A DNA stretch of 63,448 bases, counting the filler, from Bonamia ostreae (Eukaryota), in the NCBI GenBank assembly GCA_040357525.1. It is 5 parts of 5 records of this genome, joined end to end, with 100 filler letters (N's around TTAATTAATTAA, not from the genome) between each part and the next. Parts side by side here need not be neighbours in the genome. Positions count along the whole stretch, not along the records: positions 51,245 to 63,448 come from JBDODL010000017.1; 4 more parts are not named here. One strand, written 5' to 3'. Positions 1 through 63,448 of the stretch are shown piece after piece. The position numbers and the translations under genes are program-made. How positions within the stretch are numbered: position 1 is the first letter of the stretch; every line of letters begins with the position of its first letter. Under the pieces are notes generated by a model. The model had not been told where the DNA came from, ran no database searches, and saw only the letters and a list, made by a program, of their open reading frames with translations.

Positions 1-224
1 AACTAAAATATTTAAAAAAAAACATTTTAAAATTTTTTTAAATTTAAAAACAAAAATTTTTTTTATATTTAAAAAAAAAACTTTTTAAATTTATTAAAAT
101 TTAAAACGAAAATTTTTTTTAATTATTAAAAAAAAAAATTTTAAAATTTATTAAAATTTGAAAAGATAATTTTTTTGAATTTTTAAAAAAAAAAAAACAG
201 TTTAATATATCAAAATTAATATAG

Positions 225-3200
225 CAATATATCTTGGACTAATGATACGAAGAGTATTCATGGTAAATTCGGGTGTTGCGAATTTTGACGACAAAGATTA
301 TTACGGCAACAAAAGATTGGAACTTTCAGGACAACTGATTTCGATTCTATTCGAAGATCTTTTCAAACGCTTTAATAACGAAGTCAGAAAACATATGGAC
401 AACACGGTCATTTGTCAAATTTTTTGTTATTCAGACAAAGCATTTTTAGCTTCAGAAGAGAAAACAATTTAATGATTTTAAAGCTTCAAAAGAAAACCAG
501 AGGCCAAGAATTTGACGCAGTGAAGTTTCTAAAAATGCGCAGAGATATAATAACGAAAGGATTCGTTCATACTATTTCTACAGGAAATTGGACGCTGCAT
601 CGTTTCAATATGGATCGACATGGCGTCACTGCGGTTTTTATATTCTTTTGTCGAAAAACAAAATTAATAACTTTCAGTTTTTAAAATTCCAAAACGAGGT
701 ATAAAATTCCATCAAAATATGTAACAACGAAAGGTGCTCAACAGATTGTCATACATATCAACAATCGGTCACATGACGCGGATATCAAGTTCAGTCGAAA
801 AAAACAGAAAAATATCCGGTCCGAGAGCTCTTCAAGCGTCGCAATGGGGAATGATTTGTCCTTCGGATACTCCGGAAGGCGAGGGGTGTGGTCTTATTAA
901 AAACTTGGCTCTTTTGGCTCATGTAACTACAGAAGAAGACGACCAAATTTTAATTTCAATTGCTTTCGCTCTCGGCGCGGAAGACATCAAAAATTGCTCG
1001 CGAGACTTTTACACCGACAAAAATGCTTTTGTGGTGTTTGTAAACGGACGAGCCATCGGGATCCATTTCGATTATCAAAAATTTGTAAATTCGTTTAAGC
1101 TATTAAGAAGAAAAGGTGGACATTTTTTTGATATTGTAATTTTGAAGGGTTAATTCACAGATTTGTGAGTGTATACCATCACGAAGATCATCGTTGTTTA
1201 TACATTGCGTCAGACGAAGGGCGTGTTTGCAGGCCATTAATAATTGTCGATAACGGGCAACCCCTTGTTACAGTTTTTTATACTTACAAATATTTAATTT
1301 TTCGAAGACGAAAAGTTTGTAATGTTTAAAAATGAAAAAAAAATCAAATATTTAAAAATAACGAAAAAATTGAATATTAAAAACAATTAAAAATTGGATA
1401 TTAAAAAAATAACGTAAAAAATCAAATATTTAAAAATAAAAGAAAAAACATTTGATTGAACTCGAAGACGGATTATCAACTTTTGAAGATTTCGTTTTAA
1501 ACGGACTGATCGAATATTTAGATGTGAACGAAGAAAACAACGCTTTTGTCGCTCTAAACGAAAGCCATTTGTCACGATCGACAACTCATTTGGAAATCGA
1601 CGAAATGGTTATCTTGGGCTTTGTCTCTGGACTTATTCCTTTTCCACACCATAACCAGTCGCCGAGAAATACTTATCAATGCGCCATGGGAAAGCAATCG
1701 ATGGGGGCGATCGGCTTGAACCAGCACTTACGACTAGACACTTTGCTATACAACCTTGTTTCCTTGCAGAAACCACTTGTCAAAACTAAAACTTTGGACT
1801 TTATTAACTTCGATAAACTTCCCGCTGGACAAGTTTTTTATTTGGATAANNNNNNNNNNNNNNNNNNNNNNNNNNNNNNNNNNNNNNNNNNNNNNNNNNN
1901 NNNNNNNNNNNNNNNNNNNNNNNNNNNNNNNNNNNNNNNNNNNNNNNNNATTTTTTGTCTTTAAAACTCGAAAAAGAAATTGTCCGCCATTTTCTAAATT
2001 TTTTGTCTTTAAAACTCGAAAAAGAAATTGTCCGCCATTTTCTAAATTTTTTTGTCGACAAAATAAATTGTCCTCCATTTTCTAAATTAATCACAACAAT
2101 CGATTGACCGAAATTTGTAAAAAAATCAATCTGATATCTTATAAAATAGAATGCGATAGTCGCAGTGATGAGCTATTCCGGATACGACATCGAAGATGCG
2201 ATTATATTGAACAAGGGGTCGGTGGAAAGAGGATTTGGAAAATGCGTTGTCTACCGCAAACACACGACATCGATTAGTCGTTACGTCAACAACACGTTCG
2301 ACAAGATATCCAAGGACAAAACGGAAAGAAATTCCACTGGTTTGTGCGAAGTAGACAGCAAACTAAATCCGCGAGACATCATTGTCAACAAGTTTTCACC
2401 AAAAAACACTTTGGTCGTTTCCGAGAACACGAGTTATCGACACAACCCGTTGGTTTACAGAGAAAGAGAGCCAGCCATCGTCGACAAAGTTTATCAAATT
2501 TCAGAGCTTAATAAATAATCCTAATGCAAATTAATAAATTGCAGAGCTTAAAAGTCAGAAGCTCAAACCATTATATTTTAAAGGTAATGGCGACATCGAA
2601 CACGAACGATCATTTCTTATTAAAAATATTGACAAGGGAAACACGCTCTCCCGAAATCGGGGACAAATTCAGCAGTCGGCACGGCCAGAAAGGAGTTTGC
2701 GGGCTCATCGTTCCCCAATGCGATCTGCCATTCAACCAAGACGGGGTAACTCCAGATATTATTATGAATCCGCACGGATTTCCGTCAAGAATGACGATCG
2801 GAAAACTAGTTGAAATTATTGCGGGAAAAGTTTAATATTTTAAAAATCTTTTTTTGCTTTTAATTAATTTGTGGAAAAGAGATGTGTTCGATTATTTTTA
2901 TTTGTGTTCGATTAGTTTGATTAAACTTGGAGATTTTTACACTTTTGAATGCCTTAAACCAAAAAGTAGAATTAAAATTTAATAAAACATTTCGAAACAC
3001 AAATAAAAACTATTAGCAAAAATCAAACTTTAGCAAAAAATCGATCATTTTAGAAAATAAAATTTTAATATAAAAAGAACTTTTTATATAAAATGAATGA
3101 ATATTTAATATAAAAAATGGACACATAAAACAAATAAAAATTTAAATATGAAACTAATTTTTCAAAAAAGTAAAATGTAAATAATTTAAAAAAAATTAAA

Positions 3201-4337
3201 ATTTTTGATAATAACGATTCAAAAAATGTAAAAAAATGTAAATATAAATCGATTCAAAACAAAAAATTTGAATATTAACAAATACAAATTTCTAAAAAGG
3301 ATCATTGTTAACGGATAAATTATAAAAAATAATCCCTTTCAAAAAATAAATAATATAATGACAGAGTTTTTATATCAATCGCAAACAAATAAATCTTAAA
3401 AATGTAAAAAATCATAAAAATAAATGTAAAAACGAGAAATCAAAAAAATCGTAAAAATGAAAATTCGTAAAAACGAAAAATCTTAAAAATAGTAAAAAAA
3501 ACCGTAACAACAAAAACATCCCAACAAGGTCGCAGTTTTAGAGGGCAAACTAAAATACGGTACAGCCTTTGGCAACGAACAAATCTCTGACACCTGCGAA
3601 GCCCTGTTAAAACACGGCTACAACTATTCCGGCAAAGAATTGTTGTACTCCGGCATCACCGGAGAAGCCCTCGAGTCGTTTATTTTTATGGGGCCGGTCT
3701 ACTACCAGAAATTAAAACACATGGTCGCAGACAAAATGCACGCCCGTGCGCGGGGGCCAAAGACAACATTGGTGAGACAACCCAGGGAAGGTAGGTCGAA
3801 AGAAGGGGGGTTGAGACTGGGAGAAATGGAGAGGGATTGTTTGATTGCTTACGGAACTTCGATGTTGCTGCAAGAGCGGCTCTGTTTTTCGTCGGACAAG
3901 TACACCGTCTTGGTTTGCAGAGTTTCTATTTACGATTGTTCTATGTAACAGTAATATGTTTGGAATCGATTGTGATTTTTTAATTTGTATTGATGTGTAC
4001 TTGTCAGACATTTAATAATATGGAATAAGGATTGCGGCATGATGGTATATNNNNNNNNNNNNNNNNNNNNNNNNNNNNNNNNNNNNNNNNNNNNNNNNNN
4101 NNNNNNNNNNNNNNNNNNNNNNNNNNNNNNNNNNNNNNNNNNNNNNNNNNTGTACTTGTCAGACATTTAATAATATGGAATAAGGATTGCGGCATGATGG
4201 TATATAAAGAATGGTGCAATCTGTGCAAGAAGAAGACAGACATGGCTATGCTAACAATTCCCTACGCTTGTAAACTGCTATTTCAAGAATTGATATCAAT
4301 GAACATTGTCACCAAAATTCGATTGCGAAACGAGTAA
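225..4337 (+). CDS. POLR3B: RNA polymerase III second-largest subunit, multi-exon, 5' partial
   Basis: Motifs [81 protein letters not shown] across spliced exons; [13 protein letters not shown] and [10 protein letters not shown] favour the Pol III paralogue. Two 100-N gaps lie inside introns. Confidence 0.93.
1950..2085. repeat. Intronic 48-bp tandem repeat (two near-full copies plus a partial one) next to a gap
   Basis: ttttttgtctttaaaactcgaaaaagaaattgtccgccattttctaaa repeated. Confidence 0.85.
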
Positions 4338-4986
4338 ATATTTTAATTTTCGACAAAATATTTCTTCTCAGATCATAAAAAGTGCAACAAAACTAAATCG
4401 ACATTTTTAAAAAATGATTTAAAACAATGAGATTGATAATTGCAATGCAGAATCTGCGACCATCTTTAGCTGTTGAAAGATTGTCCTGTGACCAAACAAA
4501 CTGTTTTTTTCTTGTCGCAGAGCATTTCAAGATTTTCAACTTGCTCCTTAAGATTGATGTTGACAAATATTTAGTTTTCTGGACATCTTGAAAGAATCAG
4601 AATTTTGTTTTCTTTGACCAATTTTTGGGTAAAAGTATATCGATTTGTAATGCTTTTAGGCTGATCGCAAGCGTTTGTTGATACCGATAGAATTATTAAC
4701 AATAGAGACATTTTATAATCGTTTTATTAAAATTGCAGTAGAATATAAAATTACATTGCAATTAAAATTTCTAATTAATCTATGTTTTTCGTCAAATTGC
4801 CATTTTTATTTATAAAATTTTTATTGTAACGATTTTTTAATCCGATGAACAAATTTTTAGATTAAAAATATTGTTATCGTCTTTTATAAAATTGAAACTA
4901 TGTAACAGATGGATAATTTAATCTCATTTATATTTAATTGTAATAAACAATTTTGTTTAAAATTTGTCAATCGTGTAAACAATTTA

Positions 4987-7900
4987 TTAACTAAAAAAGT
5001 ACTTAGAATCGAGCACACTTTTTAAAGAAAGGGCTCCTTTTTGTGGAAGTGGTTTGAATTTTATATCCGGGAAACGGATTCTGAACTGATCTTTGACGTC
5101 GAGAAGCGGATCTTGTTCGTGCAAATTTACGAACTGCTGTCTGATAATTTTGTTCATTTTGTCAATATCCGCCGCGTGTGTCCAGAATGAATCGTGCACA
5201 GACGCAAATTCTATTCCATCATCGCTTTATCACAAAATTTAATTTGCTTTTCCGCATTTTTAATGTTGCCAAATTTTGGCTTATCGAATCGAAAATTTTA
5301 TTATAAAGTCGCCATTTTTTAATATTGCAAATTTTTAATTTAACTAAACTGCTTTTTGGAGTGAGTACATTTGTAATTTTACCAAAACAAAAATTTGAAA
5401 TCTGCATAATAACCGGCATTTTTTGGCCGTCATCAACATATGCGTTGAATCCAAAGAGTGCACGAAATTTGGTGGGAACGCCAACGATTGCGATCTCACA
5501 TTCGGTTGGTACTTTTAGATTATTTTTAAATTTGTAAGTTTTGGATTTCTTTAATCGATTTTTATCCGTTTATTGGAAAATTTGGCTTTGACTAAATTTT
5601 AAAAGACATTGAAAGAGTCTTTAATTTCTTCGAACGGAATGCCGTAATGTTGCATTGCGGGCAACTTTAACGGCGTCAGCCATGAAACGCATTTTCCTTG
5701 TTTGGCTATTTGTTTGCTGGCGTGGCGAAGCCATTCCATTATTTTGTTTGCCGATGTAAAAATCTCATCCACGCTGTCCAGTACTACTGTAGCCAAATAT
5801 AACGAAGATTTGTACAAATCCTTTTTTTCAGATTTTAAAATTATTTTATTTTCGGATGTTTAATATTTATTTTTTAATTTTTCAAGATTTTTTTTAATTT
5901 TTATGTTCTTTCCGGATTTTAATTAATTTAGGATTTTTATAATTTTTCGAATTTTAAACATTTTTTAATTTTTTTAATTTTCAATAATTTTTACTATTTT
6001 TTTAAATTTATTTTTCAGGATTTTTATTTAATATTTTTTGTTCAGATTAAATGTAAAACCAATTCCAATTCTTTAAGATTAGATTTTTCGAGTTGTCTTT
6101 CGATCTGTTTTCTGGCGCCGATGACAGTCACTCCATAAACAGTTGTCATGACGGTTTGTTTTATCATCTGAAAAGTTATAATTTCAACTTTTCTGGTCAA
6201 TTTGCCGTTAAGGATCGTCGCCATTTTCCTTTTCTCCGCATTCTCAGAACTCATGTCCTTCTTTACTTTTCTTATTGCGATCTCCAGAACTTTGACGTAA
6301 GCGTCTTTCGGTTTGTCTCCGTTTGTCAGATTTACGAATTCCGCGCTCTTCATGTCTCTGCCCATCGCGGAGTAGTGTTGGAGACCGTTGCAAGAGCCAT
6401 CTTGATAAACGGGCAAATTCGATTTGTATCTACTCACATCGCCTTTTCGCATTTTTTAATTGGCGATTTCGTAATTTTATTTTTAATTGGCGATTTTATA
6501 ATTTTATTTTAATTGGCAATTTGTTTCAAAAATTTTTCAAGATCAACAATTAACCTGTTCTTGCGGCTTCAGTGATTTCGAAGCAACAAGCCAAAATCTG
6601 CCACGGCTCGTCTCCTTTGCGCCACCAGTCGAACTCCAATGGGAAGTCTGCGCTGTCCATGATGTTGTGCATATTGTTCAGAGACCATTTCTTTCTGTCT
6701 TCGTTCGACATTTTGTTGTTTCCGTACAAATTGCACAAATGGATCAACAACCATTTCCAGCCGTTTTTATTCAACGCCTTCTTTTCCGCGAACTTGTAAT
6801 TATTAGTTTCAGTTAAAAATTCAAAATTTTAGAATCAGTAAAAAGTGGCAAAATAATTTTGATTAATAGTTTAAAATAATTTAAATTTTACAATGTCCAA
6901 TAAACAATTAAAAATTTTCAATAAAACTTTGATAATTCCGCGATTTAAGTCATCACTGACGTGGCTAAAATAAGGCGAATGAGGATAGCAACGCCCACGA
7001 AAATCGAGGAAATAGGGAAAATAAAATGTTTCTTTGAAAGTTTGAAAATTTGAAATCGATAAAATTGCAAAAAATTTAAGTTTAGTCAAATGTTCCCAAA
7101 ATTACAAATTTATGTTTTTTATATTTTTTTGTAATTTTTTTTGAAATGTTTTATTAAATTTTAGCAAATTTTGCAATTTATATGAGCAACCATTTCTAAT
7201 TCTTTTGGCGGTTTGAAGCTTGAGAAAGCACGTTGCGTAGAGCCCTAGATAATTATTGAAACTGAGAGAATGCTCATAGTTCTTTTCTTTGCTCTTTTTT
7301 ATGTTTTGCATCAGTTTTTCGTTGAGCGTTCGAGAGTCGAGATTTACTGAATCGAGTTTGTGTATCGAGTCGAGTAGAGATTTTTCTATTGATTTCGGTG
7401 ACTCTTTTTCATGGAAAGTTCCAGGAAGTCCTTTGAAATTTTAATTTGCAAAATTTAAAGCAGCAAAATTTTTTGTATTTATTTTTAAAATTTTTTTTTG
7501 TTTTAAACTGTAAAATTTTTATTCGTTAAAATTTTTTTTGTTTTAAACTGTAAAATTTTTATTCGTTAAATTTTATTTGTTTTAAACTGTAAAATTTTTA
7601 TTCGTTAAATTTTTTTGTTTTTATCGTTTATTTGAATCCAGTTTATCGGTTTAGAAATTTAAACATCCAATTAAAAAGTAAAATAAAAAAATTGCAAATA
7701 GTCAAATGAATGAGAATACCCGAAATGCTTTGTCCATGTTTGAAGTAGTGGTTCACAATCGCAAGCACTTTTTTGTTGACCGCCCAACTGCAATTTTGCA
7801 GCGAGTTGATGCTGTCCAGCAAATATTGCAATTCGTCTTTTGGTATCGATTCGATGTTTTTCTTGTATTCTTTTTTCAAAGCTTTCGTCCTTAAGAGGTT

Positions 7901-9670
7901 TCTCGAGGTGGTCAGAAATCCGCCGTCTGACGGCGATATCCAGTTTCTTTTGTTTAAAATATTGTTTATGAGCATGTCATATTTGCAGATTAAATATATG
8001 TCAATGATATTTTGCTTCAAAAATATTTGTTTTTTAGAGATCAATTGAAATCGTTGTTTACGCAATTTTCAATTTTGCGAAATCTGAAACAGCAAAATTG
8101 ATGTGCAATCGATTGTTGTCAAAACCTGGGTCGGACGATCATGGGATCGTCGAAGGGGTTGTTCTGTAGTTTGTATGTGAATTCCATGCTGTTCTTCAAA
8201 TATTCAACAACTTCGTTTGCCAATATCACATGAAAAGTTTTGTGGTGATTTTTAAACATTGTTTTTTTTTCAATCTTTACCGCTGGAATTTTTTGACTTT
8301 TTGTGGTTTAACCAGTTGAAATTTTTTTATTCGAAAATCGAATAATAAAAGAAATTTTAATAAAAATTTTATTCGAAGATCGAATATTAAAAAAAAGTTC
8401 AGATATTTTAGCCGAAAAATGAAACCCTTTATCATTATAAATATAAGCAGATTTCAAGAAAAGGTAAAAAATTTTGTCTCCGAGCGATTTGCGTTCGGTC
8501 TCCTTCCATTCCAAATGGTTTTCTTTGACGGGTTCATCCGACAATTTTGACTCGATGAATATTTTCTGCTTTATCAATCTTTCACTAAATCCTTCTTTTA
8601 TCAAATCTGTAATCTTTTAATATTCGTTTCAATAAAAATTTTAGTCAAGACGGGAAATTTTCAAAGAAACCAAATCTCTCTTTCGAACGTATTTTCGATT
8701 TGTCTCCATGTTCAAATTGCGCCCAAAATTGTCGGCAATGACTTTCAAAGTGATATTGTACTCGTTTTTGTCGCTTTTGTAATTGGAGATCGTCCAACAA
8801 CGGAAAAACGACGCAATGAACACCGAAGTTATTTCGTCCGGGCTCAGCAGCAACAAACGAGCCTCCGTCTTCGTGAAGTATTTTTTCGATTTATATCCGC
8901 TCCGGAGATTCTTTATTTCTTCGCTCAGTTCGCTGAACCAAACGGCGATCGTTTTATCGATTTGGTCACTCTGGCTGTGATCGTAGACGATCTGGTTGGA
9001 GCCTCCCAACCGTTCTCTCATCATATCGGTGTATCCTCGGAGATTGTCGTTTTCGTTGAGCCATTGCAATTTTAGTTTCTTCGTTTAATTATTGAAACTT
9101 CTGGATCTGGGACGTAACCATCCGAAAAACATTCGAAGACGTATTCGCTGAGCATATTGTGACACTTGGATTTTTAGTTTTGATTTTCATGTTTGCAATT
9201 TAAAACCGATTCGCTGTCAATCAACTTGTTAGTGTAGTCGGGGTCTTTGTCGTCTTTGATCAGTTTGAGTTCGGTCAGACAACCGATGAAGTTTTCCATC
9301 ATTTTCTTTATTTTCGCGGCATTTGTCGTTTCAAGTTTTCCATCCGGATTTGATCTCAAAATGTACCAAAAATTTCTCTGGAGAAATCTGCTTCCGTAGC
9401 CGGCTAGATTTTTTAATTTTATTTGCTTTCAATAAAAATCGATTTTCGAATAAAAATCAAACTTGTTTCAATGAAATCATCTTCCTCGACTCTCCCTTCA
9501 ATTCCAAGTTCGGATTTGTAGGTTTCGTGATGCTCCCAAAAAAGATAGTTTAGAGTTTCGGCGCATTTCGAAGCCAATAATCTTCTGTCAAAAATCGCTT
9601 TTGTTCTGACAATATCGAGTTTTGGGAGTTCTGGATATTTTCTGAATTTGGATAGTTTATTTATCAACAT
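4987..9670 (-). CDS. POLRMT: Phage T7-type mitochondrial RNA polymerase, multi-exon
   Basis: [39 protein letters not shown] (motif A), [16 protein letters not shown] (motif B after removing a 21-nt intron), VHDSFWTHA (motif C), terminal SKYFFS. Start codon is tentative. Confidence 0.93.
7495..7620. repeat. Intronic ~40-bp tandem repeat (3 copies)
   Basis: tgttttaaactgtaaaatttttattcgttaaa repeated. Confidence 0.85.
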
Positions 9671-9974
9671 TTCCGAGCAATTTAGCTTTTGGTTTTATAT
9701 TCGTTAGTTAATACTATTTAGACATTTTTGATTAAATAATGAGCTCAAATCATCATTTAGTTAATAAATATGTTAGATTCAATAGAACAACATTTCTTTT
9801 ATTCCTACGACATTTTTGTAAACGTTTTTATTGTTTCCAGAGCTTCTCTCATCTGCTATTCTCATTTTTGCAAATTTTCACGCAAAATTTAGTTCACAAG
9901 TGCTTCTGTTCACTAATTTTTTAATTAGTTTGTTCAAAAGAATAAATTAAATCAAATATAGCATCAAAATTTTT

Positions 9975-10110
9975 TAATGATCATCACAAAGAATTGCTAA
10001 AACTTTAATTGCGTTTTTAATGACTTCACAAAGAATTTCTAAAAACGTTAATTGCGTTTTTAATGACTTCACAAAGAATTGCTGAAAATGTTAATTGCGT
10101 TTTTAATGGT
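9975..10110. repeat. Intergenic ~43-bp tandem repeat (3 copies)
   Basis: atga(c)ttcacaaagaatt...taattgcgtttttaa repeated. Confidence 0.8.
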
Positions 10111-10194
10111 CCACGCAAAAATGCAAATCAAAAAATATTGATTACAACACAATTTATTACAATACAATAAACAATCTTTTACAATTTTGAAGAT

Positions 10195-11596
10195 TTAGAC
10201 TGTTTTGCGTGGCTCTATTTTGTTTCCGTATCCACTTTTATTTGTTTTGAAAACGTTTTCACCACAAACTTTGTTCGTCGGTAATTGCATCGCGTAATTC
10301 GATTCTGTCAATTCTTCTCTCGTTATTGAACAGAACAAAACGCTGTTTTTAAACTTGAAGTTTCTTTTCGGCGCTCTGCTGAAAGAACCCATAATCGAGC
10401 ACACCAAACAAGTCGCGTTTTTAGCTGGTTTGCACCGTCTTTGTTATTATAAAAAATGGATTATTGAAATATATATTTATAAAAATTTATTTTAGTTATG
10501 TCAACTTTGTGAAAATTGTTGCCATTCCAAGTCTAATCACCATTTCTAATGGCGGCATCCGAGGAATATCATTTGTTCTTAGAAATACATTTTCGAATTT
10601 GTTTTCAATGTCTAAAATTTTTCTTTCATACTTTAAGTTGTTTCAATTAGTTTCAAAATATGATTGAAATAAATCAAAGTTTAGATAGTTATTTCAACAC
10701 AATTAAAGCCAAAATTCGATGTTTGTACCTTTGTATCTTTACAATTGAGCAACAATGGATCAGAAATTAACTCACTCCATTTAAGCAAAGTTGATTCATC
10801 AAAATTGTTTTTAATAAATGTCACGGCTTTGCAATTTATTTTTCTCTCTTCTTTTACGAAATTTCCCCCGCCGCTCGCCAATATTTTTAGGTACTCCATT
10901 ATTTTAATTTCTGTCTCGATTTCCAACTTTTATTATAGTTAAAACATTTAGTTTTGATATTTTGGATTTATTTCTTTTTATCCATACTAACGCATCTTTT
11001 GCGTTATCTTTTCTGAGGGAAGATTTGACGTTAAAAAGATTTTCGTACTCGTCAATATCAAGCAAAACTTCAATTTCGGCACTTTTTGCCAATTTTTGTG
11101 CTAATTTGAAGTACCTGTTTCTTGCCAAAAAATCACAGATTAATGTTTCAATGGCCCTTTGTTCCCATAAAGAACTCTCTATTATATTTTCTTGTTTCAG
11201 AATGTCAACATTTAGAGATAAATCGATCTTTTTGTAGTTTTTATCGATTTTCGTTATTTTTTTATTGATTGAACAGATTTGGTTCTTTGAAATGCGAGAA
11301 ATGAATTTTAATCTTCTCATCAGTTTTTCTTCCATTTTGGATCGAATATTTTCAAATTTTGTCAACTGTAACTTTAGAATTTAATGAACTCGTATTTTGA
11401 AATCTGTTGCTTCGCCTATCAATGCGTCTATTTTATCAACTATTTTTTCCTTTGGAGATCTTGATTTAATGGAGTCTTCGAGGATCGCAACTTTTTGCTT
11501 GTCGAAATCAAAGCAATTCTTCATGTACAACTTTTGAGCGTTTCTAACGGCCTTTTCCATTTTGTTGTAAATTTGAGACAATAAAAGTGTTTCCAT
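10195..11596 (-). CDS. MAEA: CTLH/GID E3 ligase subunit MAEA/Fyv10-like, multi-exon
   Basis: LisH-like (LICDFLARNRYFKLAQKLAK), CTLH-like (ALVWIKRNKSKI) and C-terminal degenerate RING (CLVC...SVLFCSITREEL...MQLP). Confidence 0.75.
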
Positions 11597-12023
11597 TATG
11601 AAAATGCATTCCCTATTTTAAATTTATTTTTATTACTTTTTGTCCATTTCTACTTAAAACTTATAAATTTGTTTTTTGCTAAATTTCTCTTAATATCCTA
11701 ACATTATCAAAAATACTTCGTTGATTTTATATGTGATGTACGATATCGGAAATGCTAAAGCTACATTAAATCCAAGGGAATAAATATTATTTATAATCAA
11801 TAATTTATTTGATTTATAAAAAATTATACATACGTTTTTATCCATAAAGATATAATCAAATCTCTCCACTCTCCTTTTCCTTCTTTTCGAAAATCGTCGT
11901 TTGATTACAAATGATACTGTATGTTGTCCATGTTACTACTGAAAAAGTTTTGGATGATCAAGTGTAAAATTCATTTGCTGGCTTAAAACATATTTCCAAA
12001 AATTAGAAAATCTTCATAAAATA

Positions 12024-12579
12024 ATGTCTGAAGAAATCGAAGTGGATGCAAAATTGTCAGAAAGAAGACAGTTGACACTAACACAAGAAAAAGAGCGCCA
12101 ACGGTATAGGAAAATAAAGAAAACCGCGGAAAAGGAAAGGAGGGCGGCTGAGAAGACGAGGAGAATCACGCAGGTTAATGTCACTTCGTTTGACAAAAAC
12201 TTGAATCAAGACCTAAATTCGTATTATTGCGCATTTTGCGGGGCCTTCGCTATCGTCATGCGTTTCAATATCATTTTTAGAAACCGAACTTTCTAATATC
12301 CCGAAAAGGGTCAAACAAAATGGAGGAGCTTTCGCTATTTTGAACGAGAAGCACGAATTCAAGCTAGAGTTGGATAGAGGTGAAACAGTGCACATAAAAA
12401 GAGACGCTGGTTTCGAACGACAATACCTGTACGCGTGCAAAGGATGCAAATTGCCTATCGCTTACAGATGCAATAGTTTCGGAGAAAAACTAACCGTGCT
12501 CTATATTCTTGGCGATGCTCTGATAGATGATCCTTCTAGAATAGAAGAAACGATTTCCAGATATAAGATTAAAGTTTAA
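12024..12579 (+). CDS. STEEP1: STEEP1/CXorf56 (UPF0428) homologue
   Basis: YYCAFCG...IPKR...GFERQYLYACKGCKLPIAY; a 19-nt intron at 12262-12280 joins the two ORFs in frame. Confidence 0.8.
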
Positions 12580-12969
12580 TTTGTTCTTTATGTTGATATA
12601 AAATTTTTTAATCTGTACTTCATAAATCTCCCTGGTGACATATTTGTTTCTTGGGCTAAGTTCCGACATAGAGGAGAAAATTATAAACGAACCAGTTGGT
12701 AACAGTTTATCGAATTCTATAGAGATTTGTGAAGACGAGATACTGTGGTGTATTAACTGTGCACCCATTCAACAGATAACAAAAATTGCCCAAAGAATAT
12801 TGAAGAAAATATAGTTAAAAAGATAGAGAACAACAATAAAAAAATTTAAAATGAATTTCTGGATTTAGCAAATTTTGTATTGGCGATTGTATAATTATCA
12901 TTTTCAACCAATTTAAAATTTATCTAAACCAATTGCTTTCTTGTTATTTACATTTTCTATTTCATTTTT

Positions 12970-13069
12970 NNNNNNNNNNNNNNNNNNNNNNNNNNNNNNN
13001 NNNNNNNNNNNNNTTAATTAATTAANNNNNNNNNNNNNNNNNNNNNNNNNNNNNNNNNNNNNNNNNNNN
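12970..13069. other. Artificial contig spacer N44-TTAATTAATTAA-N44
   Basis: Six-frame-stop linker flanked by Ns. Confidence 0.97.
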
Positions 13070-13080
13070 ATAATTTTCTA

Positions 13081-13893
13081 TCATTTATTGCTCAAATCCA
13101 CAAGATCATCGTCGATGTCTCGCATGTCTTTTGCCATAAAAGTTCGATATAGTCGCATTGTCTCGCGGGCATCTTCCACTGAAGAATGCTCTCCCAATTG
13201 AATGCGGCTCTTCAAAAACTTGCGGCAAAGTTCTTTCAGCGAAACCGGCCCCGCTGGACAAAACTCACGAAACAGAGCGGTGTCTCGGATCAGATAACGC
13301 GGATGCTTCATAAACAGTGCACTCAAATCCGAGTCAATGTTGTGTCCGACGAGAATTTTTTTGTTTATCAACGCCGCCACTTTCTTTTTATTCGCAATTT
13401 CGAATTTAAATTTTCGATTATAAAACTGAATCGAAAACAATTTGGTTTTTGAAATTTTGAAATTGCAAATTTTATCGAAGCAATAAAAACTAATTGCGTT
13501 TCTTCAATATCACTTCCATTCTCAACGTCTTGTTTTCTTATTCCACTGACTTCTGTCCGCCAATCCACAACCAATTCTCTCGGTTTGACATACTAAAAAT
13601 AGAAAACTCAACCTCGTCTAAAATCGTCTCATAGTTGAAGTTTACTATTGAAACTCTCGCCAGCGCATTGTAATGGCCTTCCGTCCCCACTCCCACGAAT
13701 TCGCAATCTAATGCTACAGAATCTTCTATCTTCGGTCTAAATTTCAAGTTTAAATTTTTCAACTTGTTATTTCAAAGACAGTTTTTATTTTGAATTAACT
13801 TTTTATTTCAAAGACAATTTTTAAATTTATCAAATTTAGACAATCAATTATCGTCAGTAATCAAACTTAAACAACATTCAATTTATTCGCCAT
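13081..13893 (-). CDS. REXO4: RNA exonuclease 4 (DEDDh), multi-exon
   Basis: VALDCEFVGVG, LARVSIVN, ILVGHNIDSDL, IRDTA, GEHSSVEDARETMRLY; start at ATG 13893 is tentative. Confidence 0.88.
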
Positions 13894-13924
13894 TATTATT
13901 GAAATAATCAAATTTTATTGAAAA

Positions 13925-16903
13925 CTATTTACTAAAAATAATCGTTACAGAAATTCGGCAAAATATAAACAAAGAAGTCAGAGGTTGGATGACTTGCCAT
14001 GTTCTCAGCATATTTCTCCCCAAATCCAGATAAATCGCTCCGATTACCGCTTCAACGAAATCCCCGCATTTTTTCGGATGACGATTTTTCGATTCGTTCA
14101 ATATAACTTTAACGTTTTTCAAACTTCTTTTAAGTCCGCGATTTCTATCTTTTTCGAAACTTGTTTCGACCGGCAAAATGTTTTCGATTCCGCTTTTGTT
14201 GCGGTTGTAAAGAGGTTCTAAGCTCATCAAGAAGTTCGGTTGTCTAGTTTTATTATCCCATTTGCCAACTTTTATTTTTTGTGTCATTTTAAAACAGTCA
14301 AAAATTTTTCTGATTGGACATCAAAAACATCTTGTAAACAAATTTTTCCATTCGAAAGGATTCAAAAGTTTCTGCCAAAGAATCGTTGCAGACAAGTTCG
14401 ATCCTGGCTTCAGTCAGATCTTCGGGCGATGTGTTAGGCAACACATAAAATAGTTTCCGAGTGCAAAGAAAGTCGAGCACGCTGTCTCCCAAGAACTCCA
14501 AAAGTTCGTGATTTTTAGAACTTGACAGTCTTTCGCCTTGATAAATGGCTTCCATTGCGTACTGTTTATGTCTAAAACAGTAATTTAGCTTTTCTTCCAA
14601 ACTTTGAATTTTTTTCGCCATCTCAACATTCTCACGATCTTTTTGTTGCAATAAAATGCGAAAATCATTTTAACAACAAAAAGCAAAACCTTTTTTGGGA
14701 ACTTGAGACAGAAGACAAAAACCGTCGTCGATCGATGGTAACTCAATCTCTGAGCCAAACCACTTCAAAACTTCTGTCACAGCCTCAAATCGCGATTTTT
14801 CGTTGTTGCTGCTAAGAAAGGTAGCTCCAAGAACAGCTTCCACCAGATCAGCAATTTGCTTTTTTGTTACGATCGGATTTTCCACTTTAAATTTTTTGTT
14901 GATGTTTTTGACGAAGCACGGAGGAATATAATCTTTCCTTTGAAACTGACTTATTATAGAATAGTTATAAATTTGGTGCTTTTTCCCGTATTCTAACAAA
15001 GATGTATTCGATATCAAATCTTTTCGTCTTTTTAAATTTGCAAATGAAAAAGAATAAATAAAATTTACTAAAAGCAAAAATTAAAATTTGCAAATAAAAA
15101 AGCAATTTGTAAATTATAAAGAACAATTTGCAAATTAAAAAAAACTTTTCCGTCAAATTTCCTTCTCTAAAAAATTCTGTATTCTTGAACTTGCAGAACA
15201 AATAATCTGTCGCCAGGTACTTCAGAACACTGTCCCCTAGAAATTCCAACAATTCGTAATTTCTAAAGTTATTTGCGACAGAAAAGGTCATCGCTTCCTC
15301 CAAAAGAGACAATGAAACCGGAACGGGCAGTTTCCTTAGAAATCTCTGTACTGACAGAGAGTTTTGTAATCCCCAAATTGTCGACACAACGTCTGGCATT
15401 TCTGTGACTAAATTGAGTGGAACGGGATGCACTTCGCATAATTCTTGCACCAAATTTAGTGTCGGTGGTACATGTGATTTTGCCACTGAAGGAGGTATTA
15501 GTACACTGTGAGCTCTTGGATGTATTTGTCTTGACGTGAACAGTTCCAACTCTGGGTGTTTCAATGTTATCCCAAACCTATTTTTATTTAGACATTTTTA
15601 GTTTTATTTGGTTTTATTTCAAAATAGATTATCGTTATCTTTTTTTAAATTAAAATGATTATTCTCTTGTCTTCAATAATTTGCTTATTTTTTAAGTAGA
15701 AAATTTTAATTTTGCCAAATTTACGAGATCGATGTTTTTCTAATACTAAACTTAGCACAAAATTATTTTCTTCTCAATTAAAAATATTATTTTTGTAAAA
15801 TCAGGATTTTGCAATTACATTTTAAACGGGATAATTTACAACAATCACCGATAAAAATTTTAAATCAAACTCGCTTTTGAAAAAGCTATTCCAACTGGCT
15901 CCAACTTTGGCATTTTCATTGTCGCATTTTGAAAAAGCGCTAAGATTTTGCTGAAACTTTGTGAAGGTGTACAAATGCTGTTCCTGTGTATTGTAGATGG
16001 TTGTTAGCACTAATTGGTCAAAAGGAATCCGGTTTTCGCTATTTGACGGTTTCAGGTAGTCGACAAAATTTGTTTTTCCGTTTTTTACGGTTTCGTTTAT
16101 CTGTTTTATTGTTATAGCGATTAGAGCACTTTTTGGATAATAAATTTTGTTTTTTAGTAAATTGTCTTTGCAAACAAGTTTGTCTATTTTTTGTAAATTT
16201 TGTCTTTATATATTTACGAATTTTGTCTTTTAGTAGATTCATAAATTTATCATTTTTCGTTTAAACAAATTTATGACAGACATCCAGAAATTGGGAGTGA
16301 CAGAGTTAGTACTCAACTTGTAACTTCAACATTAAAAGACATTTTTAGGTTTAGCATTAAAACTCTGTCGATGCAGCTCCAATCGACACTCTTTCTTTCA
16401 TCCAAGGGCACAACCAAAAACATTGGAGCGTCCGAATCCATCAACATCTCGGGATGTATTCTCGCGTGACTCAGTAAATCGTTCAGAAAACAGTGCGCTG
16501 TTTTAATACGTTCGATCTGCTTAAAATTGAAGATCTGCGCACCCCGTGGCACAAACTTGGCCACAGCGTCATTATTAGTGTTGGGGATATCGACTTCTTT
16601 TGTGTTCAAATAAACGTCGAAAGCAATCTCCGGTTCTTCTATTTTTTGCTGCAACAAGATGGCGAAAGAGTCCATAGTTTCGATCTGTTTCTCTGTCTTT
16701 GGCTCAAAAACAATGTTATAACAAAAAAGCTGCATCTGTTCTTCGCCGACGAAAACACTTTTACTATATTCTATGTGATCTTTTGGATTTTCTACAGCTT
16801 TTTTGGAGATTTGTTGTCGTTTTGCGCGATCGCTCATGTATCCCCACGAACACGTGCCTTTAAACTCGTCTGGCACTGCATCTTTCGTTCTGTTCATTTT
16901 CGG
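13925..16903 (-). CDS. Dicer-like ribonuclease core (platform, PAZ-like, RNase IIIa, RNase IIIb)
   Basis: Two RNase III signatures with acidic residues intact: NYELLEFLGDSVLK / IADLVEAVLGA and NHELLEFLGDSVLD / CGDFVEAVIGA. Upstream platform-like segment (FLVVPL...VDWSCI). No C-terminal dsRBD visible. Confidence 0.9.
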
Positions 16904-17147
16904 CTTTTAATAATCATATATCGNNNNNNNNNNNNNNNNNNNNNNNNNNNNNNNNNNNNNNNNNNNNNNNNNNNNNNNNNNNNNNNNNNNNNNNNNNNNN
17001 NNNNNNNNNNNNNNNNNNNNNNNTTATCGAATGACAACAACAAAATAAAATTTTCAATTATCGAATGACAACAACAAAGTATAAAAATGTAAAAAGCTTT
17101 ATTGAATTTACTAAAGGTTTTAAAAGAAGGGGAAATTTTTAAAACCA

Positions 17148-20135
17148 GATTATTTAAAATTTGAGTTTCGACGTAACGAGAATCGCCTTGATATTCTTTA
17201 AAATTGTAAATTTCCCCCAGATTTATATCGAATTCCTAATTTAATTGTTTTTCAAAACTGCTTTTGTTCCTTTTGACTGATTGAAAATAAACGATGCGCC
17301 TCCGTGAGAATTTATAAACTTTAAAAAATGTTAAAAATTTTCAATTTGGCTTTTAAAACAATATTAAAAAACTTTTTTAGCAAAATTTTCAATTTCTGTT
17401 TCCGATCTGTCCTTAATATCCATTTCTTTTTCTTCTTTGTTCTCAGAAATCTCTCGATTCTTCTCCATTTTGTTATTTTCGATTTCACTTTTATTTCCGA
17501 AAAACTTTGATATGTCATTATTTCCTCGATTTTTATTTTCGGGTTTTTCGACAGAATCTTTTTTACATTGCAAATTCTCAATAAAATTTTCTTTATCACT
17601 TTTCTTACCAAGAATAAGTTTGTTATCAAACGATTTTTCGTTGTCAAACAATTTTATTTTTTCGTCAGTTTTGCCGTCTTTAATCAACTTTTCGCTCAAA
17701 TCATTGTTGCTATTACTTTTAAGGGCATTATTGTTACTACTATCATTTTTGAAGTCAATATCAGAATAGGAAGTGTATTTGTAAAATTTTGGGGGAAGAG
17801 TCTCCGGAATTTGATATTCGTTCAACTTAGATTTGTGTGGTGATATCCTTGCGCTAACAATTGGTACCCATTCAAAAGATCGAGGATATCCTTCATAAAT
17901 GATTTCTAGGGAAAGACCTCTGGGCTCTTCTCTTATCTGCACAACGATTCCGGGAACCCAATTCCCTTTCCCCAGTGACTGAGGGGATGTTCTGAAATCC
18001 AATTGCGTGCCAATTTTAATTTGTTCGCGCCATTTTTTGTCCTCTTTTTCGGCTAAAAATATTTTCAATTTAAAATTTATTTTCTTTTTTTAAATATTTT
18101 TTATTTTGACAAAAATTTTATTTTATTTTGATAAATTATTAAACGATGAATTTTATCTTTTTTATCAAATGAGAAAAAATTAAATATTGAATCAAGGCTC
18201 TCTTCGTTTTTAATTTCTTCATCAACAGATTTTCTCGAAATTTCCGCTTTTTTAAATTTTTCCACTTTCATTTCATTTTTGTTTTCTGAAATATTTTCTT
18301 TTTCAGTCATTTTTTCAACACTTTCACTATTTTTAGATAACAGATTTACGGATTTTTGCACGATTTTTATCTTTTCAATTCTAATTTTATCTGCTTTTTC
18401 TCTGGGCGAATTGCAAATTTCGCAGTTCTGTGCTGTTTTTTCGTTGAAAAAAGTGCAGAATAAACAAGCCCATTCGTCTTTTGAAATCCGATTGTAGTTG
18501 CAGATATCACATTTTGTTTGTTTTCTCTCAATGTTTTCAGATGTGCAGTTTATGCAATTCCAGGTTTGTTTGATCGATGGCGATACTTTCTTTTTTGTTT
18601 ACAAAATTTAATTTGTGTTTTGTATAATTTAGCATTTTGTCAAACATTTATTTTTAAATTCATTTTTGTTTTTCGATTTGTTAAACTTATTAATCGAAAT
18701 GTTAAAAAAAATTATAATTTAGCTTTAAAAAATATGAATAAAATTGGAATATGCAATAACAGATTTTAAAAATCTCCAAAAAGCTTCAGTTACATATTTT
18801 GAGTTTTGTTTCTTCAAATCAGCGACTGTCAAAATAAGTGATTGATTTCCCATTTTAAACAGAATATTTTTGTTTTTTAAAATGTAGATTTGCTTGTCTG
18901 TTTAAATTTTAAAATGTATTTTTAAATTTAGCCGAGAAAATAAATTTGCAAAATTAGTCAAAAAATAAAAAATCAGTAAAATAAAAGCCTCCAAACAAAT
19001 AAGGCCAACCGATAACTTTGCTACACGAGAAGCAGCGGGCTTTGGTCGATTTTTCTGGTTTTTGGCTGTACCAATCTCCTGTGATCGTTTTGGCAACATA
19101 ATGGACCATGACACCTAGACGATCTTTAACTTTCTGTTTAAGACGATGTCCTTTCACGAATATTAAATTTTTGACAAGCGTTAAGTTTGCCCCACAAAAT
19201 AGACAATGGATTGCAGATTTTCTTATCAAATGCTAAATTTGTCAAAATAAGACAATGTTAAATTGGAAAATATCAATTGTTACAAAAATCAAAAAATTAA
19301 ATTCAAATTTTTAATGTTCGTTAAAATCTAACAATTTGTAACAATTGAAAAAATTTACCAATTTTTCCATATCATTCTCTTCGATTTCATGCAACAAAGG
19401 CATTTTCTTCTGTTTTTGAACTTCAACCTTTTGAGACTCTTCGCCTAGAACATCTCTAACAAATTGCGTATTTTCAAGTTTGAGACTGTTTTGTCTCTTT
19501 GAGAAAAAGTTTATAAAATTGCAAACTGTTCTGCCGTCGATAAAGTTGTCATCTTCTAGATTTAAAGCATTGCTGGTGTCGTTTTGCTCGAAAGCGTCCG
19601 ACGGCAAGGTTTCTCCGGCGATGGGAAATTTGCTTTTATTTTTGTCTGCTTCGGATAACGGAGAGTCGTTTAAGTACCAACGACACACTTTGTTGGCCAC
19701 TGGTCCCAACGCGTATTCCGGAAAAGCGAATGGGAAATGAGGATGAATCTCAGAGCGCAGAACGTTCAGCCATTTCACGGGCGTTTTGGGGAAGGTTCGG
19801 CGCTCTTTGCGCTCGTGGACATATTTTTTCGCGAAACAAATAGCTCTTCGCAACAAAGAGCGGTCCATGTCGATCGCTTCAGATTCGTCGACTTCGATGA
19901 TGTTTGTGTTTTTTGACATGGCGCCACTTTGTATCGACTTTTTGACGGCGTAGAGTAGTGCGTCCGATAGCAAGGCATCCGAAATTTCGCCAGATTCGAT
20001 TTCTTTGCGAGCAATGCTTGTCTGCAAGACGGTCGCCCACGTTTTGGGGTTGGAAGGGATAGCGCCGTGAGAACTTACGAAGAAGTTGTCGATTCGTTTT
20101 TCAATGCGCTTACGAATAGTTTGGTCATCTTGCAT
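17148..20135 (-). CDS. Zn-finger/Tudor-like region, probable N-terminal part of the Dicer-like gene
   Basis: Phase-compatible exons: 19311-20135 ORF; Yippee/CULT/RLR-CTD-like CLFCG...CFSCSKVIGWPY; two RanBP2-type fingers at ~18400-18565; Tudor/chromo-barrel-like segment at ~17830-18030. Link to the Dicer core crosses gap 16924-17023. Confidence 0.65.
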
Positions 20136-21072
20136 TAATTCGGATTATTAGAGCTTTAGCTGTTTATGGGGTTTTGCTATTTAACTATTGCAGTAATACA
20201 AAATGTTTTTTAAAACCGTTTTTATGTTTTTCGATGCGACATAACCATAATAACGCGTTGTTTCCATAAAATTAATGTTTCGATAGACTTTCTGATCAAA
20301 ATGATGTTTTGCGGGAAACCGAAATGTGGAGCGTTCTGACTTGAAACAAATTTTTGTTTTCAATAAACAAATCAAAATATAATTATCGGTGACTTATTCA
20401 CTTTACGACAAAGTTATTTATTTTGCAAAAGTTTAACAAAGTTTGATAGCGAAATGCTCGTAAATTAAATCATTTCTTTCAATATATGAAAGTAAACATG
20501 ACTTTGATAATTTTTTTACATGTTCATTCCAGTTAAATTTTCTATCAAATATTAATCCCAAATATTGGTAAAATTAATTTGCACGTTTCCTATTTTTAAT
20601 GCGGGAAGATCTTGAATTTTCTCGCGATTGAATGACTTTTTCTGTTGATGTCATCAATTCTTTTTTAATAATACATTTATTTAAATTCTATCCTGTCATA
20701 TCACTTCCATTCTCCCGTATTACAAGATAATCCACAAACTGCAAGATCTTTTTACTCCCCGTTTGATCAATATCCCTTAAAATCTTTTCCACAGAAAGAA
20801 TTTAAAAAATTTTTGAACAATTGCAATATATCTTTTAAAATAATATTTTGTCCTTATAAAAATATACAATTTAGAATTNNNNNNNNNNNNNNNNNNNNNN
20901 NNNNNNNNNNNNNNNNNNNNNNNNNNNNNNNNNNNNNNNNNNNNNNNNNNNNNNNNNNNNNNNNNNNNNNNNNNNNNNCAATATATCTTTTAAAATAATA
21001 TTTTGTCCTTATAAAAATATACAATTTAGAATTTTAGAGGATTACAAAAACGAAAAAAATAATTTATTTCTA

Positions 21073-21832
21073 ATGGTGAATTTAATAAATTTAATTGAGT
21101 TTGGCTTAAGTGAAGAGAGAGATGCGTTAAGCTGGATGACAATAGCCAACATTGCATTTTTGGTGTTCAACATTTCATCAGTTATTGCTTTAATCGCTTT
21201 TTTTATTTACAACAGACGTGGTTTTTTAATAAAAATAAACTGTGATTATTTTTTTTATTTTTATCCAGAAAAGTTCTTACGACTTTATAAACTGATTTAA
21301 AAATATAAATTGTGATTTAAAAAGCACATTATGATTATTTGCAACTTTTGTTAACAAACAAGGGCGAGAAATAAAACAGGATGAAATAAAATGTGATAAT
21401 TTATACGCGAAAGTAAATAAAAGAAATGGAGAAAATAACAGTTTAAAATTTTTAAATCTTCGTAAAACTTTCTTTTTGATTTCAAAAAATCCCATTTTAA
21501 ATATTTGTAACAATAATCGAGCAATCGATTTAAATATTTTAAAAATACAAGGTCCCAAAAAAATTTACCAATATGCTCTAACTGAAAGCAGTATTAAAGA
21601 TGAGGATAACCTTTATGAAGATGTGGAATGTAGAGGTTTTCCCAATAATTTCTAAGTAGATAATGATCTTCGACCCATTCATCACGTTCCCAACAAAAAA
21701 GAACAAGAATTGCATTACGCCAGTCTTGAATTTGACAAAAAAAGGGATTATCCAAAAAAGAAAATCAGGAAATCTCAAAGCAATCAAATGGAAAAAACAG
21801 ATTATGCAGATATCAAATGGAACGGCTATTAG
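21073..21832 (+). CDS. Small single-pass membrane protein with multiple cytoplasmic Tyr motifs (ITIM and ITSM)
   Basis: Exons 21073-21220, 21363-21440, 21552-21635, 21657-21832, all GTTT...AG phase-1 introns, open frame to TAG. TM IANIAFLVFNISSVIALIAFFIY then NRR; tail NLYAKV, IYQYAL, NLYEDV, LHYASL, TDYADI. Confidence 0.7.
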
Positions 21833-22579
21833 CATAATATCTGATATTAAATATATTGATCTTTTTTTTGATAAAGTTTAATATTTTTAACAAGTCGTAG
21901 CCAACATTATTTGATTCTAGAAAAATTGTTCTTAATACAAAATCTGTCATGTAGATCTTTCCCTTCTAGCAGATCCAGAACTACTGCTTATTTTTGGAAA
22001 CAAAAATTCTCCAATTTGGCAAATATTAATCAGAATTAATATCGTTGAATTGGCACATCCCTTGTGACAGGATTAAAACCCATTTATTGGTGACATCGCA
22101 CCTCTTATGGTCAAAATTTATTAGTTAAGTTGTTTCCATCCCACCTTTTAGAATCCTGTTTGTACGGGGACAGCGGGGTTCTCTCCTCGCTTCTACATAA
22201 AATCGGAAAAATTTCTCTTAAAAATTGCTTTTCTATATAAACGTAAAATCGTGTTTTAATTAAAAAAAANNNNNNNNNNNNNNNNNNNNNNNNNNNNNNN
22301 NNNNNNNNNNNNNNNNNNNNNNNNNNNNNNNNNNNNNNNNNNNNNNNNNNNNNNNNNNNNNNNNNNNNNCTCTTAAAAATTGCTTTTCTATATAAACGTA
22401 AAATCGTGTTTTAATTAAAAAAAATTGCTCGAAAAAATTTTAGGAACGAACGAAAATGTTATAATGCACAATGATAAGAAAATAAAGATGAGTTAAGGGT
22501 TTTAGTCAAAACTTCGTCAACCGATTTAAACACGGAATAAAAATTTTATTTTGTCGTTGTATAAAAATTGGTTAAATGT

Positions 22580-23011
22580 TTACTTTTTTCGTTTCTTTTT
22601 GCCTTTGGTCTTTTTCGTTGATTTGTTTTTTTCCATTTCTAGTCGTTTTTTATAAATCTCCAAATTTGGCAATAACTTCCCAATCTCTATTAACAGTTGT
22701 CGTCCTTTAAATTATTTAAATAACGATTTTTTATTGTCTCATCGATTAAATCGCCGTCTCTTTTCAATTCGACTCTAATTCTGCCCACCGATAAAAAATC
22801 TCTGCAGTAACTTTTTTTCTTTGACATTTATTCGAAAAACTTCTACTTTGTGCTCAAATTTGAGTTGCTTTAAAGCTGTGGATATTTCGCTGGTCCTGAC
22901 GTCTGGAACACAATATTTCAGTGCGACTTTTCTTCCCTCTGATATTTTCTTGCGACTGTCTAGATAAGGCAAATATATGCAATTCCATTTTTTCGAATTT
23001 TCATCCTCCAT
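22580..23011 (-). CDS. SRP19: Signal recognition particle 19 kDa protein
   Basis: WNCIYLPYLDSRKKISEGRKV, KSYCRDF...GRIRVELK, Lys-rich tail; introns of 22 and 20 nt. Confidence 0.9.
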
Positions 23012-23098
23012 TTTAAGCTGTTATCTAAACTGTTTTTTAATAAATTGTGATATAACTTTTTTAACATTTTAATCCGAAAAGCTTCGTGGCTTGATAGA

Positions 23099-25651
23099 AT
23101 GGATTTGATTGATTTTGATAATATAAACAATTTAAACATAAAAGACAATTACAGCTTTACAATTCACCGAAATTTTAGTGATCTGGACGAAATACATTTT
23201 TTACCAAAATTCGATTCGATTGTATTTAAAGGCGATATATCATTGACATTTATCGTTTCAATTATCACATTCTCAAAGGAAAAGTTCTCAAGCAATGAAA
23301 AGGTCTACGGCAAATCTGAACGGATCAGCGAATTAACATTTGAAGAAAACAAATTTTCCAAAAAGTTATCAAAAGTTATCAAACTTTAAAGCTATCCAAA
23401 AAACTTTCACATATTCAACCAAGATTTCGATTTCCTGAAAATAAAAGATTTTTCTGTAAATTCGGACGCAGAAAACATCAAAAAGTTTTTGTTGAAATTT
23501 TAAAGTTTGTTAATTGCGATCCTTCTAACAAACAACAAGATTAAAATTTATGAATGCAATCAAATTGCAAACTATAGATCATGGCCAAATCTAGAGAATT
23601 CTGACATTTGGGGGTTTTCCTTAACTTGGATTCCATCCATTTGCTGTTTTATATTAAAATTTAGCCAATTTGTTCGAAAACAAAAAAATTCTCGCCGTTT
23701 GCACAAAAAATTTTGAAATTACTATATTTCAAATAAAACCTTCTTTCGAAATTTTGGGCAAATTTGAAATTAGCCAAAATCCTGAAACGAAGGAATGTTT
23801 TATCCAAAAGATGAAATGGGACGAGGATAATATCCTCGTTGCATCAATGACAAACGGAACCACACATGTCTTTAAAATAACAATCGAGAAAAACAAGAAG
23901 CTGAAATTTATACCTAATTTAGTTTACAAAACTGATCCAAACTCGATTTTAGACAACGTTCTCAAAATAAACGTTTTTAGCCAAAAACGTAAATTTGAAA
24001 ATTAGACAACAAATTTTGGGGAAAACAAAAATATTTTAATCACACGGAATCACCAACACGATTTCATCAAGATTTTACAGTTTGAACATAAAACTTTTAA
24101 AGAGATAAAAACTTTGAAGTAAAATCAGTCAAATTTAAAACTGCGTCCAAAATCAAAACAGTTTCAATGCTAAAACAAGATGACAAATATTTGTCAATTT
24201 TGAATTTAGCAAACTCACCAAATTTTTTGTGTTTTGACGAAACCCGATTCAGTTTATCCGAAAAGGATAAAAATTTTGAGTTGTTCCAAAATTTATTTTC
24301 TTCGACTTTAAGGAGGTTCAATTAGATCTACAAAACAAAAAACATTTTTAATTCCAATTTTCGAGAATTTTAACAATTCTCAAATTTTATCTTTTAACGG
24401 ATAAAATGCTAAAACGACATATCTTCGAAAATAAGCGTCCCTTTGCCCACAAAGGATGAAATGTAATGTGGAGAGATTACCAAATCTTTATAGCCAAAAA
24501 TCGCTATTTTGGTAAATTGCAATTTTAGCAGTTTACGGAAATGTCAAATTTTTTTCTTGACAAATCCAAATTTTCGAAAACGAAGCGTCACCGATTAAAG
24601 CAGAAATGCAAATTGGGCGTTGATTGGACTTTTAAACTAAAATTCTAAAATTTTAGGATTTCAGCAATTGATCGACCCAATCTAAAATGCGACAACATAA
24701 GCGTTTCATCGGTGTGCCCATGCGGATTGACCATTTTGTCAATATTGACTAATATCGAAGGTCAAACGATCACAAAGACATCCGGGTCTGTTAAAGCTTT
24801 GGCGTATTTTTATCCGATATCAATTGATCCGGATTTTGTTTTGCTCAAAATCCGTCAATCTTTGCGAGATTTAAAGTTTGTCCATCTCCAATGTGTCAAA
24901 ATCTGTTTTCTTTACGCCCGAGAACTTTTGCTGGCAAATTTTGGCAAATATTTGGAAAGATTGTGCGCTGTGTTTGCCAAAAACGAAAACGGTTTTCAAG
25001 AATTTTGCGAGAAAATAGAAAATTTTGATGACGATTCGACTATATCATTACTAATCATCTCGTTTTTAGTCGATGAAATAGTTTTTAAACCATATAAATC
25101 AACGTAAAGTCCGGGCAAAAAGAGGCCGAAAAAAGCGCAGAGAACAAAAAAAATATAAACGACGACTTTAAACTTTACAGGCAAAAAAGCTTTAAAACGT
25201 TGTTTTACCGGTCTTTTAAAGATGCGTTCCGAAATATTGAAATTAATGGAGAACAAATTTATCTAAAAAAACTTATAAATATTTTTCCGGACTTTAAAAA
25301 TAAATACGGAGAAATTGGCGACTCAAAACTAAATTGCCAATTCTGCGATGCAGATTTGTTCGCGGACGAAAAGGATTATTTCAAATTTAAATGTGGTAAC
25401 GGACATTTCTTCGGTTCTTTAAAATAATATGATTTTGTCGCAATTTTGTAAATATTCAAAACAAAACAATATTTTTAACCGTTTTTAAAAAAGATTTGTG
25501 TATGTGGACTCTTAAACCGATTGAAGCTTTAAAAGCTGTATCGCAGTGTCCGATATGTGGATGGTTGAATGGTTTTTAATATGGCAATATAATAGTGCGA
25601 CCAGAAAAGAATAATTGCAGATTTTGTCGAATAAAAATGAATACATTTTAA
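23099..25651 (+). CDS. TFIIIC subunit delta (GTF3C4)-like: beta-propeller region plus C-terminal zf-TFIIIC, multi-exon
   Basis: C-terminal CQFC...CGNGHFF.LCMWT...CPIC...CRFC pattern; WD-like N-terminal segments (QKMKWDEDNILVASMTNG). Confidence 0.5.
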
Positions 25652-25974
25652 ACATTCATTTTTTTAAATTTTACTTAAAATATATTTTAATGTTTTCATT
25701 CAAAATTCTTTATTTTGACGATAATTTCTTTTTTGTTCTAAATTTATGAACACTTAATTTCAAAATTTCGTTCGGCGAAACATATGTTTTAATGATTTAT
25801 GATTTTAGAAGATTTAATTTTGTCGCAAACCAACATTTAGTTTAAATTTTAGTCAATAAAGATTTGATCAAATCTCTCCACTTTGTTCTCATTATTTTTG
25901 GTCTTAGCGTTTTAACTATTTCTAAACAAACTTGTTAAAAGTTGATATTTAGTTATCGAAGATATGTCGTCTTA

Positions 25975-26074
25975 NNNNNNNNNNNNNNNNNNNNNNNNNN
26001 NNNNNNNNNNNNNNNNNNTTAATTAATTAANNNNNNNNNNNNNNNNNNNNNNNNNNNNNNNNNNNNNNNNNNNN
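25975..26074. other. Artificial contig spacer
   Basis: N44-TTAATTAATTAA-N44. Confidence 0.97.
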
Positions 26075-26299
26075 CCAGCAAGATTTTAGCCATGTAATCT
26101 TTACTGACGATTGTGTCATTAAACTGATGATTTGGTCCTCAAATTTGACAGACCTTAACCCAATCGAATATTTTATCACCATTTCGAAGAAGGTTGTTTC
26201 TTTTATGAATGTGGCTAAATGCAACTTGTCGAGAATTGAAAAATAGAGACAATCTACATTAATTTCAAATTATGGGAACAACTAAAAAGATAAAATTGT

Positions 26300-28802
26300 T
26301 TACTCTTCAATTTGAAAAATGTCTATTGATTGAAATTCTGAATCTGAATTGATCGAATTTCTGTTTCTGCGACATTTTTTTGTCTTTGGTAATTTTCTGA
26401 AAAAGCACTTTTTGTTTCGATACAATAAATATACTGAAACAATCAAAGTTGTTATTGTAATTAAAGATAAAGCGATTACCACAACATAAAAAGTCGTTGT
26501 TTTTCTACATTTTGGCTTTACTTGAAATCCTTCGAATAAGCAAATCGCTATGCCTTTCCTCTTTTTTTGGTGAGACTGGTGAAAAAGTTTGCAACGATAA
26601 TGGCAATATCCATTGTTTACACAGCCACTGATGATTGATCCATTTTCAATTTTCTTCAAATTGCATTTGTTTGTGACCGGGTAAGTACGGATATGGGTGA
26701 TTGAAATTGACCCGTTGTCCGAACAATGCAGATTTTCTGAGTAGGTAACACTCGTTTCATATTGCATGAAAAAGTTTTCTTTGGCTCTCACTGTGCAATT
26801 GCCAAAGAACCGATCGATTCCATCTTGATCACATTCGGAATAATCTAGTGATTCGGTAGTTGTAAGTGTTGGTTTTCGACAGCCTAAAACTTTTAATTTC
26901 AAACTTTTTTGAACAGACACGTTGTGTAAGTCTTGATCATACAAATCATTACAGACTAGAATTTCGTTTTCCACAATCTGGCCGTTTTTCAGAAAACGAT
27001 AATTTGGTGAAGGATGCAAATCACATGTTCCGGCAAAGCTACTATTTTTTGACTTACAGTTCACTTCAGTAACTTTGCTGTTCTCCTTAAAGATGGGAAA
27101 TTTACATACTTTGATTTTTTCTTAAAAAACAAGTATCGATTTTTAGATAATTCTTATCAAATTCGCCATTTTCTAAGCAATGTAACGTTAGTTTTTCAAG
27201 TAGAAAGTTTCCTTCTACAAAAACGTGGTTTTTCGTTAAATTAATTTCGCAGATGCCATAGAATTTATCATCAAGGTATGTGCAACTGGGGTTAAATTCA
27301 ATCGCATCTTTTTTATTAGAATTAGGTTTTGAGCATCCTTTAAAGATCTGAATTGAAGATGGAATTGAATTTCCACTTTTTGTGCATTGTACATTCATTG
27401 ATCTTTCGAATTTGTTTTCTGAAGTCAAAATCTTATAACTTGAACTGACACTGATAACACAACCATCAAAAAAGTATTCGCCTCGGATGATGCACGCGTC
27501 AGAATACTTTAGAACTCCCTTGAACTCCGAGAAAATGTATAGTGGACAACCGGTTACAGTATCGAATTTTGTAGTGATCAGGCCATATTTGTTGCAATCG
27601 ATAGATTTATATTTAGAGTAATCAGAATTCGTTTCAATGAACTGAATAGGGAGATAAGATTCGAAGACGCACTCGCCAAAAAAAGATAAATCTTCTTTTT
27701 CACACTGTTCCGAAGGATTAAGATAAGCTTCGTGAGAGCATGATTTTACAACAATGTCACACAATGTCAGATAGTTGAAATTTGTGAGAAAGATGTATTT
27801 CGAAAACGATGAGCCGTGTTTAAACCTATAACCTTTTGAAACAAGAAGAGTGCATCCGTTTCTATAATAATTCTCCACGCTCTCGCAGTTTTGATGTGTG
27901 AATTTTATTGCTTCGTCGTAGCATTTAGGAATTTGCAAAACTTTTTTTGGTAATAAAAACATAATATTCGTGTGAAACCAATTTTGCTGAAGCTTTCATC
28001 ACAAGCTATATTTCTTAAGTACTTGAAATTTTTCTGATATACAACTAAATGATTCGCAGATTTTAGTAAATGGCAAGTACCATCAAACAATTTCCCGTTA
28101 CCAACAGATTTGCAATCATCTTTAAACAGAAAATCATTTTCAACGACAATGTCTGGAAACTCGCATCCTTTTAAGATTTTCCAACCTTCTTCTCCTGTTA
28201 AGCTTCCGTTTTTGTCACAGATCAAAAACAGAGCGTCTTGGATTTTATCCCCGTTCGCGAAAAGAAAGTGCTTTGTAGCTAAAACTTGACAGCTTTCGAC
28301 AAAATAACGATTCAATCCATCTTTTAAGCAGTTTGAATTCAAAGTATATTCATCATTGTTGAAAGGTACTTTACAAGCTTTATTTTAAAATGAATAAGAA
28401 CCTATTACAAATTGAGTTGTGTAGAAATTTTTGGGGCTGCTGCAACTGATTAATTTTTCAAGAGCATTGTTTTGTTGGTAAAAGATGGAATTAGAGTTGA
28501 TTCGACAACTCCCAAAGAAGTATCTATCACCAATAAGACCACACAAATTGTCGAAAACATTGGAGTAGACCGAGCATACTTTTAAATACAATAAGTTTAT
28601 AACGTGGGTAAGGATCTTGAAATGAATTCGGACTCAATGAATTGTAAGAGATTGAGTTTAAAGTTTCGAAACATTCTTCTTGGAGACTGTTTAGCAAATT
28701 TGTTGAGAAATATCGACCATCCTTTTTTATTAATTTTCCTTCTGGACAATTGGTTGCCAATACAAAGGCGAAGTAATACGAAACAAGTAGAAAAGACTGC
28801 AT
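26300..28802 (-). CDS. Cys-rich repeat type-I membrane protein, paralogue A (sushi/CCP-like juxtamembrane domain)
   Basis: Signal peptide MQSFLLVSYYFAFVLA, repeated C...C...FFG.C...C modules, ENG...CHYRC...C...PKC, TM FYVVVIALSLITITTLIVSVYLLY, short basic tail. Confidence 0.75.
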
Positions 28803-29093
28803 CAAACCCAAAATTTTTCTTATAGGTTGGATTAAAAGTGCTCAAAGTTTATATATTTGATTTATAATCTCAAAGAATGTCAAACCATGCAAAAAAATTG
28901 AAATAAAAATTATTTTGCACGCATTTAGATATTTAAAATCAAACGTTTATATTTGCTACAAAGAGTACATAAAAATTTTGTCATTTTTTAAAAGCAACAT
29001 TCTGGAATGTTGAACGTTTCGTCTTGATAAGTCGTTATTAACTTGTAAATAAGTATGTAAGAAAAAATTATAGCATATACTTGCGTTTAATCA

Positions 29094-31725
29094 TCAAAAA
29101 TCGCCGATAACAAAATTGCTACTTATTTTGGACGAGCTTTTAACAGATTCAATCGAAGTCTCATTGATTATCCCCCTTCTCCTAAAGCAAAGCATGCGAC
29201 GTAAATACAAAAAAAGGATGACGATAAAAATAAGAACTGCAAGGAGGATGACTGGCAGAAAAAAGACTAGAATCATCATCTTTATACTCAATCTGCATTC
29301 CGGAGAGGTCTCCAGACCAAAATCAGAGCAATTGAGTCTTGCTGAGCGTTTTCCGACATGTGAGGTGTACAGAAAATCACATCTGTAAACAACGATGTCG
29401 TTTATTTTGACCGGAACTTGTATTTTGTATTGACCATTATTTATTTCCGGTAGAATACAAAAATGGTTCGTTTCCCGTTGTACTTCTATTTTATCTGGAA
29501 TAGTTGCTCCGTTTTTGTCGCACAAAATATCCAAATCAACTGAAGACATGTTATATCCGTTGTAAGGTTTCACAAGACACCTACCCCAAAATCTGCTCCC
29601 CGATTTTGATAGATTGCAAAGAGAAAAGTTCATTGTCCCTGGAATACTTATTTTCGGCAAATCGCAAGTTTTCATTATAGAAAATTCTCGATGTTTTGTC
29701 TTACCTTCTTCGCATTTAAAAAGCAATTTGTGTGTGACAAAAGATTTGTTCAATTGATACGCATACGGAGAGTTGAGCCTCAAAAGACATTTTCCATAAA
29801 ACTTTTTATCTGTGCTGATGCAATTTTCAGCAGAATAGTCCAATTTTTCTATTCTGGGTGGAATATTGCAAACTGTCATATTTGTTTTAAAAACTTTGAA
29901 CTATTTCCAATTTCGAAATTTCTGGTTTTAAGGCTCCATTTTGTGAACAAACCACAGGAATTTGCAGAGCTAGATTTTTGCCATTCACAATTCCAAATTT
30001 TTCTTTTAACTTAAGCGTGCAATCTCTAAAAAAGTAGTCTTCATTCGTAACGCACTCAAAACTCATTTTTGTAAAATTTTTGACCAAACAGCCTTTAATC
30101 TTAGCAAATAAAACCTTTGTACAAGAGTGGTCTTTTTAGAGGAATTGTTCTACCTTTTTCGCAAGAAGTTTTGAAAATGTTCTCGAATTTATTTTCCATC
30201 AAAAACGCGTAGCCTTTTTCGGTTGCCAAATTGCAGTTTCCTCCAAATTTACTTTCATCTGGATAATAAGAATCGCAATTGTCATAATTGATTCCGCTCT
30301 TATTAGTAATAATGATGTCACACGCTTAAATTTAAGTTATTGAACTTCTGTGGATCAGATATTTTGTGTCATTTTTTTTGTAATCGTCGTCACATTTTAC
30401 GACAACTTTTTTCGATCGAGATTTCCCGATAAACTCGTATCCATTTTTCAGTTCGAAGGAGCACGTAGATATAAATTTGCCTGAATATAACGAGCAGTTA
30501 GTGATTTTTATCCTGTCGGAATTATTAAATTTCGGGGGGATAGTGCACTCTTTGACGATTGAATAATCGTCTAACTCAAGATGGTCAATAATCAATTGTC
30601 TTTCCTCCACGTATTTGGATTTTTTGGTTAACGCGTAATTTTCCCGCAATTTTATTTTGCAATTTGGAGCGTAAAACATGAAATATTTGTCCACAAGGCA
30701 ATCCGAAAAATTGGAATTTTCCGACTTAAAAACTCGTAATTTGTGCACTTCAGATTATAATAAAAACCGCTTGTTATTTCTAAGTTTTCTTTAAATTCAT
30801 CCCCGCACATGATTTCAAATTTGTCGATAAGAAAATTCGATGTTTTGATTTTAAACATGAAATTTTTGTTTGAATTTAGATGGCATAATCCCCAAAATTT
30901 ATTATTCGTGTTGTTGCAAATCTCATATCCCCTTCTGTCACCAATAATTTTCGGAAGTGCGCAGCTCTTTCGGATAACAAAGGGCTTCGATTTTATCCAA
31001 TTTCCGTACTTAAGAGTATCATTTTGGCATTTGTAAGTGAAATTAGTCAAATATTTATCGTTTGCTTTGAACACATATTCTGGTTTAGGAATCAATGTGC
31101 ATTCGCCAAAAAAGTGCTTTCCTTTGTGTAAGTTGCAATTTTCAAAATACACACTGTCTGCGTGCTTGTAATAAGGAACTACGCATGCTTAAATTATGAA
31201 AATGAAACCCTTTAAAACTGGAACTTTGATCTTTCCAAATTTCGTGCATGTGACATTTAGTGTTTTGGTAAAATTGGTGTCAAAATATCCTCTTTTCCGT
31301 TTAATTAGACATGTTTCGGTGAAAAAATTGTTGTCCATAAAACAATCCTTTTCTCTAATTTCGTCCTCATTCTCGATTTTACAGACTTTAGTTTAAAAAC
31401 AAAACTTGCAGCTTTTTCGTCAACGGATTCACCACAAATGAATTTTTTTACTCTAACATTCATGTTTCCGTCGAGAAACCTTACTTTACAAACTACTTGC
31501 GATTTGTCGCGTCTACAATTAATCGTTTTCGGGTAATCGTCCCCAAATTGCACTTTTTTGCAATCTTTAAATTGTTTTAGTTAAACAATTTTTCATTTTA
31601 GCAGAGCATTTTCCGTTTGCTTTTCCGACTATCGTTCCACACTCAGTATCCATATCGGGCATGGTTTTTCTCACCGCATCCGCCATCATTAACTGGAAGA
31701 ACCAAAGTAATATAAAGATGTGCAT
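29094..31725 (-). CDS. Cys-rich repeat type-I membrane protein, paralogue B
   Basis: Signal MHIFILLWFFQLMMA, the same repeat modules, sushi-like CILPEINNG...VYRCD...PEC, TM MMILVFFLPVILLAVLIFIVILFLYL. Confidence 0.75.
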
Positions 31726-32025
31726 TCGAAATTATTGAATTTAAATTCAAAAAGTTATTCTGATAATTTTTTAATTCTGTAAAATAAAAAATCAAATTTT
31801 ACTTACGCTTTTGATAATTTCCCAAATTTGGATAAAAAGTATTCAAAAGCTATCTTTTGTAATTTTTAAAATGAACTGCCATCTTTTAGCCATTACACTA
31901 TTTTTGGTACAAAATTACGTTATATTTTTATTACAAAATTTTTTACAGATTTCAAACAGAATCGAAAACAGAATTTTATCTCAAAATAGCTTTGCAACCA
32001 ATTAATATTCAAAATATTTCCAAAT

Positions 32026-33890
32026 TTATTTAGTATCTCTAAGCTGTGATAACAAATTTGAAGCGGGTCCACTCCCGCCCTCTTCTTTTTCAATAGAAGT
32101 TACAAAGTTTCGAACCAGATTTTCGTCAATGTTTATATCAGCCATATTTTCTTTCGATTTAGCCAAAAACTCGGCGTCAGTTTCTTTGGAAATAGCTTTA
32201 AAACTATTTTCTTCGTCAAATTTATTGTTTGAATCTCGGTTGTTTATTGCTCTAAAAACGCCGTTTGGGTTCAGAAACTTATCCCCTTTAAAAATTCTTT
32301 CTTCATGAAAGCAATCTTCTTCGTCAAAACTTAAATCATCTTCAAAATACAAGTTTTGGAAATCTATTCCTTTATAACCCGAATCAGCGTTTATAAATTT
32401 TTGCACATCTTCAGCAAAGTTCAAATTTTTTAAGTCGCCAATCTGATTTTTTTTAATTCAAATCTTGAAACTTTCTCGTTTTCGAATGAAGCGCTTTCCA
32501 TAAAAAACAGATTTAGGTCGTTCGGATCGACCTCCATCCATTCATCACTGTCGTTCGGCTGCAATTCATTTAAATTTTTCTTTAAAAATTTATTATTTAA
32601 TAAACGGGAAATGTTTGCGGGGGGAAATGTTTTAGTACTTTTTGCAAAAGTTTTGAATAAATTAATTGCGAAGAGAATTTTAAATGTTTGTAATGCTTTC
32701 TGCCGAATTTTGCATTTTCAGCGAGAATTTTTAAAACAAATATTTTCTTGGCTATTTTTGCAGAGCACTTTTGGTTTTTAATTTGTTCTAAATGCTTCCT
32801 GAAATCTTCAAACTCACTTTTTGAAGATTTTTTTGTAAGACATTAAAATTTACTTTTGTCAAAATTTAATTTTGGACAAACGATAAACCATTCGAAATTC
32901 GAAACAATTTGACTACAATCATCAAAATTGATGTCACCGTCTTTCTTCAAATGTCTGTTTCCTTCAGACATCAAAATCTCTAATCCAAATGTGATTTTGG
33001 CTCCGATTTCTTCGGAAAGCGACATTTCTCTGTTTTCATAAAAACTCGCGTCCAAAAATTGGCGAGAATGAAAGTGCTTTGCAGATCGCAACTGCGCATA
33101 AACGAATCTACTCGTTCTAATCTTGTGAAATGCAAAATTTTCTGGGCGAAAATGTGCCATCTTTCTCAACTCGTTGTTGTCGATCGGATTTCTGAAGCAG
33201 TACGCTTTCGCAGCAACGGATACCAAAGAAGGCAATATTTTTAGCAAGCGCAAAACCTTTTCCGGCGCTTTAACACTAAAATTGTGCGTCTGCGAATTCT
33301 TGATTTCTTTTCTCAAAACGTCATCAAACGAGTTTATTCGCCTTTGAATGGGCTCGAAGAATTCTGAGGTTACAGAAATTAGATCTTTTGGCGTTTCGAA
33401 GACGATTTTGAGCGCTTCTCCGATTCCAAGTTTTCTTAAGATTTCTGAACTAAACTTTTTCGACGTTTTTCCCAAAAAATCTGAAGAGATAAATCTCAAT
33501 TCTCCGTCAACGACGAACAGTCTGTTACTTGAGTTGTCGGGCGTAGTTTCCTCTGGCAGACTCTCGGCAGCCTCGATCAGCATAAATTGGCCGTCGCTGT
33601 CAGTTATTTGCGCGGCCACGGGAAACAACTTTGTGATTTCGAAAACGGCGGCAGTCGTGAACCATTCGTCTGAAATATTGTCGCCTATCGACGTCACAGA
33701 CTCCAAATATGCGCAGTTTTCGAGGAATCTGAATATTTGGTGCAAACTTTTTGACGAAACGAACATTTTCGTAATTGAAAATGTAATTTTTGGACAAATC
33801 GAAAAATTTGGCGTTAATCGATTTTTCAAGCGATTCTGTGATCGATGTGTTTACGCCAAAAAGTTTGCATCGTACAATATCGCTGTCCAT
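32026..33890 (-). CDS. ECD: Ecdysoneless/SGT1 homologue, multi-exon
   Basis: GDNISDEWF, DSDGQFMLIEAAESLP, NRLFV..GEL; C-terminal DENLVRNFVTS...GSGPASNLL. Confidence 0.88.
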
Positions 33891-34089
33891 AGAAAAAGAA
33901 GAAATTAATTATGGCGTTTATCTAATTTTTATTTTAGTGCGCTATGGTCAAAGTTTTGTGTAATCGGAATTTAAAACATTGAAACAAATTTTTTCTTATG
34001 ATCAGAATTATAAGCTTTTAATCATAAAGAAAAAACAAATTAAAATTAAATAAAAATTTGTTTGTTTATCGTAAATCGCAATATTTAGA

Positions 34090-34436
34090 ATGGTCGAGCA
34101 ACTTGAAACAATAGACGAATTTAAGCAAAAAGTAGAAGGTAACGGTTCTAGTCATGTTGAAACAAAGTAGAAGGTAACAGTCTCGCAATATTGAACCATT
34201 ACGCTGATTGGTGTCGCCCGTGCAAAGTCGCCATGCCGAAATTCGAAGAACTCTCGAAAAAGTATTCCCAATTCAAATTCTACAAAGTCAATATTGATTC
34301 TTCCGAAGAATTGACAAAATATTGCGAAGTAGTCTCTGTGCCTAATTTCTCTATCTATTTGAACGTGAAGAAGATCGCCTCTTTTACGGGTTTCCAACAA
34401 GAAAAAATCGAAGAAGTGCTGAATAACATTAAATAA
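34090..34436 (+). CDS. Thioredoxin (WCRPC active site)
   Basis: MVEQLETIDEFKQKVEG|NSLAILNHYADWCRPCK...FYKVNID...VPNF; 35-nt intron at 34139-34173. Confidence 0.9.
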
Positions 34437-34437
34437 A

Positions 34438-35172
34438 TTAAAAATTTTTATTACTCGATTTCCGCATTTTCTTGTTCAAAATTTTTACTATTTTCCTCAA
34501 AATGATTCCCTTTTTTTTGCTATTAAAAACGTTTATTTTTTCGTCCAAATGTCGAATTTGCTTTCGGTGAGAGGGTCCAGTGCAAAATTCGATCAGTTTT
34601 GCGTAATGTTGTTCTAGCAATGCGCACAGAGAACGAATTATCTCTACAATGTCCAAATCAAATTCCGCGTTTATTTGCTTCAGCGTTATCTTTAAAACCG
34701 GTTGTTCGAAAAATTGGAACACCACTTTGTTGCCTACTCGTTTGATGTATTGGTGTGTTTTGCTATTAGTTTTCGGGGATGGAGCCAGGTTTTCGGGGTG
34801 TCTGATCGCGTTCATCGAACGCATTTTTTTCTATCCCGTTAACATTAAACCATGTTTTTTATGCTTTTGTTTGCGACGAAATACTCCACTTCGACTAATA
34901 GCTGAAGAAACGCGTACAGATAGTTTTCATCGTTAATGCTCAAGATGTTTCCCAGTGAAAATGCCATCGCGTAGTACCGGTATTTTCTTCGGTTTGCAAA
35001 AAAACTTTTTGAGTGGAACAATAGAATTTATCCTGAGACGAGAAATGTTTTCTGTGTCTTGAAACATTAAAAATTCGTTTTTGACGTTTACTCGAAGTTC
35101 TGAAATTTTCATTTTTCGTTTGTGCAAAACTTCCTCTAGTTTGGAATGTTTAAATGATTTAAGATCTGCCAT
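34438..35172 (-). CDS. Hypothetical protein, multi-exon
   Basis: Same-strand ORFs separated by short GT-AG gaps; no recognised motif. Confidence 0.5.
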
Positions 35173-35401
35173 TTTTCTTTATTTTCTCGATAAATTTTTT
35201 ATCAAACCGAGTCCACCAATTATAGTAAAAAGTTTATACTATAAACTGCAATTCCTGTTATTAAATTTGGTGATTTTATCAAAAATATTTGCAACTTTTA
35301 ATATCTCTTTCAAACTTTAAAATTAGATCCAAAGACAAAAATTGATTTTTGTAAAAGATAAGTACTACGAACGTGAATAACAAAGATTGATATTAACGTA
35401 T

Positions 35402-37282
35402 TTATTTTACATAAATAGATTTTTCAGCGATATCAACGTCGGGCATATATTTTTTGCGAATAACAAGAACCGTAATCGCTACAATAAAAGCAAACGACAA
35501 TAACGGTAACAAAATTGTGACCAGGTAAAATGTGTAATCTCTTTTACAGGTCGGATAAATGTCAAATCCGTGCATTCGACAAGCGGTAGTAGTCTTTTTG
35601 CCGCCGTCGGCCCCTTTATATAATGGGTCGCAAGCATAAATGCATTGACCTATTTCATTGCACCCCTCGATTATTCTCCCGTTTGGGATGTGTGTTACAT
35701 GGCAGTTGTTGTAAAATGAATTGGCATTTGATTTGCCGTTTTCGCATACAAACACGTTTTCGTTTAAAACAGAACCAATTTTGTTTTCAAAAGTGCATTC
35801 CCCGAAAAATAAAGTTTTGTCTTCCGAAAAATTACATTTAGTGTTGTATATTATGTTATCATCGTCAATTTTCTTGCAACCTAAAATTAATTTAAAACCT
35901 TTCACAACTTCTATTCCCGAGCAATTTTTGGGCCCTAATTGGGCTTTTTGAACAAATTCTTCGCCGATTTTAATTTTATAATCTTTTGATACACTATTTT
36001 CGCAATTTGTAAAAAAATAGTTGTTTTCTGTGACGCAATCCGTATAATTTACATTGTCAAGTAACGAACAACCTTTGACAATCTCAAACTCATCTAACAC
36101 CAACCCATTATTCGGGCAATAGAGGTCCAGTGTTTTTACAAAATTGCCATCTTTTTTGAATCTGTAAGAAACCGCCGGCGTGAGGGAACATAGAGCAAAA
36201 AAATAATCCTCTCCCAAGAACGGACACGAAGACATCAAATTCGCTTCTTCGGGCACCAAACATCCCTTGTAGATGGATTCACATATTGATTTGTAGGAGT
36301 CTTGTGTAATAGGATAAGTTTTTAAGTATGCCTTTTGATATATTCTGTATCCTTTCTCTACTACCACCATACAGTTTTCTTCTATAAAGCCATTAAACAG
36401 TTGGCAATCGTTCGGCTTCAAAACATTCGCACACGAGTCAAATTTAAACACTGAAACGTTTTTATGAAAACTTTTCACAAATTTCCATTGAGAGGGAGCG
36501 TAATTTTCATCACATTTAAGATCGTCGATGTAGTTTCCTTGTTTGTTTTTGTATGAATATTTCGCTAAGTTGTTTTCAGATATCTTGCAATGACTTGTAA
36601 ATATCATATTATCTTCATCTAAATCGCATAAATTTCTATCGATGTAACCATTCAGTTCCGAATTTACTTTGCAGTCTGATCGTATTTAAAAAAACATCTA
36701 ACAGCTTGATCAGATATTTTAATCCCGCTCTCTAGACATTCAACAGAAAACAAATTAGATTCTGGACCATAATTGCTTAAAAAATAGTCCTCGTTCACAA
36801 CTTGAAAGAGGCATTTCCCTGTAAAATATTTTTTGTTTCCATAAGTAGTACAAGTGTTGTAACTTGTGTATAGTGAAGGAATTTTGCAATCTAAAAAATG
36901 GAATAGAAAACATTTTATAATATCCTGTTCGTTATATTCTTTTCCTTCTGAACAATTGATCCGATTGCTTAAAGTGTCGCCATTTTTATAAAAAAATGGG
37001 TCCTTAAGTTTACAAGAATTGTAAAAATAATTGTTTATAAGATAATCACAGGTTTCAATCATTAAATCAGTGGATTTATCCGGTAACATACAAACTATGA
37101 AAATTAAGAAGAAAACTCAAATAGCTATTACTTGGAGTATTTTTAGCAATGTTTTGAGGGGGGTTTAAGTTATCTATATTGACATAATTCTTGTTGAGAG
37201 ATTTTGTAGACGAAAAATAAAAATCGCCAACTCTGTAGTCCACAGATCTGAATCCGTTTAAAAGAATTAATAATGGAATCAT
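35402..37282 (-). CDS. Cys-rich repeat type-I membrane protein, paralogue C
   Basis: Hydrophobic N-terminus, KGC...C...FF..C modules, sushi-like CHVTHIPNG...CIYACDPLY...PTC, TM FYLVTILLPLLSFAFIVAITVLVI. Confidence 0.78.
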
Positions 37283-37876
37283 TTAAATATATACGATTGA
37301 TAACTTGATAATAGGTTGGTTACAGGCGGATGATAAATTGTTGTTTGTTCTGAATTAGAACAAATTCGCATGTTTTGACTAAAATTCTAGTTAAAATCGT
37401 TTAATTAAAACCATTTATTAATTGAAACGTGGACAATTCTTTAAAAAAACTCATTAACCTATTTGAAACGGCAAAGCCATCCACCATTCCCTCCTCTGGC
37501 GGATGTATTAAAAAAATCGTGGTCTAAAACTAAAGATTGATCGATATATTACAATCCTTCAGAAAGTAGGATTTAATGCGAAACTGTTTCTTTCCAATTT
37601 ATGCTTCGATCAGTCAAAATTCAAAATCTGAAAGATAAAAATAAGAAATTTTCGGATAAACTATTCGAAGCCAAAATTTTGCGTATAGGAAATAATTGCG
37701 TAAGTCTACAGCAAAAATACCAAAACATCGCTTTTTACGCCCCGATTAAAAAAAATAAAAATTAGGTTGCAAAGAGCAAATTTGAATATTTTTTCTTAAT
37801 ATGTCAATATTTAAAAATGCTTAACTATATAAAAATGTTGTACTAAAAATTAGATAAATAAAATTAAAAATTAAAA

Positions 37877-38617
37877 ATGAGAAATAAAAGACAGTCCCTG
37901 TCAAATGAGATTCATAAGATTGTTATGCTAAAAAATCAAAAGATTGGTAAAATTGCACCGAAAACGAATGAACGTCTACAAAATTCTTCTTATTATGATA
38001 TTATGAAAAATTTACAGCAAGTATCGATAGATAACTCGGTCATAGAATTTGTAAACATGACTGCGCCTGAAACACAGCTAAAATGTAGAAGTCAACGTCG
38101 AGACAGTACGTCACAAATCGCTCTGAAACACAAGAAAATAAATTTTCTTCGATTTTTTAGTTAAAAATTTCCGTTCTGAAATCTGCAAATTTCAAATCCC
38201 AAAAACGATAAAACTATAACTTAACCTATTTGCATATAGCATTTTAGATGGACGAAGCTTTAAAAAAAAGCTTTAAAAAAGAATACGAATTTAGACTAAA
38301 CAAAATTCGCGATGAATATTTGGAAGATCATAGCACAACTAAAAAATGGATTAGATTTGCGACTGACTCGATCGAAAAACTAGAAAAAGAAAACGAAAAA
38401 CAACTAATATTTGCAAACCCCCCCAAAAAAGACTCCATTAATTCGAAAAAACAATTTTAAGAAAAGTTGCCATTACGATATCCAAACAAAACCAATCAAA
38501 ATGGCAAAATATAAAACTTTCAAACCTGACAATCGCAACTTCCAAAGAAACGCGACATTTAAAAGAAAAACTTATAAAAACCAGCCACTTTCCAGAACAA
38601 AATTTTTCAGAGAAAAA
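37877..38617 (+). CDS. Hypothetical protein, 3' partial
   Basis: Consecutive ORFs from ATG 37877 running into the contig end. Confidence 0.4.
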
Positions 38618-38717
38618 NNNNNNNNNNNNNNNNNNNNNNNNNNNNNNNNNNNNNNNNNNNNTTAATTAATTAANNNNNNNNNNNNNNNNNNNNNNNNNNN
38701 NNNNNNNNNNNNNNNNN
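38618..38717. other. Artificial contig spacer
   Basis: N44-TTAATTAATTAA-N44. Confidence 0.97.
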
Positions 38718-39137
38718 TAATTTCAAAATATAAAAAAATAGAAAACGAAATATCGGAATAATATAATAAAAAAGAATATATTACACAAGAAGATATGTCA
38801 TAATAAGAGATTACAGAACAATATATGACAGAAGAAGAGATTACAGAAGAATATATATCTAAAGAAGAAAACTTATAAAAAATCTTAAAAGAAAACGATT
38901 TTAAAATAAAAAATAGCTGCTTGAAATTCTTTAGTGACGATTTTAAAGAAAAAGTAGTTGAAGATCGAATGAATAGTCTTAATTTTATAGAGAACTATTG
39001 CGTTGTGAGCAGCGATTATGATATTGATATTTCTGATTGGAATCTCTAGTGTTGTAAAAATTAAATGTACTATTATTCTTGTCTCTGTTTTTAAAATTGT
39101 TAATTTTCATTTTGTAAATAAGACAAATAATTTAAAT

Positions 39138-39953
39138 TCAGAATAAGCCTGGTCGAATTTCGTTGAAAAGACTTTGTTCTTCATCTAATTCTTCTATTTC
39201 ATTTTCAATTTCATTTTCAATTTCATTTTCGATTTCATTTTCTTTCGAATATTTGTTTTCTTCAGTTGAAACCGTCTTTGTCAGTCCCATTGGATAAACC
39301 ATCGGATAAATTTGGGTTTCATTGTGCGAAAAATTTTTTATATCCAGTTTTATTTTTCCGTTTTCACACAAAACATTTTGCCCGTTTCGCGGGACGTAGT
39401 GCAACTCAATGTTGTGCGACTTGCCTAATGGATCGAAATTCAGAAAGTAGGCGAAATTTATAGTGGGATGAGATTCCAAGTTCCATTTCAGATAATTGTT
39501 GCTTTTTAACTTGAGATATTTTCTATTGTAGAGATTTCTAACTAAAAGACGTGTTGACCTGACCGAAAACATTTCGATTGTAGGCGTTTTTGGGGTGAGT
39601 TTTATGTTATGTTGTGTTTTTGAGTTGTTCTGAATGTGTAACACGTGCTCTTCCCCATCGGGAACAAACAAAAATTTCATTTGTCTCCTATTCTCATCGT
39701 ACTCATCTCTTACAAACTCCAACGAACTCGATTTTACCTCGATTGCATCGGGAAAATAGACGTTCGAAAGAATAAGGGCTTTTTGCTTACCAATTTCGGT
39801 GAAATCAAAGGTGATGTCGGTGTTGTATGGCCTATTATTCGCTTGATCGTCGTCGGCATAAAGTGAATTTGATTGATTTACGCCACTCAAATTGCTGGGA
39901 AACGGCTTTACTTGGTAATTTTCATTTTCATTGTTTTTGAAACGAAATGACAT
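39138..39953 (-). CDS. Unrecognised family X, member 1 (acidic EIEN-repeat tail)
   Basis: Intronless 271-aa ORF sharing F.F.PDGE.HV.HI and LKSNN..KWNLESHP...LNFDP with 42008-42948. Confidence 0.8.
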   Translation of the reverse strand: MSFRFKNNENENYQVKPFPSNLSGVNQSNSLYADDDQANNRPYNTDITFDFTEIGKQKALILSNVYFPDAIEVKSSSLEFVRDEYDENRRQMKFLFVPDGEEHVLHIQNNSKTQHNIKLTPKTPTIEMFSVRSTRLLVRNLYNRKYLKLKSNNYLKWNLESHPTINFAYFLNFDPLGKSHNIELHYVPRNGQNVLCENGKIKLDIKNFSHNETQIYPMVYPMGLTKTVSTEENKYSKENEIENEIENEIENEIEELDEEQSLFNEIRPGLF

Positions 39954-40273
39954 TTCTTTTACTTAATATTAGTTGAAACATTTATAATTTTTTGTTTTGT
40001 TAAAATTAACAAAACGCAAAAGTGGACATTAAAACCTTCTGTTATACGAGATATTATTAGTGCTACTTTGTATTAACAAAAAAAGGTTTGTATATGAGTT
40101 TCAGTATACGAAAAAAGACAAATATTCGAAGGTTAAATCCGAATCTAGATCATTTTTTCATATGATTTTTTTAAATATGGTGTTCTCTTAGATCATTATT
40201 TTTTTTCAAAATCGGCGAAAATATTAAAAGTGGACATTTATGGATAAACATTTTTTAGAAATTTTTATTTATT

Positions 40274-41186
40274 TTAGATAACTTTTTTCTTATTCTCTTC
40301 AAGTTTTTTATATCTGCAACATTTTCGTTCTCAAAATATTCTATTATCTGATTTGACGCTTTTACCAATTCTTCGAATTGACTTTTCCCCGCCAAATCCT
40401 CTACAATTCTTTCGATAGCAATTTTAATTTTTTTGCTAAAAATTTGTCAAATCATTTAAGAATGTCGAAAAATCAAACTTTTTGCATTTATCCATTAAAC
40501 CGACACTGACTTTTTTGGCACTGCAGAAAAAAGCAGCGACAGCCAAACAAGTCGGTTTGTAGAGAAAAATAATATCAGATTTGTAGCAACACGTCAAAAA
40601 ATTTATTGCTTTTTCGGTGAAAGCGTCCATATTTTCCATGTTTTTCCGACTTTTCGACAGAAGAATTTCCAAAGACGAATGCGGGTGGTGCACTAAAAGG
40701 TTATATTTTATCCCTTCCAAAAACGGAATCTTTTCAATATTGAAATTTAAAACTTCGTTTTTCAGAATCTCAGTTTTGCTTTTGGAGACAGTACTCGCGA
40801 TTTTATCTAACGACAACCAATATTCGCCAGTTTTGTTTGCAACCGTTAACGCCGTCACTCTTTAACGTTAAAATACGAAACAAGTTCATTTCGATGTCTG
40901 TTCCAATTGCACTATTTCGCAAATAAAATCGTTTGAAATATGTTATCGCATTTAATTTGACAATGAGCGGCAGATTCAAATGTTCGCAAAGCGCCCACAA
41001 CTGTTCTTCGTAAGCTTTCAATAATATTGAGATTTCTTTTACAGTCGGAAAAATGACTTTTTCTTCTTTCGTTTTGTCTAAAACTTTTTCCAGTTTTTCT
41101 TTTTGTTTTCTTTCTCGTAGTTTGGCCAAATCTATTTTTTCCAGAATCCAATTTGTTTGCGTTCCAAATGCTAAAGCGTCTGCCAT
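40274..41186 (-). CDS. CCNH: Cyclin H, multi-exon
   Basis: TQTNW, AITYFKRFYLRNS, FLEGIKYNLLVHHPHSSL, SDIIFLYKPTCLAVAA. Confidence 0.82.
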
Positions 41187-41543
41187 TTTCTGTATTTATA
41201 AAGGTTATTAGAATTTTTAAATATTTTTTCAAGTTTTTCGTCTTTTATTTATCCAAATTTGTAATTTTTTATTTTTGTTGATATCGCAACTTTGTTTTGA
41301 TATAGCTTTTTATGCTCTAAAAATTTATATTGCAACATAAAAATTGGAGCAGAAATCGGAAATACAAACTTGGAACAAAAATCCTTAAACTGAATTTTAA
41401 AATTTTTTCGCTGAAAAATTTCGTGGTTGAAATGGGTTGTAATTTCAATCTAGTCACTTCTAAAACAAGAAGCATTTTAAAGGTCAATTGAGGCGCAAAT
41501 CAAACAAACTGTAAAAAAAACTACAAACTAGTTTTATAAGGCA

Positions 41544-41700
41544 CGCATTAAAAAGCGCAAAATAAATAAACGCATTAAAAAAACTAATTTTAGTAAGAAA
41601 ACAAAAATAAACAAATAAACGCATTAAAAAACTAATTATAGCAAAAAGCGCAAAATAAACAAATAAACGCATTAAAAAACTAATTTTACTAAAAGCGCAA
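41544..41700. repeat. Degenerate intergenic tandem repeat
   Basis: aaacgcattaaaaaactaatt and aaagcgcaaaataaa units, about 4 copies. Confidence 0.75.
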
Positions 41701-42007
41701 AATATTTATCAAATTTATAATAAACGAAACCCTAAAACTCCAAACCATTATTATTTTATTATATCCAGACTATTAATTCAAAGTGCGTCTGCCGCTTCGA
41801 TTTAATTTTTGCATTTTATATTTTTGTTCATATATATTTAATAAAGTCCGTGCCGCTTCGATTTAATTTAATAACGAGATAGCGTATACCCAAACTACAA
41901 AATAATAATATATCAGTACAATAAAGAAAAACAAATAAACTAATAAAAGTTTTTATAATGTCTTTTATAATCTCTGAATTCGCCATTCTAAACATTTCGC
42001 AAAATAG

Positions 42008-42948
42008 ATGACCTACGGATATCCTTACCCACAACAAATGCAGCCGATGGCCTATCAGCCAATGCCTTACCCCAATTCCTTCTATCCTCCTCCTCAGATG
42101 CAGGCTCCCGCTCCTGCACGGCAATACAACCGCAAACTGGACTACGATTTTGTGAAGGATGGCCACAAAAGAGCAATTGTTTTGAAAAACGTCGAATTGC
42201 CTCACGCCGTAGACGTTAAATCTAAAACTTTGTCTTTCAAACGGGGCGAGCCTAACTACAAAGGTCAAATGCCGTTTTCGTTCTCTCCCGATGGTGAAGA
42301 CCATGTTGTGCACATCACCAGCAACAATAAGATCAAGCACACCGTCAATCTCTCACCCCGTTTATATTTTAGGCTCTCTATCAAAACTTACAAATTTTCG
42401 TTTGCGAATTTAATTTTCAAATATTTTAATTTGTGGCAATTTTGTTACACATTTCCACAACGCTTTTTACAAAAAAAATTAAAGAACCGCCAAAGATCAA
42501 ACTTTTCAAAAACGGAGGAAAGAAGTTGTGTGTGGAAAATCTCTACGCACCGGAAAATCTTCGTCTGAAAAGCAATAACCCCATGAAATGGAATCTTGAG
42601 AGCCACCCGTCGAAAAAACACACATACACCCTCAATTTCGACCCTTATGACAACGTTCACGATATCGAGATCTACTATGTCAACAAAAACGGAAAAGAAC
42701 TTCCTTGCAAAAACGGAAAGTTGAAGTTGGCGCCGAAGAACAAGCCAGTTGTCAATAGAAACAGAGCTCCCATGCCCTATTCTACACAATATGCCAATGG
42801 AAATTTCGCCCCAATGGCGTACCCTCAACAATACCCGATGGCTTATCCCATGGCTTATCCTCAACAACCTATGTATCCTCAACAGATGCCTTATCCACAG
42901 ATGCAAGCGCCGAACAGACAGTCGCAGAAGGTTCGACGTGGATTCTAA
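42008..42948 (+). CDS. Unrecognised family X, member 2, with Tyr/Pro/Gln/Met-rich termini
   Basis: Intron 42360-42484 joins the two ORFs in frame; YPQQM/PMAY repeats flank the shared core. Confidence 0.82.
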
Positions 42949-43124
42949 AGTCGGATATATTGAATGACTTGACTTATTTTTCCCTTTAAACATTATCTCA
43001 TTTTAATATTGAATTTGTTTCTTCACGCAATGTCTACAGCACAATTCGTGGTTGTTGTTATTTGCTGTTGTAACAATCAGACATGTATATAAATTTTTGT
43101 AAAACCGATTGTTCAAAATCTTCT

Positions 43125-44105
43125 AATGGTAGTATTAAATTTATTCCGCGGCAAAGGCACAAAAAGTTTTTTTGAGTATCAATAACTTTTGTTGTTTGTT
43201 TAAAACGTTCGTTATGCTCTTTATTTTAACTGCAGAACATATTTTTATAAAACCTTTATTGAAAACAACCAGAAGAAAGAACATTGAAACCGGCGTTCAA
43301 AGTACCCTTAAAAATGTCAAATCATTTGTCATTGCACAAAACAGACTCTTCGAACCAATCTCAATTCCGAACATTTAACAGAAAGGTAACACCAAAAGAA
43401 AACGCTCTCGCGGTTGAATTGTTACATGTGCTTGACAAGATTCTAACCAAAAACAAAATCAAATGGTGTTTAATGTATGGATCTCTCGCAGGTCAATTAT
43501 ATTTTCACGGGCTGATACCATGGGACGACGATTGGGACATAATGGTTTTCGCGCTAGAAAAGAAAATTGTCAAATTATTGACTCAATTTACAGCCGAAAA
43601 CAAAAAATTTGGTTTCGCGGTTCATAGCAAAGATTTTTCAAAATTGTACCACGTCGATTCAACAAAAGCTGGTAAATATCACTGGAAATGGCCGTTCGTT
43701 GACATATTTTATGGTGCTTTGACCGATAACAACGTAGAAGCGTACAATGAAAAGATTTGTTTAAAAACAGAAATGTTTCCTCTAAAAAGAGGTTTTTTCG
43801 AAGGTTTATTGTTGCCGGTTCCTCGAAAACCCTTTTTAGTACTTGACAAACTGTATAAAAGCGAGTTTGGATCGAAGTGCATATTGGGTTACGATCATCG
43901 GAATGAGCAATTTAGTACTTCTGAATTTGTCGAATGCAACAAATTGATCGGAAAATATGCGTGGGTTCGCAATTGGGTAAGGAATGAAGGAGATAAAGAA
44001 GTTTACGTGCAAAGTCTTGTGCGCAATAAAAAGGAATATCATCGAATTGAAATTTGGAAGGATTTTAAGGGCCACTTGGTGTATCAGTTCATTGACTTTG
44101 ATTAA
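43125..44105 (+). CDS. LicD/fukutin-family nucleotidyltransferase-fold phosphotransferase
   Basis: WCLMYGSLAG...GLIPWDDDWDI and WPFVDIF; 5' exon structure is approximate. Confidence 0.85.
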
Positions 44106-44226
44106 ATTTTTTAGTGATTTTTGACTTAGTGGGAATACCATCGTTTAAGGTTGTAACAACGATTGTTTGTGATAGGCTAAGTAAAATAATTCTGTAAAAC
44201 AATCGAGCAATGCTTTTACATGCTAA

Positions 44227-47200
44227 TTACTCGTTACCAGCTCTGAGGAGCTTATAAAACGAACCCTTTTTCTCAATTAAATCAGAATAAGTGCCGAATT
44301 CATCTTTAGTGCCTTTTGATAAAACGAGTATGAAATTTGAAAATTTGACGGCACTCAAACGATGAGATCTTTTTACATCTTTTGGAAAAAACATCGAAAG
44401 AGTCGATCTTTGTGCATTCTTTTCTTCTATAAGAGAGTTAATAGCGTCTTGTACTATCTTTTCTGATTCTGTATCCAACGCACTTGTGGCTTCATCGAAT
44501 AACAAAACACGAGGTTTCTTTATCAACGCTCTTTTTATAAATACATATTTTTATTTTGCATTCACAGTTTAAATCTTTGTTTTTATATTTTTCTTATTCT
44601 AACGTGCTCGCGTTAGAATCCCAGTGTTGTCGCTTACAAACTGGAGATGTGGTTTACCCAAACTCCTACGTTACTGGGGTTGCCCTAAAAACCTCAGACC
44701 TAGAATGTATGGTCGGAGTCAGGTCGGGTAGTGAGCCCCAAATACCAAATTAAGAATAAATATGCTAATATTAACAACAATACCTTGCAATAGCAACTCG
44801 CTGTTTTTGACCTCCGGACAATTTTGTTCCACCAATTCCACAATTTGTTTCATACTGGTTTGGAAAACTTAATATATCGTTGTGTATGTTCGCTTTCTTT
44901 GTAGTCACATTTTTTATTTTTTGGTAATAAAAATAAATAATCTTTAAAACTTTTGCAGCCTCTATAATTTCTTCGTCAGAAGCATCCAATTTACCAAATC
45001 GAATGTTTTCTTTAATACTTCCATTAAACAAAGTCGGTTCTTGAAGTACCTTTGTATTATAATATGTGGTGTACAAAGCGAATATGTAAATTAATCGATT
45101 TTAAGAAACAAGTCCTATTGATTCTCGAAGAGAATGAATATTTATATCTTTGTATGGAACATCATTTAAATATAACTCGCCTTTATTTGGTTTATAAAAT
45201 CCAAGCATCAACGAAACAATCCTTTATTAAGTTTTAACAGGTTTGAAGATTTTATAGGACAAATTTTATATACTAAAAACAATATAAAAACGTTGATTTT
45301 CCTGATCCACTAGATCCAACAACCGAAATAGAAGTGTTCTGTTTCAATTTGAAGCTGAAATTATCCAAAACTTTTTCTTTTTGACGTGCCGGATAGAAAA
45401 AATCAACTTCTTTGAATTCAATATCAAATTTGCCATCTTTTAGAATATCTTCAACTTCGTAGCCACCTTTTATCTCATCATTGTCATCATCTATTACGTG
45501 AAAAATTTTGTCTTTAGCTATTCTTGCTTCTTTTATATCAGGTGAAAATTCAATAGCGTATCTCTTTATATGAATGCAGAATTATTTATGATCTTTTGTA
45601 GAGATATTTATGATTTTACTTAGCTTGTCGTTTTATATACAAAAAATGAAAATACAATCAAAAATAAGAATATAAAAATATCATTAAGAATATAAAAATA
45701 TCATTAAGAATATAACAAAAAACAAATCCTGAAACACCCAAAATCGCCCCGAACGCAGAAGAAAGCATTTGGGTGAAGGAGATTTGGCCAGATTGAATTA
45801 ATTTGGAACCGTAATAAAATGCCAACGCATTAATAAAATAATAAATTAACTCCACCAACCCAAATGGCAATGCCGCTATCACCGACTTTTTGAAGAAACG
45901 GGAACTGTGTTCTTCATAACATTTCTCATATCGCTCCACAAAACTGTTTTCGGCTGCGAAAGCTGCGACCGTTCGAATATTATCAAAAACTTCTTTTGAA
46001 AGTTTGTTCGAGTTTTTTATTGCCTTTTCAGAACTTTTTTCTATACTGGAAGAAGCCAGCATACTAAGAGCTCCAGCGATGATTAATAATGGAGTAGATG
46101 CCAATACTGCTAGTCCCAGTTTGTAAGAAGAAATTAAAGATATTATTATTCCAGTGACTAAAGTTGAAATTGCCGAGACTATAGAAGGTAATATTCCTAC
46201 GGTAACATCGTTCACTTTTGTTGTCTCAGTTTCAAGGAGATCTGACAATTTGCTTATCAAAGATAAATTTAATTTTTATCTATTCAAAATATTGCGATGA
46301 TAAAACTAAAATTTACAAACTAAAATTTACAAACTAAGATTTACAAAACTAAAATTGGCCAAATTATTAAAAACGATTGGTCATTAACTTCTTGGTCAAA
46401 CCATTCCATCTTTTTACTAACAACTGAATGGAAAGACATTTCCCTCAATTTTTTGGTCAATGTCTCACCAGAGTATCCATAAAAATAACCGCTACCCAAA
46501 TCAGACAAAAAGTTGATTATTCCAAGTGCAAAGAAAGCCCCTAAATAAACTAAAGAATCTTTTTCAATAGAAGATTTGTCAATTTTAGAATATGTTTCTA
46601 AAATATTGGTGACAAAAATCGCAAGCATTGGAAACGTCATGCCGGACAAAGTTGCAGTTAACATTCCTGCCATTATATAATACTTTTCGTGTTCACTCAT
46701 TTTAATTAATCTCCAAAGAGAGACTTTTGGGATTTTACCTTTTTTTTGTTTTGAAACGTTGTGTCCTATTTTAAAGCTTTCTTTTTTTGAGTTTTGAGAT
46801 GCTACACTTATTTTTCCATACTGTTGTTTTTCGGCGCTTGTTTCCGTTAATTTCATGTTTGTCTTGTTATTAAAAATTTGTTATTGTTGCCATTGGAATA
46901 TGTAAAATTAATATTTATAATGACTAGTATTGACAATAACAAAAACTTGAAATTTCACTAATGAAGAATATTCTCCTCTTTTTTGAATCAATTCTTTGTG
47001 GTTTCCCTTTTCCACAATTTTTCCGTTTTTCATAACAAAAATTAAATCCGAATTTTTAATCTGTATTATAAGCAAATTTAACTGTTGAAAGTCTATGTGC
47101 TATAATCAACGTAGTTCTTCCTTTCATTACCTTTTCTAAAGCTGCCTGAACTGTTTTTTCCGCTCGCGTATCTAAAGCCGATGTGGCTTCATCTAAAATA

Positions 47201-49110
47201 AGAAGTTTTGGGTCTTTGATGATTGCGCGCGCAATAGCGATTCGTTGCTTTTGACCCCCACTCAAAAATGTGCCACCATCTCCTGTGTTGGTCTCATATC
47301 CGTCTTGTAATTTAACGATAAATTTGTGCGCGTTAGCCATTTTTGCGGCTTCAATTACCTCTTTTTCGGTCGCATTTAGTCTTCCTTGATTTTATTTGTT
47401 AGATACCCCTCTCAGAAAAAGTTTTTTAAACACGTAATTGAAAGTTATATTCTTATCAAAAACCAAATAAAATATTTTCTCGGATTGTTCCGTTGAACAG
47501 CACTGGTTCCTGATTGACAATACTTACCGATTCACGCCACCACTTTAAATTTAAATCCTCCAAATCGAAAGAGTCCAAATATATATTTCCCTCTGTTGGA
47601 CTATAAAATCTTTCCAATAATGAAGCCACTGTTGATTTTCCTGAACCACTTGGTCTTTAAAATACATTCCATTGAATGTATATATTCAATGATTGAGTTT
47701 TGTTATATTATATTTTACAGATTTATTGACAGTGACATTTGAAAAGAACCCTCCAAGTGCTATCTTTTGTCCCGGGCTCACACCGAAAGACAATTTCTTT
47801 AATTTAAATGCTTGAAACTTCAAGAACAAGCATTTCTTTTCTTGAACTGTACGAGAAATTGATGTTACTGAAAGTTATTTTTCCGGTGATATCTTTCGGT
47901 TTTATGCCGTGATCCGAGTAATAATCTTGTTTTGATTTCCGGTCGATTACAGCAAAGATAGCTGCTCCCGCGACTGTTCCTTCTGCCATTGCTCTTATTA
48001 AGGGTGTCACCTGCCCCAAGGCCTTTATTTATGGGTGTTTTTACCGTGGCTCCGTTAATATTGACAATGAAAATAGTGATGATGTCTCCGCCAGTGTAAA
48101 CTTTCCCTGTGAATGGAGTGACGACGTTATTTTGGATTAACCAACCGCCGAACCAGAGAGCTATCCCGTAAACAAAAAAAATAGTCGCCATCATCCCACC
48201 CGAGGAAACGCCGGTAAAGATATTTTTAAGTACTGCCACATTTTTTGTTTTTTCTAACTCTCGATAATATCTTTCCTCTTGATATTTTTGGTTGCAAAAC
48301 GAAGATACTGTTTTTATTCCTTTTATTGTTTCTAGAATATGGAAGAATTTAGTACCTGTTGAAATGATCCTTGCGTTTAAGTAAGCTTGTTTCTCCCTTT
48401 TCTCGTATTTTTGGGAGATATAAGACAAAGCTGTAACAGAAAGAGCGATTAAAGGAATACAGGAAGTCATCAACAATGCGTATTGCCACCCTGTTAGTTA
48501 AATATAAAAAATACCGTAATAATATCCTATAGCAATACTAGATATGAATGAAGAGATGTCTCTAGCTAAAATGGGCACTTTTTCGCCAACGCTTATTTTG
48601 TATTTACGCATGTCTCTTTTAAAATTTGTAGATATTAATTAGTACCTAGAAAGACGAGCAGATATGGAAACCGGTGTTTTCTCATCAAACCATTCTTTTT
48701 TGTTTTCAAATTGTATTAAAAACCCACTTCTTGTCTTATCGCAGATCTAAAATAAGCTTTTCTACACTTAATTTCTTGTTTTCCAGAGACGTATCTGTGG
48801 ATTTAATATATTAAACAGAAATGTCCAGAAACCGCCCGAATAAAGTGCAAAGCTAACTATTCCCAAATAGACAAAAAATAACGATAATCTTTCAAATTGT
48901 ATAGCATTTGTTTGTTGATTGGTCAAAATATCAACAAATCTCCCCAAAATTATAGCAAACTTTTAAATTTTTGTAAGAAACCACAGACGTAGTTGCCCCA
49001 GACGCTATAGCTAAAAGAAATCCAATTGACAACAAAAAAATGTCAAATTTTGTACAGAATCTATACAATTTAAAATAATTGATTTGTGATTTTTCCGCTT
49101 TCTCGCGCAT
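44227..49110 (-). CDS. ABCB1: Full-length ABCB (MDR/P-glycoprotein) transporter with many introns
   Basis: Two TMD-NBD halves: [67 protein letters not shown]. Confidence 0.92.
44596..44740 (+). ncRNA. Candidate structured RNA or inserted element inside ABCB intron 44531-44783
   Basis: GC-richer than flanks, with several hand-found stems (see findings); family not recognised. Confidence 0.3.
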
Positions 49111-50118
49111 TAATTTGTTTATATTAGAGATTTTGAAGTTTTAGTTGTAAAAACTTTTATTATGCATGATTAAGTTTTTAACGTTTTTTTATACCAACCC
49201 TTTACACTATTTTGGTGATAAGGAATCTATTCAAGACATTAACTCCTTTCACCATACTCATTTTTTATTTTTAATAATTTTTATTTTTTCTTTGAGATGA
49301 TATATCCTTTCCTTTTCATCTTTACTACATTCTTGAAATCGTTTTTTGTCAATTCTTATTTACCATTGTAATTTTTTTGATAAACTCTGCTTTGGCATTT
49401 ATTGTTTCTTTATTGAGCCATATATTATTTTGCTTTTCTTCGATTTCTTAAAATCTGCATACTGAGCGTCTATAATCCAACGAAAGATAATTTTCAAAAA
49501 TTCTAACATCGATTTTAGATAACCGTGATCCCAGAGTAGCTGCAATGAATTTGTGTTGAATCGATTCGAGTTTTTCCATATTTAAGATAGACAATTCACT
49601 CCAAAAGAGTGTGGTGTATTCAAGTTTTGTATAAACGTCGATAGCTTTGAGCCCCTGTAATTCGATTTGTCAAAATTTTTATTTGAGCTATTTTCGTCTG
49701 TCTTTATCCAATCGAGAAACGCGGATATCGGCTAGAACCATCCAATAACGTCCTCTGATCGGAACAAATGGTGGTCAAGAAGGAAGATAACCCCGAAAGC
49801 TCGTGTGCATAGGATCTAAATGTGCCAGTTGATAATTATATGAAACCAATGATAAATGGTGCATAGGATTCTAAGGGGTCACAATTCTGTAGACAAAACT
49901 CTTCTAAAAAGATATTTAAAAGAGAATCAAATTGAGATAACGCCAACAAAACATGAATTTTTGAATATTTTATTTTAAAAAATTATGAATACGAAAAAGG
50001 AATTGAAATAGTTAAAATTAGTCTGAAAACAGAGTGAACGTCTTGAAGAGTATATTGATCCGTACACAATAACTTATAAAGTAAAATATTAATGGTGAGC
50101 AGTGCAATTTAATATGGT

Positions 50119-50910
50119 TTAATATCTTGGACAATAAAATTCGTCGTTTGGTCGATATAGGCTATGATAATTTTGCGGATAATATCCAAATGCGTAACGA
50201 TCAAAGTATGGAGGCGGATAATAAGACTGTCGCTGATCAGACCAGTTTTTCTGGAAATTGTCCATTTTCTGTCCAGGTTTTAGTGGCTCAAATTTGAAAG
50301 AGCCGTTTTTAATAAGTGTGATGTTGTTTTCGGAATCGGCCACAAATATTTTGACCGAGTGTTTGTTTCCATGGGGATAGAGCGAGAGTATAAAGGTATC
50401 TTTTTCTTGGCACGGTTGCAAGCTCCAATTCATTTTGTTCGTCGACGCCAGTTTTATGGATTCTGGATTTTTTAGATTTTCTATCAATATTTTTCTCTTT
50501 CTGTTTTTAACGAACGTGGCCTTAGGAACGCCTTTGTTGTATTAATTTTGCGAAAAACATGGATCGAGAGAAATCGTTTTTACAATAAGGCCTCGGTCGG
50601 TAACAAAAACTTTGTGTTTGTTCCAATCTGGTTGGAAATAAAATTTCATTGCGCCGCTTTTCTCACAAGAAGACGTAAAACGCAAGGTGTCGCAGTGTAT
50701 TTTAATTTGCAATGGCGCTGAGATGTTTTTGATCACAATTGCGCGCATTTTACCTTGTTTTTCGAATCCGTACTCTAAGTTTGCCAAATTTCGGTTAGTA
50801 ATCGCATTAGTGTTGTTGCTGTTCAATTGCTTCTGACGATAAATGTTGTTGGAATTGTATAAGTTGTCTGTGTTTAACTTTGGATTTGAACTGTTTGTTA
50901 TATGAACCAT
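50119..50910 (-). CDS. Unrecognised family X, member 3 (PPPY-containing tail)
   Basis: LEYGFEKQGKMRAIVIKNI...FYFQPD...H; KLASTNKMNWSL...NGSFKF; one 27-nt intron. Confidence 0.75.
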
Positions 50911-51144
50911 TTTTAGTTTGATTTGTTAAAGTTTTAAACCAGTTTTGTTATTGATGTCTGGTATACAAATTATATTGCGTTGCTTGAGAATTGCAAAAAT
51001 GCAAATGAGTAAAATTTACTTTGCTTTAAAATCCTGTGGATTTAGTCCAAAAAAACAAATTTTTTGGTTTTAAAGATTTAGTCAAATCTTTCCGTTTATA
51101 TTCTTTCTGGGGAGGCCACGCTTCGCTTTTCCTGTACAACCACC

Positions 51145-51244
51145 NNNNNNNNNNNNNNNNNNNNNNNNNNNNNNNNNNNNNNNNNNNNTTAATTAATTAA
51201 NNNNNNNNNNNNNNNNNNNNNNNNNNNNNNNNNNNNNNNNNNNN
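51145..51244. other. Artificial contig spacer
   Basis: N44-TTAATTAATTAA-N44. Confidence 0.97.
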
Positions 51245-51367
51245 CCCTTTTCGTTATCTTAAAGTAAAAATATATGGGCTATATTAAAGTGGCACGGGGG
51301 TGCATATCCAGTAAAATTGTAAAAACGGTTTTAATTTAAAACCGTAATTTATAAAACAAGCCCAATA

Positions 51368-51882
51368 ATGAAAGATTACAACTTTAAAACTCTCAACGCT
51401 CTCAATATTCCTTCCACCAAAATGCGCTTTCAGGGCTTCGTTGTCAAAGGTTTCCAGAGAGGAAGGAAAATGGGAATCCTCACAGGTTCTGTTTACCATT
51501 CTATCAGCAAACATCGATCCCAACTTGTTGGACAAAGCTCAGCTGGGCTTGTTCGAGAATGGCGTTTACGCAGGATGGGCAAAGGTGGGAAACGGCACTG
51601 TACACAAAGCGATGATCTCGATAGGATATAATCCCTTCTTCAAAAACGAGTCTAAAAGCCTTGTTCGATTTTAATTTCCAGGAAACGCACATTCTGAACG
51701 ACTACGGCAGAGACTTTTACGGGGAAAAGCTCACCGTCCTGATAGTTGGCTACATTAGAAAGATGATGGACTTCTCATCGCTAGATGAACTCATCCGCTT
51801 CATCCGCAAAGACATCGAGTTGGGGCGAAAGTCCCTGTCGCAAAACGTCTTCGAAAGTCTCAAGAAGCAGATCGAAGACTAG
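51368..51882 (+). CDS. RFK: Riboflavin kinase
   Basis: GFVVKGFQRGRKMGILTAN, GVYAGWA, SIGYNPFFKN, ETHIL...DFYG...GYIR; introns 51486-51507 (22 nt) and 51663-51681 (19 nt). Confidence 0.93.
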
Positions 51883-51974
51883 TAAACATTTACCGATTTT
51901 TGGCCTCTCACCAGCTGTCTTCTGAACAGATGGAAGATTAGTAAACGGTCAGCAGCTTGAAGATGGAAGATAGT

Positions 51975-54106
51975 TTATAACATGTATCTCAGCACCCCCT
52001 TCTCCGCCGATATGAACTCTCTCTCAAGTAAATACCGAACTCTGGACTCCAGGTGGCTCTGCTGAACGGCAAATTCCGTCGGCCCGAAACGCTCCAACAG
52101 ATCGGACTGCTTGATCTCCCCGCGATCCTTCAGAAGAGATATTATTCTCGAGTCGATCTACGATTGAGCAAATAACGATGTTGTCTTTCTCCAGTCCCGT
52201 CCGGAGCTTGCCCAGAACTGCCTTCTTGTTGGGCTTGACGCCGATCGTTCTGGGCACGGACAAACTTTTCTCGTCTTCGAGCGCCGAGTTGAACCTGAAG
52301 ACGTCATCGCTTTTCACCGAACCGCCTCCGGGTATTTTGGCGAGAATGCTCTCCTTCTTCCCTTCCGAGCTCTGGCAGAGCGATGCCAATCCGCGCTTCA
52401 AGTTCTCGTCGTCTGCAATTGAACAATCAAACCGACGCGGAGGGTCTCTTTGATCGAAGAGTAGCTGATTTGCTCGTACTCGTTGAAGAGGCACAGAACG
52501 CACGCTTGGGTCGCGTCCACCGCCAACTCGACTTTGCCCTTCTTCAGCGCCACCTTCAACCTGCACCGGTCGTTGCCCGGGCTCCACGCGACCACCTTGT
52601 TTTCCAGCTTCGCGCTCTTCTCGGAGCACATCGCCCGCTTAAATTTTGCTGAAAACTATCTGCTCCGCCAGCTGCGGCAGAACGCTCCCGACGTCGACCG
52701 CGGCGTCCGAGCAGGCGGGCCATATTTTCCGCCCGAAAACTTTGAGGCGCAGAAAGCTTTTCACGCCGAAGACCTGCTGCGAGGGTTTGCAGAAGAACTC
52801 GTCGAGCATGTCGTTCAAGCGCGCGACGTAGTTGGCGCCGCACTCCGCTTTGAGGACCCCGAGGACCCGCCTTTCCACCTCGCTGGCGCGCGGGCTTTCG
52901 GCGGGCGCACCCATCAGCCGGAAGGCGAGGCTCGCGCTGTACGCGAACTCGAACTCGCTTTTGTGGCTGAGCAGGCGGAACAGTGGGACCATCTCTCCGA
53001 TCGTCTGCGCGGCGTCCTCCCGGGCGATGCTTTCTTCGACGAACTGCGACTTACTGACCTAACCTTTATCAGAAAGCCCACGCACTTGTCGACGTTCCGG
53101 TCAATGGCGGCTTTCATGGACTGCTTTATCCCCGCTTCCAGCGTTCTGTCGCGCCTGGTGCGCTTCAATATCCGCGTCGCCAGTTTCTGTCTTTACTCAA
53201 ATTACCTCCAGGGCCAAGAGCGCGTCGATGGAGTCGGACGCGCTGAACAGGAGAGCCGCGCGTTCCTGACGTTGGACAATGAAACCAGGACAAACTCGGA
53301 AACTCTCTTGACGAACGCCTCTTTGGACGAGTTCTCGTAGCAGAGCTTGAAGAGCCTTTCGACCGCCTTCAGATCGCCCGCTTCGATCAGAGCCACGAGG
53401 TGCTTGTTGACGGCGCTTTCCAGCGTGAGTTTCCTTTGCCCCAGCAAGGCCGCGCTGTTGTTCTCGCCCACGAGAAACTGAATCTTTGTCTTGGCGTGTG
53501 TTCAAAACGTAAACGTCGATGCTCTCTTCGGCGGAATCTATCGCGGCCGCGGCCTTCGCTTTCTTCCGGCTGTCGTGGGCCTTCGGCGTTCTGCCGTGGT
53601 CCGTGATTGCCTCTACCGCGACTTGGCAGATTGTGCTCGTGTCGATCCCGAGCAAGTTGCAATGACCGATGCACTTTTCCAGTTTCCTAAAGTTCGCTCG
53701 GTTGCAGTCGAATAGCAGACTTTTTTGGTTTTCAGAACCTTTTGAAGTGGATTCGAAGTTCTCGTTTCAGCTCCGCGGCGAAGGAGTCGCAATTTCTGGC
53801 CAGTTTCCCCGTTTCGTTGAATCCCTTTTCCACAATGTTTCCAGGGGAAAAGAAAAAGTTGCCGGCAGGCGCTTCCCTGTGCTCTGCGAACAATTGCTCG
53901 GCCTCTTTTAGCGATTGTTCGTACTCGGAGAAGAGTTTGAAAACGTTTTTCTGAAATGCAAACAAAACTTTTTCGGCGAAAGGCCCTTTGTAGAAATAGA
54001 TGTTGCTAATAAAATTTTCTATTTGCGTTGCGTTGAAGTTGTGAGCGTACTTTAGGTGCTCGAGTATCTTCTATTGTTGTGGATGAACCTTTTTCTTCTC
54101 GGTCAT
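51975..54106 (-). CDS. Divergent cullin-family protein, multi-exon
   Basis: YSASLAFRL...LKAECGANYVARLNDM; spliced C-terminus IDSRIISLLKDR...YLLEREFI resembles the neddylation winged helix; start is approximate. Confidence 0.75.
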
Positions 54107-55084
54107 GTTTTTGCTATTGGCAAATTTTTCTGTTATGTCCGCCATTCCTTTTTTATCGACTGCGAACGGCTCATGCTCCATTTTGGACAGTTCATGAATT
54201 TTGATCCGAATAGGATTTTTGTAATTCACAAACACCATTTTTAAAGCTTACGGGAAATAATTATATAAGATTTATTTAATTTCGAATCTCATTATATATG
54301 CAAATTTAAATTTCCTAAAACATTCTGGTAACAAGAGTTACTACTTTATGACCAAACTCTTAGATATTCATTCAATGTGATGCTTCCGCGAAAGTGTCAC
54401 AGATGCGGAACTTATATTATACTAAAAGACAAACTCTGTTCACCTCATATTTTTTTGGTTATTCACCTTTCGCCGCTCCATGTATTGTTTCAAGACATAA
54501 GGAATTTCTTCCTCAAGTTTGACTTTCCTCATTGAAGAAGGGACGTTTCTTTTCTTTAAAGACTCGGAGAAGCCTAGAAGCGTTCTAGAAAAGTAACCAG
54601 AAAATAATAGAAGTAGAAAAAGAAGAATTGATAAAATAATGAATATTCATTAGAAATGTTACTCGAATAAACGAGATTTAGACTATATTAATTTTAATAA
54701 GATCATGATCATCGCGAGAAGCAATGATTGTTATGGATCAGAAAACTTGAATCACTCCTGAAAAAGAAAAGTTTGTATTATTTAAAGGTTGCGAAAGTCT
54801 CATTACAAACAAACAAATAGAGAATTGAATTAAAATGGTTTTATATTTCAATTTAAAAATATGAGTTGGTCAGCAATAAAGGAATTCTGAGAGCAAACAT
54901 CTTTTTTTTATTTTCGCCTCTTTGATGAAAGGGAACTCCTAAGAATTCATAGCAGGAACTCTTATGCTTCTACTGGTGTCTGATCTTAGCGCATATCGGA
55001 CTCAGTATCGAAGTGCAATGATACACCGATTGTTTTGATAATAATAGAAATTACAATTTGTTGAAATAAATTTAATTCGTTGCA

Positions 55085-58000
55085 TTAAACATTGGTTGAG
55101 CTCAAATGAGTTCGTGTGCTTTCGGTACTACCCTTGATGTAGATAAGACCAAGCGACTCGTTGCGGTTTAATTCCGACATACTCTCTTCTGAAACGTTCG
55201 CGATATCCTCTAAAGTTTGTCTAAATGGACTCCCTTTCGAATCCAAAATCAGCGCTACCGATTTAGAAAATCGCACCCGCATTCTGTTGACAGTGACAGA
55301 GTTTATTCTTTGCAACGACTTTGTTTGTATCGACTGGATGAGAGCGGGTGCGATGTAAACTTTTCCGACGACATCTCTTGCTAAAATTGGCAACAAAACC
55401 TTTCCCTTTCAAAAGCAGCACCTTGGAACCAACCAACTCATCGGTATCCGACTCAAATTTCCTAAAAGTAGACGACAAGCAGATCTCTCCCAACTTAACA
55501 TGGTCAGACTCAAGCTCCAACCTTGTTGTGAAAAGCATCCGCATCATCATGAAGGCTGCACACTTCCATGCTATCTCCTCTGTAGTTCTTTCGCGCAGAA
55601 TGGAATGTATTACAGTTTTTGGTACCTTGAGCACACTTGTTGTCGTCTGGGCCTTGAATCATTAACACAATGCAACTCTGCAAGTGGATATAGACGTGCT
55701 CTCTGCGAGGGAAGCCCACAAGTTGATGAGACTCCCTGGTCCGTAAATTCGCTCATAGTGGTCACTCGTGTTGATTTTGACAAGCCCTCGCACAATCTTA
55801 AACATTTAAATATTTACCAGAAAAAAGCTATTTTTGTTCTTTCCTTCAGTGTAAAGAGTTTCTTCTTCCGAAAAAACTTTGTACCTTAGTTTTGCAAACA
55901 GAATGTGTTTGGTTTGCTCATCAAAAACACTGATAAATGGCAAGTTTGAGAACAGAAGAAAAGTGTTTATCTTTGCGGGGATTTTGTAGCAGCTCCCCAC
56001 TTTGTGGATAAATGTGTTGACACGGTCTGTCATTTCCTCGCATTCGGAAGTCTGGATGATCCCGTCTTTGCGCAGACGGTTGATGTTTTTAATGTCGCTG
56101 TTAAGCACAAAGACACTCGCTTTTTGGGATTGGATTGATTGATAAATCTCCGGGAACGTTTTCTGTGAAATTAGACAGATTAAACTTGTATTCTGTGTAT
56201 TTCCAATTCTGCCAATTTTTCCGCTGCCTTTATCTCGGCAAAAACCTTGTCGGTCAAATTGGATTTCCATTCTGGGAACTTTTTGACGATGATTCCCGTT
56301 CTTCGATTGCATCAACAAAACCTGTCGGCTGCAAAAATAAATGCGGTTGAGAGTTGAACAGTCTCCAGTATTATCCCGAAGATGCTTTTGTGCGAGAAAT
56401 TTTTGAAGAAACGTTTTGAGTGCAGAAATTGGTACCATCGAGGGTACTTAAAGTGTTTCTTTATGCACGTCCACTGTGATTGTTGTAATCTGAAACCTGC
56501 TCTTTGATATCGTTGCAGTCAATGGATGCCTCTGCTGCGTCGTTCAGAATGTTGTAGGTGTGCGAATTTATGAGCCCGTCCTGGTGCTTTAGTGTTGTGT
56601 AACTTCAACCTGTTTCCAATAGAAACTTTTCATGGAGCAGATGAATCTGTAGCGGATATTGGATTCGACAGAGTGCTCGTTCTGCCCGCCGATTCCGTAA
56701 TTTTCCGTCTTCAGTAATCGCGAGTAATCGGGGATACTGTTCCTGAGCTCTAACCAGTTCGCACCACTATTTTAATTCGAATAAACGTGAAGTGGTTGTT
56801 TTGGCTCAAAACATTGACCAGATGATCCGATTTTTTAGCCAAATGTTCCAACGAAGATTTTATTAGAAAGTCAGACTGGTATAGTGACGACTTTATCTTC
56901 AAAAGTTTGAGTACATACTGAATAGTACTGCCGTTGATGACCTGGATTGTAGTGAGAAAAAAAACCAGTGTCAGGACGACAATTCCGCAGATGTGAAAGA
57001 CCATTTTTTCGCGAATGCTTTTGTCTATTCCGTTCAAGTACTCCACTTCAAGCGAGAGAGCAAGTCCTATCGCTCCTCGAACCGAGCCGTACCAGAGCAC
57101 ACACGCCGTTTTCCAATCGTAGTCAGCGCCCAAAAAACGCAAAACGGGGTGCAGAACAAGTAGCTTTGGTTAAAATCAAAACTGTGATGGCTCGCGTGAT
57201 TTGGATCCAGACATATATCGCCAGAAGATATCCGAACTCAAGCCACGACACGTTGCTTGCGTTGATCGTCTTGTAGGAGACGATGATCCCCGAGATCAGA
57301 AAAATGAGGCACTTCGAGAAAAACTCGAGCAGCTCCCAGAAGTGGTTCAAGTTTGCAAGGCCCTTTAATTATAACCCAAACTCTGGTTGAAAAGCGCGCC
57401 TTGTTGCGAGCTATCACCAAGCCCATAGCCACGGTAGCGAGCACTCCAGAAGATTTGAGCAAATCTGCGACTATGAAGTCGAGATTGATGCCGATGAACG
57501 TGGCCGAAGTTTCGAGCAATTCGTCGTTCAAAACGGTCGTTATGTAGAGGCTGGTTATGAATCCGAAGATGGCGCCGATCAAGGAACCAGAAAGTAGCAC
57601 CAAGCAACGGAATATGTAAAACGACGCCGTCTTTGATTTTTGGGAGTCGATTATCATCAATGTCAAGACGTCGAAAAGAATTATCGCGGAAGCGTCGTTG
57701 AACAGCGATTCCGTTTCAACAACGGTTGACAGATTTTGAGAAGCCTTTATCTCGCGAAGTAACGTCACGACCGCGACGGGATCAGTTGCGGAAACGATGG
57801 ACCCGAAAAGCAGCGAGATCTTTATGTTCCAGCGACTCAAAGTCATTCTAAAAACTATGGAAGGATGTAGCTGCAGATGATGGAAGTGAGAAGAGTATTG
57901 ATGAGGACGCCTTAAGTGTGGATACGGCAAACCTGGGATTGCCAAGACGAGTGCGTGCCATTTCACGCGCATCAGAGTGTGATGATTGGTGGAGAAGACG

Positions 58001-58297
58001 CTGTAGAAAATCAGATTCGGGAGAAAAATTTGCATGAAAATCATCGGGTTCAAAGTTCTTTTGGTGAGTACGCATTAAAAACTCGATTATGTCGATAAAA
58101 GGCACTTTTCTCTTTAAGGCGATGTCTATTCCGCCAATTGAGACGCCGACGAGAAGAAGGATGACTAAGTTAGCAAAACTTAAACCAGAGAAAGGAATTT
58201 TGTTGTGAAATTTTTTGTTCAGGTGATAAACTATCACGCCAATCAACATTCCTATGAACGCCACGAAAAGCCATGACGAATCTGATGACAAGGACAT
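55085..58297 (-). CDS. SOS1/SLC9C-type CPA1 Na+/H+ antiporter with cyclic-nucleotide-binding-like C-terminal domain
   Basis: IFLPNLIF, FGSIVSATDPVAVV, ESLFNDA, SGVLATV, FWELL, GSVRGAIGLALSL; tail LFSNLPF...LYTEG...FFLV. Confidence 0.85.
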
Positions 58298-58479
58298 TAA
58301 TGTTTACGGTAAATTTTGGGAAAAACAGTTTTAAAAATTCCTAAATTGTCCCTATAAACACAGGTTTGGAATTAGAATCAAATTCCTAAATCGTTACTTT
58401 CAAGTTTGCGAGATTATTTTAATTGTTTTAGCATCTACCAACTTTTGGAATACTCAAATTTAATTATTTCAAAATGCTC

Positions 58480-59215
58480 AAATTATGTAGCTGGCACAAT
58501 ATAAACTTTTAAACTAGGAAAATAATACATTTTTAATCAACGCTGCATGTGGAGATTATTATGTTCAACAATCCTTTTGGCATATTCTATTCCTTTGAAA
58601 ATTTTGTTGATTAGCATTGAATCAGAGTTCCAGTAACTCTCTTTTGAACATTTCGAATTTTTTGATTTATTTTGCGAATTTAATGTTTGCATCTTATCCT
58701 TTTTTGGAAGCGTTTTTAAGTCAGAAGAGACGATGTTGTTGAATTTTTTTAAATTTTGATGATGCAACTTAGGTCATCGATGTACTCATTTACGATGTGT
58801 CATGTATCGCATCTATGAGAGCAAGAAGTGCTCCAGACGTCTAATACGATCTAGTTGATATTCTGGAGCGAATTGGCAGGCAAAGATCCATAATCAAGAA
58901 TCAATCTAACATGAGATTTGTACAAATGTAGTTTGCTTTTTGAGCGATGCCGCATGTTTTGCTTCACAGGTGCCCGTATATCTGACTATCTTGTGCACCC
59001 TCTATCAACTAGTTCTTTGTTTTATCATCTATCTTGCTCCAAAACGTTTCCTTCGCCTTTGTTCCAGCCGCTTTTTTTAAGTTTTTGTAGTCGCCGTAAG
59101 ACGATCACGGCTATTTTGTTGCCAGATTTTTTAGTCTTCTTTGTGCTTTGCGCAGTTTTATGCTTACTTCTCTTACTTCGTTATTCCGCCAAATTGAAGT
59201 TCCTGCTTTTGGAAT
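58480..59215 (-). mobile_element. Possible decayed non-LTR retrotransposon fragment
   Basis: Stop-interrupted frame SIWRNNEVREVSIKLRKAQRRLKN...YKNLKKA...KAKETFW resembles the LINE endonuclease-RT linker. Confidence 0.3.
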
Positions 59216-59292
59216 ACATAAAAGAGAGTTTTATATCAGAAAATAGCAATTAAGCGACAGAGCAAATTCAATCAAGCTAACTGTTTACTCGT

Positions 59293-61050
59293 TCATTCGT
59301 CCATTCTATCTTCTTTGAAGACGGAAAGCGCGGTCGCGCTGGAATCTAGCAGTGTTTCCGTGCACCAGCTCGGCATCCACTTGTACGGAACGGATTCCTC
59401 CGCGAAGCCGTGCGAGTCGAAAATCTCGCGGTACCACATGTCCTCCTTTGTCTGCGGAGTCGAATGGGAGTACAGCGCCGCCCGAGCCTCGAACCTGGAG
59501 TGGGTCACATGTTTTTCTGCTTGGGACTTGAGATAGTCCTTCCACCCGTCCTTCTCGCTCGTCCCGTCGCTCATCGCGTGCTTGGTTCGCCACAACACCT
59601 TCTCGGGCAAGAACTCGCCTTTCGCGCCGGCGAAGGCGTCTCTCAGTATTTTCTTCTCGACCCGCTGGTTCGAAAGCGGGTCTATGTATTCGGGCGGGAG
59701 CGCCAACACGAACTCGAGAAGCGAGCGGCTGAAAAACGGCAATCTGAGCTCGCAGCCGATGCTGCTCACCATCCGGTCTGCGCGCAGCCCGTCAAAGTAG
59801 GAAATGTCGCGCAGACGGTCGATCGCTTTAGTTAGGATTTTCAAACCATCGATCCTCCCAGAGAAGGGGTCGGGAGACAGCAGGTTGTACAGATACCCTC
59901 TCAGAAGCTCGTCGGCTATCTCGCCACTATAGACCACCGCGATTTCAGGGTGCTCCTTCTTCATCTTCTTCAGTCCCAGAAGCATTGCGGTGGAAGCTCT
60001 GGTCGTGGTCTGGTCCCAGCTCTCGTTAAAATAAATCGCCTCCTCGACGAGTCGGCCGCCCTTTTCGAAGTTGAAAATGTACGTCTCGTGGATGGAATCC
60101 AGGTACTCGGCGACTTCTTCTGCGGCAATCACGTCGGTGGCGCGCCGGGAGAAGCCGAAAGTGAAGGTCCGGATTCTTCTCGGCGCTAAAAGTTTCGACG
60201 CGATGGCGCAGACGAGACTTGAGTCGAGCCCCCCGGAAAGCAGAAAAGCGAATGATCTCTCTGGATTGAGCTTTCTCTTTAAGTTGTCGACCAACAGGTT
60301 TCTAAGTTGCTGGACGGCTTCGGAATAAGAGATCTCTTTGAAATCAGTACGCCTTTTCTCGGATTCGAAGTCAAAATGTTGCGAGATCTTTGCGCTTTCC
60401 AAGGCCTCCTTGTTCCCCAAAGCCACGGACCTGCTTCCCATCGATCCGGCTGGAACAGGACTAATCGTTGGCAAGAAGGACAATGGCTTTTGCTCCGAAG
60501 ACAAATAAAAGCCGCCATCTTCGTCGATCCCGTAGAAAATGGGGCGGACGCGCAGTTCGTCCACTGCGAAGACTACTCTTTGTTTTTCCGAGTCGTAGAT
60601 GATTATCGCGTACTCTCCGTCAACTCTTTTGCACACTCTCCTCATGGTCTCAACGTAAATCTCTTCTTCGGGTCTGCTCCTGTTCTCTTCGCGGATTTTA
60701 GACAAGAAGTAGATGAACAAGTTGAGGACGACTTCGCAGTCGCTATCAGATTTGCATTCGTAATTGCTCATCTTCTTCTTCAGAAATTGGGCGATTTCTC
60801 TAAAGTTGTAAATTTCGCCGTTGACGAGAGAGCAGAAGCGACCGTCGCTGGAGACGAAAGGCTGCATTCCGGCCGGAGTGGGGTCGACGACTTGGAGTCT
60901 GTGGAATCCGGTCATCACGTTGGAGTTGAAGTACTGGACTCGAGAGCAATCTGGCCCGCGGTGCTGCAGCTTTCTAAAGCGCTCGCACAGTTCTTTTTTA
61001 GCTTTGCCTCTTATTTTAAGCGCTCCGCCGTAGAAAAAAATTCCACACAT
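59293..61050 (-). CDS. ASNS: Asparagine synthetase (glutamine-hydrolysing)
   Basis: MCGIF start at 61050, HRGPD, GFHRL, NGEIYNF, LLSGGLDSSL, SGEIADE, RADR, WMPSW; probable in-frame 21-nt intron at 59826-59846. Confidence 0.95.
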   Translation of the reverse strand: MCGIFFYGGALKIRGKAKKELCERFRKLQHRGPDCSRVQYFNSNVMTGFHRLQVVDPTPAGMQPFVSSDGRFCSLVNGEIYNFREIAQFLKKKMSNYECKSDSDCEVVLNLFIYFLSKIREENRSRPEEEIYVETMRRVCKRVDGEYAIIIYDSEKQRVVFAVDELRVRPIFYGIDEDGGFYLSSEQKPLSFLPTISPVPAGSMGSRSVALGNKEALESAKISQHFDFESEKRRTDFKEISYSEAVQQLRNLLVDNLKRKLNPERSFAFLLSGGLDSSLVCAIASKLLAPRRIRTFTFGFSRRATDVIAAEEVAEYLDSIHETYIFNFEKGGRLVEEAIYFNESWDQTTTRASTAMLLGLKKMKKEHPEIAVVYSGEIADELLRGYLYNLLSPDPFSGRIDGLKILTKAIDRLRDISYFDGLRADRMVSSIGCELRLPFFSRSLLEFVLALPPEYIDPLSNQRVEKKILRDAFAGAKGEFLPEKVLWRTKHAMSDGTSEKDGWKDYLKSQAEKHVTHSRFEARAALYSHSTPQTKEDMWYREIFDSHGFAEESVPYKWMPSWCTETLLDSSATALSVFKEDRMDE

Positions 61051-61488
61051 TTGCAAATTATGATTATTACTTAACTTCTGTTTAATCTTAAACCTTTGAA
61101 AACCAACACTTGAAATGTGCAATGTGTTTTAGATTTTTTCTGATTCGCTGCAAATATGTTGGATCCAACGCTCTTTTTAGATTTATCATTCGTGCCCATA
61201 TCAACCACGAGAGCGTTTATGGAAAGCGCCCCTTCCTTTGACGTCCCTTCATTTATGGAAAATCCGAACAAAAATTATAAGAGAATGTACAATTTTAGGG
61301 ATCAAAAAATCACAAGATGTGTTATGGAAAAAGAAGGCTGCAGCTGAAAACATCAAAGAAAACAACAAAGAAGACAACAAAGAAGACAAATCGCGTCAAA
61401 ACTGAAACAGCTGAACCCGTTCCTGCGCTAAAACTTATAATCAATTGGAGAGAGGAACATAAACCCGAAAACGTTAAATTTATAAAAT

Positions 61489-62185
61489 CTATCCGCAGCA
61501 GCCGCTGTTTCCCATAAGAACCTTTTCGGTTTCCAACGAAAAGGCTTTTCTTTCGTTGACTTGTTTCATTTGAATAATGCGATTTTCCACGGCACTCGAC
61601 GAAAGTTCGTAGAACGCGTTTTGCACGTTGAAGTTATTTCTCGCGCTGGTTTCGATGTATGGAACTTTCATCAATTTGGCGAGTTGCTTATTAATCAATG
61701 TCCAAACTTTGCCTTCTTCTTCTGCAACGACGCGTTTTTCGGTCAAGTCGTTTTTGTTTCCCACTAAAAGCACTTTTGTGTTCTCGGAAGAGTGATTTTC
61801 TATTTGGCCAATCCATCTGTTTTTTACATTCTCAAAGCTTTTTCTGTTCGTCAAATCGAAGACGGTGAGGATGCAATCTGCGCCTCGATAGTACGAGGTG
61901 GTGATATTGTTGAACCGTTCTTGGCCGGCGGTGTCCTTCGGTGAAAAAGGGAAACCCAAATCTGCAGTTTCACGGTTTTGCCTTTGATTTGAATCGTTTT
62001 TATCTCAAGGTCTACGCCGATCGTAGTTATGTAATTATCGTCAAACTCTCCTTCCTAAAATTGATTTCGAAACGCTGTATCGCCTGACGAGACTAGACTT
62101 TCCGCAACTCGAATCGCCGATAACGACAAACTTGAGGGAAAGATCGCTAGGAATTAGGATAAAACTGCTTTTGTTCTCTACTCAT
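61489..62185 (-). CDS. Rab GTPase (Rab1/Rab8-like)
   Basis: [44 protein letters not shown]-terminal GCCG; four introns of 19, 19, 20 and 21 nt. Confidence 0.93.
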
Positions 62186-62588
62186 TTAATCAAGCTTTAA
62201 AATTAAAAATTTTGTAAGTTTCGTTTTAGGCCAAACAATAATGGTTTGCAATATATTTTCCTAGCTTGACAAATAGCAATGTCTAAATTTTATGCTTTCG
62301 AATCGTTAAAACAATTCGAAGGAATGCTTTTTATTAATTAAGAGTCGAAACAATTTTGATTAAATGACTTTTAATCAAAATAAAAGTTAGTAGAATGGAC
62401 CTCAATAAAAATATAAGAGACAACTAATAAATACAAAAAGTAAATGTCTCTTGTGAGCTTTAATCAGTTTGGAGATGATTTTAGTATTTTAGCAGAGTTA
62501 ATGACCCGCACAAAGCAGGTTGGCAGCCTGGTCAGTCATTTTGAACCGATATAAAAATTAAAAAATGGCGAATTCTATACGCCTTTTA

Positions 62589-63448
62589 TTACACATAGAA
62601 ACAGCCGATCAATCTTTTTCCGTTTGCTTCCGCATTGTTATCTTTGTACTCGTCGCCCAGACACAACACTTTTGACACATCCTCGCCGACTTCGATGCTG
62701 TTGTAGAACCATTTACTGTTTAGGCAAACCAGTTCGCGTGCTATGTTTTTGTCCGAGCAAACCGCATGAACTGTTTCGCCGTGTTCCGTAAACGGGGCAT
62801 TGATACTCAAATCCCCTGGAATCGCTTCATCGGTGCAACCCGTTTGGTCTTAAGTAAGACGAAAAAAACCTGTACAATTTATGTCATTAATATCGACTGG
62901 TTTGCCTTCGGGGTCGAGCAGGTGGCCACTTTTGCAGGTAAAGCTAATTCCAGCTTCTCTCGAAGCGGACACCCCGTTTATGGAAGGAAACAGATCCTTC
63001 TCCAAACAGCCAATGGTGACTTTCTCTCCATCTTCAAAAACGCCATAGGAAACTTCGCCAAACTTTTCCCCGACGAATATTTCTTCGTTGTCAACTTTGC
63101 ATTCGTGACGGGAATCGAAGTAGTTGAATTCAGTCACCTCGTGTTTGTCTGTGTTTTAAAATATATCAACCAACGCATTTTAGTTTATCCAAGTTGAAAA
63201 AGTGTTCGTGTTCCGAGACAAAATTTCCGTTATCGCATATTGCCAGAATGTATTTGTAATATTTAACACCCTTCTTGCTTTTGAAAGGATTGAATATGTT
63301 TTGTTTTGTGTTCGTGCACCGTATAAGAGCCCATGAGTTGTTTTGTGTTGGCAATAGGTCCGGATGAACTTTCCCGTTGAATTGGTCGAATTGAAAGACG
63401 CTGATGTTTTTGTTGTTCGCATGACAAGAATCTCCCAAGGGTTTCGAC
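62589..63448 (-). CDS. Cys-rich extracellular-type protein, 5' partial
   Basis: Three Cys-rich ORFs linked by short GTTT...AG introns; sushi-like Cys spacing. Confidence 0.55.

Follow-up and report, generated by a model that had tools for sequence, protein, structure and literature searches.

The haplosporidian Bonamia ostreae probably encodes, in a single long gene, a Dicer that lacks a helicase, carries several additional modules in front of its core, and terminates in an exonuclease. From the N terminus, the parts are a helical domain, a Zn beta-tent-like domain, one or two RanBP2/NZF fingers, a barrel-like block, a linker, a block at the platform position, PAZ, a connector, RNase IIIa, RNase IIIb, and the exonuclease. 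The protein is most likely a PAZ-measuring Dicer with a built-in 3′–5′ trimming nuclease.

Gene structure and splicing

The gene lies on the minus strand of the window (the whole 63,448-nt stretch of DNA that was analyzed). Splicing with a matching script reproduced all 1,427 of the 1,427 residues of a public protein, P0001 (NCBI "hypothetical protein MHBO_000103 [Bonamia ostreae]"), from 13 exons running from ATG 20135 to 14301 with GT/GC-AG sites. The exon chain that the first-pass annotation had described from this ATG is therefore real, including the junctions it quoted, but the gene does not end at 13925, as had been assumed there. The extended script model runs to 13081 and is longer than the public one: its first 13 exons are those of P0001, and the exonuclease "gene" next door (13736-13081) joins in phase. 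The features below are numbered along the window, with (−) denoting the minus strand.

13081 to 20135 (−), whole gene; script model with 17 exons, 1,706 aa, stop TGA 13083-13081
19527 to 20135 (−), exon 1 (spliced match); ATG 20135; residues 1 to ~160, conserved N-terminal domain, predicted all-helical
19359 to 19496 (−), exon 2 (spliced match), after the 30-nt in-frame intron 19526-19497
18989 to 19232 (−), exon 3; first half of the putative beta-tent-like Zn domain (CxxC ... CxxC), GC donor
18761 to 18897 (−), exon 4; second half of the beta-tent-like domain, kept in P0006 and P0004
18145 to 18589 (−), exon 5 (Pfam); two RanBP2-type fingers (~18562-18398) and an acidic/lysine-rich linker
17373 to 18052 (−), exon 6; barrel-like ("Tudor-like") block ~18038-17826, conserved in P0004 and P0005, then a low-complexity linker
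17259 to 17318 (−), exon 7 (spliced match)
17146 to 17235 (−), exon 8 (spliced match), after the 23-nt intron 17258-17236
16904 to 17145 (−), joining intron (spliced match); donor GTTTTAAA, acceptor ...TTAAAAG
16364 to 16903 (−), exon 9; block at the Dicer platform position, conserved with P0004, holding internal ATG 16897
15871 to 16100 (−), exon 10; PAZ-like region (phmmer alignment to DCL3 residues 872-1126)
15146 to 15577 (−), exon 11; PAZ end, connector, start of RNase IIIa (~15306)
14690 to 15027 (−), exon 12; remainder of RNase IIIa (to ~14808) and linker
14329 to 14638 (−), exon 13; first half of RNase IIIb, signature ...LEFLGDSVLD... (Pfam E 9.9e-12)
14297 to 14328 (−), frame break; 19-nt intron or one-base frame change
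13971 to 14309 (−), exon 14; second half of RNase IIIb, catalytic motif ...GDFVEAVIGA... (Pfam; aligned to P0004)
13613 to 13736 (−), exon 15; start of the DEDDh exonuclease (...ALDCEF...), in phase, spacing as in P0004
13491 to 13592 (−), exon 16, after the 20-nt intron 13612-13593; Pfam RNase_T, gap-free versus P0004
13084 to 13383 (−), exon 17, after a 107-nt intron; exonuclease remainder (...GHNIDSD..., ...HSSVEDA...), Pfam RNase_T

Exon GC ranges from 25 to 48%, versus 8 to 26% for introns, and every junction is in phase, with GTTT donors being usual for this gene. Micro-introns of 20 to 30 nt are present, the 30-nt one falling within the exon 1 region, and the donor of the intron that follows ...YLFG is GC instead of GT. 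These 30-nt in-frame, 23-nt, and GC-AG introns of the public model look transcript-derived. As described in the sections consulted of PMC11069148, the public annotation was built by funannotate train/predict/update with transcriptome reads.

Conservation of the whole layout in a second lineage

Residues 1 to 801 were used as the query in a HMMER scan against 1.84 billion representatives, and 54 proteins were retrieved at E ≤ 0.001. Among them, P0004 (1,655 aa, E 6e-32) is the only long match outside the zinc fingers; word-index searches yielded no further relatives. P0004, a distant relative, is an EukProt transcriptome protein labeled Nonionella stella, with a sister form of 1,675 aa; because the organism behind this transcriptome is an environmental one, contamination is a possible source. 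It contains the conserved N-terminal domain, a RanBP2/NZF finger (also matched by Pfam), the barrel-like block, PAZ, two RNase III domains (Pfam Ribonuclease_3 E 1.1e-38, 2 stretches), and, at its C-terminal end, an ISG20/REX4-type exonuclease (Pfam RNase_T E 3.6e-15), all in the same order and in one uninterrupted open reading frame (ORF). The 1,706-aa model is collinear with P0004 (493 identities in 1,523 aligned columns), and this agreement over the whole length argues that the fusion is not an annotation quirk. The first-pass annotation had proposed a search of related protist transcriptomes for the architecture, which is thus found in one, and had placed the upstream modules in the same protein as the Dicer, as P0004 and the public model do.

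A Dicer core without a helicase

The assignment of two RNase III domains is secure. P0001 was matched by Pfam Ribonuclease_3 in 2 stretches (E 1.8e-29), RNase III matches were found in 4 of the 12 ORF pieces scanned, and both domains carry the E...D and D..E catalytic motifs in sequence. The earlier call of two intact domains thus stands for the domains and their motifs but not for the reading frame, which breaks within RNase IIIb. Among solved structures, plant DCL3 (E 1.2e-25) and DCL1 match best, in an alignment that extends from PAZ through RNase IIIa. Pfam PAZ gave no match to P0001 at E ≤ 0.1; in P0004 it scores 32.9 bits and passes the cut-off of 28.8. No helicase, DUF283, or dsRBD family was matched at E ≤ 0.1 in P0001 or P0004, and the view of the protein as a helicase-less, PAZ-type Dicer is upheld.

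N-terminal modules

In the AF2 model, residues 1 to 160 form helices only, with pLDDT of 71 to 90 in all but two of the first 16 ten-residue blocks (the two covering residues 71 to 90 score 56 and 60), and the domain has 37 invariant columns in a 5-row alignment. It is predicted to be all-helical and not the RecA-like helicase fold that had been named as a possible objection. This conserved domain had been missed in the first-pass annotation, as had the RNase IIIb frame break and the C-terminal DEDDh exonuclease.

The Yippee/RLR-CTD-like identity of the Zn domain is a weak lead. Two CxxC pairs about 50 residues apart and a whole-domain alignment liken it to RLR C-terminal domains (LGP2, RIG-I, MDA5, and DRH-1/3) and to the Yippee/Mis18 beta-tent, and its nearest Atlas clusters are beta-tent families, which it may weakly resemble. 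The alignment of model residues 256 to 372 to whole RLR C-terminal domains gave weak scores on a low-confidence model (VIA Z 3.0 to 4.4; LGP2, Z 4.4, rmsd 3.5, 78 aligned; RIG-I, Z 3.8, 81 aligned), and no helicase precedes the Bonamia domain. The Yippee-Mis18 Pfam match (E 0.0011, 19.6 bits) is below the cut-off of 26.6, and the first CxxC is absent from P0004. Two RanBP2/NZF fingers had also been proposed; protein-search matches span both and NZF chains match in PDB, but the Pfam match (E 0.0004, 20 bits) falls below the cut-off of 27. The "Tudor-like" and "platform" pieces lack a Pfam match. The former is a conserved block whose Tudor identity is a weak lead from language-model Atlas values of 0.80 to 0.87; the latter is conserved in P0004 at the right place, and its name, given by position alone, is likewise a weak lead.

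A probable C-terminal exonuclease

Exons 14 and 15 are joined in phase by a 234-nt intron (13970-13737, GTTTATAT...TTTAG), and the distance from the end of RNase IIIb to ...ALDCEF is 32 residues in both Bonamia and P0004. Across the 20-nt and 107-nt introns, the alignment of the exonuclease region with P0004 is gap-free, and its exon pieces match Pfam RNase_T (25.4 bits for exon 17 versus a cut-off of 24), with profile positions 40 to 72 beginning at the first residue of exon 16. No ATG precedes the first motif within the exonuclease exon. A PDB search with a profile dominated by the Nonionella row retrieved ISG20L2 (E 1.8e-29), ISG20 (3.9e-22), and SDN1 (1.9e-15). Judged from sequence, this ISG20/REX4-type DEDDh 3′–5′ exoribonuclease very probably belongs to the same protein.

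REX4 and ISG20L2 function in rRNA maturation, and ISG20L2 and ISG20 are the nearest solved relatives of the exonuclease. Instead of an RNAi Dicer, the fused protein could be a nuclear RNA-processing enzyme for precursor rRNA, snoRNA, or snRNA, with RNase III doing the cutting and a REX4/ISG20L2-type exonuclease the trimming; we regard this as unlikely. We know of no Argonaute in Bonamia, nor is one mentioned in the portions of the Bonamia literature searched. According to the sections consulted, the related Mikrocytos has neither Argonaute nor Dicer (PMC10245619), and the rhizarian Plasmodiophora brassicae, in which a Dicer was not found, makes small RNAs via a Drosha-like enzyme (PMC13547706). 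The PAZ of P0004, above the Pfam cut-off, and the alignment of PAZ, connector, and RNase IIIa with plant Dicer-likes argue against such an enzyme, as does the presence of the small-RNA nuclease SDN1 among the relatives of the exonuclease. Moreover, end-measuring by PAZ is the defining trait of Dicers that produce small RNAs and is not typical of Rnt1-type processing enzymes.

Integrity of the gene

The joining intron is 242 nt as assembled, including a 100-N gap of arbitrary size (17023-16924). The last junction had been described as spanning this gap, and the Ns indeed lie inside the intron; P0001 contains the same join. It is quite improbable that gene prediction merged two or three adjacent genes here, namely a reader-module gene, a Dicer starting at ATG 16897, and a REX4-like exonuclease with its own small first exon. 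In the unspliced sequence, an in-frame TAA lies three codons ahead of ATG 16897, and the gap sits in the joining intron. From an ATG near 13892, a short exon could begin that splices in frame to an alternative acceptor preceding the exonuclease motif. Genes in the B. ostreae assembly are separated by a median of only 218 bp (Table 1 of PMC11069148, consulted in part), so read-through gene models are a real risk. However, P0004 has all parts in its single ORF in two isoforms, with no Met where the internal ATG falls and about 12 residues between RNase IIIb and the exonuclease. The junctions in the window are all in phase with the usual donors, and, with the 23-nt intron spliced out, the upstream frame stays open as far as the gap.

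Within RNase IIIb, a stop follows ...QKNF in both the window and the public protein, whose model ends near 14300. A full-length product is thus obtained only with a 19-nt intron (14328-14310, GTTTT...CAG), a +1 shift, or a sequence correction, the one-base change lying in an A5T5 run/TTT TGA C (14303-14297). Decay of the Bonamia copy to an inactive enzyme or mere scaffold, to which this stop and the many genes lost in ascetosporean parasites (PMC11069148, sections consulted) would point, is most improbable, since past the break the other frame has 112 open codons, carries the conserved catalytic motif, and leads into an intact exonuclease, the remaining exons are all open, and 20- to 30-nt micro-introns occur elsewhere in the gene.

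Comparison with known systems and proposed function

Like the Dicer of Giardia intestinalis (PDB 2FFL) and further protist Dicers that lack a helicase, the Bonamia protein combines platform/PAZ and a connector with a pair of RNase III domains, without helicase or dsRBD; 2ffl_A was matched at E 0.0065 in one search and 3.1e-7 in another. The Giardia enzyme (~750 aa) has nothing in front or behind, whereas the Bonamia protein adds ~800 N-terminal residues and the exonuclease. The stretch from PAZ through the connector to both RNase III domains matches plant DCL3, DCL1, and DCL4 best (PDB 7vg2, 7eld, and 9kby; E 1.2e-25 to 2.6e-20), but in these a DExD/H helicase and DUF283 come first and dsRBDs come last. 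PbDRL of P. brassicae, in the source as consulted the only RNase III enzyme yet studied for small-RNA biogenesis in Rhizaria, has two RNase III domains and a dsRBD but no PAZ, a different architecture from the PAZ-containing Bonamia protein.

In a PAZ-measuring Dicer with a built-in trimming nuclease, PAZ, plus the platform if real, would grip the dsRNA end, and the two RNase III domains would pair intramolecularly and cut at a fixed distance to yield small duplexes. The tethered exonuclease would trim 3′ ends or remove one strand. The front modules are probably not catalytic but recruit or regulate the enzyme via RNA ends, ubiquitin, or methyl marks, and might in this sense functionally "replace" the helicase.

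The exonuclease is the most unusual part of the protein. Elsewhere, separate DEDDh exonucleases act on small RNAs or duplexes and trim beside Dicer or Argonaute: ERI-1 (with DCR-1 in Caenorhabditis elegans), QIP (Neurospora), RIF4 (Trypanosoma brucei), and SDN1 (Arabidopsis). They share the 3′–5′ exoribonuclease fold with the Bonamia domain, which, in contrast, would be covalently joined to Dicer and is of the REX4/ISG20 branch, not the ERI-1 branch. This layout, also present in a foraminifer if the Nonionella label holds, is previously undescribed.

Gene model, introns and the assembly gap

GC content is 27 to 35% across most of the window, as in AT-rich eukaryotic DNA, and rises at 52 to 62 kb; an Rfam scan of the window gave 0 matches. 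A run of open pieces, set apart by very AT-rich spacers, extends along the minus strand from 20135 to 13081. When the exon at the platform position was used as a query, one longer protein was found among 314 candidates, namely MHBO_000103 of Bonamia ostreae (1,427 amino acids [aa]; here P0001). Using a spliced-matching script, we found that P0001 is encoded in the window residue for residue, in 13 exons running from ATG 20135 to 14301. Its introns measure 30, 126, 91, 171, 92, 54, 23, 242, 263, 293, 118, and 51 nucleotides (nt) and are all GT-AG with the exception of one GC-AG; GC content is 25 to 48% in the exons and 8 to 26% in the introns. The exon chain proposed in the first-pass annotation, including the ...QILNNL/PKMNRT... 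junction across a sequence gap, is identical to this public model.

The 100 Ns of that gap (17023-16924) fall within the 242-nt joining intron, whose length is nominal and includes the gap. A 20-nt direct repeat, TTGTTGTTGTCATTCGATAA, is present in two copies (17077-17058 and 17043-17024), the second of which adjoins the Ns. This repeat may be the reason for the break in the assembly at this point. Tandem Repeats Finder gave no result at the gap. The public annotation was made with funannotate (train, predict, and update) and published B. ostreae transcriptome reads (those of PMC9329632), according to the genome paper (PMC11069148). Since an in-frame intron of 30 nt, an intron of 23 nt, and a GC-AG intron are unlikely to come from ab initio prediction, we infer that the P0001 model is backed by transcripts.

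The gene contains micro-introns of 30, 23, and 20 nt (19526-19497, 17258-17236, and 13612-13593), plus a 19-nt candidate at 14328-14310, next to ordinary introns of 51 to 293 nt. GTTT prevails over GTAAG or GTATG at the donor sites: it begins 11 of the 15 firm introns, and 12 of 16 when the 19-nt candidate is counted. One donor is GC. Introns of only 16 to 17 nt are described for the mikrocytid relatives (PMC10245619), and the Bonamia genome paper mentions only "canonical introns" (PMC11069148). This gene suggests that some Bonamia introns are very short. Elsewhere in the window, GC is 0.37 to 0.56 at 52000-62000 versus about 0.30 in the remainder, and that part holds long intron-free open reading frames (ORFs), among them:

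59296-61128, minus strand, asparagine synthase ORF (Pfam E 3.8e-44)
57241-58074, minus strand, partial Na+/H+ exchanger ORF (Pfam E 6.5e-31)

A Dicer core without helicase, DUF283 or dsRBD

In a Pfam scan of the 12 open pieces, RNase III was matched by four, and P0001 itself matched Ribonuclease_3 in two stretches (E 1.8e-29). Both RNase III domains carry the ...LEFLGDS... and ...D..EA..GA... motifs, given the frame that follows 14300. Read in that frame, the two intact RNase III domains described in the first-pass annotation are borne out by Pfam and by the acidic catalytic motifs alike. Pfam PAZ gave no match to P0001 at E ≤ 0.1; in phmmer, residues 987 to 1232 of P0001 aligned to residues 872 to 1126 of DCL3, a stretch that spans PAZ and the connector and reaches into RNase IIIa. 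In P0004, a collinear 1,655-aa transcriptome protein labelled Nonionella stella, PAZ scored 32.9 bits, above the Pfam cut-off of 28.8. The closest solved relatives of the core are Arabidopsis DCL3 (E 1.2e-25), followed by DCL1, fly Dcr-1, DCL4, and human Dicer, and 42 distinct PDB sequences matched it at E ≤ 0.01. The Dicer platform is a fold between DUF283 and PAZ with a 5′-phosphate pocket. The block at that position matched no Pfam family, and its phmmer stretch to DCL1 scored −3.9 bits; we name it by position only.

An N-terminal DExD/H helicase with DUF283 is the canonical form of animal and plant Dicers, and both are also missing from accepted protist Dicers. At E ≤ 0.1, neither a helicase nor a DUF283 family came up in Pfam for P0001 and P0004, and no dsRBD family did so for the open pieces, P0001, or P0004, in agreement with what had been read from the DNA alone; in place of a dsRBD, the C terminus carries a predicted exonuclease.

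A probable continuation of the gene through RNase IIIb into an exonuclease

P0001 ends with ...QKNF inside RNase IIIb, at a stop codon at 14300-14298. The frame beyond this stop remains open and holds the second catalytic motif, ...GDFVEAVIGA.... Two candidate readings would restore continuity. In the first, a 19-nt intron (14328-14310) would be removed between a GTTTT donor, the kind usual in this gene, and the acceptor CAG; in the second, the frame would change by one base within the A5T5 run, either through an assembly error or through +1 slippage at TTT TGA C. The spacing from ...LAE to I.D.FK is 21 residues with the one-base change versus 21 in Nonionella, and 15 with the 19-nt intron; this equal spacing is the only point that speaks for the one-base change over the intron, and the residues between the two motifs are not similar to those of Nonionella. 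A conserved alignment of the segment before the break to Nonionella was considered and rejected (ungapped score, −12; 1,467 of 1,647 windows scored equal or better). In classic +1 frameshift sites, such as that of RF2, a slippery codon is combined with a poor stop. The break at 14303-14297 on the minus strand, TTT TGA C after five T, resembles such sites.

Downstream, splicing from the donor GTTTATAT at 13970 to the TTTAG at 13737 would connect RNase IIIb, in phase, with a stretch that had looked like a separate REX4-like gene. RNase IIIb has a D.GR motif at its end, and the distance from this motif to ...ALDCEF is 32 residues in Bonamia and Nonionella alike; the two also share the motif LPK.ED..ALDCEFVG. 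Once the 20-nt (13612-13593) and a 107-nt intron are removed, the exonuclease aligns to Nonionella without gaps, and the match to Pfam RNase_T positions 40 to 72 opens with the residue that directly follows the 20-nt intron. As for an exonuclease gene of its own, no ATG precedes the first motif within the exon that opens the exonuclease; an ATG near 13892, heading a very small exon further upstream, is a candidate alternative start. With the exonuclease joined to RNase IIIb, the extended model comprises 17 exons and 1,706 aa and ends at TGA 13083-13081. The gene found at first reading is therefore not only matched exactly by P0001 but very probably runs on through RNase IIIb into the exonuclease, and the public model is corrected, having been truncated inside RNase IIIb and apparently without an exonuclease.

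Exons 15 to 17 carry the Exo I (D.E), Exo II (D), and Exo III (H....D) motifs of DEDDh enzymes. Pfam RNase_T scored 25.4 bits on exon 17 (cut-off, 24) and E 0.0037 on exon 16, with no match on exon 15 alone; in P0004 it reached 57.3 bits. In a profile search dominated by the Nonionella row, the closest solved structures were ISG20L2 (E 1.8e-29), ISG20 (3.9e-22), SDN1, and PAN2. Motifs and profile match together place the predicted enzyme in the REX4/ISG20 class of DEDDh 3′–5′ exoribonucleases.

A collinear relative argues against a mis-merge

A full HMMER scan was conducted with P0001 residues 1 to 801 against 1.84 billion representative proteins (E ≤ 0.001). It yielded 54 matches, of which 49 are confined to the zinc-finger region and its surroundings. 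The N-terminal domain was covered by P0002 (59% identity) and P0003 (45%), finger 2 and the barrel block by P0005, and the second half of the Zn domain by P0006; all four are fragments from Logan contigs. Both P0002 and P0003 stop at one and the same exon boundary (...EKL and ...EKM), followed by an intron-like read-through, and since both break off there, the intron at this position is common to the relatives.

P0004 was recovered in the scan at E 6e-32. It and a 1,675-aa sister form belong to a transcriptome set in EukProt that carries the name of the foraminifer Nonionella stella; this name derives from the transcriptome, and the source could be a contaminant eukaryote. On P0004, Pfam identified a RanBP finger, PAZ, two RNase III domains (E 1.1e-38), and the RNase_T exonuclease (E 3.6e-15). 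Its alignment with the 1,706-aa model contains 493 identities in 1,523 columns, and its parts stand in the same order as in Bonamia within one uninterrupted reading frame. At the position of the internal ATG 16897, just downstream of the gap-containing intron in Bonamia, P0004 has no Met. On these grounds (one ORF, the same part order, and no Met), it is very unlikely that neighboring genes were wrongly merged in Bonamia. The architecture that the first reading had proposed to seek in other protists thus occurs in at least this Nonionella-labelled protein. A word-index fragment search across the 801/802 junction gave 0 of 141 candidates, and a profile search with alignment A1 returned P0004 only, out of 7,997 scored candidates.

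The N-terminal modules

AlphaFold2 (AF2), run with a 6-row alignment, predicted helices only for residues 1 to 160, where ten-residue pLDDT blocks were 71 to 90 except for 56 and 60 at residues 71 to 90; blocks in the remaining part of the 801 residues were below about 63. As modelled, the N-terminal domain is not a helicase fold. A wide VIA search with residues 1 to 77 gave generic helical matches only (Z ≤ 6.8), and Foldseek against the PDB returned nothing at E ≤ 0.001. A ribosomal protein identity for residues 89 to 164 (VIA Z 5.0 to 5.6) was set aside as a generic three-helix arrangement.

Beta-tent Zn domains of the Yippee/Mis18 type, including the RLR C-terminal domain, have two CxxC pairs about 50 residues apart and bind one Zn. 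Both pairs are present in the Bonamia domain and only the second in Nonionella. Yippee-Mis18 was matched by one piece at E 0.0011 and 19.6 bits, below the Pfam cut-off of 26.6. Atlas neighbors were the beta-tent families At4g08330, Yippee-Mis18, FAM72, STEEP1, and RIG-I C-RD (0.79 to 0.85); the top Foldseek rows, all insignificant, include Mis18, LGP2, RIG-I, DRH-3, and cereblon; and VIA aligned residues 256 to 372 to whole RLR C-terminal domains at Z 3.0 to 4.4 on a model with pLDDT of about 45 to 55. The agreement of these three leads weakly suggests a beta-tent-like domain. The Yippee/RLR-CTD-like assignment of the first reading thus keeps its CxxC pairs and beta-tent leads but lacks a Pfam score above cut-off or a significant Foldseek match.

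For the fingers, RanBP2 was matched by one piece at E 0.0004 and 20 bits, below the Pfam cut-off of 27, with relatives at 23.9 and 25.1 bits. Finger 2 fits W-x-C-x2-C-x10-C-x2-C. It matched HOIP and NPL4 in phmmer (E 0.006 to 0.008), and the TAB3 NZF (E 1e-6) as well as TAB2, HOIL-1L, and NPL4 in a profile search in which the Nonionella row is dominant. It also has the T-F/hydrophobic signature, which marks ubiquitin-binding NZF fingers. Finger 1, which Nonionella does not have, is a variant of the pattern in that its Cys pairs are separated by 11 residues rather than 10; several matches of the residue 1-to-801 scan align across both fingers. Of the two RanBP2/NZF fingers claimed, the second fits the pattern and matches NZF domains, the first is a variant, and the Pfam score is below cut-off.

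The royal family of Tudor and chromo-barrel domains consists of five-stranded barrels with an aromatic cage. The block read as a Tudor-like barrel is conserved in P0004 and P0005, and its Atlas leads are KIF2A N-terminal, Tudor-knot, MBT, Spin/Ssty, and Agenet (0.80 to 0.87). Pfam found no match in the open pieces, P0001, or P0004, and the AF2 model of the piece (mean pLDDT, 40) is unusable.

Possible roles and significance

Domain order, its conservation, and intact active-site motifs are apparent in the encoded protein. In the probable mode of action, PAZ would anchor a dsRNA end, the RNase III pair would cleave at a set distance, the tethered exonuclease would trim 3′ ends or take off one strand, and the front modules would recruit or regulate the enzyme. 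The trimming role is suggested by analogy with the separate DEDDh enzymes ERI-1, QIP, RIF4, and SDN1, which act beside Dicer or Argonaute in other organisms. The fullest version, which we regard as quite improbable as a whole, is an all-in-one rhizarian enzyme combining an RLR-CTD-like end sensor, PAZ/RNase III dicing, ISG20/REX4-type trimming or stripping, NZF/Tudor-like ties to ubiquitin or methyl marks, and, in Bonamia, a switch between truncated and complete forms via the 19-nt micro-intron or the +1 slip at TTT TGA C. The main functional rival, a role in rRNA/snoRNA processing, appears unlikely; in its favor, the relative Mikrocytos is reported to be without Dicer and Argonaute (PMC10245619). 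Neither MHBO_000103 nor Argonaute or Piwi is listed in four supplementary files of PMC11069148, and Dicer, Argonaute, and RNAi go unmentioned in the paper on the Bonamia transcriptome.

Helicase-less Dicers are already known, for example, in Giardia, so the lack of a helicase alone is not new. The first-pass view of an unusual helicase-less Dicer with reader modules stands for the Dicer core and the fusion, with weaker support for the module identities. The new features, as judged from sequence, are the set of N-terminal modules and especially the covalently attached exonuclease, which are conserved in two lineages labelled as rhizarian. Public databases already contain the protein as "hypothetical," and no description of such a Dicer architecture was found in the literature searched, which left most subscription journals outside its scope. 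For Plasmodiophora, the one functional RNAi study found in Rhizaria reports no Dicer, only a Drosha-like enzyme (PMC13547706). The Bonamia gene and the foraminifer-labelled transcript indicate that PAZ-type Dicers exist in Rhizaria. Dicer architecture is a main guide to the evolution of RNA silencing. With its built-in 3′–5′ exonuclease and readers, a Dicer common to a haplosporidian and a foraminifer-labelled transcript would represent a novel way of handling tasks usually split among several proteins.

Follow-up and report, generated by a model that had tools for sequence, protein, structure and literature searches.

The window analysed here is a 63,448-nucleotide stretch of eukaryotic nuclear DNA from Bonamia ostreae that contains 13 runs of N. 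In its stop-to-stop frames we found Pfam domains of Rpb2, a phage-type RNA polymerase, STEEP1, an exonuclease, a Dicer-like RNase III, SRP19, SGT1/ecdysoneless, thioredoxin, cyclin, LicD, an ABCB transporter, riboflavin kinase, a cullin, a Na+/H+ exchanger, asparagine synthase and a Ras-family GTPase. The window holds no tRNA genes and no Rfam families, and a scan of it with Rfam, at the gathering score and at E ≤ 1, returned no snRNA. A weak match to SNORD37 (C/D-box snoRNA-like; 26290–26349, plus strand) scored 27.2 bits (gathering score, 45; E-value, 0.48) and probably arose by chance. The first 51 kb or so have a GC content of about 30%, versus 42–55% for 52–63 kb, and the jump (51145–52000) coincides with two N gaps, at 51145–51188 and 51201–51244. 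As very small introns starting with GTT are present on both flanks of the jump, the DNA on both sides seems to come from the same organism. The asparagine synthase frame (59296–61128, minus strand; 611 residues) has no introns in surroundings that are dense in them, and the spacer between it and the GTPase gene carries, at 61344–61402, 3.7 copies of a 12-nt tandem repeat, GAAAACAACAAA.

The Ras-family GTPase gene is a Rab1/8/10-like gene on the minus strand (61489–62185), recognised by its reading frame, its homologues and the Pfam Ras profile. Without splicing, the frame that opens at the ATG at 62185 meets a stop after 12 codons. Excision of four segments keeps it open to a TAG stop at 61491–61489; all four are GT..AG on the minus strand, and each occurs only once in the window. 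Intron 1 (62147–62165; 19 nt, GTTTTATCCTAATTCCTAG), placed by the frame and by alignment of the N-terminus, interrupts a His codon 20 nt past the ATG. Intron 2 (62055–62073; 19 nt, GTTTCGAAATCAATTTTAG) was placed by the homologue profile, with Ras profile positions 19 and 22 on either side of the junction. Intron 3 (61936–61955; 20 nt, GTTTCCCTTTTTCACCGAAG) lies at the junction of W with DTAGQE, where the Ras profile runs from position 53 to 54, and is skipped by a contig of run X1 (see below), as is intron 4 (61687–61707; 21 nt, GTTTGGACATTGATTAATAAG), which is in frame and free of stops. The exons are, in order, 62166–62185, 62074–62146, 61956–62054, 61708–61935 and 61489–61686, the last including the stop, so that the 618-nt coding sequence is divided by four introns.

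The 205-residue product of the spliced gene shows the P-loop and the motifs WDTAGQE, GNKND and ETSAR, and has CC at its C-terminus; the G1–G5 motifs of the Ras family (PF00071) and the C-terminal prenylation cysteines are all present. Using exon 4 as the query we retrieved 120 homologues, the best of them (Rab1/8/10-like) with 66% identity, and built a profile from the 75 that are 195–215 residues long. The alignment of the spliced product with this profile covers 2–204 of 204 at 265.9 bits, with no insertion or deletion at any junction, and the Pfam Ras profile likewise continues over exons 2, 3 and 4 (positions 1–19, 22–53 and 54–159, respectively). Keeping intron 1, 2 or 3 brings a stop after 12, 41 or 98 residues, respectively, while keeping intron 4 adds an insertion of seven residues and lowers the score by 12 bits, to 253.9. 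Removal of intron 1 is needed to supply the start codon, because the frame of the P-loop, if left unspliced, lacks an ATG downstream of the stop that precedes this motif; once the intron is out, residues 2–7 match the Rab N-terminus. No protein of at least 134 residues retrieved with exon 4 exceeded 66% identity, which weakly fits a gene that is unannotated or mis-annotated in public sets. The first-pass annotation of this DNA had proposed four introns of 19, 19, 20 and 21 nt in the Rab gene, and the exact sites, the restored frame, the end-to-end alignment and the absence of introns 3 and 4 from the contigs bear it out. The span it gave, 61686–62165, encloses the right segments but starts one base too early, the correct start being 61687.

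We aligned contigs of run X1, a public run whose kind was entered by guess as ‘RNA?', to positions 51245–63448 only; 67% of sampled words of 53500–63448 are present in the run, whereas a second run, X2, contains almost none. Eleven segments of 19–24 nt in this region are skipped by the contigs, Rab introns 3 and 4 exactly among them. After realignment of the deletions, all 11 could be placed as GT..AG, ten of them starting with GTT (seven with GTTT) and one with GTA. The other nine are distributed over the region as follows. The cullin gene (51978–54247) has one of 19 nt at 53720–53738, on the minus strand. An unnamed minus-strand gene has five within 55381–56496: 55381–55399 (19 nt), 55653–55676 (24 nt), 55797–55817 (21 nt, the one that starts with GTA), 56163–56185 (23 nt) and 56474–56496 (23 nt). 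The last gene of the window, also on the minus strand, has two, at 62849–62869 (21 nt) and 63149–63170 (22 nt). Thus 10 of the 11 are on the minus strand, which is the strand of the genes according to the Pfam hits and the gene model. The remaining segment, 54517–54537 (21 nt), is on the plus strand; the 870 nt around it, which separate two minus-strand genes, have no convincing open reading frame, and it may be an intron of a UTR, of a short gene or of a non-coding transcript. The first-pass annotation had named cDNA that keeps the segments as the observation to look for against splicing, and the contigs of run X1 lack Rab introns 3 and 4.

An interrupted frame could in principle be that of a decayed pseudogene, or of a Rab gene expressed by translational frameshifting, in which GT..AG ends fit by chance. 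Beyond the interruption itself, nothing favours this reading, and it is contradicted by contigs that lack introns 3 and 4 exactly, by the end-to-end Rab alignment that the four removals produce, and by the occurrence of the same class of segment in many other genes; we regard it as exceedingly improbable.

Does run X1 reflect RNA? Its depth goes from 0 to 26,488 between neighbouring bins and adjacent genes and falls to 9.85 in the spacer at 62234–62640, and its contigs are gene-sized. This is the depth pattern of transcripts rather than of genomic DNA and supports the guess that the run is RNA. Since the kind of the run had only been guessed, one may suppose instead that it is DNA of a processed nucleus, from which the segments were removed at the DNA level in the manner of the internal eliminated sequences of ciliates. 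Besides the depth and the size of the contigs, such elimination is opposed by the ends of the segments, which are GT..AG on the coding strand and not of the TA type, and by the use of TAG as the stop codon of the Rab gene. We consider DNA elimination very improbable. The asparagine synthase gene, with a contig depth of about 20,000, is among the most deeply covered parts of 51245–63448. No contig row of run X1 covers Rab intron 1 or 2, and 56943–58977 has no depth. Two contigs break at intron boundaries, one stopping at 62054, at Rab intron 2, and another starting at 56322, beside a predicted intron (56301–56321), which is only a hint that spliced and unspliced molecules coexist.

We then analysed how widespread the class is. 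Junctions in two further genes are spanned by contiguous stretches of a Pfam profile: a 22-nt intron in SRP19 (22819–22840, minus strand; SRP19 positions 1–47 and 49–80) and a 19-nt intron in riboflavin kinase (51663–51681, plus strand; Flavokinase positions 36–72 and 74–123). In the Na+/H+ exchanger gene, a 19-nt intron (57363–57381, minus strand), at a site where run X1 has no depth, likewise lies between contiguous stretches of the Na_H_Exchanger profile (positions 43–246 and 254–304). The 19-nt intron of STEEP1 (12262–12280, plus strand) comes from the model alone; the STEEP1 profile begins at its position 24 directly after it, and the upstream exon by itself has no Pfam match, for which reason we count this intron as a prediction. 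Of the genes for which the first-pass annotation had claimed the same class of intron, SRP19 and riboflavin kinase are thus upheld by contiguous profiles, and the cullin and the last gene of the window by RNA contigs, but the tiny introns of STEEP1 and ABCB are predictions.

Does the window as a whole show the GT..AG rule? Two counts were uninformative. When segments joining open frames of at least 30 codons were classified by their boundary dinucleotides, GT..AG was not singled out and came about 15th, as most of what this count captures is overlap of open frames; and the longest open paths stitched under 31 boundary rules did not discriminate, since AT-rich rules can join anything. At 398 junctions of adjacent open frames, GT..AG ranked first of 256 boundary pairs (334 observed versus 221 expected, a ratio of 1.51), the margin of this first rank being modest. 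A first-round gene model, based on codon bias and the GT..AG rule alone and allowing introns of 15–45 nt, predicted 74 introns, which we compared with all 8,238 GT..AG segments of 15–45 nt in the window. The predicted introns started with GTT in 58 cases (background 42%, p=4e-10) and with GTTT in 42 (background 19%, p=9e-13), and 39 of them were 18–24 nt long (background 23%, p=3e-8), with a mode of 19–22 nt.

After training on its own output, the model predicted 9 of the 11 introns that are supported by RNA. Conversely, 11 tiny introns that were predicted by the model fall within contig pieces; the nine that keep a distance of 50 nt or more from any contig end are all skipped by the contigs, and the remaining two lie 2–3 nt from such an end. 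The resulting catalogue comprises 75 tiny introns, of which 11 are supported by RNA, 5 by profile contiguity and the others by the model only, so that it is mostly model-based, with later rounds trained on their own output. Its lengths are 18 nt (1 intron), 19 (18), 20 (13), 21 (13), 22 (12), 23 (5), 24 (4), 25 (2), 26 (1), 27 (3) and 29 nt (3); thus 56 of the 75 are 19–22 nt long, and the shortest of those based on evidence is 19 nt. Taken together, the four Rab segments and about 70 similar ones in the window are very probably genuine GT–AG introns of the spliceosomal type, close to the lower size limit of such introns.

We analysed the signals in the 16 evidence-based introns and in the 39 first-round introns of 18–24 nt, which are free of bias from a position matrix. 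The common features of the tiny introns are a donor GUU(U) and an acceptor [A/C/U]AG, with A the commonest base at −3. On the donor side, T occupies +3 in 15 and +4 in 11 of the 16, and G occupies +5 in four; the canonical donor GTRAGT, complementary to the 5′ end of U1, is not what these introns carry. On the 3′ side of the same 16, A is found at −7 in 10, and pyrimidines at −6 in 13 and at −5 in 14, while position −3 is A in nine, C in four, T in three and never G. Of the 39 first-round introns, 26 have A at −8 and 22 have it at −7 (p ~1e-3). On the strength of this enrichment, which is modest (10 of 16), we read the A at −7 or −8, with the two pyrimidines after it, as a putative branch site. 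The interior is about 40–41% T, 38% A, 14% C and 8% G, with no polypyrimidine tract. Folding of the 16 introns with 10 nt on either side revealed no structure signal (mean z +0.14, p=0.46 for hairpins). The view of the first-pass annotation that the introns have no consistent branch or polypyrimidine signal is thus correct for the polypyrimidine tract, but overlooks a weak A at a fixed distance (−7/−8) and the pyrimidines at −6 and −5.

The signals described above are not sufficient to specify an intron, as high-scoring segments stay unspliced. In 5,260 nt of contig pieces, with both strands counted, 10 of 100 GTT..AG segments of 18–24 nt are removed. A matrix score of at least 3 is reached by eight removed segments (of the 11 spliced) and by nine that are not removed. 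A segment at 59826–59846 (21 nt, in the asparagine synthase frame) scores like the best introns, and yet no contig skips it, although the depth there is about 21,000.

Putative longer introns that begin and end like the tiny ones were placed by profile coordinates, in parts of the window outside the region aligned with run X1. In Rpb2, an A-rich intron of 699 nt (2830–3528, plus strand; GTTTAA...CAACAAG) separates positions 185–281 from 279–373 of the Rpb2_6 profile. The phage-type (mitochondrial) RNA polymerase gene, on the minus strand, has two, of 239 nt (5821–6059; GTTTTAC...AAAAAAG) between RNA_pol positions 76–187 and 189–266, and of 112 nt (6443–6554; GTTAAT...GAAAAG) between positions 1–75 and 76–187. 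ABCB has one of 122 nt (46253–46374, minus strand; GTTTTT...GATAAG) between ABC_membrane positions 2–94 and 102–268. A gene model with an intron limit of 800 nt fused all genes lying on the same strand, and one of its calls, 1036–1160, contradicts a Pfam hit; we therefore accepted its long introns only with Pfam support. All four longer introns consist mostly of tandem repeats with periods of 9–27 (about 27 nt for that at 6443–6554). In the ABCB intron, a 14-nt unit is repeated in tandem about 3.8 times and, together with the preceding G, reads as a complete GT..AG mini-intron of 15 nt. This suggests that introns have grown by internal tandem duplication. If the longer introns are real, the machinery is not limited to one length.

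These results bear on how the introns are recognised. The first-pass annotation had suggested a reduced or modified spliceosome working largely by length, and a machinery that recognises introns mainly by a length of 18–24 nt, with almost no internal signals, would explain the narrow mode at 19–22 nt (56 of the 75 catalogued) as well as the lack of a polypyrimidine tract in an interior made up largely of A and T; the related mikrocytids, moreover, have a reduced spliceosome and introns of 16–17 nt (PMC10245619). However, nine-tenths of the look-alikes of the right length in contig-covered DNA are kept, the homology-inferred introns of 112, 122, 239 and 699 nt have the same ends, A and pyrimidines are positioned near the 3′ end, and the range of lengths is wider than in mikrocytids or Stentor. 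Introns are not confined to a window of 2–4 nt at the lower limit: they measure 19–24 nt when supported by RNA, 18–29 nt in the catalogue and 112–699 nt when placed by homology. Recognition mainly by length is thus unlikely. Since the longer introns share the ends of the tiny ones and most look-alikes are kept, sequence and context appear to be read, not length.

For recognition by sequence and context, introns of about 19 nt would have to pack three signals: GUUU at +1 to +4; an adenosine 7–8 nt from the 3′ end that would act as the branch point and that two pyrimidines follow; and the terminal AG. The lower limit may then be set by the room that the spliceosome needs, some 11–12 nt from donor to branch and 7–8 nt from branch to acceptor, and the shortness of the introns would more likely come from a deletion bias working against this steric floor. 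Donors with U instead of the usual purines at +3 and +4 would require either a U1 snRNA with an altered 5′ end, as in Entamoeba, or recognition mostly by U6. U at +2 to +4 can still pair or wobble with the ACAGA box of U6, as argued in the Entamoeba preprint, according to which GUUUGU donors could even pair better with this box (bioRxiv 10.1101/2022.06.08.495308).

A more specific proposal is that donor recognition was remodelled as a whole. Either the 5′ end of U1 co-evolved with GUUU, independently of Entamoeba and as the second such case, or U1 was lost, with U6 and U5 defining the donor; the floor at about 19 nt would be a fixed donor–branch–acceptor geometry, and internal tandem duplication would have turned mini-introns into the longer introns. 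We hold this full proposal only tentatively and consider it rather less probable than not.

Paramecium donors are GTA. The two organisms differ in that the donors here are GTT and the Rab frame here is terminated by TAG; they are alike in being intron-rich with tiny introns, those of Paramecium having a mean of 25 nt (bioRxiv 10.1101/2021.08.05.455221). Another comparison is with the mikrocytids (Mikrocytos mackini and Paramikrocytos canceri; Ascetosporea), parasites of the same rhizarian class as B. ostreae that also have extremely short spliceosomal introns. According to PMC10245619, mikrocytid introns are all 16 or 17 nt long, number only 224 per genome and are highly conserved in sequence; none was found in genes for transporters or metabolic enzymes, and the snRNAs found are U2, U4 and U6 only. 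In contrast, the introns described here are 19–24 nt long with a tail to 29 nt and some of 112–699 nt, have variable interiors, occur at very high density and are present in genes for a Na+/H+ exchanger (supported by homology), an ABCB transporter (predicted by the model) and riboflavin kinase. The same account quotes 18–21 nt for the introns of chlorarachniophyte nucleomorphs and 15–16 nt for those of heterotrichs, in agreement with the sizes that the first-pass annotation had used for comparison. The nucleomorph introns resemble those of B. ostreae in size class and high density, but here the lengths vary more and the DNA is not that of a relic nucleus but ordinary nuclear DNA with Rpb2, Dicer-like, ABCB, cullin and Na+/H+ exchanger genes.

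In Stentor coeruleus, the introns measure 15–16 nt, start strictly with GUA and branch at the A in position 10 of 15, and U1 is the canonical ACUUACCU (PMC9505925). Its introns share with those of B. ostreae the GT..AG ends, an adenosine at a fixed distance (here the putative branch) and the lack of a strong branch consensus; those of B. ostreae, however, start with GUU(U), have their A peak at −7/−8 and are longer and less uniform in length. Entamoeba has GUUUGU(U) at the 5′ ends of its introns and a co-evolved U1 with ACAAAC, about 88–90% of its introns keeping G at +5 and U at +6, and is intron-poor (bioRxiv 10.1101/2022.06.08.495308). The likeness lies in U at +3 and +4 replacing the usual purines of the donor; unlike Entamoeba, B. 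ostreae has no preference for G at +5 or U at +6, so that its donors do not follow the GUUUGU(U) consensus, is intron-dense in this window and has far shorter introns.

Very short introns are known from few other lineages, and they appear to be undescribed for the lineage of Bonamia. In the literature on Bonamia and haplosporidians we found no description of tiny or GTT-start introns; the search took in the text of PMC11069148, whose supplements could hold intron lengths. Each of the handful of lineages with ultra-short introns shows the minimum of sequence that a spliceosome needs, and the combination seen here, of high density, a mode at 19–24 nt and a GUU(U) donor unable to pair with canonical U1, is unreported in the literature searched. 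As putative longer introns ending alike occur in the same genes, a single genome would allow a direct test of how the sequence of the donor, the co-evolution of snRNAs and the minimal intron length are connected.

The introns also matter for annotation. Gene catalogues made without a minimum intron length below 20 would have many proteins truncated or split, and such models would distort the inference of gene loss in oyster pathogens; it is plausible that standard gene finders mis-annotate the B. ostreae genome, as the first-pass annotation had expected. The comparative genomics of B. ostreae, with funannotate/Augustus annotation, describes ‘canonical introns' at about two per mRNA (PMC11069148), versus the four introns in 618 nt of the Rab gene. 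With respect to gene content, the Dicer-like gene of the window (13964–15573, minus strand) encodes two RNase III domains, whereas PMC10245619 reports Dicer and Argonaute as not identifiable in the mikrocytid M. mackini.
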